Assembly (NCBI GenBank): GCA_008080515.1
Contig: VIKH01000002.1
Location: forward strand, 57 to 64,056
Direction of reading: 5' to 3'
From: Gallionellaceae bacterium
GTDB lineage: Bacteria; Pseudomonadota; Gammaproteobacteria; Burkholderiales; Gallionellaceae
Length of the DNA: 64,000 bases
Shown here: one piece after another, positions 1 through 64,000 of the stretch
Layout of the letters: every line of letters starts with the position of its first letter
Position numbering within the stretch: position 1 is the first letter of the stretch
Notes under the pieces: generated by a model
Seen by the model: the letters and a program-made list of their open reading frames with translations, nothing else
What the model was told of the DNA's origin: nothing
The model's database searches: none
Made by a program: the position numbers and the translations under genes

Positions 1-8634: not shown

Positions 8635-10466
8635 CTCATTATCTCTCCGCGCCCGATTACATGCAGGACGGTTTCAGTGAAAGCGTTGATCGAAGCATGG
8701 CGCGAAAAAAATTCTTCCAACACCGATGCCAGCACGAATGGTGAGGTTCCATCAAAGTAGCGATCATCGCAGGTCAGGTTGATCTCGAGCCCACGCCCCA
8801 TGGTCACTGGCCCGCTGGTCGGCATGCGCCGGACGATGGGCTTCACCTCCACCGAACGTATTCCTTCCAACTGCTTGCGCAGGGGCGATTCTTCCCCGAT
8901 GCCGTAAAGCTCCAGCATCTGGCGCAGCGCGGCAGCGCCCTCTAGCGGCGATGTGTCGGTAAGCGATAGCGCATTCAGCGACAGGTGGCTGATAAGCCGC
9001 CAAGCCCCCTCGCGCTCCAGCACCGGCGGGGTCGGGCGGGTTGGCCCGCGCAAGCAGCGGATAGCCGCCACCGGCAACGATGTGTCGGGAGTAAAATCGC
9101 CTTTCTTGTTCCCCTTTACCATGAGAATAGGCAAGTCGCGGTTGGTGCACAGGGTTTCTACCGACAACTGTTTCAGTTGGGGATCCAGAGGCGGCGACGC
9201 CGTGTCTGTCAGGCTCAGGAAGATTTCGGTGCCTATGTAAGAAGTGCGCGCCCCGGTGCGCTTCTGGCTCGAGGAAAGCAGGCGCGCCTCTCTTCGCAAT
9301 GCGTAGAAGCCATCACCCCGGAGCGTAGCCTGGTCTATGGTGGCATACAGGGGGCGGAAATGCCGTTCACTCTCCAGATTGCTGCCATGCCCTGTCACCG
9401 AAGTAACTGCATATATCTCGAAGTCCATGGGACGGGTGCGGTCGGCCAGCAGGTGGTATTCGGTGCGCTTGGGTTCGAGATGAATGCGATCAGCAAGCTT
9501 GGGGAACAAATTGATGGCTGGCGTGGCATTCAGCTTGAAATGTTCTGCATCCACCAAACTCTCCAGCTTGGGGTCGGCGCGCCCCAACAGCACAAAGAAC
9601 TCGACCTCCTGTGCCTTGCAACTGGACAGCGCCTCGCGCAAGCCGGCCAACCGGAAAAACAGATAGCGCGAAGGGAACGCCGAATATTCCCGCAACAAAC
9701 GATAGCCGCGAAAGGAGCGTTGCGTCGTAAGCAGCGCCTCATCGCCGCCAAAGCCAACCCGTTCAAGAGAGGAGGCGTCAAGCAGGTGATGCCAGCGCAA
9801 CGGCCTGCGTGCAGGCACTACGGCAATACCCAGGCAGGATGAAAACAGATGTTCATAAACCCTGGCCGCCACCCCTTCCTCGCCAGACAGGTAAAAAGTC
9901 AGTCTTTCCAGCGGAAGTTGGTCAAAGGTCGCTTCGCCGTTGATCCGCAAGCGCAGTTTTATCGCGCCTTTAATGTCGGTCGGCAATGCCATTTCACGCG
10001 GGAATTCAGGCGGGTAAGAAAGGAATTTTGCCTCGGCAACTTCAATTGGCCACAGCGTCAATTCATGCGCCGTGCGGAACTCGCATGCGGTCTGCGCCTC
10101 CCCGCCCATTCTTCCGCGCATCACCGTGCCACGGGGAACGGTAAAACCTCGCGCCAATGCGCTTTCGCTGTAATCTGGCTCAAGGTGAACGATAGCCATG
10201 GATGGAAGCGGAGCGAGGTAATCCGGCAGCACCACCTCGGTGAGGTGCTGGGTAAATACGGGAAATTCCGCATCCAGCTTAAGCTGGATGCGTGCAGCAA
10301 GAAATGAGAAGCCCTCCAGCAAGCGCTCCACGTAAGGATCGGAGCACTCTATGCCTTCCATGGTGAGACGGCCGGCAATTTTTGGAAATTCGCGGGCAAA
10401 TTCCGCCGCCGACTCTCGGAGGTGCGTTAGCTCTTGGTTATAGTATTCGTAGAATCGGGGATGCAC
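8598..10466 (-). CDS. tssF: T6SS baseplate protein TssF
   Basis: 622 aa with the typical N-terminus MHPRFYEYYNQELTHLRESAAEFAREFPKIAGRL. GTG start. Confidence 0.93.
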   Translation of the reverse strand: MHPRFYEYYNQELTHLRESAAEFAREFPKIAGRLTMEGIECSDPYVERLLEGFSFLAARIQLKLDAEFPVFTQHLTEVVLPDYLAPLPSMAIVHLEPDYSESALARGFTVPRGTVMRGRMGGEAQTACEFRTAHELTLWPIEVAEAKFLSYPPEFPREMALPTDIKGAIKLRLRINGEATFDQLPLERLTFYLSGEEGVAARVYEHLFSSCLGIAVVPARRPLRWHHLLDASSLERVGFGGDEALLTTQRSFRGYRLLREYSAFPSRYLFFRLAGLREALSSCKAQEVEFFVLLGRADPKLESLVDAEHFKLNATPAINLFPKLADRIHLEPKRTEYHLLADRTRPMDFEIYAVTSVTGHGSNLESERHFRPLYATIDQATLRGDGFYALRREARLLSSSQKRTGARTSYIGTEIFLSLTDTASPPLDPQLKQLSVETLCTNRDLPILMVKGNKKGDFTPDTSLPVAAIRCLRGPTRPTPPVLEREGAWRLISHLSLNALSLTDTSPLEGAAALRQMLELYGIGEESPLRKQLEGIRSVEVKPIVRRMPTSGPVTMGRGLEINLTCDDRYFDGTSPFVLASVLEEFFSRHASINAFTETVLHVIGRGEIMRWKSRLGRRPVL

Positions 10467-10628
10467 ATCTGCCTCCGCTTATCAGGCTGCAACCAGCTCC
10501 AGAATCCTTATTTGCCGAAGCAGCCGACTACTGCACTGCCAGCAAATTTTCTCCTGAAATTTGCTTTTCGCTACCTGCCGAGTATTGAAACTGGCCGCTC
10601 CTGCAAGTGGAGCTTATTCTGCGCCCCA

Positions 10629-11138
10629 TTAGCGGAGGCCCCCTGCTTCTGCGACACGGCACTGACCATTCTCCAGATCAAGGTCGGTTTGCAAGGTCAG
10701 CTCTACGGGGGCAGGCTGCGCCCAGAGTTGTGCGCTGATCTTGAATGAAACAATGTTGTGCGGATTTCTTTCATGTGTGTCAATCTGGGCTTTGACAATT
10801 ACCGAATCGGCAATGAGCCGCGGCTCAAAATTGATTATGGCCAACCGCAACTCCCGCTCCAATTCCATCAGGTCCATGCTGGACAGGCAACGCCCGGACA
10901 AGGACGGCAAGCCATAATTCAATACCGAACGTTTGACCTCGGGATAATCGTCAAGATCGTCACTGGCAGAGAGGCGGGCAACATTAAATAACCACGCCAG
11001 ATCACGCAGTACACTGGCACGCAGCTGGGGTATCGTCATAAGGCGGCGATCCCTAGGCTCAACCTTGCTTTGCGGGTCATTATCCGTCAACCGGTCTAGC
11101 AGGCTGGGTACAAGCCTGTCGCGGAGCGCTTCTGCCAT
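10629..11138 (-). CDS. tssE: T6SS baseplate protein TssE (gp25-like)
   Basis: 169 aa, ...SLLDRLTDNDP...LRASVLRDLAWLFN...SVLNYGLP..., typical of GPW/gp25-family TssE. Position between tagJ and tssF. Confidence 0.9.
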   Translation of the reverse strand: MAEALRDRLVPSLLDRLTDNDPQSKVEPRDRRLMTIPQLRASVLRDLAWLFNVARLSASDDLDDYPEVKRSVLNYGLPSLSGRCLSSMDLMELERELRLAIINFEPRLIADSVIVKAQIDTHERNPHNIVSFKISAQLWAQPAPVELTLQTDLDLENGQCRVAEAGGLR

Positions 11139-11153
11139 TAGGGTATCAAATGC

Positions 11154-11951
11154 TTAGTTCAGGCCGAATTCCACCAGGCGCGTGTCCAGAAGCGGAAATT
11201 CGCCTGTATCGGTGGCAAACATGCGCTGGCCCGTCCCAATATAGGTCACGTCGCCGATATCCTGCCAATCGGTTTTGCGGGCCAATCGAAACTCGTCGTC
11301 GCTGTTTGTTTCGGTTCCAGGGTAACGTACCGGGATAAACGCCACTTGCGCGCCCCCGCTGGCAAAAGTGAGCCTGGCAGGCACCCAGACCAAATCGCGC
11401 ATGTCCACTGGCGCCTCAATCTCCATCTGCGCCAGACGATGAAACGGAATCCAGTAATACTTTCCGTTGACAATTGCCTCGACCACTGGCCCCAGCCGCG
11501 AATCCGCATCGGCAATCCATTCAAACCGGTTCTCGCCGATATGTCCGGCAGAAGCTGGAGCCTCTGCCAGCGCTTCTGCACGCAGCGCAGCAGCTTCATG
11601 GGTGCGCCCACAGGCATTCAAGCGAAGCGCCTCAACCAGCCTAGCCAGCCACATTTCCGGCTCGCCAACAAACAGCGGCGTTCTGCCCCCGGCAAACACC
11701 TGCCCGCGATACACTTCGCTGCGAATCACCTCCCGGTATGCTCGCGCCATTTCTTCAGTGCCCGGGTCAAGCCCCGCAACAGCACTTAACTGGCTGATCG
11801 CGCGTTGCCATTCCCCCATCACGCAGAAAAGCTGGAATAGCAGAACCCGCAAATCGGCCCGGCCAGGCTCCTTGCGGATGCGAGCCACCGTACCGTCAAT
11901 ACGATCTGCTAGGGTTCCGGCAGCAGCCCACTGCGTGGACAATGTCAGCAT
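11154..11951 (-). CDS. tagJ: T6SS accessory protein TagJ (ImpE family)
   Basis: 265 aa. N-terminal TPR-like half and C-terminal ...NGKYYWIPFHRLAQMEIEAPVDMRDLVWVPARLTF..., as in ImpE/TagJ. Lies between hcp and tssE as in the Pseudomonas H1 locus. Confidence 0.8.
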   Translation of the reverse strand: MLTLSTQWAAAGTLADRIDGTVARIRKEPGRADLRVLLFQLFCVMGEWQRAISQLSAVAGLDPGTEEMARAYREVIRSEVYRGQVFAGGRTPLFVGEPEMWLARLVEALRLNACGRTHEAAALRAEALAEAPASAGHIGENRFEWIADADSRLGPVVEAIVNGKYYWIPFHRLAQMEIEAPVDMRDLVWVPARLTFASGGAQVAFIPVRYPGTETNSDDEFRLARKTDWQDIGDVTYIGTGQRMFATDTGEFPLLDTRLVEFGLN

Positions 11952-11974
11952 AATTATCCTGGCACAAAATCAAA

Positions 11975-11994
11975 GCGGCGCCGTGAGGCGCCGC
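11975..11994 (-). terminator. GC hairpin plus U-rich tail immediately after hcp (terminator or attenuator)
   Basis: GCGGCGCC (11975-11982) / loop GTGA / GGCGCCGC (11987-11994). On the minus strand it is followed by TTTGATTTTGTG. Lies between the hcp stop (12004) and the tagJ start (11951). Confidence 0.5.
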
Positions 11995-12003
11995 CAAGTA
12001 CAT

Positions 12004-12492
12004 TTACACTACAGCATTTTTGCCGATGTTGTACCCCATCGTTATGACTGGCCCCCCAGAACCATCCGGCTTTTGCTCCGAATATTCATATTTGACCTCC
12101 CTGAAATTTAGCGTCACATTTTCCGTCAGAAGCTCTGCCTGATTAGCAGAACCTCCCGTGCTCACGTTTGTTACGATAATGTCTTTCAGGGTAAACACCA
12201 TATACTCCAGCGGATTCTTGCCGCCAGCCTTGCGCACAATCAGTTTCCCTTCAGGAATATGGGTGCCCTGGCAGCAATTCAGCATCAAAATGGGTGAAGC
12301 TTTATCCACGTACTTGGTAATGGACAAATCCTGAACATTGACTTTGCCCGCCCCCCCGCCGCTGCCAAGGTGGGTCGTGCCGGTATTCGACATTCCCCAT
12401 GACCAAGCAAGAACATTTATTTTCCCTTTATGTTTTGCATCAATGGACTCACCAGGAATTCCCTTAAGATCCAAAAACATATCTACCGACAT
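12004..12492 (-). CDS. hcp: T6SS inner tube protein Hcp (TssD)
   Basis: 162 aa, MSVDMFLDLKGIPGES..KHKGKINVLAWSWGMSN...KYVDKASP.L..., classic Hcp. Confidence 0.95.
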   Translation of the reverse strand: MSVDMFLDLKGIPGESIDAKHKGKINVLAWSWGMSNTGTTHLGSGGGAGKVNVQDLSITKYVDKASPILMLNCCQGTHIPEGKLIVRKAGGKNPLEYMVFTLKDIIVTNVSTGGSANQAELLTENVTLNFREVKYEYSEQKPDGSGGPVITMGYNIGKNAVV

Positions 12493-12542
12493 GATTGTTC
12501 TCCTTAATGTTAAATACGATTTGAATTAAGCCCTATGCTTTC

Positions 12543-14038
12543 TCATGCTGCTTTAGCAGAGGGAAGTTTTGATACCAGACGCAATGAAACTGACAAGCCT
12601 TCCAACTGATAATGCGGTCGTAAAAAAAACTTGGAGGTATAGTAGCCAGGGTTGCCCTCTACTTCCTCGACTATAACTTCAGCTCCCGCAAGCGGTTTCT
12701 CTGCCTTGGTTGTTTCCGAGGAGTGATCCGGGTCACCATCAACATACTGCGTAATCCACCTCTGCAGCTCATACTGCATGCTGGCTGCGCTCGAAAACGA
12801 CTGTCACGCACCATGCACTTCAAGTAATGCGCAAACCTGCTTACCGCAAAAAGGTAAGGGAGCCGCGCTCCCAGGTTGGCATTGGCTGTCGCATCCGGAT
12901 CGTCAAACTCGACCGGCTTATGCAACGACTGGGCACCGATGAATGCCGCGAAATCAGAGTTCTTGCGGTGTACCAATGGCATGAAGCCATTCTTCGCCAA
13001 CTCGGCCTCGCGGCGGTCACTGATGGCAATTTCTGTCGGGCATTTCATGTCTACTCCACCATCATCCGAAGGGAACGTGTGGGTAGGAAGTCCTTCCACC
13101 GCACCACCCGATTCGACGCCACGAATGGCGGTACACCATCCGTATGTCTTGAACGAGCGGTTTATGTTTGTCGCCATCGCATAGGCAGAGTTTGCCCAGG
13201 CATATTTACCATGATCGCCGCCACCCGTATCTTCTTCAAAATCGAATTCTTCAACCGGGTTGCTTTTTGCGCCATATGGGGTGCGCGCCAGGAATCTTGG
13301 TAAAGCCAAACCAAGGTAGCGCGAATCTTCCGATTCTCGCAACGAGCGCCAGCCGGCATATTCTGGTGTTGTAAACTTGGACGTCAGATCGCGGGGATTG
13401 GCCAGCTCCTGCCATGTTTCCATCTGAAGCAACGATGGGTTCGCCCCGGTAATAAACGGGCAGTGCGCTGCGGCCGAGATTTTAGAGATCTCCCCCAGCA
13501 ACTCGACATCGGGCGGCGTGTGATCAAAATGGTAATCTCCTACCAAACAGCCAAACGGCTCACCGCCCAGTTGCCCATATTCGCTCTCGTAAATTTTCTT
13601 GAACATCGGGCTTTGATCCCAAGCAACCCCCTTGAAGCTCTTTAAATTCCTAGAAAGATCCTTTTTGCTGATATTCATCACCCGGATCTTGAGCTGGTCA
13701 TCGGTTTCAGTATTGCTCACCAGATGATGAAGCCCTCGCCAAGCACCTTCCAGCTTTTGGAAATCCTCATGATGGAGAATCAGGTTGACCTGTTCGGTAA
13801 GCTTCTTATCTATGGCGGCGATCATTGCATTGATAGATGCAATTACATCACCCGATATAAGCGTAGTGCCCACCAACGCCTGCTCGGCAAGCGTGCGCAC
13901 CGCAGCCTTCACCGCATCCTTCGCCTCGTCAGACTTCGGCTTGAACTCCTTCTGCAATAACGACAAAAATTCGTCCGTTTCGGTTGCAACGCCCTGCTGC
14001 GCCGCTTCTTTTTGCTGATTCTGGTTTGCCATGGCCAC
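12543..14038 (-). pseudogene. tssC: T6SS sheath large subunit TssC, frameshifted near the 3' end
   Basis: ORF 12671..14038 matches TssC up to ...SRFAHYLKCMVRD and then turns to out-of-frame text. ORF 12543..12779 (MQYELQRWITQYV...VEEVEGNPGYYTSKFFLRPHYQLEGLSVSLRLVSKLP) is the conserved TssC C-terminus in another frame. The total span of 1496 nt needs +1 or -2 nt to be in frame. Confidence 0.9.
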
Positions 14039-14089
14039 GTCCCTGAATAATTACACTGAAATTCCTTGCCAACAAAGTCTCAATTGGCC

Positions 14090-14605
14090 TCAATTATTAG
14101 CAGGCTTGTCGTCAACAGGTGCTGGTGCGGCAGATAGCGATTGCAGCAGCGCTGGATCTTGCAAAATTTTCGCAATGAGGTCTTCTGCGCCGGTTTTACC
14201 ATCCATGTATGTAATCAAATTCGCGAGTTGAGTGCGCGCTTCGAGCAACTTGTTCAGCGAATCAACTTTTTGGGCAATTGCAGCAGGTGAAAACTCGGCC
14301 ATACTTTCAAATGTCATGTCCACATTGATATTGCCATCGCCTGTCAGCGTATTGGGAACTTGGAACGCAACACGCGGCTTCATTGATTTCATGCGGTCAT
14401 CAAAATTATCCACATCAATATCAAGAAACTTGCGGTCAGTCACTGGCGGCAACGCCTCTGCTGGCTTGCCAGACAAGTCCGCCAGCACGCCCATGACAAA
14501 AGGTAGTTGAACTTTTTTCTTTGCTCCAAACAATTCGACGTCATATTCGATTTGCACTCGCGGAGCCCTGTTCCGAGCAATAAATTTCTGACTACTGACA
14601 GCCAT
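14090..14605 (-). CDS. tssB: T6SS sheath small subunit TssB
   Basis: 171 aa, ...FIARNRAPRVQIEYDVE..AKKKVQLPFVMGVLADLSG..., typical VipA/TssB. Confidence 0.95.
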   Translation of the reverse strand: MAVSSQKFIARNRAPRVQIEYDVELFGAKKKVQLPFVMGVLADLSGKPAEALPPVTDRKFLDIDVDNFDDRMKSMKPRVAFQVPNTLTGDGNINVDMTFESMAEFSPAAIAQKVDSLNKLLEARTQLANLITYMDGKTGAEDLIAKILQDPALLQSLSAAPAPVDDKPANN

Positions 14606-14721
14606 AATGCCTCCCTATTTATTATTCAGCAATAAAATACGTCCGGAATACTGCTCGCCGTGTAACGTTTCCCGAATTGTCACACAACAAAGCTATTTTG
14701 TAAAAAATCAGGGCTGCCGCC

Positions 14722-15783
14722 TTACTCCCCCTTGATCCCGGCAATGTGCTCAATTTCCCCTACAGTGCCAGGCGTCAACTCGCGCATGATGTCCAGAAAA
14801 TTCATGTCGAGCAAACGTGCCGCCCTGCGTATCAACAATGGTGCCGGATGGGCTGGTTCTGTTCTCTCCAGGTAATCACACACCTGTTCCAGAGTTCGCT
14901 TGACATCAGCACGCGTTGCTATTTTTCCACCTGACTGACGTTCAACTGGGATCTCACCAGCTTCAGCGGTCGGAGCCTCGGCTTCATTCCCGCCTTGCTG
15001 GACGCCACCAGCCTCACCATAAATTGTTGCGGCTCGTCCTATGATTTTCTTCAGGGGGGTGAAATCAGGGGTGGCCGAAGTACGCTCGCTAAATACCGAT
15101 ACGATCAATGCCAGATTGTTCAACGCGCTCCTGCATGCATCCTGGCGCTCGCCCACCAAAAGTGGGTCCATTTCCCCGCAGGCAGCACGCAATAGCTCGG
15201 GGGTGGCTGCTACCTGCCCTTCCATTGCAGACGCATCGCCATTAGCGACATCAATATCGCGAAGCACAAACCTGCCGACCGCTCTTGCTTCCGCAAACGG
15301 CACTCCCTTCAATGCACGTATCAATGTTAGCGGGTCACAAAGCCCATTCAAGACATTGATACGCATGAACGGATCCAATCCGTCATCGGGATCTAGGCGA
15401 GGATGAACATCATCCCAGTAACGTTCAAGCATTCGGGCCAAAAGCTCGGTGCCACTAGCGAAACCCGGCAACCCTTCAATGCATGTCGCGCCATATACGG
15501 CATGCACCGCCACACGCAAGTCCTTGGTTCGCTTGAACAGCGCCAACGCCGCATCCAGCACTGCACGGGCATCCGGTTGTTCGCCTGGAATGATTTGTTC
15601 TACATCCCGGCCGGTTTCGGCATCCTTGACAATCACAACCCGGTCCGGAGTGCCTTTAGCCTTGATCAGCAGACTATCAAATTCCTGGTCATATTCGAGG
15701 TCTTGTCCAGCTGGTTGTTCTGCCGAAACAGGATCAAGAAGTGAATCAATTTCGAAAAGTGCCATCCCCTCCCCCTCTGCCAA
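14722..15783 (-). CDS. tssA: T6SS protein TssA (ImpA N-terminal domain)
   Basis: 353 aa; ImpA_N signature ...PVSAEQPAGQDLEYDQEFDSL.... Located upstream of tssB. Confidence 0.85.
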   Translation of the reverse strand: MAEGEGMALFEIDSLLDPVSAEQPAGQDLEYDQEFDSLLIKAKGTPDRVVIVKDAETGRDVEQIIPGEQPDARAVLDAALALFKRTKDLRVAVHAVYGATCIEGLPGFASGTELLARMLERYWDDVHPRLDPDDGLDPFMRINVLNGLCDPLTLIRALKGVPFAEARAVGRFVLRDIDVANGDASAMEGQVAATPELLRAACGEMDPLLVGERQDACRSALNNLALIVSVFSERTSATPDFTPLKKIIGRAATIYGEAGGVQQGGNEAEAPTAEAGEIPVERQSGGKIATRADVKRTLEQVCDYLERTEPAHPAPLLIRRAARLLDMNFLDIMRELTPGTVGEIEHIAGIKGE

Positions 15784-15872
15784 GCGATAAAGCGGTGTAT
15801 TAGACTTGATTAACTAGAAAACTATCATCTGTGGCAAATAAGCGCAACGGTATGCGTTAATGAAACGCCTTA

Positions 15873-16487
15873 CTACCGCTTCGTTACATCAATCCAGCCA
15901 TGAGCCTCAAAACTCCTGTCCAGCAATGCACAATAAACTTCTTTATTCGGCAAAGATTCAGTAGCCAGAAGCAAGTGCTCCTGTGTATCTGCAAATTCAG
16001 CCCCCCACAAGGAGACCGGTTTGAGAGCTCCTGAAATTGCATAACGAATTTGCGATGTCCGTTCTTTGAAATTGTCGTCCTGCGACGCCCTTGCATAAAA
16101 CGATGCAAGATTTTCTGTCGGCTCGGGAATTGTTGTATTCAAGGGGATCGTGTCCTCGTTTTCTTGCATGTCCACATGAGCGGGCTTGGGAAATCTGTTC
16201 AGCCTCACCTCATATTCCTTAAAATCCAGATCTTGCTTCAAGGCGTCCATTCCCAAATCCTCGATAGCCCGGAACCAGCCATCATTTGCCAGATAGGTTT
16301 GAGCAATATCTGTTTGTGGCGATATCGGCAACGCCAAGGTTAAGGGAAAATATCTGCCAACACGATCAACACTGGGAAGCATGATGCCGATCCACGCATT
16401 GCCCCCCAAAATATCAGGCCCAACGATAAATCTCCAAGTTGGCGCCAGCATGTATATTTCCAGCCAGGAATCACCCAGCAATTGCAC
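15873..16487 (-). CDS. tagF: TagF-like T6SS accessory protein, apparently N-terminally short
   Basis: 204 aa; LLGDSWLEIYMLAPTWRFIVGP...GIMLPSVDRVGRYFPLTLA is the conserved TagF core. GTG start lies 17 nt inside tssM, and an in-frame stop lies 4 codons upstream. Confidence 0.75.
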   Translation of the reverse strand: MQLLGDSWLEIYMLAPTWRFIVGPDILGGNAWIGIMLPSVDRVGRYFPLTLALPISPQTDIAQTYLANDGWFRAIEDLGMDALKQDLDFKEYEVRLNRFPKPAHVDMQENEDTIPLNTTIPEPTENLASFYARASQDDNFKERTSQIRYAISGALKPVSLWGAEFADTQEHLLLATESLPNKEVYCALLDRSFEAHGWIDVTKR

Positions 16488-19400
16488 CCAGCTCTTTTAA
16501 TTTGAAAGGATTAAGCACGCTATTTGAACGAAGCTCGAATTGCGCCTTCTTCCCCTCCACCATGAACACAAGCCGCAGGCGTTCAGGCGAGCTTGAATCG
16601 CTCGACGCCTTGTCAATCAAACGAAAAATAGCCCAATCGCCATCAGCCGCAATTCCATGGGTAGAGTTAGCGGCATATAGTTTTGCAGAGGAGGCACCGT
16701 TTTGAGCGGGCCACCGTAATAGTAAAGGCGCGCTATTTGATGAGGAAAAGCGATGCGATTCTCCATTGTATTCCAAGGTGACTTGAGGCCATTCAGTCGA
16801 GACAAGCCTCAACTCGGCAGAAATTGAAGCCGTTGTGCTGCCTCGGAAAAATGTTCTCCTGATCGAATCGGCATTTTGAAATTGGCGCAATGCTGCCGAC
16901 GAAATTGGGCTGGTAGACTCTGCCCCGAGCTTCAGCTTCCAGAGCTGGCCAGATGTATCCACATACTGCTTCAGGCTCGAGTTGAAAAAACTATCCAGTT
17001 CGCCGCCCGGAGAAAAAACCGAATTGAAATCCGCAACCAAAATATCATTCTGGGAAGAATGTGTTGCTGGGTATCTGCCTGAAATGGATTTGTCGCAAAA
17101 TGACGATGCCCCAACAATGGCTTTCTGAATATTTCCCTGGTTCATGGCAGCTGCCTGCCCTGCTGTAACCGTAACCAGGCTTTTCAATATCTGGTTTAAA
17201 GGCATGGGAAGCCGTTCCGCTTCCGCCTTCAACCGGGCAGATGAAACCAATGGCTTCATGTCTGCAAGGCTTCCCTGCCCCCCGCTCTGGTAAGCAGAAA
17301 TCTCCTGATAAAAATCGTTTAATACTGCAAGGGGTTGATCAATGGCCATACGCTGGCCTGGCGCAGGAACAGATACCAATTGCCTCAATGAATCAAAATG
17401 GTCATCTACAGCGCTTTCCGGGTGCTTTTTTGCCTTTAATTGATCCTTCACTGCTGATGGCGCCCCGCTTAATATTTTCGCCGCCATTTCCTTTGCGCCA
17501 TCCAGTACGCCACCCATAATCTTCTCCTTGGCCCCGGCAGTCGCATCACTTGGAACAAGCGACACCTCCTTCATCACTCCCAGCAGCAGCTTTTTCAATG
17601 GCGAATCGGGAGCGCTCAAAGCGCGGGCATACATCACCGTATCATTAAGTGACGCTGACTTCTTAAGCCGAATGTCATTCAGTAACGCATCCCAGTTCCG
17701 GACATATTCGTCAAAATACCTGCGCTTCACGGCTTCAAGCAATTGCCCTTTGTCTACTTCCTTTTTGGATGAAGACTGTTCCCCAAGAACCCATTTGTCC
17801 TCATCCGCCATCTGACTTACGATCTTCTCTGCCTCTTTGCGAAATCCGTCATGGTATCCAGCGTAGGTAAAGATCGCTGGAAACGGGGCAGACAAAGGTT
17901 CTCCGCTTGCTCTTTCAAAAAGTTGCGCACCATCAGGCCCCAGTATTTCACTCAGCTTAACCGGTTGAATTGACTGCGGAGCACCCATCAAGCGAATACG
18001 GGAATAAATCCTATCGACCAACGAAGACGAAGCAAGAGAACGCCTGGCCGCCGCCACCAATGAGTCATCCTGAACCCATGCAATATTGAGCGGCCTACTT
18101 TCAATGCTCGCTACCAAATGGTTAACGAATTCCACTTGGATGCTTTCCTGACCTGCTCCCCACAAGCTTTGTTCCAAATCCACTGCCAAAAAAGCAGCCA
18201 ATGCCTTAGGGTCAAGATGTTTTTCGTCGAACAGCATGAGATAGGCCTTGAGTGCTTCATACTTGACCTCGTTCTTTTGTGAATTGCGGATCTGTTCTTC
18301 CAAAAACATTGCAATGCGGGGCAGGAATGCAGTTCTTAGGGCACGCTGGTAAGCATCCCCTGCCATATCGCCAATTCTCTCTCCCTGAAACAGTCCAAAA
18401 CGCAGACTCCATCCAGCCGACTTATTACTGTCGGCGTATCCATATGGAAGATTGCGCAATTCAGTCAGGAACGGGAGCGCCGCATGCAGGTCGTTGGCAG
18501 ATGGCGGCGGCAGGCTCGTGCTCATCTGCACGAGGGAGTTAACCTTGCCTTCCACTTCGTTTATTAAGGCTTCATTTCTGAAGTAGCTGAAGGTCCATGC
18601 AACAAGCAGGCAAATTGCGACAACCCCCAGAGAAGCATACGCGCCTCTTAAAAGCCATTTTCTCTTTTTCTCTTTTTTTTCATCAAACCCCGCCAATCCA
18701 AATTCAGGAAAAACCACTTCCTTGAGCAATCTTGTGAGAAAAAAAGACTTGCCGCTTGAACCCACTGGCGGCAGAATCTTTCTCTCCATTTTCAGCATCC
18801 TAGACAAAGCGCCCAATACCCTGTCTATAGGCGTGCCTTCTTGGGTGCCGCTTGTGAAATAAACGCCGCGCAACAGCGGCATTTGTTCATAGCGAGTCCC
18901 GCTAAAAACCTGCTCTATGAATCGGGCCAACAATGGCTCCATGGCACCGAATTGCTGCGGGAAGCTATAAACCAGAGCCCTGCGCTGGAAGTCCTTTTCC
19001 TGCTGCATGCGATCAACCAGCCGCGCGGTTAATCTTTTAGCAACTTCCTCAAACTGCGTCTTGAAAGCCAATGAATAATCATAATTACCAGTCATGGTCT
19101 GTTTGTAAGGGAAAGTCATCCCAAAAACCTGCGCTCTTTCCTCATGGCCAAGATCTGAAAAAAACTCCATGAATCCGGCCAGCAAATCCGTTTTGGTAAC
19201 CATTAAATAAACCGGAAAGCGCACACCAAGCTTCTGGTACAGTTCCTGGATTCTCTGGCGAACAGCCACAGCATATGCGTCTCTGTCGCGTTCTGATTGA
19301 GCAAGCAAATCAGACAAGCTTACGGTAACAATAGCTCCGTTCAGCGGACGGCGCGAACGGAATTTCTTCAATAAATCAAGAAACCCAAGCCAAGCAGTAC

Positions 19401-19992
19401 TATCCGCTTTTTTGTCTGACTCCTGGGTTGTATAGCGGCCAGCCGTATCAAGGAAAATCGCATCATCGCTGAACCACCAATCGCAGTTGCGTGTTCCTCC
19501 TATCCCTTTCACCGCACGAACATCACCTTCGGCAGAAACAGGAAAGCGTAACCCGCAGTTGATCAATGCAGTTGTCTTTCCCGATCCCGGTGCCCCTATA
19601 AACATGTACCAGGGTATCTGGTAAAGGTATTCGCTTCCCCATTTTTTCCCTTTTGCTCCAGATTTTTTTAACGTGGCCATTGCCAGCTCGATCCTATTGC
19701 GCAACAGCTTAATCTCTTCGGCTGCATGCACATCGGAGTGGTCGGGCGCTTGACTGGTTATTCCATCCATTAACCGCTTGTTTGCCTTGCGAACCAGAAT
19801 ATATTTATACAGCTCATAAAAAACCCAGAGGAGCAGAACAAACAGGATGCATAACAGACGGGCGAGCCGGGATTCCAGCGGTCTTGAATCACCGAAACCG
19901 AATAGGGGGCCGAGAAACCAGATAAGGACGGCAAGCAGGGTGATGCCAAATGCAATCATTACCCAACGATTTGTAAGAATTTTTTTTATCAT
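16471..19992 (-). CDS. tssM: T6SS membrane complex protein TssM (IcmF)
   Basis: 1173 aa. N-terminal TM segments, Walker A GAPGSGKTT, long IcmF-type periplasmic region. Confidence 0.95.
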   Translation of the reverse strand: MIKKILTNRWVMIAFGITLLAVLIWFLGPLFGFGDSRPLESRLARLLCILFVLLLWVFYELYKYILVRKANKRLMDGITSQAPDHSDVHAAEEIKLLRNRIELAMATLKKSGAKGKKWGSEYLYQIPWYMFIGAPGSGKTTALINCGLRFPVSAEGDVRAVKGIGGTRNCDWWFSDDAIFLDTAGRYTTQESDKKADSTAWLGFLDLLKKFRSRRPLNGAIVTVSLSDLLAQSERDRDAYAVAVRQRIQELYQKLGVRFPVYLMVTKTDLLAGFMEFFSDLGHEERAQVFGMTFPYKQTMTGNYDYSLAFKTQFEEVAKRLTARLVDRMQQEKDFQRRALVYSFPQQFGAMEPLLARFIEQVFSGTRYEQMPLLRGVYFTSGTQEGTPIDRVLGALSRMLKMERKILPPVGSSGKSFFLTRLLKEVVFPEFGLAGFDEKKEKKRKWLLRGAYASLGVVAICLLVAWTFSYFRNEALINEVEGKVNSLVQMSTSLPPPSANDLHAALPFLTELRNLPYGYADSNKSAGWSLRFGLFQGERIGDMAGDAYQRALRTAFLPRIAMFLEEQIRNSQKNEVKYEALKAYLMLFDEKHLDPKALAAFLAVDLEQSLWGAGQESIQVEFVNHLVASIESRPLNIAWVQDDSLVAAARRSLASSSLVDRIYSRIRLMGAPQSIQPVKLSEILGPDGAQLFERASGEPLSAPFPAIFTYAGYHDGFRKEAEKIVSQMADEDKWVLGEQSSSKKEVDKGQLLEAVKRRYFDEYVRNWDALLNDIRLKKSASLNDTVMYARALSAPDSPLKKLLLGVMKEVSLVPSDATAGAKEKIMGGVLDGAKEMAAKILSGAPSAVKDQLKAKKHPESAVDDHFDSLRQLVSVPAPGQRMAIDQPLAVLNDFYQEISAYQSGGQGSLADMKPLVSSARLKAEAERLPMPLNQILKSLVTVTAGQAAAMNQGNIQKAIVGASSFCDKSISGRYPATHSSQNDILVADFNSVFSPGGELDSFFNSSLKQYVDTSGQLWKLKLGAESTSPISSAALRQFQNADSIRRTFFRGSTTASISAELRLVSTEWPQVTLEYNGESHRFSSSNSAPLLLRWPAQNGASSAKLYAANSTHGIAADGDWAIFRLIDKASSDSSSPERLRLVFMVEGKKAQFELRSNSVLNPFKLKELGAIAG

Positions 19993-20031
19993 GTTCTCCC
20001 TCTTAACCAGCTCATAATTAGGTGGGGATTT

Positions 20032-21318
20032 TTAAGAAGCAATTTTCAGCACTATATCAACCCGCCTGTTGAGAGCCCTGTTTGTTGCGCTATCATTTGG
20101 AGCCACGGGTTCGGATTCGCCCCGCCCTTCACTCGTTATCACTCTTTGATCTGCCAAACTGGATTTGATCAGGCGCGCGACAGAGGTTGCCCTCCCTTTT
20201 GACAAATGCCAGTTGGAAGGATACTGAATTGACCGGGATGGGATGTTATCGGTATGCCCTATAACAACAATTTGCCCAGGAACACGATTCAGCGCATCTG
20301 TTATATTGTGAATCAATGCACCGTATTCAGATTTTAATTCCGTACTCCCGGAATCGAACATCCCATCCCCTCGAACGGTTACAACGCTTTCATGGGCTTC
20401 ATCGTGTACCACAACCAGCCCTCTTGTAATTTCGTCTGCCAAAAATCTGGATAACCTGGGCGGAGCCTTCCCTTGGGCAGATTTCACCGTTACTTTTGGC
20501 GGATTGATGCCTGCAAAAGCGACCATATCGGAATGGGCATTCAGACGAAACAGGTACAATGCGTACACTATTGCCAAGATCAGTACAGCTGCCGCAACTG
20601 AAACCCACAAGGGCAATAAGCCGCTAAAACTGCTACTCTCAGTCACCTCCCCTCGCCATTGCTTCGACAAGTCCCGCTCATACTCACCTCTCTGCCGCTT
20701 GATCATCTCTGCGAGTTTTTCCTTTACTCCATCAAGCTGCGCTCTCCCTCCCTCTATGACGCGGAAACGCCCTTCAAATCCAAGCGCCAGGCAAACATAG
20801 TAAAACTCAAGCAGGTCTATGTATTGTGCCGGGTTCTCCGCCATTCTGTTAAGTAGCTGAAAGAATTTCTCGCCACCTCCTGTCTCTCCGTGCAGGCTGA
20901 CTAACAGACTGTTTCTTACCCATTCGGCAGTCCCGCCCCACGGGGTGGCCGCAATTGACTCATCAATAAATGTACAAAGGGCATACCTGGCAACCGTAAT
21001 AGTTTCAGGAGATACGCCAAATTTCCGCGCAGTATTTTCAAAACTGGAAATTTGCGTCAGCTGTGATTCGCGCAACCCATAGGGGTCGGGATGCTGCAGC
21101 ATTTCCCTCAGGCGAGGGATAGAGCAAAAAATGGGGTTGGCCGCGACAACCAGCGGGTTCATCCCCGCAATGATGTCAAAATCCACAGTCGGCGTTGCAG
21201 CTTGTGATGCCTGAAATTGGGCTGGCCGACTTGCGCTCCCGCTACGGCCGCCCGTTGGAATAAGCAGCGTAGCTTCTTGGTCGAGATCGGGGTTGTTTGA
21301 ATCCACACTTACCTCCAA
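20032..21318 (-). CDS. tssL: TssL (DotU family) with C-terminal OmpA/MotB peptidoglycan-binding domain
   Basis: 428 aa. DotU-like cytoplasmic domain, one TM (LLPLWVSVAAAVLILAIVYALYLF), and a C-terminal ...VVIGHTDNIP...NWHLSKGRATSVARLI...NRALNRRVDIVL OmpA-type motif. Confidence 0.9.
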   Translation of the reverse strand: MEVSVDSNNPDLDQEATLLIPTGGRSGSASRPAQFQASQAATPTVDFDIIAGMNPLVVAANPIFCSIPRLREMLQHPDPYGLRESQLTQISSFENTARKFGVSPETITVARYALCTFIDESIAATPWGGTAEWVRNSLLVSLHGETGGGEKFFQLLNRMAENPAQYIDLLEFYYVCLALGFEGRFRVIEGGRAQLDGVKEKLAEMIKRQRGEYERDLSKQWRGEVTESSSFSGLLPLWVSVAAAVLILAIVYALYLFRLNAHSDMVAFAGINPPKVTVKSAQGKAPPRLSRFLADEITRGLVVVHDEAHESVVTVRGDGMFDSGSTELKSEYGALIHNITDALNRVPGQIVVIGHTDNIPSRSIQYPSNWHLSKGRATSVARLIKSSLADQRVITSEGRGESEPVAPNDSATNRALNRRVDIVLKIAS

Positions 21319-21387
21319 ATTCTTCAGGAATTCATAGGTTGTTATAGGCTTGCTGGCAAAGCTTATCTGCCCTATAAAAGCTCTAAC

Positions 21388-22725
21388 TCACTCCCTGATC
21401 GCCCACATTTCCATTGTAATGCCGGGAAATTCGCCGGCAAGATGCATGGCAAGGACACGGGAAATCTTTATGTCTTTCCATTGCTCGCTGTTTCTATCCA
21501 AGACAAAATACGTGAAGCCGGCATGATATGGAATCTGTCGTGGAGCCACAGGCAGGGGCTGAATCTCAACTCCCGGCAAGTGAGACATGACAAGATCCCT
21601 GATCTTCTCAACCGAGCCGATTTTAATTTGCAGCGGGAGGGAATTCCTCAATTGTTCAGCAGGCATGTCGGCAAATGCCGCCAAGACAAAAGTCGCATCC
21701 TGAATTAACCCTGCATCCCGGATCTCACCCACATATACGCCGCGCCCCCGGTCAACCAGAGGCAATGGCAAAGCCGTTTGCTCCATGACTGCCGTCAATG
21801 TTCGCCTGATCTCCGCCACTACCGGCTTGAATGTCGAGTCCAAGTCATCATGCTGGTAAGTTTTAAACTCCATGGAGCTGCGCTCTTTCCTTCCGAAAGT
21901 AGCCAACTCTCCTGCGAGTTCCAACAGATAGCGATACAGCAATTCCGGATGCAATGGCGCCACATTGGAAAGGTGGCTAATCAAAGGGTCAAAACGGTTG
22001 CAAACTTGAAGCAGCATGAAATCGGAAACATCAGAGACGCCTTTGCTTCCCGGTTGTGACACACGGGACGCCAACACTTGTGCGCGATGCTTCAGCAGCC
22101 CGCCAATTTCCTTTAGATACTTGCTCAAGACGAGGCTAGAGCGGCAATCCATGCACGGTGGAATATATTCACTATCCAATGTTATTTGCCCATCCGATCG
22201 TCTTTCCACTATTTTCGCAAATCCAATTGCGCCATGTGCAGGGGTTACATCGGAAAGAAGCTGTATTCTGAAACAGGGCCTGCCAACCTTTAATTCTGCA
22301 ACGCCTTCATGTTCAACAAGCGCATTCCTTGCCTTGCAATCAGCCCCGTGATAACGCAGGGGGAGCTCTTTTGGAGTGTTGTAAGACATCTCTGGCATGC
22401 CAGCGCGGCGGAAAGGCAGGGTCAACCCCACGACCGCATTCTTGCAATCTGCTGGTATTTCAATAGGCTCGGGTATGTTTGCGTCAACAGGGATGTAAAT
22501 AGGCGTTCCATCAGGCATTACGCCGGAAGCAGAAGAAACGGCAAGCTTTCCATACTTCAGCATTTCCAGATCAACCTGCATCTCTGCAAAGCCGTATCCA
22601 TATGGCGAAAGAGCTTGAATCCTGTGATCAAGCAAGCGCTCAATATACCGCTCCTGCTGTTGGAAATGCTGCGGGCGCAAGAAAAGCCCTTCTGACCATA
22701 AAACCTTGTTATTATCTTCAGTCAT
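21388..22725 (-). CDS. tssK: T6SS baseplate protein TssK
   Basis: 445 aa; N-terminus ...KVLWSEGLFLRPQHFQQQERY... is the TssK hallmark. Confidence 0.93.
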   Translation of the reverse strand: MTEDNNKVLWSEGLFLRPQHFQQQERYIERLLDHRIQALSPYGYGFAEMQVDLEMLKYGKLAVSSASGVMPDGTPIYIPVDANIPEPIEIPADCKNAVVGLTLPFRRAGMPEMSYNTPKELPLRYHGADCKARNALVEHEGVAELKVGRPCFRIQLLSDVTPAHGAIGFAKIVERRSDGQITLDSEYIPPCMDCRSSLVLSKYLKEIGGLLKHRAQVLASRVSQPGSKGVSDVSDFMLLQVCNRFDPLISHLSNVAPLHPELLYRYLLELAGELATFGRKERSSMEFKTYQHDDLDSTFKPVVAEIRRTLTAVMEQTALPLPLVDRGRGVYVGEIRDAGLIQDATFVLAAFADMPAEQLRNSLPLQIKIGSVEKIRDLVMSHLPGVEIQPLPVAPRQIPYHAGFTYFVLDRNSEQWKDIKISRVLAMHLAGEFPGITMEMWAIRE

Positions 22726-22749
22726 GTTAATAGTCCAGCCCGTACCATG

Positions 22750-23297
22750 TCACCTATTATAATATCGGAAAAGATGCATCAGTTTTATCCGCGCATCTGA
22801 GGTTGTAAGCTGCCAGTTAATTTTCTTCGATCTGTTGTTCAGGCCTTGCTCCCGTGCGACCACTTCGGCCTTCATTTCATCCATGCAGTCTGTCCTGCGG
22901 CCAAGACATTGCCCCTTCAGCGCGCCGAGTTCAATCTCCACCACATTCAACTAGCTTCCATGCTTGGGCGTGTAATGGATATCGAGGCATTCCGCCAGGC
23001 GCTTGGCCTCATTGGATCCGAAAGACTCATCAGCGACGCGATGCTATGAGTGTTCAGGTTGTCCATCACCAAACGCACCTTGATGGCGTCAGGGTGGCGT
23101 TCGTCAAGCGTTTCGCGGTTCAATCTCTTCGGGCCGATTCCGCCGCTTGCGGCGAATGATTTGCCCAAATTCAGATGATACCCCACTACTTGCGGCGGGG
23201 TTCTTGGTTTTCGAAGTGCAACACTTAACGGTAGTTTGGTGTGGCGCGCCGACTCTCCGAAGAATACCTTTGCCTGTGGTAGCGCAAATTCTGCAGT
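22750..23297 (-). mobile_element. Degraded IS630-family transposase remnant (C-terminal half only)
   Basis: Fragments in two frames: ...DAIKVRLVMDNLNTHS... (22947..23186) and DIHYTPKHGS*LNVVEIELGAL...INWQLTTSDARIKLMHLF (22750..22950 plus upstream). There is an in-frame TAG (22951-22953) where Trp is expected, at least one frameshift, and no N-terminal HTH part. Confidence 0.75.
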
Positions 23298-23606
23298 TCA
23301 CTTCAGGATGGCGTAATAGGCTGCCAGATCGGCCAAATCCTGATCGGTCAGTTTTTTCGACAGCATTTCCATGATGGGATGCTTGCGCTTGCCGCTCTTG
23401 TAGTCATTCATCGCCGCCACAAATTTTGCTGCGTCCAGGGCGACGATAGGCGGGTTAGGCCCGCCCCCCTTGCCATCCGCTCCGTGGCAAGTCGCGCATT
23501 GGGCCGCTTTGATTTTGCCGTCATCCGCGCTACCGGCGGCGTTAGTCGTCCCGGAAACCGCGACCAGCAAGCCTGTCGCGACAGCGATGCACATTTTCGG
23601 TTTCAT
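23298..23606 (-). CDS. Monoheme class I c-type cytochrome (periplasmic)
   Basis: Signal peptide MKPKMCIAVATGLLVAVSGTTNA and a single CATCH heme-binding motif; about 100 aa. Start set to the Met at 23606. Confidence 0.85.
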   Translation of the reverse strand: MKPKMCIAVATGLLVAVSGTTNAAGSADDGKIKAAQCATCHGADGKGGGPNPPIVALDAAKFVAAMNDYKSGKRKHPIMEMLSKKLTDQDLADLAAYYAILK

Positions 23607-23759
23607 GATATTTCTCCAAGCTAAAATTACTGCGGGTTCAACCACACGATCCGAAAATGGAAAATCGGATCACCAGGGAATTCCAGCAAAGCGGCAATCG
23701 TTCAGCAAATATCAAATAGCGCAGGCTCCGATAACGGAGCCCGCTTGCGGGTCTCCGAA

Positions 23760-24185
23760 TCAGACCACGACTGGCCCGCAGTAATCGCCGCCATCGGCAA
23801 CGCTTGCAGATGAAGCGGCGAGCAGCGATTTGCGCTCGTGGTCAGACTGCACCTGCAACAATGTCGTGACGCAATTCTCGAGGTCGTCGTACTCGGCGCG
23901 CCCCGTGCCGTAGTGGTCGGCCTCGGAATAAAAGAACTGGCAACGGTAGCGGCCTGCAGCCACTTTGCATACCACGAACTGCGCTTCGCGCTCGCACCAA
24001 TAGAGGGTGGGGCACGGCGTCAACTTTCCGGAAGCAGCATCGAGCTGTAGCTCGCTGTCGGCCAATTGTACGGGTACGGGTTTGGCATAACGCCGCGACA
24101 GCAACCGCGCAACGAGTTCTTGCTCGGCGTCGGTAAAATCCGGGATAGGGCCGCTCATATCAGGTTTGCGCCCAAGGTAGTCCAT
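23760..24185 (-). CDS. Hypothetical Cys-containing protein
   Basis: ORF 23760..24305. Start set to MDYLGRK (24183-24185), which is preceded by GGAGG-TTTG. No recognisable domain; several Cys residues. It overlaps the rhodanese 3' end by 26 nt. Confidence 0.45.
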   Translation of the reverse strand: MDYLGRKPDMSGPIPDFTDAEQELVARLLSRRYAKPVPVQLADSELQLDAASGKLTPCPTLYWCEREAQFVVCKVAAGRYRCQFFYSEADHYGTGRAEYDDLENCVTTLLQVQSDHERKSLLAASSASVADGGDYCGPVVV

Positions 24186-24546
24186 CAAACCTCCAGCCGT
24201 TGTGGGAGTTGCGGTGATGCTGTTCGTCCAGGTCCCCCTCAAAGCCGTGCAAAACGTTATACACCTCTTGAAGGCCCGCCTTTTCCAGTGCTTGGGCGGC
24301 ATCAACCGAACGTCTTCCGGAGCGGCAAATCAGAACCACCGGGCGGCCTACGCTGGCGGCTTTTTTTACGTGGTTAACAAAATTAGGGTCTATATCCCAG
24401 TTCGGGCCGTCCACCCAAGGGATCTGCATCGAACCGACCGGGTGCCCGACGAACATGTGCTCCATTTCGCTGCGCACGTCAATAAAAACCGCTTCGGGGT
24501 TGGCTTGCAGGAACTCGTAGGCCTCTTTGGGAGAAAGGTGTTGCAT
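24160..24546 (-). CDS. Single-domain rhodanese (sulfurtransferase)
   Basis: 128 aa; active-site loop CRSGRRS within a typical rhodanese fold sequence (...VFIDVRS..E...GH...). Confidence 0.9.
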   Translation of the reverse strand: MQHLSPKEAYEFLQANPEAVFIDVRSEMEHMFVGHPVGSMQIPWVDGPNWDIDPNFVNHVKKAASVGRPVVLICRSGRRSVDAAQALEKAGLQEVYNVLHGFEGDLDEQHHRNSHNGWRFDGLPWAQT

Positions 24547-24584
24547 GGCGTTGCTCCTGAATGATGGAAGGGAAACCCGGCCCT

Positions 24585-24590
24585 ATTATA
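24585..24590 (-). promoter_or_regulatory. Candidate sigma70 -10 box (TATAAT) upstream of the rhodanese gene
   Basis: Perfect TATAAT on the minus strand, about 39 nt upstream of the ATG at 24546, in the 98-nt gap after hdrB-like. No good -35 seen. Confidence 0.3.
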
Positions 24591-24644
24591 GGCAGTGCGG
24601 CAATGTCTATAAACAGCCGTCCCCGCAATCACTGTTGCAGAAAC

Positions 24645-25562
24645 TCACTTTTTCTCCGGAACAGATTTGCTGGCGGCTTCCTGTAGCTTTACCGGCTGGA
24701 TAAGGTGGCCGTCCAGCCCGGCTTCCTTGATGCCGCCACCGTAGGCGACGGTCATGAGCTGGCTGTAATAGGTAACCGGCATAGCCAGTTTGGTGCCGTA
24801 TTTCTTGTTGATTTCGGACTGGTAAACCTCGACGTTCGCTTGGCACAGCGCGCAAGGGGTGACGATCATGTCAGCGCCGTGATCGTAGGCCGATTCGACA
24901 ATATCCTTGATCTGTTTCAGGCTCTTTTCCGTTTCGGAAAAAGCCAGCGCCCCGCCGCAGCAGGTCACCTTCTGCTCGTATCCTGTCGCAGCTTCTCCGC
25001 CTACGGTTTCGACCAGCTTGTCGAGGTATTTCGGGTTCTCGAACGATTCCCCGGCAATGCCGAAGGGACGGTTGGTCTGGCAGCCGACATAGCCCGCAAA
25101 TTTGATGCCCGCCAAAGGCCTCACCACCGGTTTGGCCAGTTCCTGATAGCCGAAATCTTCGATCAGCACTTCAACCAGATGGCGAACTTTGGTTTTGCTG
25201 CCGTAGTTCAGGCCCGCCTCCTGTAGTGCTTCATTGGCGTCCGCCAGAAGCTGCCGGTCCGTCTCGAGCTTGTGTTTCGCTTCGCGTGCGCCCAGCCAGC
25301 AAGCGGCGCAGGTGGCGACGATATCCCGTCCCGGCAGATGGGTTTCGGAGAGCGCGAAATTGCGCGCGTTCATCACCAGGCGCGACAGCTCGCTGCCGCC
25401 CGCATAGCTGATGGAAGCGCCGCAGCAGTTCCAGTCCGGGATCGGGGTCATGCCGATGTCGAGCGTTTTGCAGATCGAGTTGGTTGACGTCAGGTAGTTG
25501 GCGGCGGATGCGCGCAACTGCGAAGAGCAGCCGGGGTAAAACGCAAATTCTTTTCTGGCCAT
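24645..25562 (-). CDS. HdrB-like heterodisulfide reductase subunit (two CCG domains)
   Basis: 305 aa; ...FYPGCS...DWNCCGA... and ...GYVGCQ...VTCCGGA...TPCALC..., the duplicated CCG-type cysteine pattern. Confidence 0.9.
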   Translation of the reverse strand: MARKEFAFYPGCSSQLRASAANYLTSTNSICKTLDIGMTPIPDWNCCGASISYAGGSELSRLVMNARNFALSETHLPGRDIVATCAACWLGAREAKHKLETDRQLLADANEALQEAGLNYGSKTKVRHLVEVLIEDFGYQELAKPVVRPLAGIKFAGYVGCQTNRPFGIAGESFENPKYLDKLVETVGGEAATGYEQKVTCCGGALAFSETEKSLKQIKDIVESAYDHGADMIVTPCALCQANVEVYQSEINKKYGTKLAMPVTYYSQLMTVAYGGGIKEAGLDGHLIQPVKLQEAASKSVPEKK

Positions 25563-25572
25563 GATATTTCCC

Positions 25573-26199
25573 TCAAACAGCCGGGCGCTTGCGGCGCTGC
25601 TCTATTTCCGCCGCTTTGTTCAACATCGCGCGGATGCCCTTCTGGTCCTTGCACACGTGGCCTTTGAGCAGCTCAAAGGCGTTCAGCCTGCCGGCCTTGA
25701 CCAGGCCGAGGCCGATGCCGCGCATCGCCCAGCCCTTCTTGATGCCTGCCATAAAACCGTCCATGAAATACAGGCCCAAGGTCAGCTTCAGTTCGTTGAC
25801 GCGACCGGTGCGGGTGCAGTTCTTCCAGAACAGGATGGAGAAGTCGCGCGTCGGTTGTATTTTCGGGGTCAGGCCGAGCTGGTTGGAATAGGTTGCGAGG
25901 CCGTGCATGATCTGGGTGATCGGCAGCTTGCGCGGGCAGCGCACCACGCAGTTGTAGCAGGAGGTGCACATCCACATCGAATCGGAACCCAGCACTTCTG
26001 CGCGTTTGCCGGCGCGCACCATCATGAACAACTCCTGCGGCGGATGGGCCCAGTGCGGCCCGAGCGGGCAAGAGCCGGCGCACACGCCGCACTGCATGCA
26101 CATCTTGACCCACTTGCCTTCCTCGACGTTTTCTTCGACTTCCTTGAGGAAGTCGTTGTGGTATTTGATGTTGAGTTCGCTCATGTTGGCCTCACGCAA
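25573..26199 (-). CDS. HdrC-like 2x[4Fe-4S] ferredoxin subunit
   Basis: 208 aa; motifs CMQCGVCAGSCP and CTSCYNCVVRCP. Confidence 0.9.
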   Translation of the reverse strand: MREANMSELNIKYHNDFLKEVEENVEEGKWVKMCMQCGVCAGSCPLGPHWAHPPQELFMMVRAGKRAEVLGSDSMWMCTSCYNCVVRCPRKLPITQIMHGLATYSNQLGLTPKIQPTRDFSILFWKNCTRTGRVNELKLTLGLYFMDGFMAGIKKGWAMRGIGLGLVKAGRLNAFELLKGHVCKDQKGIRAMLNKAAEIEQRRKRPAV

Positions 26200-28408
26200 A
26201 ACCTTTCATCGGACTCATGCCGATTTTCTGGATGGTGGCGGCGTAGTCGTTGATGAGCTGCGCCACGCGCGCGCTGTCGGTGATGGCGACCGAGCAGGTG
26301 GTCACGCGCTCGGTTTCGAGGCCGAGTTGCTTCAGCGTGTCGTCTATCTTGCCCATGCGGTAATTCGCCAGTTCCGAGCCTTTGACGAAGTGGCACTGGT
26401 AATCGTCGCCGTGCTTGCAGCCCATCATCATCACACCGTCCCAGCCACCGTTGAGCGCGTCGGTGATCCACACCGTGTTTACCGAGCCCAGGCAGCGCAC
26501 CGGGATCACGCGCACGAAGGCGCTGTAAATGTGGCGCTGCATTCCGGCCATGTCCAGCGCCGGATAGGCGTCGTTCTCGCAGGCCAGCACCAGGATGCGC
26601 GGCTTCTCCGAAAACTCATCCGGCATATCCACCGCCTTGATCTGGCTGCCGATGGAGTCCGGTGAATAGTTCTCGAAAGAGATGACGCGCACCGGGCAGG
26701 CACCCATGCAGGTACCGCAGCGGCGGCAGCGCGATTCATTGAACACCGGATAGCGCTTCTCGTCTTCGTCAATTGCGCCGAACGGGCATTCCACCGTGCA
26801 GCGCTTGCACTGGGTGCAGCCTTCGATGCGCACGATGGGAAAGGACAGGTCGCCCGAGCGGGGGTGTGCGGCGCGCCCGAGCGAGGCGTTCTCTACCGCC
26901 TGGATCGCTTTCATCGCTGCGCCGGTGGCATCTTCCGACGCCTGCGCCATATCCATCGGGCGGCGCACCGGGCCAGCCGCATAGATGCCGGTGCGCCGAG
27001 TTTCGTAGGGGAAGCAGATGAAATGCGAGTCGGTCAGCCCGTGCTTCAGTTGCGGTAGATCCCTGCCCTGGCGGTAGTTCAGGTTCAGGATGGATACCGG
27101 CTGGGCTTTTGCCTGCTCCTCTTCAGGGAGATCAATGTTCACCCCGGAGTTCGGCACCTGGCCGGTGGCAAGCACTACCAGGTCGGCATCGATACTGCCT
27201 TCTTCGTTGAGTATCAAATCCTTGAATTTCACGGTGCAGGTATTGCTGTTTACCGCGACTTCGGAAACCGTGCCTTTAGTGAAAGTCACGCCCTTGTTCT
27301 GGCCGCTGCGGTAAAAATCCTCGCCCATGCCGGGCGTGCGCAGGTCGGTGTAGATCACCGCCGTGTCGGTGGCGGGGTAGGCATCCTTGAAATACATCGC
27401 CTGCTTGATGCTGGTGTTGCAGCAGTGGCCGGAGCAATACGGCAAATGCTTGCCGGATTCGTCGCGCTGCCCCGCGCACTGGACAAATACTACGCTGCGG
27501 ATCTCGCCGCCGTCGGAAGGTCTCCGCATCGGGCGATTCTGCGCTGCGGCCTCTGCCGCGAGCCTTTCCAGTCCGGCCTGATCCACCACGTTCGGGCTCT
27601 TGCCGCCGCCCAGCTCGGGCAGCCTGGCGATATCGTAGCCGGTGAAACCGCTCGCCTGCACGATGGCACCGACTTCCTCGGTCGTTGCGGCACCGCTTTC
27701 GCTGGCGATTTGCGCCAGAAAGCGACCGGGTGCGCCAGCGGTCTGGGCGAGGGTGGCATTAAGATATATCCTGATGCGCGGATGTTGTGTTGCCCTGGCG
27801 ATCAGTTCGCTGACGCCGGTATCCGCCGGACTGCTATAGGGTGATTTTGTCGGCACGCATTTCCACAGTTGCGCGGCCCAGCCGCCCAGTTCGCCCCGTT
27901 TTTCCACCAGCACCACTTCGTAGCCGGCTGCGGCGCTTTCCAGTGCGGCGGTCAGGCCGGATATTCCGCCGCCGACAACCAGGATGCGCTTGTTCTGGGC
28001 CTTGTTTGGCGCGCCTTGCGGCAGTTTCATTTTTTTCAATTCGGCGCAGCCCATGCGTACGTAGTCGTCCGCCATTTCTTGGGTGATTTCCTGCGCCTCA
28101 TCGCTTTCCGGCTGGCTCCAGAGAACGCCTTCGCGGATGTTTGCCCGCACCACTGTTACATCGTGAAAGCCGAACGCCTCGGTCTTGGCGCGACGCGAGC
28201 AGGCGGCGATCATGACATGGGTGACGGCTTCCCCGGCGATGTCGTCGCGGATCATCTGCACGCCTTCCGCGTTGCACAGGAAAGCGTGCTCGCGCACCAG
28301 CTGCATTTTTCCTTCCTTCTGCGCGACCACCGCCATTTGTTTGCTGTTCAGCCGCTCCGCTATGCCGCAGCCCTGGCAGATGTAAGCCGCAGTTTTCATC
28401 TCGCTCAT
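26192..28408 (-). CDS. QmoB/HdrA-like flavoprotein with ferredoxin and MvhD-like domains
   Basis: FAD fold ILVVGGGISGLTAALESAAAG. 4Fe-4S motifs CTQCKRCTVECP and CRRCGTCMGACP. C-terminal MvhD-like PRILVLACENDAYPALD...RVIPVRCLG.... Start set to ATG 28406-28408 (MSEMKTAAY), which overlaps the upstream stop as ATGA. Confidence 0.85.
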   Translation of the reverse strand: MSEMKTAAYICQGCGIAERLNSKQMAVVAQKEGKMQLVREHAFLCNAEGVQMIRDDIAGEAVTHVMIAACSRRAKTEAFGFHDVTVVRANIREGVLWSQPESDEAQEITQEMADDYVRMGCAELKKMKLPQGAPNKAQNKRILVVGGGISGLTAALESAAAGYEVVLVEKRGELGGWAAQLWKCVPTKSPYSSPADTGVSELIARATQHPRIRIYLNATLAQTAGAPGRFLAQIASESGAATTEEVGAIVQASGFTGYDIARLPELGGGKSPNVVDQAGLERLAAEAAAQNRPMRRPSDGGEIRSVVFVQCAGQRDESGKHLPYCSGHCCNTSIKQAMYFKDAYPATDTAVIYTDLRTPGMGEDFYRSGQNKGVTFTKGTVSEVAVNSNTCTVKFKDLILNEEGSIDADLVVLATGQVPNSGVNIDLPEEEQAKAQPVSILNLNYRQGRDLPQLKHGLTDSHFICFPYETRRTGIYAAGPVRRPMDMAQASEDATGAAMKAIQAVENASLGRAAHPRSGDLSFPIVRIEGCTQCKRCTVECPFGAIDEDEKRYPVFNESRCRRCGTCMGACPVRVISFENYSPDSIGSQIKAVDMPDEFSEKPRILVLACENDAYPALDMAGMQRHIYSAFVRVIPVRCLGSVNTVWITDALNGGWDGVMMMGCKHGDDYQCHFVKGSELANYRMGKIDDTLKQLGLETERVTTCSVAITDSARVAQLINDYAATIQKIGMSPMKGFA

Positions 28409-29688
28409 GGTGCTGGCTCCGCATTGCTGTTCTGGTTGATAACCTGGATCGCCCGCAGCGCCGCCGCCGTCGCATGCTGCACCGAGCGGTTGACATCGAG
28501 CGGCCCGGAGGCGCACCCGGCACCGAATATGCCGCTGCCGGGTTCGAGGAAACCGCTGGAGTCGGCGACAATCTCGGCGGGAATATCCGCACCGTGCACC
28601 GACGGCGCCATGCCGACAGCGAGCACTACCAGATCGTGGGTGTTGGCGTAGCGGTGGTAGCCTTCGGTGTCCACGCCGTGCAGGATCAGATCGCCGCTTT
28701 TGCTTTCTTGTGCAATGCGCGCCACCTTGGACTTGATAAAGCTGACCGTCGGATCCTTGCGCACTTTTTGGTAGAAATCCTCGAAGCGGTCAATGGCGCG
28801 GATGTCTATGTAGTAAATCGTGGATTTGCCGTCTTCGCCGTAAACATCGCGCACATACTGGGTCTGCTTGAGCGAAGCCATGCAGCAAATGCGCGAGCAA
28901 TGGCGCAGGTGGTTTTCGTCGCGCGAACCCGCACACTGGATAAAGGCGATATTTTTCGCTTCCTTGCCGTCGGATGACCGCAGTATCCTGCCGCCGGTCG
29001 GGCCGTGCGGATCGCATAAGCGCTCGAACTCCAGGCTGGTGATGACGTTGGGAAAACGGTCGTAACCGTAAGGCTGGATTTTGGCCGCATCGTAAGGCTG
29101 CCAGCCGGTCGCCCAGATTACCGCGCCCACTGTCAGCTCCAGCGCCTCCTCCTGCATGCCGGGATCAACCGCGCTGTACTTGCATGCTGCCTGCGCCTTG
29201 CCGGCCTCTTCCGTGCCGATGGCGGAAGGATCGAGCACGTAGCGCAGAGGGTAGGCCATGTCGTGGGGCAGGTAAGCCACTTTCATTTGATCCAGGCCGT
29301 AGTTGTACGGGTTGGGTATCTCGGCGGACACGGCTCTGGCGCATTCGCCGCAGGCGGTGCAGTTTTCGTTGATGTAGCGCGGAGAAACCTTGGCTGCAAC
29401 GGTGTAGTTGCCGCGCGTGCCGCTGATGCGCGTCACCTCCGCCATGGTGATCACCCGCACATTGCGGTTGCCCTTGAGGCGGCGCAGGTTGATTTCGAGC
29501 CCGCACACCGGGTGGCACAGTTTGGGAAAATAGCGGTACAGCAGAGAGGTGCGACCGCCGAGAGTGGGGCTTTTTTCCAGCAGGATGACCTGCTTGCCGC
29601 ATTCGGCGGCTTCCAGCGCAGCCGTCATGCCGCTGATGCCGCCACCGACGACCAAAATGGTCTGGCTGGTTGCGATTGGAGTGGTCAC
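28405..29688 (-). CDS. QmoA/HdrA-like FAD flavoprotein
   Basis: ILVVGGGISGMTAALEAAECG dinucleotide fold; about 427 aa from GTG 29686-29688, directly after the upstream stop (29690-29692). Confidence 0.85.
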   Translation of the reverse strand: MTTPIATSQTILVVGGGISGMTAALEAAECGKQVILLEKSPTLGGRTSLLYRYFPKLCHPVCGLEINLRRLKGNRNVRVITMAEVTRISGTRGNYTVAAKVSPRYINENCTACGECARAVSAEIPNPYNYGLDQMKVAYLPHDMAYPLRYVLDPSAIGTEEAGKAQAACKYSAVDPGMQEEALELTVGAVIWATGWQPYDAAKIQPYGYDRFPNVITSLEFERLCDPHGPTGGRILRSSDGKEAKNIAFIQCAGSRDENHLRHCSRICCMASLKQTQYVRDVYGEDGKSTIYYIDIRAIDRFEDFYQKVRKDPTVSFIKSKVARIAQESKSGDLILHGVDTEGYHRYANTHDLVVLAVGMAPSVHGADIPAEIVADSSGFLEPGSGIFGAGCASGPLDVNRSVQHATAAALRAIQVINQNSNAEPAP

Positions 29689-29689
29689 A

Positions 29690-30217
29690 TCAATTCTCCA
29701 GCGTACGAATTTCAAAAGACATGCGTTCGAGATCACCCAGAATCCAGGTGCATGGGGCATTAACGCCGGGTGCTTCGATGCCCGCAACCGTGCCCGGATT
29801 GACCAGGAAGGTATGCCCGCCTTTGATGTTGGTCTGTGCGGTTATCGCGGCGGAGTGGCTGTGGCCGCAGCAGACCAGATCATACTCCCCGGTACACGCC
29901 ATGCCGCGCCCCAAATGCGGGTAGTGGATGGCGTAAACACGCCGCCCGGCAAGGTTTATAGTGGCTTCAAGCCCATGATAGTTGAGCAGTCCCGCCGATT
30001 TCATTACCAGATTTTGCATCGCAGTCGGATCGCCAAGGTTGTTGCCGTGTACCACATGCAGCGGCAGCCCGAGTTTGATCGAAGAACGCAGGGTCTGGGC
30101 ACCGATCACGTCGCCGCAGTGTATGACCGCCTGCGCTCCTTGTGCCTTTGCCGCCGATATGGCTGCGGCAAGCGGCTCGGCGCGATCATGGCTGTCGGAG
30201 ACGATACAGATTTTCAT
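29690..30217 (-). CDS. Metallophosphoesterase (YfcE/MJ0936-like)
   Basis: MKICIVSDSHD...HCGD...VHGNN...CCGHSH signature. Start set to the Met at 30217. Confidence 0.85.
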   Translation of the reverse strand: MKICIVSDSHDRAEPLAAAISAAKAQGAQAVIHCGDVIGAQTLRSSIKLGLPLHVVHGNNLGDPTAMQNLVMKSAGLLNYHGLEATINLAGRRVYAIHYPHLGRGMACTGEYDLVCCGHSHSAAITAQTNIKGGHTFLVNPGTVAGIEAPGVNAPCTWILGDLERMSFEIRTLEN

Positions 30218-30264
30218 TTTTATCTTATGCACAAACTTCCGGCGCCATTGGGTGAATGGCAACT

Positions 30265-30288
30265 TTGCGCTATTCGTATTAGGCGCAA
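30265..30288. promoter_or_regulatory. Inverted repeat TTGCGC-N12-GCGCAA in divergent intergenic region
   Basis: TTGCGC 30265-30270 and GCGCAA 30283-30288, 48-71 nt upstream of the phosphoesterase ATG. Function unknown. Confidence 0.25.
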
Positions 30289-30330
30289 TTGGCGGGGTTG
30301 ATGTCTATAGCCACGTCGGGGGAGACGGCA

Positions 30331-30346
30331 TACCCCAAATGGGGGA
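30331..30346 (+). promoter_or_regulatory. NarL-type 7-2-7 inverted heptamer pair TACCCCA-AA-TGGGGGA
   Basis: Resembles the NarL heptamer TACYYMT in 7-2-7 arrangement. TAATAT (30355-30360) follows 8 nt downstream. The site lies 75-90 nt upstream of the kinase ATG (30421). Confidence 0.35.
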
Positions 30347-30420
30347 TATGCTGGTAATATTCAGCACACTATCGGCGCATCTTGCCGCGCATTGTGTAGA
30401 AACATCCAAGCCGAAGCCAG

Positions 30421-31620
30421 ATGAACCATATTCAAGTCAAATTTACTGAAGGTTCCAGCCGTGCGCCCGTTTCCTTGGCAGCGGGCGATTTAGTGCCAGA
30501 GCTTGGCCACGAACGCCGGGAATACGCCATAAACCAGGGCGAGCTGTGGGCGCTGCTCGAAGAGTTTCTCTCCATCATTATCAGGGCGGTCGGTGCCAGC
30601 GCCGGGGCGGTGCGGATGCTGTCGCCCAACGGGATGGAGCTGCAAATGGTGGGGGCTATCGGCTTGCCTTCCGATGTTTGCAGGAACGAGACCGTTGTCG
30701 GGCTGGATTGCGGCGCTTGCGGCAAAGCGGTATACAGCAGGGATGTCAGCTCGTCCGATGCCAAAGATTGCTCGCGGCGTTATGACTGTCATTTTTTTGG
30801 CGGGGAATGCAAACATGTGGTTGCCGTACCGCTCAAATACCGCGGCGACCAGATCGGTGTTTTCACCATTTTCTTTGCCGCCGCCCAGGATGTCCCGGAT
30901 GACGTCGCGCGGATATTCCGCTCGTTCGCCGAACTTATCGGCATCGCGCTGGAAAGCGCCAGGCAAAACCGGGAGAACCGCCGCGTCAGCCAGATGGCCG
31001 AGCGGCAAATGATGGCCAACGAAATACATGACTCGCTGGCGCACACTCTGGTATATGCCAAGATGCGCTTGAGCCTGCTGATGGACGCCATGCGGACAAA
31101 CAACGGGCCGCTGGCCCTCGAATGCGCGCACGATGTGGACGAAGCATTGCAGAGAAGCCAGAAAACCGTGCGCGAGCTGATCAAGCACTTCCGCAGCCAG
31201 ATGGATCCGCTGGGGTTGCAGCATGCCTTGCAGGAACTGGTCAACGAATTCGGCGGCCACACCGGGATCGCCCTCGGTTACGCCAACTGGGTGGCCGATC
31301 TCGATCTGCCGCTCGAACACGAATTGCAGGTTTTCCACATCGTGCGCGAGGCGCTGGCCAATATCGCCAGGCACTCGGGGGCAACGCGCGCGCGCCTCAC
31401 CGTCGGTCGCAGCGGGGGCAATTACGTGTTCACTGTGGAAGACAACGGCAGCGGCGGATGCACTTCTACCCCGATCGAGGGGCACTACGGGCTGATGATC
31501 ATGCGCGAACGCGCGCGGCGTATCGGCGGCGAAATCGAAGTTAAAAGCTCGGCGCACACCGGTACGCGGGTGCGGTTGAGATTTCCTGATCCAGATTTGA
31601 ACAAGGAAGAAATGCAATGA
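30421..31620 (+). CDS. Cytoplasmic GAF-domain sensor histidine kinase (HisKA_3/NarX-LiaS type)
   Basis: 399 aa with no TM. GAF-like N-half carrying six Cys. H-box [12 protein letters not shown]; HATPase_c motifs ([28 protein letters not shown]). Confidence 0.9.
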
Positions 31621-32273
31621 GCGAAAAAATCCGGGTCGCCCTGGTGGATGATCATAACTTGTGCCGGAGCGGGTTGACCGAGCTTTTGATGCACCGCTAC
31701 GGCATGACGGTGGTCGGCGCCACAGGCGATGCCGGGGTGTTGATCCAGATATTGCGCGAGCACCAGCCAGATCTGCTGGTCATGGATTTACGCATGGAGC
31801 CGGTGGACGGTTTCACCCTGTTCGAGCGCATCCGCAAGGAAGGGCTCGATACGCCGGTGGTGATCCTCACCATGAGCGATGCGGAGACCGATCTGTCCAA
31901 GGCGCTGCGCGCCGGAGCACGCGGCTACCTGCTCAAGGATATGGCACCGGAAGATATTGCGGATGCGATCCGCCGGGTTGCGGGCGGCGAGATGGTGGTC
32001 GCTCCCGCGATGACGATAAAAATGCTGGATATATTGCAGAACGGGCAACAAGGGCAGGCCAGCAAGGATCCGCTCGAGCTGCTGACCGAGCGCGAGCGCG
32101 AAATACTTCAGCTTCTGGCGCGCGGCGAAAGCAACAAGGCGATCGCCCTGACGCTCGGGATCAGCAACGACACGGTCAAGCAGCATGTCCGCCACATCCT
32201 GACCAAGCTCAATCTCACCTCTAGGGTCGAGGCCGCCGTGCTGTTTGCCGTCAAGCAGCGCGATCTGGTGTAG
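31617..32273 (+). CDS. NarL/FixJ (LuxR-type) response regulator
   Basis: 218 aa. Receiver domain (VALVDDH...LLVMDLRM) and C-terminal [46 protein letters not shown]. Overlaps the kinase stop by 4 nt. Confidence 0.93.
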
Positions 32274-32292
32274 CGCACTGGCCGTTCCGGGT

Positions 32293-32790
32293 TCAATCTT
32301 CCTCGCTATCAACCCTGGCCGGTTTTCGCTCTGCGGGCTTGGGTTGGGGGGGGCTTTCCAGAAGAAGTTGCTGTCCTACCTTGACTCTGACAGGTTGCAT
32401 TTTTCCCGGAACCGTAACCGCCAGGGATTCCGGTGCCCGCTCGCCGCTGCTATCGGCGTTTTGCGCCACGCCGTTGATCCACACGGTGCGCCCCCCGCCG
32501 CGCTTCTGCACGATGCCGTTGACTGTCAGCACGGAAGCGCTGCCTGATTCTTCCCCGCCAGCTTCGATGTTTTCCGGCTTTTCTGGCGTGACGACTTCCT
32601 TCTGCGCTGCGCTGCCCGCATCACCTCCCGCCTTGCGCGCGCGCGCCTGCTCGAACTGAACGCGCTGTTCCGGGGTAAAGAACAGACGGCCCAAGCTGTC
32701 CGCTTGGGCGGGCGGCGCTATCACGGCAGCGGCGAGCGCCCCGGCACAAACGGGCATTAACCGGCGACGGCTGTTGCTGTTCTGGTTCAT
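32293..32790 (-). CDS. Periplasmic protein, tentatively MshK-like
   Basis: Signal peptide (RRRLMPVCAGALAAAVIAPPAQA), LGRLFFTPEQRVQFEQ motif, VLTVNGIVQKRGGGRTVWINGV. Its ATG overlaps the upstream stop as ATGA (32787-32790). Last gene of the machine operon. Confidence 0.45.
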   Translation of the reverse strand: MNQNSNSRRRLMPVCAGALAAAVIAPPAQADSLGRLFFTPEQRVQFEQARARKAGGDAGSAAQKEVVTPEKPENIEAGGEESGSASVLTVNGIVQKRGGGRTVWINGVAQNADSSGERAPESLAVTVPGKMQPVRVKVGQQLLLESPPQPKPAERKPARVDSEED

Positions 32791-33413
32791 TTCGGCGCGC
32801 TCCTGTTCCTCAACGTCACCCACCCGCCCGCACATTCTGCCCTGACCTGTTCCGTAGCGCCGTAATCATCCGCCGATGGTGCGGAAACCGTGCGCTCCAG
32901 CGCGCACTTGTCGAGCATGAACCAGCCCTTGATTTCGCTGCGCACGGAATCGAGAAATGCCGTCAACTGCTCTTCGTGCAGCAAATCGAACTGCAAGGTC
33001 ATATCGCTGCGGTTGAGTTCGAAATTGCCGCTATCCAGCGCCGGAGCCGGCGTATAGGTCTTTTGCGGGAGGATGGCATACTTGAAGCCTATCGGGCCCG
33101 ACACCTTATGCCGCTGGCGGATTCTATCCAAGCCTTCAACCCAGTCCAGGCGCTGGTCGTTGCCGATGACGTTGCGCTCCAGCAGCGCGTTGTATTCCAG
33201 AGTGTAAGTACGCATGTTTTCCCGGTCTGCCTCGGCGGTGGCGAGCCGGGCGCGCGTTTCAAGCATTTGACGCCGCGCTTCCTTCTGGTCGCGCTGGGCT
33301 TGTTCGACAAAACTTTCGCTGGCCAGGATGGTTGCACTACCAACACCCAAAATGAGCAGGAACGCGAGCAGGCTCCAGCGGATATGCCGGAAATCAGATT
33401 GGGAAAAAGTCAT
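32787..33413 (-). CDS. PilO/MshJ-like bitopic assembly protein
   Basis: N-terminal TM (WSLLAFLLILGVGSATILA), then a coiled coil, then a globular periplasmic domain. ATGA overlap with the upstream stop (33410-33413). Confidence 0.55.
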   Translation of the reverse strand: MTFSQSDFRHIRWSLLAFLLILGVGSATILASESFVEQAQRDQKEARRQMLETRARLATAEADRENMRTYTLEYNALLERNVIGNDQRLDWVEGLDRIRQRHKVSGPIGFKYAILPQKTYTPAPALDSGNFELNRSDMTLQFDLLHEEQLTAFLDSVRSEIKGWFMLDKCALERTVSAPSADDYGATEQVRAECAGGWVTLRNRSAPK

Positions 33414-34912
33414 GGCGCAGGCCTCCATGCAAGTTTCAGCGAAAACCGTGCGGGGTTGGTGGTTTCATCGGCACTGGCCGCGATGCTGCCGCCCGGGCTG
33501 ATATCCAGCGGCAGAGCCAATACCGTCACGCCGTAGCCGTGCTGGGCCAGAGACTTCTGGAAACGTTCCAGGTAATCCAGCACATTGCGGTAGTCGCTGG
33601 CGGAAAACCCGGTCAGTTCACCGTCAAGCAAAATGACTTGGGCGGGGTAGCTTGCAGCCGCACCATTTTGTGGCGCTGGCTCTGCCGCCGCGCTCGCCTG
33701 CCAGGAAAGTTTGTTGAGGTGGAGGCGCGGGAAAGCATCCATACTTTTGCCAAGCCCCTCCAGAATTTTTTGTGGCGGGGGTGAATAGTTCTCCAGCTTG
33801 CGTGCCAGCAGAACGGCGGTTTTCATGTCGGAGGCAGCGGCCAGCGTGTTCGGGAATCCTGCGGTGATTTGTTGCGCCTGTTGCGCCAATCTGCCCGCCT
33901 GCGCCTTGAGTGCCTCGTTGTCTTCGTTCAGCGAACGGCCTTCCCAGATGTTGGCGATACCCCACAGCAGGCTGGACACCGCCACCACCGCGCTCAACCA
34001 GAGCAGGCTGCGGCGGATACGCAACAAATCAAAGAAATGGGTATGCGCCGCTGCCGCATAGTTGCTGCGCTGCGGCTTGGTGGCGAGCAGGTGCAGGAGC
34101 AGCGGCGTTGCGTCCGAGCCACCGTAGTCCGCCCTCGATTTGATGCGCTGCCCCGCTTCCCGGATGTCGAGGTAGGTGTAGCGCATGTCGGGGTTGTCGA
34201 TAAGCTTCGCTTCCAGCTCGCGCCGGTCGTCCGCATGGCAAACGACAAGCACGTCCAGCGCCTGCCCGACCGGAATCAGGCTCAAGCTCTTCAGGTATTG
34301 CTGGGTGCGCACGGCTTCCGTGGCAACCTGCTCGCTGAACGGCCTGCCCGCGACGATGGGGGTCAGGCGCGAAAAACGCAGCAGCCGGGCATCGAAATAG
34401 GTTTGGCGCAACCCGGCGTGTTTTTCCCACGATAGCAGCAACAGGTGCGCGGAGGGGCTGTTCCACGCCAGTGGGGCGCTGATGTTGGGGACGGAATAAA
34501 TGCCGACCAGCGGTATGCTCTGCGCCAGCATGATATTTAGCCACGGGGAGATCAGGGCGGGGTTGGTCAACGCCGAGAACAGCATCTCGTCATCGCGCCG
34601 CCCTTCTTTTTGCCGCAGCAACAACGACGCCTGCCGGAACGGGGTGTTGCGGTAAAACTGTTCGAACTTCCGCCGTATCTGTTCGGCGCGGTCGCCTCCG
34701 CGCAGGTGGGGCAAGGTTTCGTGGCGGAAGTCTTCCTCGATCAGGTCGGTGAGCAGATAGGCGGGATGGGGATTGGCTTGCAGGAATGCGGCAAAGCGCT
34801 CTTTGCCGTCTGCGCTGTCGGCGAAACGCTGCGGCGGGGAAAGCGCGCCGCTTTTCCAGATATAAGCGTGGAAGTTTTCGGCGCCAAGGAAGAGGATGGT
34901 TTTGCTGGACAT
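33410..34912 (-). CDS. PilM/PilN-fusion-like (MshI-like) assembly protein
   Basis: 500 aa. Cytoplasmic ~300 aa, one TM (LLWLSAVVAVSSLLWGIANIW), then a coiled coil and periplasmic domain. Architecture resembles MshI; the sequence itself is not diagnostic. Confidence 0.5.
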   Translation of the reverse strand: MSSKTILFLGAENFHAYIWKSGALSPPQRFADSADGKERFAAFLQANPHPAYLLTDLIEEDFRHETLPHLRGGDRAEQIRRKFEQFYRNTPFRQASLLLRQKEGRRDDEMLFSALTNPALISPWLNIMLAQSIPLVGIYSVPNISAPLAWNSPSAHLLLLSWEKHAGLRQTYFDARLLRFSRLTPIVAGRPFSEQVATEAVRTQQYLKSLSLIPVGQALDVLVVCHADDRRELEAKLIDNPDMRYTYLDIREAGQRIKSRADYGGSDATPLLLHLLATKPQRSNYAAAAHTHFFDLLRIRRSLLWLSAVVAVSSLLWGIANIWEGRSLNEDNEALKAQAGRLAQQAQQITAGFPNTLAAASDMKTAVLLARKLENYSPPPQKILEGLGKSMDAFPRLHLNKLSWQASAAAEPAPQNGAAASYPAQVILLDGELTGFSASDYRNVLDYLERFQKSLAQHGYGVTVLALPLDISPGGSIAASADETTNPARFSLKLAWRPAP

Positions 34913-34952
34913 CAGGCCGCACCTCCTGGCCGATTTTTCACGGAGCTATTCG

Positions 34953-36155
34953 TCACATTTGCACCTTGCTGATGATGTCGTAGATCGGCGAAAGAACGGA
35001 CAGCATCACCCATCCGAGCAGCAGGCCGAGGATGATGGTCATGGTCGGCTCGATCATGACCTGCACTTTCTTGATCGAGTCTTTCACGTCGCGGTCGTAA
35101 AAATAGCTGACGTTGCGCAGCGCCAGATCGAGTTGCCCGGTCGCCTCGCCCACCTTGAGCATGCGGATCACCAGCGGCGGGAAAACGCCGGTATTCTGGA
35201 AGCTTTGCGTCAGGTTTTTGCCGGACTCGATTTCCTGCATGACTTGCTCGAGGCTCCTCGCGATCACCTGGTTGTTCGCCAGATCGCGCGAGTTGGAGAT
35301 GCAATCCAGTATGGTGATGCCGGAGCCGTACATGATGGCAAAAGTGTTGGCGAAGCGCGCCAGGATGATTTTGCGCAGGATAGGGCCGGTGGGCCAGATG
35401 CGCAACTTGATGCTGTCCAGATGGTATTGCAGGCCGGGGTTGTAGGCCACCACCAGCTTGAACGCCGCGAACAGCGAAACCGGCAGCCCGAGAATGAGGT
35501 ACCAGTAATCCACGAACACGGCGGAGGTGGCCAGCAACAGCCTGGTTTGCAGCGGGATGTCCTGCCCCATGCCCTTGATGAAGCCGACCAGTTGCGGTAC
35601 CAGGTAAATCATCAGGAAAAAAGTGATGGCGATCACCACGGTGCCGACGAACACCGGATAGATCATCATGTTCTTGGTTTGCGAGGCCATTTCGTCCTGC
35701 CATTTCAGCGCCTCGGTGAGATGCCCGAACACGTCTGCCAGCCTCCCGCTTTCTTCGCCCGCGTGGGTCAGGCTGAGGAAAATCTTGTCGAACGCGTCCG
35801 GGTGTTCCGCCATGGCTTGCGACAGCTTCTTGCCGTTCTGGATGGATTCCACCATGTTGGCGATGATTTCGCGAAATCTCTGGTCGTCCATGCTGTCGCG
35901 CAAATCGCCCAAGCACTCCAGCAGGGGCACACCGGCGCGCAGGAGCTGCTCCAGGTTGAAGAAGAAAGTAATCAGATCCGAACGCTTGATTTTTCTGGTG
36001 CCGAGCGCGGTTTTCTTTTCGTCTACTTTGGCGTGAACCAGATCCAGCCCCATGCGCTTCAGACGCAACTCGAGATCCACCACATTGGCCGCATCCTGCA
36101 AGCCTCTGGCGGTTCTGCCTTGGTCGTTGATCGCTTTGTAGGAATACAGCGCCAC
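34953..36155 (-). CDS. GspF/PilC/MshG-family inner-membrane platform protein
   Basis: 400 aa. Duplicated GspF domains (...LLRAGVPLLECL..., ...MYGSGITILDCI...) and three TM blocks. GTG start. Confidence 0.93.
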   Translation of the reverse strand: MALYSYKAINDQGRTARGLQDAANVVDLELRLKRMGLDLVHAKVDEKKTALGTRKIKRSDLITFFFNLEQLLRAGVPLLECLGDLRDSMDDQRFREIIANMVESIQNGKKLSQAMAEHPDAFDKIFLSLTHAGEESGRLADVFGHLTEALKWQDEMASQTKNMMIYPVFVGTVVIAITFFLMIYLVPQLVGFIKGMGQDIPLQTRLLLATSAVFVDYWYLILGLPVSLFAAFKLVVAYNPGLQYHLDSIKLRIWPTGPILRKIILARFANTFAIMYGSGITILDCISNSRDLANNQVIARSLEQVMQEIESGKNLTQSFQNTGVFPPLVIRMLKVGEATGQLDLALRNVSYFYDRDVKDSIKKVQVMIEPTMTIILGLLLGWVMLSVLSPIYDIISKVQM

Positions 36156-36172
36156 GTTATTTGCCTTTACTT

Positions 36173-36248
36173 AGAGAAGGGGGAAGAGGGAAGGGGAAAG
36201 GGTAAAGCCAGCTTTGCGTTTTTCACCCTTCACTCTTCACTCTTCTCT
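36173..36248. other. 76-nt imperfect palindrome (purine arm / pyrimidine arm) with a G-quadruplex motif
   Basis: AGAGAAGGGGGAAGAGGGAAGGGGAAAGGG... faces ...CCCTTCACTCTTCACTCTTCTCT. G-runs at 36179-36183, 36188-36190, 36193-36196 and 36200-36202. It fills the 98-nt gap between the ATPase stop (36254) and the platform start (36155). Confidence 0.6.
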
Positions 36249-36253
36249 GTTTT

Positions 36254-37954
36254 TCAGCTCATGCGGTCGGTCAGATCCACCACCCGCGCTACCTCGGACA
36301 GCGAGGTGATGCCTTGCAACACGCGCCGCAGGCCGTCCTGCGCCAAAGGCCGGAAGCCTTTGTCCAGCGCCGCCTGTTTCAGGTCGCGGATGCTGGCGCG
36401 GCGCGCCACCAGATCGTCCAGATCGTTGTCCATCTTGAGCAGCTCCATGATGGCGAAGCGCCCGTTATAGCCCTGGTGGCGGCACAGGTCGCAACCGGCT
36501 GCGCGGTACAGTGTAATTTCCTCGTCGTGGCCGATGCCGAGCAGCCTGCGGTCCAGGTTATCCGGCTGATACGGATATTTGCAGTAAGGGCACAGCACGC
36601 GCACCAGGCGCTGCGCGATGATGCCGATGATGTTTCCGGCCATGATGTCCGGCAGGATGCCGATGTCCAGCAAGCGGGGGATCGCGCCGATCGCCGAGTT
36701 GGTGTGCAGGGTGGAATATACCTGGTGGCCGGTCATGGCGGCGCGGAACGCCATTTCCGCCGTGGGGTGGTCGCGTATTTCGCCGACCAGGATGATGTCC
36801 GGATCCTGCCGCATCATGGAGCGGATGCCGTTGGCAAAATCCAGCTTGGCCGCCTCGTTTACCGAGGTCTGGCGGATCAGCGGGATAGGGTATTCCACCG
36901 GGTCTTCCAAAGTCATGATGTTGACCGATTCGGTGTTGATATGGTTGAGCACCGAATACAGCGTGGTGGTCTTGCCGCTGCCGGTGGGGCCGGTCACCAG
37001 CACGATGCCTTCCGGTTTGGCGATAATCAGTTTGAGCGTCGAAAGCGAGGCTTCGTCCAGCCCGATCTTGTCTATCGGGACGATACCTTTCTGCCGGTCC
37101 AGGATGCGCAGCACCAGGTTTTCGCCGTGCGTGGTGGGGTGCGAGGCGACGCGGAAATCAATGGCGCGACCGGACAGGCGCAGCGAGATGCGGCCATCCT
37201 GCGGTGCGCGGGTTTCCGCGATGTTCATCCCGCTCATCACTTTCAGGCGCACCACCATGGCCGGCCAGAAGCTCTTGTGCAGGCTGCGTACTTGGCGCAG
37301 CACGCCATCAATGCGGTAGCGGATGCGCAGAAAGCTGCTTTCCGGCTCGAAGTGGATGTCGGACGCGCCCTGCTGCACCGCCTCGGTGAGCAGGGCGTCA
37401 ATCAGCCGCACTACCGGCTGGCTGAATTCGGTGACGCCCTGGTGCAGCGTCTGGTACTCCATCTCGCCCGGTTCGATTTCGTGCAGGATGCCGTCTATGG
37501 ACAGCTCGAAACCGTAATACTGGTCTATGGCGCGCAGGATGTCCGACTCGCTGGCGAGTTGCGTGGTCAGGCGGTATTCATCCTTGAGCAGGGCGCGCAA
37601 CTGGTCCAGCGCGATGATGTTGTCGGGGTCGGCGATGGCCAGGGTGAGGTGCTTGTGCAACACGTCAACCGACAGCGGCAGCAGTTGGTAGCGCCGCGCG
37701 ATGTCTTTGGGGATCAGTTTGATCGCGGCCGAATCAATAATGACGGTGGAGAGGTCAACGCTTTCCTGCCCCAGGTTCTCCGACAGCACATCGCGGATGG
37801 TGGCTTCGGACAGAAAGCCCAGCCCCACCAGCAGGCGGCCCAGCGGCTGGTGGTTCTTGTTCTGCTCCTGGACAGCGATGCGCAACTGGTCTTCGCTGAT
37901 GACGCCCTTTTCCAGCAGCATGCGTCCTAGGGGTTGTTGGGTGTTTGCAGCCAT
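36254..37954 (-). CDS. GspE/PilB/MshE-family secretion ATPase
   Basis: 566 aa. Walker A GPTGSGKTTT, Asp/His boxes, tetracysteine CPYC...CDLC. The N-terminus carries two MshEN-like motifs (PLGRMLLEKGVISEDQLRIAVQEQ, PLGRLLVGLGFLSEATIRDVL). Confidence 0.95.
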   Translation of the reverse strand: MAANTQQPLGRMLLEKGVISEDQLRIAVQEQNKNHQPLGRLLVGLGFLSEATIRDVLSENLGQESVDLSTVIIDSAAIKLIPKDIARRYQLLPLSVDVLHKHLTLAIADPDNIIALDQLRALLKDEYRLTTQLASESDILRAIDQYYGFELSIDGILHEIEPGEMEYQTLHQGVTEFSQPVVRLIDALLTEAVQQGASDIHFEPESSFLRIRYRIDGVLRQVRSLHKSFWPAMVVRLKVMSGMNIAETRAPQDGRISLRLSGRAIDFRVASHPTTHGENLVLRILDRQKGIVPIDKIGLDEASLSTLKLIIAKPEGIVLVTGPTGSGKTTTLYSVLNHINTESVNIMTLEDPVEYPIPLIRQTSVNEAAKLDFANGIRSMMRQDPDIILVGEIRDHPTAEMAFRAAMTGHQVYSTLHTNSAIGAIPRLLDIGILPDIMAGNIIGIIAQRLVRVLCPYCKYPYQPDNLDRRLLGIGHDEEITLYRAAGCDLCRHQGYNGRFAIMELLKMDNDLDDLVARRASIRDLKQAALDKGFRPLAQDGLRRVLQGITSLSEVARVVDLTDRMS

Positions 37955-37975
37955 GCCGTATATTGCGCCACGCCT

Positions 37976-39352
37976 TCAGGGGGTGGCGGCCAGCTCGTTC
38001 AGACGCCGTTGCGTTTGCGTGCGGTCAATTCTTGAAGGCTTGGCGGCGCCGTCCAGTTGCAGCGCATGCCGGTAATGTTGAGCAGCGAGCCCGCTTTTCC
38101 CCAGGTGATCCAGGCTGACCGCCAGGTTGAAAGCAAACTGCGCGTTGTCCGGCTCCAGCTTGCTGGCGCTGAAATAGGATTGCTGCGCGTCGCCCCAGCG
38201 CGATTGCTCCGCGTACAGGTTGCCCAGCGCGAAGTGCAGCGCGGGCGATTGCGGCTGCTGCGCGAGCAGCAGTTTCAGGCGGCTCTCAATGCCTGCCTCA
38301 TTGCTCTGGGAGAGCAGCGACAACATGCCGGCGTGGGCGATGGGGTCGCGCGGGTCGAGCGCCAGCACCTGGCGGTAATAGTGTGCGGCTTCATCGTCCC
38401 GAGACTGCTGTTGCGCGATGGCGGCCATACCCAGCAATGCGTCACGATTTTTTGCATCCAGCTTCAATATCTCGCCGTAGCGCTGTCCGGCAGCGTTGAG
38501 ATCGCCGTCACGATAAGCCTGCCAGGCTGCCAGCAAAGCAGGGGCGACGGGGTTGGCTTGCTGCGGGCTGCGTTCGATGCGGATGCCGGGCGCTGGCGGA
38601 GCGGGGAATGCTTCTTCCCCGACCGTTTCATTTTGCGCGGGTGGGGCCGTTTCTTGCTTTGGCTGCGCTGCCAATCTTCCCCGCCCCCCCTGTTGCATGA
38701 GGGGGGGCGAGGTTGCGGCCAGGCCGGCGCTTGCCTCAACTGCCGCCGTTGCCTTTTTTAGCAAAGAAGAGGGGGGTGGGGCTGCCATACCGACGTCCGA
38801 GCCACCCGCTGCCCCACCTTCAGGCAAAAGGGGGGTGGGAGGGTTTTGTGCAGACGTTTCTGCGGCAGCAACCTGCGCGACCGGCAAGTTTTCCTGCGTT
38901 GGCGTTGCGGGCGCTGGAGCGGGTGCGGGAGGTGGAGCAGCATTAACAACGGGTGCGGGTGGAGGATTGGGATGGGGGCGCTGTGCCTGCGTGGGCGGGG
39001 TGATTTCGCGCCAGACATAATATCCGCCGGCGGCGGCGAGCAACGTGCCGCTGATGAGCGCGATGGGGATAATGCCCAAGCGCCTGCCTTCGCGGGTGGG
39101 TGCGGATTTGGCGGCAAACAGATTTTTTCCTGCCGCGCGGGGGGCGTCGCGTGCTACGGCGGGTGCGCTGCCGGAAGTACGCCCTTCTGGCAGCTTCGGT
39201 TCAGACGGAGGGGCACCCTCCTGCGATGCGGCTGGAGCGGGAGACCCCTCGAGGTGCAAGGCTTCCGTTAACTGCGGCTCAATGGCCTTGTGGACACCGG
39301 TTTGATCCAGCGCGAGCTCGATTTTTTTTCTGGCGTCCAGCAGCAGGTTCAT
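37976..39352 (-). CDS. Bitopic Pro/Ala-rich TPR protein (MshN-like)
   Basis: 458 aa. One TM (IIPIALISGTLLAAAGGYYVW), a PPPAPVVNAAPPPAPAPAPA low-complexity linker, and C-terminal TPR units (AWQAYRDGDLNAAGQRYGEILKLDAKNRDALLGMA...). Confidence 0.7.
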   Translation of the reverse strand: MNLLLDARKKIELALDQTGVHKAIEPQLTEALHLEGSPAPAASQEGAPPSEPKLPEGRTSGSAPAVARDAPRAAGKNLFAAKSAPTREGRRLGIIPIALISGTLLAAAGGYYVWREITPPTQAQRPHPNPPPAPVVNAAPPPAPAPAPATPTQENLPVAQVAAAETSAQNPPTPLLPEGGAAGGSDVGMAAPPPSSLLKKATAAVEASAGLAATSPPLMQQGGRGRLAAQPKQETAPPAQNETVGEEAFPAPPAPGIRIERSPQQANPVAPALLAAWQAYRDGDLNAAGQRYGEILKLDAKNRDALLGMAAIAQQQSRDDEAAHYYRQVLALDPRDPIAHAGMLSLLSQSNEAGIESRLKLLLAQQPQSPALHFALGNLYAEQSRWGDAQQSYFSASKLEPDNAQFAFNLAVSLDHLGKSGLAAQHYRHALQLDGAAKPSRIDRTQTQRRLNELAATP

Positions 39353-41142
39353 GGCCTTGTGCCGGCACCCACTTTTTTGCCGGTTTCCTTGAAGAAGTTC
39401 TCATCCGGCAGGCTGCTGCGGAACTCGCTGTAGTCGGCGGTTATGCTGGCATCCTTGATAACTATCGGTCGCAGAAAAATCACCAGCTCGGTCTTGGTGG
39501 TAGTGTCGTTGCGGTTCTTGAAGATGCCGCCAGCCAGCGGAATATTGGCCAGCCCGGGGATAGCGTCGGTGAAGTTATCTATGCGATCTTCCATCAGGCC
39601 ACCCATTACCGCAATCTGGTTGTTGTCTATTTTTAGTACCGACTCCATTTCTCGCACTTGGGTTTGTGGAATGCGGCTGGTTACGCCTGCTGCTTTCAGC
39701 ACCGGATTGGGGTCGTTAATGTAACTGAGCAAGCGCGAAATAGAGGGGCGCAAATTGAGCAGTACCGTGTCGCTGTCGCTGATCTGTGGGGTGACGCTCA
39801 TGGTAAAGCCGACAGAAGTGGTGTTAATGGTTGTTGTGTATGTCGTGTTCCCTGGGCCGCTAACGGTCGGAGGATCAATTTTTACATCAACGGTGAAATA
39901 CACCAGATTATCCACCACGCGTAGCACAGCGGTCTGATTGTTCATGACGCTGAGCTTGGGGCTGGACAATACTTTTACCGTGCCGAACGATTCGAGCAAG
40001 GAGACCGTCGCGCTCAGGTTGCCCAGATTTGCGGTGGGGTTGGCGTAATTGAGGATGAACATGCTGCCGGTGTTAGCGCTTGGCAAACCGGCAGTACCGG
40101 CCTGGGTCAACTGAAAACCTTTTGCGCCAAGCCGCAGGCCTTGCCAGTTGATGCCCTGCTGGTACTGGTCGCTCAAACGCACTTCCACCACTGTCGCCTC
40201 AATCAGCACCTGGCGCCGCGCGCTGGCCATAATTTGGTCCACAAACTCCTGAATTTTTTCATGCTGCTTGCCGGTGGCGCGAACCGTGATGATGCCGTTC
40301 TCCGGGTTTGCGATCACCGAAGATGCATCGCGGAAAGTGCTGGTGCGCGTGACAGTAGTGCCGCCCTCCTGCAAGAATGCGGGGTTCGGGCTGTTTTCTA
40401 TACCCGGCGCTTTGACGGTAGTTTTTTTGCCGCCGGTTGTTTGCTGGGCTCCCGTGCCGGTGGTGCTGATCGCACTGCTTTGCTGCACCAGTGTTTCGCT
40501 GGAACCGGATGGCAATATCTTGTCGGTCTCGCGCAGGATGTCCTTGATGTTCTGGGTCAGTGTTTCCCAGAAGTGGTTTTTGGAAACGTTCTTGATGGCC
40601 AGCATAGAGTTGCTGCCTGCGCCGCTCGTACCTCCCGCCGCACCAGAGCCAACTTGAGTTGAACCTGAAATCGCGCCGTCCGAATCGCGCGCCATGTTGA
40701 CGTAATCAATCTTGTAGTGCTTGAGGAAAGGCGAATCCGGCATGACGATCAGGTTCGGCCCGTCCAGTTCGTAGCGCATCTCTACCTGCTTGGCGATGCG
40801 GTTGAGGATTTGCGGCAGGGTCTGGTCTATCGCGTTGAGGGTGACGGTTCCCTGTATGCCGGCATGGATGTCGAGATTGATTTTTGCGTCACGCGCCAGC
40901 GCAAACAGAATTTCCTGCGCCGGAACATTGGTCACGACCACGCTGTAAGTTTCGGCTTTGGGCGCGGCTGCGGGCGGGGGGAGCGAGATGGCACGCTTGA
41001 TCGGCTGCGGGATATTGGCAGCTTGCGCGGCCTCGGCGGTTTCGCTCCGGAGGTGCTGGGCAGAAGGTTTGATAGGCTGCGTGCCGCAGGCAGAGAGCAG
41101 GGCGAAGCTGAAACACATTAACCATACATTGCCTGAACGCAT
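39349..41142 (-). CDS. Secretin (MshL/PilQ/GspD family), probable lipoprotein
   Basis: 597 aa. Lipobox LLSAC at the N-terminus. Conserved secretin C-domain (...VKVLSSPKLSVMNNQTAVLRV...IPGLANIPLAGGIFKNRNDTTTKTELVIFLRP). Confidence 0.9.
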   Translation of the reverse strand: MRSGNVWLMCFSFALLSACGTQPIKPSAQHLRSETAEAAQAANIPQPIKRAISLPPPAAAPKAETYSVVVTNVPAQEILFALARDAKINLDIHAGIQGTVTLNAIDQTLPQILNRIAKQVEMRYELDGPNLIVMPDSPFLKHYKIDYVNMARDSDGAISGSTQVGSGAAGGTSGAGSNSMLAIKNVSKNHFWETLTQNIKDILRETDKILPSGSSETLVQQSSAISTTGTGAQQTTGGKKTTVKAPGIENSPNPAFLQEGGTTVTRTSTFRDASSVIANPENGIITVRATGKQHEKIQEFVDQIMASARRQVLIEATVVEVRLSDQYQQGINWQGLRLGAKGFQLTQAGTAGLPSANTGSMFILNYANPTANLGNLSATVSLLESFGTVKVLSSPKLSVMNNQTAVLRVVDNLVYFTVDVKIDPPTVSGPGNTTYTTTINTTSVGFTMSVTPQISDSDTVLLNLRPSISRLLSYINDPNPVLKAAGVTSRIPQTQVREMESVLKIDNNQIAVMGGLMEDRIDNFTDAIPGLANIPLAGGIFKNRNDTTTKTELVIFLRPIVIKDASITADYSEFRSSLPDENFFKETGKKVGAGTRP

Positions 41143-41178
41143 GTATCCCCCTTGTTATGTTTGGGTGCAGCTAGTGTC

Positions 41179-41193
41179 GCAATGTTGCGGCCA
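41179..41193 (-). promoter_or_regulatory. Candidate sigma54 promoter TGGCCGCAACATTGC upstream of the secretin gene
   Basis: On the minus strand, GG and GC have the exact -24/-12 spacing of TGGCACG-N4-TTGC. It is followed by ~35 nt and an AAGGGGGA Shine-Dalgarno before ATG 41142. A sigma54 activator is encoded 1.7 kb upstream in the same direction. Confidence 0.45.
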
Positions 41194-41264
41194 GCAACGC
41201 CATCCGCCGGGCGATTGCCGGCAAACTCTAACATCTTCACCCGACATACTCAACCGCGCTCGCC

Positions 41265-42842
41265 CTAGCGGGGCGGGGTTTGAGCGCTGCCCAGCAGGTA
41301 GAGCGACGGCGCGAACGCCTTGCGGTAGCGTTGCGGCAGTTGCTCCATCCCGGCGCGCGCCGCCTCGATATCCGGGTAATAACCATACAGCACCCTGAAA
41401 CCGGCTTTGCCGTTCAGCGTGATCGGCAGAACATAGATTTCGGAAAGTTTGCCCAATCCTTTAGCGCGGGTCAGGAATCCTTCCATGCGCGCCGGTTGCG
41501 CGTCTTCGGTGTAGAAAAGCTGGATGCTGGCGCTGTTCATCCCGGCTTTGGCGAACATCTCCCGCGTTGCCGTGGCGCGCTGTTGCAGCAGGGTGGTGGG
41601 CCGCGTTTGCCTGGTTTCGCCGCCACCGGTATGGGTGGCGGCTTCCGGTTGTGCTGCCGCAGGTATCGGGGGGAGGGCGGCTGCTACGGCACTGATTGTC
41701 GCTGTCGGGGCAGATGCGGATGGGGCAGCCGCCGCGACATCGGAAGCCGGAGCCGAAACCGTAATGCTCGGCGCAACAGCGGATGCCGCTTCCGGTGCCG
41801 GCACGGTTGGCACCACGGCAGAAGCGGCGGTAGGCGCGTCTGGAGCCGGGTCAATTGCGGCCTTAAGCTCGGCGGGCGCAGGGGCGGGGACGGCCCTGGC
41901 GGGCGCTGTTTCAAAGGTAGCGGATTTCTTGCCCGCGCTGCCGAACAGCCAGCCAGCGCCGATCAGCAGCATGGCGGCAAGGGCGGCGATGACGGCTGCG
42001 GCGGCAATTTTATGATTGCTCCGCGAGGGTGGTTGCGGCGACAGTTCGCTGTCGCGGATGGCGGCCTGTACGTGTCGCTCTTCGATGCTGTAGGTGTCTT
42101 CCACGAAGGCCGCGAGCAGCGATTTGTCGGCGAGGATGTTGACGCGCCGCATCAGCCCCTGCGAGGCCTTGCCGATCAGGGTGACGGCGGCAGCGGAAAA
42201 CAGGTTGGGGCCGCGGTAACCGGCGGTGCGCATGCGGAACAGCAAATAGGCCTCGATCACCTGCTGGGACAGCGGCAGCATGGTGAAATGATGCACGATA
42301 CGATCCTTGAGCTGGCGCATGTTGGGCTGGTCGAGCTTGGCGTTCAGTTCGGGTTGGCCGAACAGCACGATTTGCAGCAGCTTGTTGTTGCCGATCTGGA
42401 GGTTGTACAGCAGGCGCAGCTCTTCCAGGGTATCCAGCGGCATGGCGTGCGCTTCGTCCACCAGTACCACCACGCGCTTGCCGCCCGCAGTCTTTTGCGC
42501 CAGCAGGTTTTGCAAGGTCTGCATGATGACGTTGACGCGCTGCCCTTCCAGGTTGAGGCCGAGGCCGTCGGCGATAGCGTAGAGCATTTCTTCGCGCGAC
42601 AAACTGGGGTTGGCAAGATAGACGCTTTCCACCTGCTGCGGCAGGCGCTCCAGCAACATGCGGCACAGCATGGTTTTGCCGCTGCCCACCTCGCCCGTGA
42701 CCTTGACGATGCCTTCGCTTTCGGTGATGGCGTAGATCAGCGCATCCAGTATTTCTCCCCGGCTGGCCCCGGAAAAGAAAAAATCGGTGACGGGAGTGAT
42801 CTTGAAAGGCTGGCTGTCGAGGCCGAAGTGTTCCAGGTACAT
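41265..42842 (-). CDS. ExeA/MshM-type AAA ATPase with Ala/Pro-rich linker and SPOR-like C-terminus
   Basis: MYLEHFGLDSQPF..., Walker A GEVGSGKT, Walker B VVVLVDEAH. TM (IAAAAVIAALAAMLLIGAGWLF). C-terminal ...ASIQLFYTED...GFRVLYGYYPDIEAARAGMEQLP. Confidence 0.85.
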   Translation of the reverse strand: MYLEHFGLDSQPFKITPVTDFFFSGASRGEILDALIYAITESEGIVKVTGEVGSGKTMLCRMLLERLPQQVESVYLANPSLSREEMLYAIADGLGLNLEGQRVNVIMQTLQNLLAQKTAGGKRVVVLVDEAHAMPLDTLEELRLLYNLQIGNNKLLQIVLFGQPELNAKLDQPNMRQLKDRIVHHFTMLPLSQQVIEAYLLFRMRTAGYRGPNLFSAAAVTLIGKASQGLMRRVNILADKSLLAAFVEDTYSIEERHVQAAIRDSELSPQPPSRSNHKIAAAAVIAALAAMLLIGAGWLFGSAGKKSATFETAPARAVPAPAPAELKAAIDPAPDAPTAASAVVPTVPAPEAASAVAPSITVSAPASDVAAAAPSASAPTATISAVAAALPPIPAAAQPEAATHTGGGETRQTRPTTLLQQRATATREMFAKAGMNSASIQLFYTEDAQPARMEGFLTRAKGLGKLSEIYVLPITLNGKAGFRVLYGYYPDIEAARAGMEQLPQRYRKAFAPSLYLLGSAQTPPR

Positions 42843-44291
42843 TCAGGATTCTCCTGCGGTATTCTGAACGGCCTGGTGCTTCTGCAACGCTTCCATGCGG
42901 CTGTACAGCGTGGTGCGGTGCAGGCCCAGCAGCTTTGCGGCTTCGCTGACGTTGCCGCCCGCAAGCTTTATGGCAGCATCGATGTAGTAGCTACCCTGCT
43001 CCTGCAGCAGTTTGTCGAGGCTGAAATTCGGCTGCTGCAGCAAGGTGTCCATGGCCAGCTTGCGCGGGTCGTCAGTCGCTCCGGGAATGTGATCGCTTGC
43101 GGCGATCTGGCCCAGATCGAGTTCGGCTTCCAGTTGTTCGGCAGCGACCGTCCGTCCCGGATATTTGGTGGCGAGGCGGATGACGATATTGCGCAGCTCG
43201 CGCGTGTTGCCGGGAAAACCGTAGCGCTCCCACAGTTGTATGGCAGCAGCATCGAGACAAAACGGGGCGCTGGCGGACTGGCTGGCGTAAAAATCGCGGA
43301 AATGGTTGAGCAGCAGCATCTTGTCCGCGCCCATGTCGCGCAACGGCGGAACCTGGATGGTGAACACGTTGAGGCGGTGGTACAGGTCGGTACGAAAGCA
43401 CCCGGCGCGCACTTCGCCGCGCAAGTCGCGGTTGGTCGCCGCAATGATGCGGGCACTGCTCTTGCGCATTGCCGATTCGCCGACGCGCTGGTATTCCCCG
43501 TTCTCCAGCACGCGCAGCAGCTTGGCTTGCAGCTCCAGCGGCAACTCCCCGATCTCGTCGAGAAACAGGGTGCCGTTTCCCGCTTCCTCGAAAAAACCGG
43601 CCTGGGCGGTGTTGGCGCCGGTAAATGCACCCTTGCTGTGCCCGAACAACGCGGACTCGATCAGGCTGGGAGAAACCGCAGCGCAGTTGAACACTACGTG
43701 GGGTGCCTTGCTGTTCGGCCCGAGGACGCGCAACGCCGCCGCGACCAGCTCTTTGCCGCTGCCCGATTCGCCCTCTATCAGAACCGGGAAAGGGGTGGCG
43801 GCATACAGCGCGATCTGGCTGCGCATCGCCTGAACTGCCGGGCTGTGCCCCACGATGCCGAGCAACGCTTCTTCTTGCCTGCGGCTTCTTTGCTCGCCCT
43901 GTTGGGCCAGCAAGGCATCGCGCAACAGCTTCCTGATTTTGTCAGGAGAGCAGGGCTTGGCGACAAAATCGCATGCGCCGAGGGTGCGCGCGTGACGCGC
44001 GTTGGATTCCTCGTTCTGCCCGGACAAAACGAGGATTTTGATGTCCGGCGAGTGTGCCAGCAGTTCGGCGATCAGGTGAAACCCCTCATCGGGCCGGTGG
44101 GGGGTGGGCGGCAGCCCCAAATCCACCAGCGCCAGTTGCGGTCGGTCGGGCATTTCCCGCAGCTGGCCGATGGCGCTGGCGCGGTTCTCGGCCACGCGGA
44201 CATCGAACTCGGCGGCGAGCGACAACTGCAACGTTTCGCGGATGAGAGGATCGTCATCCACGATGAGCAAGATGGGAAGGGCGTTGTTCAA
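42843..44291 (-). CDS. Sigma54-dependent response regulator, PrsR-like (PEP-CTERM-box type)
   Basis: The receiver has the DLGLPPTPHRPDEGF motif that I associate with PrsR. AAA+ domain (GESGSGKE, GAFTGA) and C-terminal Fis-type HTH (AAKLLGLHRTTLYSRM). Its stop abuts the exeA-like ATG (TGAATG). Confidence 0.85.
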   Translation of the reverse strand: MNNALPILLIVDDDPLIRETLQLSLAAEFDVRVAENRASAIGQLREMPDRPQLALVDLGLPPTPHRPDEGFHLIAELLAHSPDIKILVLSGQNEESNARHARTLGACDFVAKPCSPDKIRKLLRDALLAQQGEQRSRRQEEALLGIVGHSPAVQAMRSQIALYAATPFPVLIEGESGSGKELVAAALRVLGPNSKAPHVVFNCAAVSPSLIESALFGHSKGAFTGANTAQAGFFEEAGNGTLFLDEIGELPLELQAKLLRVLENGEYQRVGESAMRKSSARIIAATNRDLRGEVRAGCFRTDLYHRLNVFTIQVPPLRDMGADKMLLLNHFRDFYASQSASAPFCLDAAAIQLWERYGFPGNTRELRNIVIRLATKYPGRTVAAEQLEAELDLGQIAASDHIPGATDDPRKLAMDTLLQQPNFSLDKLLQEQGSYYIDAAIKLAGGNVSEAAKLLGLHRTTLYSRMEALQKHQAVQNTAGES

Positions 44292-44406
44292 GTATGGGTT
44301 CCGGTATGTGCAACGCGCAGAATAGCCCGCAACGGCTGCAAGTTCAACAGCTTGAGGTCGGCCCGGAAACGGGTGCGCCCTTCTGCGCGAAGCGAGCGGC
44401 GCAGAT

Positions 44407-44988
44407 TCAAGGCGGAAGGGCTGGCTGTGCGGGGTCGGTGGAGGCGTCGGTTTTTTGATCGGCGCCCCGCGCCACAGGCGACAGGGATCGCGGCATCACC
44501 CGGCCCGGCGCGGCAAGGAAGATGGAATCTGGTGGAACGTCGCGGGTGACCACGCAGTTAGCTCCGACCATGGAACGATCACCGACCGTGATGCCACCGA
44601 GCACGCGCGCACCGGGGTAAATATCAACATTGTTGCCGATTTTCGGAGTTCCTGGAATTTGTCCTGTACCCAATGTTACGTCATGAAAAATGACGCAGTC
44701 TTCGCCGATTTCGACGCCCCTGCCGATCATGACGTTGGTCGGATGGATGAGGCGCAGGCCGGCGCCGATGCGCGCCCCCCCGCGACCGGCCCACAGGTGG
44801 ACGTGGTAGAAAAAAAACGGCAGCTTGAGGAGCCGGTACAGTACCCACATCGGGACGCGAAGGATAGCAGGCAATGAATACACCCACATTCCGAACCGGT
44901 AGACCGCTACGATCCGAAATCCGGGGTTGGCGTACCACCGGCCATCATGCGAGTTTCTTGTTATGTCGCGCCGCAGATTCTCGAGCAT
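44407..44988 (-). CDS. Left-handed beta-helix O-acetyltransferase (CysE/serine acetyltransferase-like)
   Basis: Hexapeptide repeats (IGAGLRLIHPTNVMIGRGVEIGEDCVIFHDVTLG...IGNNVDIYPGARVLGGITVGDRSMVGANCVV). Start set to the Met at 44988; ORF-track start 45054 would overlap the upstream gene. Confidence 0.75.
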   Translation of the reverse strand: MLENLRRDITRNSHDGRWYANPGFRIVAVYRFGMWVYSLPAILRVPMWVLYRLLKLPFFFYHVHLWAGRGGARIGAGLRLIHPTNVMIGRGVEIGEDCVIFHDVTLGTGQIPGTPKIGNNVDIYPGARVLGGITVGDRSMVGANCVVTRDVPPDSIFLAAPGRVMPRSLSPVARGADQKTDASTDPAQPALPP

Positions 44989-45010
44989 CGGAGTTGTTCG
45001 ATGAAGCAGT

Positions 45011-45841
45011 TCAGCGGGCCGGTTCTGGTGCGGGCCGAGCCGGAATAGCGGCAAGCGCCGATACCAGCTCGCGCGCCGCGCGCAGTTTTCCGGCTGTGTT
45101 CAGGTGGCCGCCGTCATCGGTGTAGGCGGCAGCCATCGCCGGCGAGGCGGTACCTTCCCAATCCACGGTTACCGTCGTTCCGTCCGGTGCGGTGGATTCG
45201 ATCCGCGCCAGATCGAAAATCGGCTCTTTCCCCTGATACGCCTGGCGCATCAATGCGTTAAACTCCTCGCGGCGGCGGTTTTCGGCAACACCGTAGGGCA
45301 CGCGCCCGAGCAATTTTTTCAGCCCTGCTTTAAGCCCGCCCTGTGCGATGGTGAGCGGAGCGGTCACATGCATGAGAGTCGTGCCGGGATGTTTTGCGTG
45401 GAGGGCATCCATCGTGGCACGGTAGCGGGCAAACAGCGCTTTTGCGTCGGTGTCGGCAGAAATGTCCACGTAGCAGAACTTGACCAGCGCGATATCCAGT
45501 CCGGCGGGCTGCTGCCCCATGGCCTGCTCGAAGCTCTGGAGTTTCAGGAGGGGATCACCATTTTTTGCAACCGCAGTATGCCCGAACGTTGCGGGTGGCA
45601 CCTCGCCCGCGGTCGGCGCTTCTGTCACGCGAATCGACACACCCGCTTTTTCCGCAAGCTGTTTGACCCCGTCGAGCAGGTTGCTCCCAACCGATTGGTG
45701 GCCGAAGTAGATGCGTCGTTGCGCGACCCGATCAAGCTCCGCGCGCAGGTTCGCATCCGCATCGGCAGCTTGAACGTTGGTGGAGCCGATAGCTGCCGTC
45801 AGCACGAGCAAGGTATTTGTCATGAATTTTGTTCCAAACAT
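45011..45841 (-). CDS. Secreted protein, possibly SGNH-type hydrolase
   Basis: Signal peptide (LLVLTAAIGSTNVQA). IYFGHQSVG near the N-terminus and DDGGHLN near the C-terminus resemble SGNH blocks I and V. Weak call. Confidence 0.4.
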   Translation of the reverse strand: MFGTKFMTNTLLVLTAAIGSTNVQAADADANLRAELDRVAQRRIYFGHQSVGSNLLDGVKQLAEKAGVSIRVTEAPTAGEVPPATFGHTAVAKNGDPLLKLQSFEQAMGQQPAGLDIALVKFCYVDISADTDAKALFARYRATMDALHAKHPGTTLMHVTAPLTIAQGGLKAGLKKLLGRVPYGVAENRRREEFNALMRQAYQGKEPIFDLARIESTAPDGTTVTVDWEGTASPAMAAAYTDDGGHLNTAGKLRAARELVSALAAIPARPAPEPAR

Positions 45842-45903
45842 GGCGGTTCCTCCATCAACAAGCTCCCCACTGCGGAATGCCGTGATGCTTTACCCCGCCG
45901 GAT

Positions 45904-46152
45904 TCAGGCCGGGTTTTTCTTGCGCGAAACGAAATTGGCTATCCGCTCGATGGAGTCAAGATTTTCCGGCAGCATCTCGCTGTAGTCAACTTTGATGCCG
46001 AAAGTTTCCTCGATAAAAAAAATAACCTCGAGCATGCCGGTCGAGTCAACCGTGCCGCTGTCAAGCAGAGACGTGCCATCTGCCAACATGGCCGGATTTG
46101 CCACATAAAAGTTTGTGGTTATAAAAGCGCGAATCTGTTCTTTTAATTCCAT
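45904..46152 (-). CDS. Acyl carrier protein
   Basis: 82 aa; LDSGTVDSTGMLEVIFFIEETFGI carries the phosphopantetheine-serine motif (DS-x-G/L). Confidence 0.85.
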   Translation of the reverse strand: MELKEQIRAFITTNFYVANPAMLADGTSLLDSGTVDSTGMLEVIFFIEETFGIKVDYSEMLPENLDSIERIANFVSRKKNPA

Positions 46153-46243
46153 TCAGTTATCCCCGATTCCTTATAATTAGGGTCTGGATTTTAACCTATT
46201 CGGGGTATCCGTGTTAACTGGATGCCCACCGTAAGGAGCTTCG

Positions 46244-47816
<1,573 letters not shown>

Positions 47817-47833
<17 letters not shown>

Positions 47834-49826
47834 TCTTGTCTATGTCGGTTCTGGGTTTGACGCCGCCGCTCCCACCAGGGCAACTCGCGATGAATTGCCG
47901 GTAAAGAAGCTGGGTGGACAGCGCCCCCACCAAAGCCATATTGTCGGCGTTCGAGAGTTGGCCGTCCCGCCCCCGCGTGCGGCATTTGCGCAGAAGCTGG
48001 GCGATGGCCTGCGGCTCGAACACGTTGGCTTCGCGCAGCGCGGATTCGGAAAGCGCTTCGCCGATATAGTCCGGCGCATCCTCCGCGATGAATGAAAGCG
48101 CATCCGGCGCGCGGTAGGGCTGTTTTTTCCGCTCCAGGATTTCGCGCGGCACCACACCTTCCGCCGCGCGCTTTACGACGTGCTTCTCGTCCAGCACACG
48201 CAGTTTGTAAGCCGGGGGCAGCGAGTCGGCAAGCGCGATGACGTTCTGGTCGAGAAAGGGGAAACGCCCTTCCACGGAGTGGGCCATCAGCATCCGGTCG
48301 CCTTGCGAGGAAAGCAGATAACCTGACAGGAGAGTGCGGATTTCGATGTGTTGATCCTGCGCCAGCGGGCTCCAGCGCGCGAAGTCGGCGGGCAGTGCGG
48401 CGAGAAATTCGGCGACGGTGTCGCGCCCCGCAACCGCCGCCTGCATGTCCCCGGACAGCAATCGTTTGAGCGCGCCGGTGGTGTGCCAGCGGGTATCGTG
48501 CGCGAAACCGGGCGTTTGGTAACCCGCGAGGTTGCGCCCGAAAAATTGCCGCGACATGGCCTGCTGAGCGACCGGCGAGCGTGCGAGATAGGGATAAAGC
48601 CGCTCCAGCAGCCTCGGGCGCCATGCGGATTGCGGCTGGTGCCCCCAGAAGCGGCGCACTTTGCCTTCGCGAAAAATATCGTAGCCGGCGAACATTTCGT
48701 CCGCGCCCTCGCCGGTAAGTACAACCTTGACGCCAGCATCACGAACAAGCTTGGAGAGCAGGAAAAGCGGTGCCGGAGCGGTTCTCAATATGGGGCGCTC
48801 GGCGTGGTAAATCACTTCCGGAAATACCTTGGCGATATCGCCGCGCGATACGACCACCTCGTGATGCTCGCTACCTAGCACGTTCACCATTAAGCGCTGG
48901 TATTCTGTCTCGTCGTATTCGGCGTCATCGAACCGCAGCGAGAAAGTGTGGAAACGATCACCGGCAAAACGCCGCCCGAGGGCGGCGACAAGGGAGCTGT
49001 CCAGCCCGCCGGAAAGATAGCTGCCGACCGGCACGTCGGCGCGTAACATGCAGAGCGAGGCAGCATCATCGAGCGCCTTGCGCACCGCGACCACCGCATC
49101 TTCGAGCGTTCCCGGAAACCGGCTGCCCGGATCGCCCGGCACAGGATAGCGTGGTGTCCAATAGGCACGCTCGCGCACCGTGCCGTTCTCGTAAACCCGG
49201 ATATGGCCTGGCTCCAGTTCGCTCACGCCACGGAACACGCCCTGCGGTGGTGCTACGGTCCAGAAGGTGAAAGTCTGGGCGATGCCTGCCGGATCAAAAG
49301 CTCTCGGAATCGCGGCATTTGACGCGAAGATAGCTTTGACTTCGCTGGCAAAATAGAGATTGCCGCCGTGCTCGCAAAGATGGAGCGGGCAGATGCCGGC
49401 ACGGTCGCGGCACAGCACCAGACGCTTGGCTGCCGAATCCCACAAGGCCACGGCCCATTGCCCGTTCATGCGCTCGAAGGCGGCTTCGCCCCAGGCGCGG
49501 TAGGCGTGAAGGATTACCTCGGTGTCGCTCTGGGTGCGGAACGGGTGGCCGAGCCCGGCCAGTTCCCGGCGCAGTTCCACATAGTTGAATATCTCGCCGT
49601 TAAACGCGATCCAGGTTGTGCCGTTCTCATCCGCCATCGGCTGCTGGCCGGTAGCGAGATCAATGATGGATAAGCGCGCGTGTGCGAGCCCCGCGTGATC
49701 GTCCCGATAGACGCCGAATTCGTCCGGGCCGCGATGGGTGAGCGCGCCGGCCATGCGCAACAACGCTGCCTTGCCCGGCGAATGCGCACCATCGCTGAGG
49801 CGCACTATCCCGGCGATGCCGCACAT
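47817..49826 (-). CDS. Glutamine-hydrolysing asparagine synthase-type amidotransferase (AsnB family)
   Basis: 669 aa; N-terminal nucleophile MCGIAG and PP-loop SGGLDSS. Confidence 0.95.
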
Positions 49827-49829
49827 GGG

Positions 49830-50807
49830 CTATTGATCTTCCGGGATCGGAGCAACGAGAAGAGGGGGCATGTGGAGGTAGCGGGCAGCGCGCCGCTTGG
49901 CTTCGATATCCTTGAAGACGCGCTCTACTTGAGTTGCGGTGATGCCGACCACCGGCGCCACCTCTGCCGCCGGAACGCCGTGGTTGTGGGCGTATAGACA
50001 GAGATCCATGCGGTCGTAGGGCAGCGCAAAATAAAATTCCTCCTGCGTCTGCGGCATCGAGAAGGTGTCGGTGGTGGGTGGGCGGCGGCGGATTTCTTCC
50101 GGCACGCCCAGATATTCGGCGAGCTGGTAGATCTGGGTTTTGTACAGGTGGGCGATGGGTTTGAAATCGGCGCTGCCGTCGCCCTGCTTGACGAAAAAAC
50201 CCTGATCGTATTCGAGCCGGTTCGGCGTACCGGCCACGGCGTAATTCAGGCGGTCGGCGTGGTAATACTCGGTCATCTTGCGCGCACGCTGCTTGTAGTT
50301 GGTCGCGGCGACGATCTGCATGTAGGCGCCGGGTGTGAGCCGCACCGTGGACATCTCCCCCTTGGGGTTCTGCACGGTGAGCTGGGTGATGTTGATGCGG
50401 TCGCTCTCGAGAATGGAGGGCAGCACCAGCTTGCATTTCCAGCCTTCGCCGTATTCCGGAACAACCGCGCGGATGGCCTCGAGCTGGTGGCGATAGCAGC
50501 CGAGCCCTTCGAGAGCGGGCGCAATGTTCTCGACGATGGCTTCGATGCCGAAGCGCACGGCGAGCATCCGGCCCAGCATGAGCGAGTCGTCGGAAGAGTG
50601 CTGTTCCGGCATAAACAGGCCCAGCACCTTGTCTTTGCCGAAGGCGCGCACGCATAGCGCCGCCACCACCGAGCTATCTATGCCGCCGGAAATTCCGACT
50701 ACTGCACCGCGGCGGCGCAGCTGGCCGAGCACCTGCTCGCGCAGGGTTGCTGTGATGCGCTCCTCCTCGGCAGGGGCATCCAGTTTGAGTACGTTTTTGT
50801 CGAACAT
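49830..50807 (-). CDS. NAD+ synthetase-like PP-loop ATP pyrophosphatase (NadE family)
   Basis: GISGGIDSSVVAALC PP-loop. Start set to MFDKNVL (50805-50807), preceded by AGAGGA. Stop lies 3 nt before the asnB-like start. Confidence 0.8.
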   Translation of the reverse strand: MFDKNVLKLDAPAEEERITATLREQVLGQLRRRGAVVGISGGIDSSVVAALCVRAFGKDKVLGLFMPEQHSSDDSLMLGRMLAVRFGIEAIVENIAPALEGLGCYRHQLEAIRAVVPEYGEGWKCKLVLPSILESDRINITQLTVQNPKGEMSTVRLTPGAYMQIVAATNYKQRARKMTEYYHADRLNYAVAGTPNRLEYDQGFFVKQGDGSADFKPIAHLYKTQIYQLAEYLGVPEEIRRRPPTTDTFSMPQTQEEFYFALPYDRMDLCLYAHNHGVPAAEVAPVVGITATQVERVFKDIEAKRRAARYLHMPPLLVAPIPEDQ

Positions 50808-51462
50808 GCCATCCTCTTGTAGCCGCTGCCGGTTGTGCTGGCAGCGGTCGGTTATCCGGTTCAACCATCCCGGAAAAGTTGCCGCGCAAGGCGGCGAAGC
50901 TCCTGAAAGCCGCAGTAAAACAGCGGCGCATGTTACCCGCGTTTGCCTGGTTCAGGCAAGAATCTGTGGGGGGAGAAACATAATCTCGCCGCCGGAAATG
51001 GCCGGGTTCCTCATCATCGGCAGCGGCATTTTTCATGCCTGTTCGAGCCGCTCATCCCGGGTGTTTCACCGTTCATCCGGCAACTCTCCCGTCGCCCTAA
51101 ATGTTCTCCAAGTTTCCCCGATAACCGGCTTGGACAGCGATCTCCGCATCCGGGAAAGGCGGGCCGGAATTAAAGGAATACCGGGCGTTGCCTGCAAGGC
51201 AAAGATGCGCTGCTCCGGTAGCTCGGTTGGAGACATGTTGATGTGGTGTGTACGTCGCCACAGCAACATGCTGAACGAGGGCATGTAAGTCGCGCTTCCG
51301 CCAGCTTCTCCGGCATACCGCCGGTCTCTGCGAGCCGCCCGTTTGTCCGAGTACGCGCCGCCAGAGATGGAATGGCCGCCATGTATCCGATTGCGCTGGA
51401 AATGAGTATCCGTGTTGTCAATACTATCGCTCACATAGCCCCGTTACGGAGGTGAACCAATC

Positions 51463-51901
51463 ATGAAGTCTGCCTGCACCCATCGGAAAAGCTCCGGTTT
51501 CACCGGGATCGAACTGCTGGTCACGCTGGTAATCGCCGCCATTCTGGCGGCGCTGGCCGTGCCGTCGTTCAGCAGCCTTGTCAACGACACGCGCTTGTCT
51601 TCCACGATGGCGCGGCTTGCCGCAGACCTGAACCGCGCGCGCAGCGAGGCCATCAAGCGCAATATGCGTGTGCTGGTTTGCGTGCGCGACGCTGCCGGTA
51701 CCAATTGCGGTGCCGGAACGGACTGGAGCAACGGCTGGCTGGTTTGCTATGACGGCAACCAGGGCGAACCTGGTCCGCTTCAATCCAAGTGGCACTCAGG
51801 GCGCGGGCGGCGCGGCAACATTGACGCTAAATGGTACGTGGGCCGGGGCGCAGACAAAAATGGCGAGCATCGCGGCAACCGGCAATATCTCCAGGCAATA
51901 G
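51463..51901 (+). pseudogene. fimT: FimT/GspH-type minor pilin, frameshifted
   Basis: Class III signal GFTGIELLVTLVIAAILAALAVPSF. After ...GWLVCYDGNQG the frame turns to R/G-rich text, while frame +1 (ORF 51668..51901) gives NLVRFNPSGTQGAGGAATLTLNG...ASIAATGNISRQ, a typical FimT C-terminus. An extra base lies near 51766. Confidence 0.7.
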
Positions 51902-51910
51902 GAGAATAAA

Positions 51911-52417
51911 GTGTGCAAGAAACCAATTTCTTTCGGCTCGTGCGTGCTCCAGCGGGGGTTTTCCATGCTGGAAATACTGATCACGCTGGTCATCGTTGCC
52001 ATCGCGCTGCTGGGAACCGCCGGTTTGCAGGTGTACGCCATGCGCATGGGCCACGGCGGGCAACTGCGTACCCAGGCGGTTTTTCTGGCTTCCGACATCG
52101 CCGAACGCATGGAAGCGAACAAGGTTGCGGCAGTGGCCGGGAATTATGCGGTTGCCGCCGCCAGTTCGCCCAGCGCCGCAGCCGCCGATTGCGGCGCTGT
52201 TCCATGCAGCGGTGCCGCGCTGGCCGGCTACGACATCAGCCAGTGGGAAAACAGCATCGCCAATCTGCTGCCGCAAGCGAGATGGCAGGTAACGCAGCTT
52301 GCCGCCGGCAATCCAAGCACCTACAGCATTTTCATCCAGTGGACGGACAGGAGCGCGGACAAAACCAGCCGCGGCGAGACGTTTTCCTATACCGCAACAA
52401 GAACCGTGAGCAATTGA
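51911..52417 (+). CDS. pilV: Type IV pilus minor pilin PilV
   Basis: QRGFSMLEILITLVIVAIALLGTAGLQ prepilin N-terminus. Position after fimT. Confidence 0.85.
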   Translation: MCKKPISFGSCVLQRGFSMLEILITLVIVAIALLGTAGLQVYAMRMGHGGQLRTQAVFLASDIAERMEANKVAAVAGNYAVAAASSPSAAAADCGAVPCSGAALAGYDISQWENSIANLLPQARWQVTQLAAGNPSTYSIFIQWTDRSADKTSRGETFSYTATRTVSN

Positions 52418-52421
52418 CATC

Positions 52422-53474
52422 ATGGCTGCCAGAGAGCAAAAGACGGAAGACAGATGGCGGAAGGCGGGGATGTTGTCGCAGCCTTGCCGCGTGTTTATGC
52501 AACATGCGCCTCGCGGCGGCGGGCAGCAATCCGTTTTCTGTTCCAGGTCGGTCGAGCGCGGGTTCAGCCTGATTGAGATGATGATCTCAGTCACCATCGG
52601 GCTGATGATCGTAGCCGCGCTGGTCGGCGTGCTCGCCGGCAATTCGCGCAGCACCAAATCCAACGACCGCACTTCCGAGCTGCAAAGCAACGGTCGCTAC
52701 GCGCTGGATCACCTCAAGCGCGAGCTGCGCCATGCGGGCTATCGCGGCTATACTTGGGCGGAGCCGAACGCGCCGACGCAGGCGATCGCGGTCGGCAACG
52801 AGTGCCTCGGCGCAGGTGCCGCCGCCGATACCTTTGTGCAAAATATCCGCCAAGGTATCTGGGGGGCAAACGACGGCAATCCCTATTCCGCCAGCTGCCT
52901 GCCTGCCGCCCAGTATCTGCGCGGTGATGTGCTGGTGATCCGGCGCGCGGACAGCGCCACGGTCGCCGCCTTGTCGGCCAACACCCTGTATCTGCGCTCC
53001 ACCTATTCTGCGGGCGAGGTGTTCCAGGGCGCCGTGGCGCCGACTATCACAGGTGCGCCACTCGCCGATTTTGCCCTGAAGGAATACGTCTATTACGTCG
53101 GCAGCGATGACAGCAACGCGGCGCTTCCCGCGTTGCGCAGGGTTTCCTTGCAGGACAACGCCATGGTTGACGAAATGGTGGTGAGCGGCGTCGAGCATAT
53201 ACAGGTGCAATACGGGCGGCTCGACACCGCATCGAACACGCAATATGCCAACGCGAACAGCATTTCCGGCACATCTACGGATTCTCCCGCGACGTTGTCC
53301 AGTTATGCCTGGGACGAGGTTAATTCGGCGCGCATCTGGTTGCTGGCGCGCACCGCCCAGCCGGAGCCCGGTTACGCCAACACCAGCACCTATACGATGG
53401 GCGATGTGGCGTACCCGGTAAACGACAGCTTCCGCCGCCAGCTTTTCACGGCGGTGGTGCAACTGCGCAATTGA
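52422..53474 (+). CDS. pilW: Type IV pilus minor pilin PilW
   Basis: ERGFSLIEMMISVTIGLMIVAALVGVL...TSELQSNGRYALDHLKRELRHAGY. The true start is probably an internal Met (52470 or 52497). Confidence 0.85.
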   Translation: MAAREQKTEDRWRKAGMLSQPCRVFMQHAPRGGGQQSVFCSRSVERGFSLIEMMISVTIGLMIVAALVGVLAGNSRSTKSNDRTSELQSNGRYALDHLKRELRHAGYRGYTWAEPNAPTQAIAVGNECLGAGAAADTFVQNIRQGIWGANDGNPYSASCLPAAQYLRGDVLVIRRADSATVAALSANTLYLRSTYSAGEVFQGAVAPTITGAPLADFALKEYVYYVGSDDSNAALPALRRVSLQDNAMVDEMVVSGVEHIQVQYGRLDTASNTQYANANSISGTSTDSPATLSSYAWDEVNSARIWLLARTAQPEPGYANTSTYTMGDVAYPVNDSFRRQLFTAVVQLRN

Positions 53475-54043
53475 GGGTGATGGCCATGGCGCACTTTTCC
53501 GGTTCACGCGGGCAAACCGGCTCTACCCTGGTTATCAGCCTGGCCATCCTGATCATCCTGATGCTGCTGGGCGTCACCTCCATGACGACCTCGAACACCC
53601 AATACAAGCTGGCGGGAAATCTGCAATTCGAAGACTCGGCCATGAACAATGCCGAAGCCGCCGCCAGCGCTGCGGAAACGGCGCTGGCAAACGGCGCCGT
53701 CGCTCTTCTCGACCCCGGTTTTACCACGGTATATGTGAGCGCCAATGGGCCGGTCACTCCCGGCCTGTATCCGGCCAGCTCCGGCATAGACCCGCTTTCA
53801 TTGGATTGGACGGGTAATGGCGGCAACGGCAACGGTTACTCCGTGCAAGTGGCGGGGGGACAGAGCTACATTATCGAGCTGATGTCCCGTAACAGCCGCT
53901 TGCTAGGTTCAAGCCAAACAATCAGCGACCGATCAAGTTCCGGTTGCAACCAGGTGAACACCTACCGCATCACCGGGCGCGGCACCAGCGCGCGCGGCGC
54001 TTCGAAGCATGTCCAGTCTTTCTACAGCGTTTTGAGCTGTTAA
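53471..54043 (+). CDS. pilX: Type IV pilus minor pilin PilX
   Basis: SRGQTGSTLVISLAILIILMLLGVTSM (no Glu5, as is usual for PilX), then NAEAAASAAE. Overlaps the pilW stop by 4 nt. Confidence 0.8.
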   Translation: MRVMAMAHFSGSRGQTGSTLVISLAILIILMLLGVTSMTTSNTQYKLAGNLQFEDSAMNNAEAAASAAETALANGAVALLDPGFTTVYVSANGPVTPGLYPASSGIDPLSLDWTGNGGNGNGYSVQVAGGQSYIIELMSRNSRLLGSSQTISDRSSSGCNQVNTYRITGRGTSARGASKHVQSFYSVLSC

Positions 54044-54060
54044 CTAAAAGGGGATTTATC

Positions 54061-57000
54061 ATGCCCAACTTTCTGCTGAAGCCGCAAAAACTCCAAGCAC
54101 TCTGTACGGTTGCCTTTCTCGGCATCGCTGTTGCCGCGACCGGTTCGGCGCTGGCCGTCACCGCGTTCGCTCCCGCAAACCAGCCGGTAGGATACGTTTC
54201 GCAGGATGAAGCCACCAATTACAACCTGACTGCTGGCAACGAAACCTTATTCCGCACCGAATACAAGAGGGACTACTGGGGCGGCAACCTGTTCGCTTAT
54301 CCAGTGGATGCGGCCGGGAACGTGCAGGCCGGCGCGGATCGCTGGGGCAATGGCGCGAAAGATCATATTGACGCGCAAAACTGGGACACCGGGCGCTTGA
54401 TCGCCACCATGAAAGACGACGGAACCAGAGTGGCGTTCCGCCCCGCCAGTCTGTCTGTTACACAGCAGGCTTCGCTGGCCGCCACCACCAACGGCACCGC
54501 ATACACCGGCGCGGACATCGTAAATTTCCTGCGCGGCGACCGCAGCAATGAAGGCTCCACCTCGCTGCGCCAGCGCTCCACCGTGCTCGGGGACATCATC
54601 CACTCGCGCCCTTACTTTGTGAATGACGAGGATAACCCTACCATTTTTGTTGGCTCCAATGATGGCATGTTGCACGCCATAAATGCGACAGGCGCTGCGC
54701 CAGCGCCAAGCGCGGCGGAGTCGTGCAGCACATCCTCAATAGTGAGCACGAGCACATCGTGCAGCGGGGTTAGCACGACGACCAGCACGCCGATAACAAC
54801 GTGCAGCAAACCCTTGTCGTCTTGTGCGAGCTGCGGCAGCGAACACTGGTCTTATGTGCCATCAATGCTGATCGGCAAGCTCAAATCTTTGGCATATAGC
54901 CCGGCTGACGCCGCGCTGCCGTTTGCCCATGACTATTTTGTGGATGGCCAAATAAGCATCGGCAACATCACTATTTCCGGTGCTAGCCATCGCGTGCTGA
55001 TAGGCGGCTTGGGCTCTGGCGGCAAGGGGTTGTACGCTTTGGATATTACGGGTAGCGCAGGTTTAACCGCCGCCAGCGAAGCGGAAGTGGCCAATAAAAT
55101 TCTTTGGGAAATTACCCCGACCGCCGTGAATTACGCCACCCCGACGGCACACACCTCAGCAGCGACGACGGTGGCGAGCGCGGCCGCCTACAGCAAGCTC
55201 GGTTATACCTATGGTAAGCCCACAATCACTAGGATCAACTATGGCGGGACTGCTATGGATGTTGTCATCATCGGCAACGGTTACGACGATACTGCGGCAG
55301 GCGAAAGCTACCTGTATGTCATCAACGCGGCAACAGGCGCCCTGATCAGAGCCATTCAGGCAGGGGCCTCCGGTGCCGCCAACCCCAACGGCTTATCTAG
55401 CCCAGCCGTTCTCGATACCAATGGTGACGGGTATGCGGATCGCGTTTATGCCGGCGACTTGAATGGCACCCTGTGGAAATTCGACCTTTCCAGCACGAAT
55501 GTTTCTTCTTGGAGCGTCAGCGCGCTGTTGGTTACTTCACCGGCGCAAGCGATCACTACCACTCCAGGTGTCGGCGCACATCCAAATGGAGGCTACATGG
55601 TCAGCTTCGGTACCGGTAAGGTGTTTGCAGGAGCCTACGGCACATACGATCACGCGGCTTCGACCTGGACGAGTGCTTCTACCGGGGATTTGGGCGACAG
55701 TGCGGTCCATTATGTTTATGGCGTATGGGACGGCGCACCGGCCAGCAATGCCGGGGTGTTGTGGCAAACTATCACCGAACGCGCTTATACGATAAACATT
55801 ACCGTTACCACTTGTAGCGCCACTGGCGAAACCATTCAAACCAGCGTCCCTTCTGCTGCCACAAGGGTTCGCCGCAGCACGGCCAATGCCCCTAATTGGG
55901 CCAGCGGTGGCACCAAGTACTGGAAGGTCGCCTTGCCGCCCGGCGAGCGGGTGATCGGCGAAGGCAGCTTCACCGAAAACGGGCGCTTCTATTTCATCGG
56001 CTACAACCCGACTGTGGCCCCATACCAGGTTTCCGGCACCAACACCGATATTTTCGGAGAGAACTGGCTGATGGAGCTCAACTACCTGACTGGCGGCAGC
56101 AGCACCACGCCGTTTCTCGACATGGACAGCAACCTGCTGCTCAACGATTCCGACCGCATCGCCTATATCGCGTCCGACACCAAACCGGCAGGGAAAGTTG
56201 ACGGCGACCGCATCGTCGCCGGAAACGATGCGTTCGGAAACGTGGTGAGCCGCAACGAAGACGGCATCCCGGTCGGCAAGTGGATATCCAGCGGCACGCA
56301 ATCGCAGCCGATCCTGGTGCAGCTCCAGACGCTCAATACCACCCTGTTCAACCAGAACCCGGACGTGATCTTTCCGCCCACCACCACCGTATCCAGAGGG
56401 GTGGCGGGAGGCCACTTCGACGTGGACAATTTTTACGGGGCCACCAACAACTGCACCAACGTGGCGGGCGCCGGGAGCAAGGCTGCGGGCGGCAGGATAG
56501 ACTTTACCTACAGCGGCAACAAAACTGTTTCCAGCTTCAGCATCACGATCAACGGCACCAACATTCTGACCGCCAACAACCCGGGCAGCCAGAGCAGATC
56601 CAACCTGGAAAGCTGGGTGGCGGCAAACAGCAGTTCCGCAGACTACGACATAACGGTAAGCAGCAACAGGATCAACATCCGCGCAAAAAATGTCGGTTCC
56701 GCCTTTAACGCAAGCACCGCCAACATGGTAGTTTCCGGCACCGGCATCGCATCCGGCGATTATTCCAAAACAGCCCTCAGCGGCGGCGCCAATGAAACGC
56801 CCCCAATCTACTCGTCTTCAAGCACGGTTTGCACCTATGTGCGCCACGAGCACGAATACGACGACAAATACGACAAGACCGGGGTCAACATGCTCAACGC
56901 GAGCCAGTCGGCCTACAACCTCTCCAACGCCATTCCGAGCGCTTCCACGAACTTCAAGGTGCTGATGATGAACCAGTACCTGAGCCCGGCGGTGAGCCTG

Positions 57001-64000: not shown

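Follow-up and report, generated by a model that had tools for sequence, protein, structure and literature searches.

Gene content and layout of the operon

The window analysed here, 64,000 nucleotides of a Gallionellaceae genome, carries nine intact, co-directional ORFs (g1-g9) on the minus strand between positions 32293 and 44291, most of them overlapping or tightly packed. The preliminary description had claimed nine coupled genes running in one direction, and all nine ORFs were recovered with unchanged strand and coordinates. Domains were assigned by searches with Pfam and NCBIfam models, and the fold of g7 with AlphaFold2 and Foldseek.

42843..44291, minus strand: g1, predicted orphan NtrC-family response regulator/sigma-54 activator (Pfam Response_reg, Sigma54_activat, HTH_8)
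41265..42842, minus strand: g2, ExeA/GspA/MshM-like P-loop ATPase (AAA_22, 102.9 bits)
41178..41193, minus strand: candidate sigma-54 -24/-12 element TGGCCGCAACATTGCG, 36 nt ahead of the secretin start codon, ATG (scores 12/15)
39349..41142, minus strand: g3, predicted MshL-type lipoprotein secretin (Pfam Secretin, 116.5 bits)
37976..39352, minus strand: g4, bitopic TPR protein in the MshN/TadD position (several TPR Pfam families)
36254..37954, minus strand: g5, extension ATPase of the GspE/PilB/MshE class (T2SSE, 429 bits; MshEN, 61.9 bits)
36156..36253, minus strand: g5-g6 intergenic hairpin (RNA fold -31.4 kcal/mol, z-score -4.3, without a U tract)
34953..36155, minus strand: g6, GspF/PilC/MshG-type inner-membrane platform (two T2SSF domains, 180 bits)
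33410..34912, minus strand: g7, GspL-like/PilM-PilN fusion (AlphaFold2 pLDDT 91.8; Foldseek)
32787..33413, minus strand: g8, bitopic protein (ATGA overlap with g7; conserved in 29 loci)
32293..32790, minus strand: g9, small secreted protein (ATGA overlap with g8; alignment of 20 homologues)

The stop codon of g1 directly adjoins the start of g2 (TGAATG, gap of 0 nt), and ATGA overlaps join g3/g4, g7/g8 and g8/g9, the last two presupposing that g8 starts at 33413 and g9 at 32790. The remaining intergenic gaps measure 21-122 nt. Every ORF is full length, with catalytic motifs and translational coupling intact. Sigma-70 promoter and terminator scans returned no more than the chance level of matches. 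An overlapping plus-strand ORF (41280-44549, 1089 aa) was discarded as an antisense artefact of g1 and g2. At its g9 end the operon abuts a convergent two-component pair. The flank upstream of the operon codes for an LbH acetyltransferase, an AMP-ligase, an AsnB-type amidotransferase and a NadE-like protein.

In g2 the ATPase is followed by one transmembrane helix (residues ~276-294), an Ala/Pro-rich linker and a C-terminal SPOR-like domain. The ExeA/MshM-like ATPase with a SPOR tail had been recognized previously; the AAA_22 match bears it out, and the tail is a marginal match (21.3 bits against a cut-off of 21, residues 450-510). SPOR is found at the same C-terminal position in loci L013, L005 and L038 (22.2, 20.9 and 18.0 bits, respectively), and short homologues are devoid of it. 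For g3 the top NCBIfam secretin model is MshL (TIGR02519, 248.5 bits, cut-off 250.2), ahead of GspD (163.7, cut-off 351.35) and PilQ (96.2, cut-off 284.35); the other MSH-like secretin of the genome scores 241.2 bits on the MshL model. Among the PDB matches of g3, GspD chains are the best, again ahead of PilQ. Together with the lipobox LSAC at residue 16, its sequence identifies g3 as a predicted self-lipidated MshL-type secretin. The protein g4 has a transmembrane helix (~91-109), a Pro/Ala linker and TPRs (265-440), and occupies the place of MshN and TadD, which are homologous to each other (PMC6668835). Both g2 and g4 may assist secretin assembly through the cell wall.

The N-terminus of g5 bears tandem MshEN motifs (residues 8-31 and 37-60, 24 residues each, with a spacer of 5 residues), the relaxed motif of PMC5013675 being matched twice. 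The MshEN motif binds c-di-GMP (PMC5013675), and g5 exceeds the cut-off of the corresponding NCBIfam model (NF053729, 64.4 bits, cut-off 38). Since both motifs begin with PLG instead of RLG, the affinity of g5 for c-di-GMP is uncertain. The protein also carries Walker A and two CxxC. Its equivalog scores are below the cut-offs for GspE (527.9, cut-off 630.25) as well as PilB (525.0, cut-off 675.65). In the PDB sequence ranking PilF, PilB and GspE obtain nearly equal scores, so that this ranking does not classify g5. The platform protein g6 has three hydrophobic segments and scores 294.6 bits with the GspF model, below its cut-off of 424.

None of the three terminal products (g7, g8, g9) matched any Pfam or NCBIfam model; PilM_2, PilN and PilO Pfam models gave no match even at E = 10. 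Profile searches of all three against PDB sequences yielded nothing significant, and g7 is assigned only through the fold search. Its model consists of a cytoplasmic actin-like domain (1-285), a transmembrane helix with a coiled coil (288-351) and a periplasmic alpha/beta domain (397-496). Foldseek matched it to PilM (5eox/2ych, E ~1e-9) and to the cytoplasmic domains of EpsL, GspL and PulL (TM-score 0.54-0.60). For g8, which has an N-terminal transmembrane helix (11-29), a coiled coil and a C-terminal domain with two conserved Cys, position and topology suggest a GspM/PilO-like role. For g9, with a signal peptide, an LGRLFFTPEQR motif and a small beta-rich domain, position suggests a PilP/GspC-HR-like protein. 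These three proteins may form an alignment complex that would clamp the ATPase to the platform and connect it to the secretin. The earlier naming of a lipoprotein secretin, a TPR protein, an MshE-like ATPase, an MshG-like platform and a PilM/N-fusion-like protein agrees with the domain and fold assignments.

Fibre genes and their linkage to the operon

A prepilin motif search of 32293-44291 found none, and the only Peptidase_A24 match in the genome is on another contig (C183). The preliminary description was thus right that the operon itself has neither a pilin nor a prepilin peptidase. Its picture of a machine without a fibre, however, did not survive comparison with relatives, where two pilin-like genes, g10 and g11, directly follow g9 in 26 of the 32 related loci whose sequence reaches far enough downstream. 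Within Gallionellaceae, a prepilin is present downstream of g9 in 11 of the 12 loci with downstream sequence. In the genome under study the cognate pair is intact and lies not immediately outside the span analysed but on contig C152 (18796-20936). Here, and apparently also in L001, a close relative, the pair has become separated from the operon. The lack of a peptidase, previously regarded as an oddity, is normal for such a locus, because published MSH loci never carry one; mshA, moreover, is treated as a 'loner' gene (Denise et al. 2019, PMC6668835). What looked anomalous, an operon with neither pilin nor peptidase, can be explained in ordinary terms.

The two fibre genes are distinct in character and have core motifs in common. 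The product of g11 is a canonical prepilin, which passes the N_methyl and TIGR02532 cut-offs. Its best profile matches are GspG pseudopilins (33-45 bits, cut-off 88.85), in the GspG/GspH N-terminal regions. The product of g10 resembles a pilin but lacks Glu5; it is large and variable, and has the N-terminus QRG|AALL and an N-terminal helix of 52 residues. Its length ranges from 348 to 1119 aa in cassette loci, and open frames reach ~2700 aa elsewhere. A PDB fold search with the g10 head domain produced no match, which makes the role of tip adhesin a guess. We also considered whether g10 is GspK/PilX; the fold search gave no support for this identity beyond the N-terminus.

Genes g1-g9 occur in the same order in ~12 loci of Gallionellaceae MAGs, and ~15 loci outside this family repeat it; these belong to the same class, taken here as GTDB Gammaproteobacteria, which includes the former Betaproteobacteria. 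The complete g1-g11 order extends to many further families of this class; Thiogranum longum and two invertebrate symbionts are among the carriers. As a marker protein of the cassette family in surveys we used g7, which has 1783 relatives among representatives and is without a paralogue in its own genome. Among 401 sampled genomes g7 and g10 were both present in 68, g7 only in 7, g10 only in 14 and neither in 312, which corresponds to an odds ratio of 216 with phylogeny ignored. In all eight machine-bearing genomes checked singly the pilin family was present, sometimes at remote loci. Overall, about every fifth related genome in the sample has the cassette, as has roughly one fifth of the genera that the sample covers across the class. 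Its carriers include chemolithotrophs and animal symbionts.

In a tree made only of cassette ATPases and the paralogues from this genome (reference MshE, GspE and PilB left out), the cassette ATPases form a tight clade apart from the four others of the genome (contigs C56, C79, C111 and C53). Contig C56 holds a second MSH-like system with separate MshI parts, minor pilins and a DUF6701 protein, and the presence of this fuller system argues that the cassette is a separate sister lineage. Taken together, we consider it probable that g1-g9 supply the machine of a type IV filament (TFF) cassette of 11 genes, which forms a conserved lineage of its own beside classical MSHA.

It might be argued that the operon is a decaying remnant, which lost its pilins by rearrangement and is non-functional in this genome. 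The operon does stop at g9 against the convergent pair, and an apparent deacetylase gene remnant adjoining g10/g11 on C152 suggests a past rearrangement. Yet the nine ORFs are full length, their catalytic motifs and coupling are preserved, and both g10 and g11 are intact. Furthermore, remote pilin loci are also seen in other carriers with complete genomes, and MSH models permit a loner mshA. We therefore regard decay as very improbable.

For the 11-gene cassette we envisage the following mechanism. At high c-di-GMP, g5 would power polymerisation of a fibre whose building block is the prepilin g11, with g10 as its cap or decoration. The single PilD-type peptidase (C183) would process the fibre subunits, and retraction may be the task of two PilT-like ATPases found on contig C150. 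Most probably the result is an adhesive, c-di-GMP-responsive surface fibre for attachment or biofilm formation.

Regulation and genomic neighbourhood

That the operon opens with a sigma-54 response regulator, as initially proposed, is borne out by the architecture of g1: a receiver, an AAA+ domain with GAFTGA at residue 221 and a Fis-type HTH. In relatives, too, g1 holds the first place in the cassette, and rpoN is present in the genome (contig C35). The label 'PrsR-like' turned out to be unspecific. The NtrC model (353.9 bits) outscores PrsR (TIGR02915, 340.4 bits, cut-off 502.6), both scores being far below the respective cut-offs; by sequence, g1 is a generic NtrC-family protein, not nearer to PrsR than to NtrC. 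The candidate sigma-54 element before g3 is not conserved in relatives according to a crude scan, and no conserved site was found before g11. A search with the sigma-54 consensus gave fewer matches than expected by chance, both in the window and in locus L021.

The supposed tie of this regulator to PEP-CTERM/exosortase loci raises the question of whether the operon could be an export apparatus for EPS or PEP-CTERM proteins, under PrsR-type control and working with the adjacent acyl-ligase, AsnB and acetyltransferase genes. PrsR and the PEP-CTERM ATPase (TIGR03015) are indeed among the top NCBIfam matches, the upstream flank has the four enzyme genes listed above, and the genome does have one exosortase. 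The g2 score for TIGR03015, however, is 217.8 bits against a cut-off of 324.5, so that both PEP-CTERM-related models stay below their thresholds, and the sole exosortase is located on contig C4, not near the operon. None of the related loci is linked to an exosortase. The flanking acyl/amide genes are likewise missing there, except in the near-identical L001, on the downstream side; in L015 the cassette borders on the ATPase gene of an ABC transporter, MlaF-like as judged by eye, and in L013 on cysS. These observations leave the export reading with hardly any credibility.

Another set of pilin genes is located in the same window.

51463-58431: T4aP fimU-pilV-pilW-pilY1-pilE operon, 7 kb upstream of g1

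This operon codes for five prepilin-type proteins and a PilY1-like protein, and its proximity could mean that the machine uses these products as its fibre. Its genes, however, are found in none of the 20 related loci. PilV reaches 81.3 bits with the T4aP equivalog model (cut-off 52.2), the operon as a whole represents the standard T4aP priming complex, and the genome has separate PilC/PilD (C183), PilQ-like (C85) and PilT genes. In addition, the dedicated g10/g11 pair co-occurs with the machine. The nearby minor pilins are unrelated, and their use as the fibre of the cassette is highly improbable.

Comparison with known type IV filament systems

In attachment, biofilm formation, secretion and host colonisation, type IV filaments play a central part. 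The cassette is common in iron- and sulfur-oxidisers and in some invertebrate symbionts, yet current family models miss four of its proteins (g7-g10). Public records label its parts merely 'GspE/PulE family' or 'hypothetical'; an exact look-up of its ATPase in public assemblies gave no record, and literature searches brought up only generic mentions of an 'MSHA cluster' in Gallionellaceae and no account of the cassette. Linking the machine with its two fibre genes across split loci prevents mis-scoring of 'pilin-less' machines, and g7 together with the pilin family provides a simple marker set for surveys. The cassette also suggests a minimal fibre of two subunits under c-di-GMP and sigma-54 gating, open to study in a cultured carrier. 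A bolder reading would rank it as a family-level TFF branch alongside MSH and T2SS, with a two-paralogue fibre, a new head fold and a larger subunit acting as a modular, fast-evolving tip adhesin; we hold this only tentatively, and rather doubt it.

Because g11 is GspG-like and g7 is built like GspL, a role in secretion has to be weighed. The cassette might be a T2SS-like machine, in which a short periplasmic pseudopilus made of g11 and g10 would push folded substrates through the secretin. Besides the GspG/GspH-type N-terminal matches of g11 and the fused architecture of g7, whose top TM-scores are to EpsL/GspL cytoplasmic domains, such a machine would fit the ExeA/GspA architecture of g2 with its wall-binding tail, the preference of g3 for GspD over PilQ in the PDB and the lack of a retraction ATPase in the operon. 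On the other hand, GspC, H, I and J genes are in none of the loci examined, and the pilin-like proteins number only two. Scores with the GspD, GspE and GspF models stay below the cut-offs, so that T2SS membership is not indicated, and MshL is the top secretin model. Adhesive MSHA pili typically have an MshE-type ATPase gated by c-di-GMP (PMC4624765, PMC5013675), and g10, a hypervariable protein of large size (348 to more than 1100 aa), resembles an exposed adhesin. Finally, the flanks of related loci hold no conserved gene that could be a candidate for a substrate. On balance, the secretion machine is unlikely, although less so than the other alternatives, and an adhesive fibre is preferred. 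T4aP membership is not indicated either, as PilB and PilQ are below their cut-offs.

The reference gene order in Vibrio is mshIJKLMNEG. An MSHA-like machine with altered order had been proposed, and the order found is indeed M-L-N-E-G followed by an I/J/K-like trio. In common with MSHA of Vibrio cholerae, Shewanella and Aeromonas (PMC6668835), the cassette has a secretin for which MshL is the top model, an ExeA/MshM-type ATPase, a TPR protein in the MshN position, an MshE-type ATPase with tandem MshEN and a GspF-type platform; the MshM and MshG parts are recognized by the generic AAA_22 and T2SSF models. Both loci are without a prepilin peptidase, and in both the pilin gene may sit apart. The cassette order, M-L-N-E-G-(L-like)-(M-like)-(P-like)-g10-g11 with the sigma-54 regulator first, is different. 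Whereas MSHA has separate PilM-like and PilN-like MshI parts, the cassette has one fused GspL-like protein, and in contrast to about seven pilin-like proteins in MSHA it has two. The canonical MSH accessory set (separate MshI/MshI2, J and K, several minor pilins B, C, D, O and P, and MshQ) is not matched by the cassette, which also has no DUF6701/MshQ-type protein. The g7-g10 proteins further differ from MSHA components in being undetectable with current Pfam and NCBIfam models.

With T2SS (Gsp/Eps/Exe), including the Aeromonas ExeA-ExeB module, the cassette shares the fused GspL-type protein, the GspG-like prepilin N-terminus, the ExeA-like ATPase with a periplasmic wall-binding tail and a secretin that, when compared with solved structures, is closer to GspD than PilQ. 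It differs in having no GspC, H, I, J, N or ExeB, in the SPOR-like tail of g2 where ExeA has PG_binding_1, in an ATPase predicted from its motif to be c-di-GMP-gated and in a second pilin that is giant and variable. Like modular or tip pilins and adhesins (PilY1/PilC, MshQ), g10 combines a pilin-type helix with a large head of variable length; unlike them, it has a head without a PDB match and is a paralogue of the cassette prepilin rather than a beta-propeller protein.

Gene content of the cassette and the fold of g7

The source genome (2.9 Mb) is distributed over 183 contigs, and the window spans nearly all of one of them (C121). Proteins encoded in the window have their best matches in Nitrosomonadales/Gallionellaceae MAGs. 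Nine tightly packed ORFs (g1-g9) occupy positions 32293-44291 on the minus strand, and family searches characterized six of them.

Family assignments within the cassette (32293-44291, minus strand)
g1: regulator with a receiver, a sigma-54 AAA+ domain with GAFTGA and a Fis HTH
g2: ExeA-like AAA_22 P-loop ATPase with one transmembrane helix and a C-terminal SPOR match (21.3 bits, cut-off 21)
g3: secretin with lipobox LSAC; top model MshL (248.5 bits, cut-off 250.2)
g4: TPR protein anchored in the membrane
g5, 36254-37954, minus strand: ATPase of the GspE/PilB class; has an MshEN domain and scores 64.4 bits on the NCBIfam c-di-GMP motif (cut-off 38)
g6: GspF-type platform

The searches returned no family matches for g7, g8 and g9, even at E = 10. 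Genes g1 and g2 abut (TGAATG), and ATGA overlaps are found at g3/g4, g7/g8 and g8/g9, the latter two assuming that g8 and g9 start at the second Met (33413 and 32790, respectively); the other intergenic gaps are 21, 40, 98 and 122 nt. The 98-nt gap between g5 and g6 (36156-36253, minus strand) contains a long purine/pyrimidine hairpin (-31.4 kcal/mol, z-score -4.3) without a U tract, for which transcript processing, stability or differential expression are possible roles. A 1089-aa ORF antisense to g1/g2 (41280-44549, plus strand) is without family support, and we took it to be a GC-rich antisense artefact. Three homologues show the SPOR match of g2 at the same C-terminal position (scores of 22.2, 20.9 and 18.0 bits), and short homologues lack it; on this comparison the SPOR tail is real, though marginal and not universal.

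The AlphaFold2 model of g7, built from an alignment of 110 homologues (mean pLDDT 91.8), has an actin-like domain in the cytoplasm (residues 1-285) and an alpha/beta domain in the periplasm (397-496), with a long transmembrane/coiled-coil helix (288-351) between them. In the PDB, Foldseek matched g7 to PilM (E ~1e-9) and, with target-normalized TM-scores of 0.54-0.60, to EpsL, GspL and PulL cytoplasmic domains. The 'PilM/N-fusion-like' label given to g7 in the preliminary description is borne out by the model and these matches, and the predicted architecture is that of GspL. In g8, a transmembrane helix at the N-terminus is followed by a coiled coil and a C-terminal domain; g9 combines a signal peptide with a small beta-rich domain. 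Since profile searches of both against PDB sequences gave no matches, we infer their roles from position: g8 would be GspM/PilO-like, and g9 PilP-like or similar to the GspC HR domain.

Pilin-like genes and their co-occurrence with the machine

Twenty related loci, taken from named MAGs, share this gene content and order. Wherever such a locus extends far enough downstream, L001 being the one exception, g9 is followed co-directionally by two additional genes, g10 and g11. The g11 product (~230-280 aa) is a canonical prepilin (G|F-T/S-L-x-E). It scores above cut-off on both Pfam N_methyl and TIGR02532, and in the wider comparison it matches GspG and GspH best, in their N-terminal regions. The g10 product measures ~350-550 aa in Gallionellaceae and can reach 1119 aa in other groups; it starts with a pilin-type hydrophobic helix without Glu5 (...QRG|AALLvmLvI...). 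Its structural model (pLDDT 76, pTM 0.78) combines an N-terminal helix of 52 residues with a beta-rich head, for which fold search found no PDB match. Motifs AL-GYA, G-LPCPD, GRLPW-TLGL, LWYAVS and VAVI-APG are common to both proteins, which are paralogues.

In the window the operon ends at g9, facing a convergent LuxR-type two-component pair. The source genome's own g10/g11 pair is intact on contig C152 (18796-20936, minus strand), flanked by uvrA and a 217-aa secreted ORF, thermonuclease-like by eye. Profile searches of 401 genomes, an even draw from the class, detected the machine (g7) in 75 genomes (60 of 321 genera) and the pilin family (g10) in 82. Both were present in 68 genomes, g7 only in 7, g10 only in 14 and neither in 312, which corresponds to an odds ratio of 216 (Fisher p 3e-54) on raw counts, with kinship among genomes ignored. 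Among loci from other families, g10/g11 follow the machine in 15 of 20 and the g1-g11 order is kept in most; where the pair is not adjacent, the pilin family lies just past the fetched stretch or at remote loci. Adjacency is seen in 26 of the 32 loci with enough downstream sequence, and the split machine/pilin arrangement, though in the minority, recurs. The preliminary description had noted no pilin genes in the operon and no evident fibre; given the conserved adjacency, the pair on C152 and the strong co-occurrence, the machine is not fibreless.

Two further observations concern the g10 family. The uvrA-g10 gap on C152 (~9100-9345 of locus L021) holds ~80 codons without a start that by eye match the C-terminal half of a polysaccharide deacetylase; this stretch may have been left behind when a rearrangement moved g10/g11. 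Matches to g10 also occur in two small genomes (1.5-1.7 Mb) of the same family, G066 (Candidatus Doriopsillibacter / Persebacteraceae bacterium; G066:C2:53679-54443) and G264 (G264:C1:68685-69473), within open frames 2621 and 2768 aa long. Both frames are distant from the machine loci of these genomes and look like giant modular pilin-like proteins.

Peptidase, flanking genes and regulation

Contig C183 carries the genome's single Peptidase_A24 gene, next to a PilC-like gene. The missing peptidase, initially regarded as an oddity, is no peculiarity of this cassette: all MSH loci are reported to lack a prepilin peptidase, and mshA is treated as a 'loner' (Denise et al., PMC6668835). Because of this account, the 'absences' of pilin and peptidase are normal for the lineage, and the puzzle of a machine having neither receives an ordinary answer.

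Regions flanking the cassette
44407-50864, between the cassette and the minor-pilin operon: LbH acetyltransferase, AMP-forming ligase (acyl-ligase), AsnB-type amidotransferase and NadE-like genes
51463-58431, plus strand, 7 kb upstream of g1: type IVa minor-pilin operon (fimU-pilV-pilW-pilY1-pilE)

The minor-pilin operon encodes FimU/GspH-like, PilV (above the equivalog cut-off), PilW-like, 1336-aa PilY1/PilC-like and PilE-like products, and it is the standard set for type IVa pili. None of its genes was found in the 20 related cassette loci, and the acetyltransferase-to-NadE-like set is not kept beside the cassette in related loci either. In locus L015 the cassette begins after a divergent ABC-transporter ATPase gene (MlaF-like by eye); in L013 it ends ahead of cysS.

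A proposed tie, through the regulator, to PEP-CTERM/exosortase systems was not supported. The g1 scores for NtrC (353.9 bits) and PrsR (340.4 bits) are both far below cut-offs, g2 reaches 217.8 bits on the PEP-CTERM ATPase model (cut-off 324.5), the only exosortase of the genome is on contig C4, and the flank is unconserved. In the relatives examined, g1 comes without a kinase gene, which makes it an orphan regulator. The genome contains rpoN, and a candidate -24/-12 element, TGGCCGCAACATTGCG, located 36 nt before the secretin (g3) ATG, is a plausible sigma-54 promoter element. Scans found neither its conserved counterpart in relatives nor a conserved sigma-54 site before g11.

Proposed mechanism and relation to known systems

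The analysis shows which parts are present, the predicted fold of g7, that gene order is conserved, that g11 is a prepilin and that machine and pilins co-occur; the steps linking these in the following scheme draw on established knowledge of ExeA/GspA, MshE, GspL/M and PilP. Assembly of the lipoprotein secretin through the wall would be aided by g2 (with g4). The ATPase would be clamped by g7, with g7, g8 and g9 connecting the platform to the secretin, and c-di-GMP binding to g5 would favour fibre extension. PilD, encoded on C183, would mature g11 and probably g10, the latter sitting at the tip and displaying its variable head, without Glu5 like GspK-type cap pilins. Retraction, reported for V. 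cholerae MSHA (PMC9815625), might be driven by PilT-like ATPases encoded on contig C150. We lean slightly towards an adhesive surface fibre as the output; a T2SS-like piston in place of such a fibre is unlikely.

Equivalog cut-offs for membership in T2SS and T4aP were not reached by the cassette. Its MSH-like components are the MshL-type secretin, the ExeA/MshM ATPase, the TPR protein and the MshE-type ATPase. The latter has two MshEN motifs with five-residue spacing, as in PMC5013675, yet these motifs (residues 8-60) start with PLG instead of the canonical RLG, the Arg being retained in distant relatives. The PLG start may alter c-di-GMP affinity in the clade. Public records carry only generic names, such as 'GspE/PulE family protein' in Thiogranum longum, Candidatus Doriopsillibacter and a Galathealinum endosymbiont, and our literature search found no paper on the g1-g11 cassette. 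The cassette is a widespread, undescribed version of a familiar machine type.

Besides the cassette, the source genome has another MSH-like system, with a fuller set of MSHA parts (C56:1-16278, all on the minus strand). In transcription order, an MshE-like ATPase with the c-di-GMP motif and a platform come first, then 4-5 prepilins (four regex-clear ones and one pilin-like protein without Glu5) and a DUF6701 protein of 1202 aa. PilM-like, PilN-like and GspM/PilO-like proteins, each encoded separately, follow, and after them a lipoprotein secretin (241 bits on the MshL model) and an ExeA-like ATPase cut by the contig end; compared with the Vibrio order, the two halves of the system appear swapped. 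In a maximum-likelihood tree of cassette ATPases and the source genome's four other extension ATPases, cassette ATPases of all families form one tight group, and the extension ATPases of C56, C79, C111 and C53 fall together on a long branch (99/98 support). Because the C56 system is present and the ATPases group separately in this tree of cassette and own-genome sequences, the cassette is best regarded as a distinct lineage beside MSH and not as the organism's MSHA orthologue.
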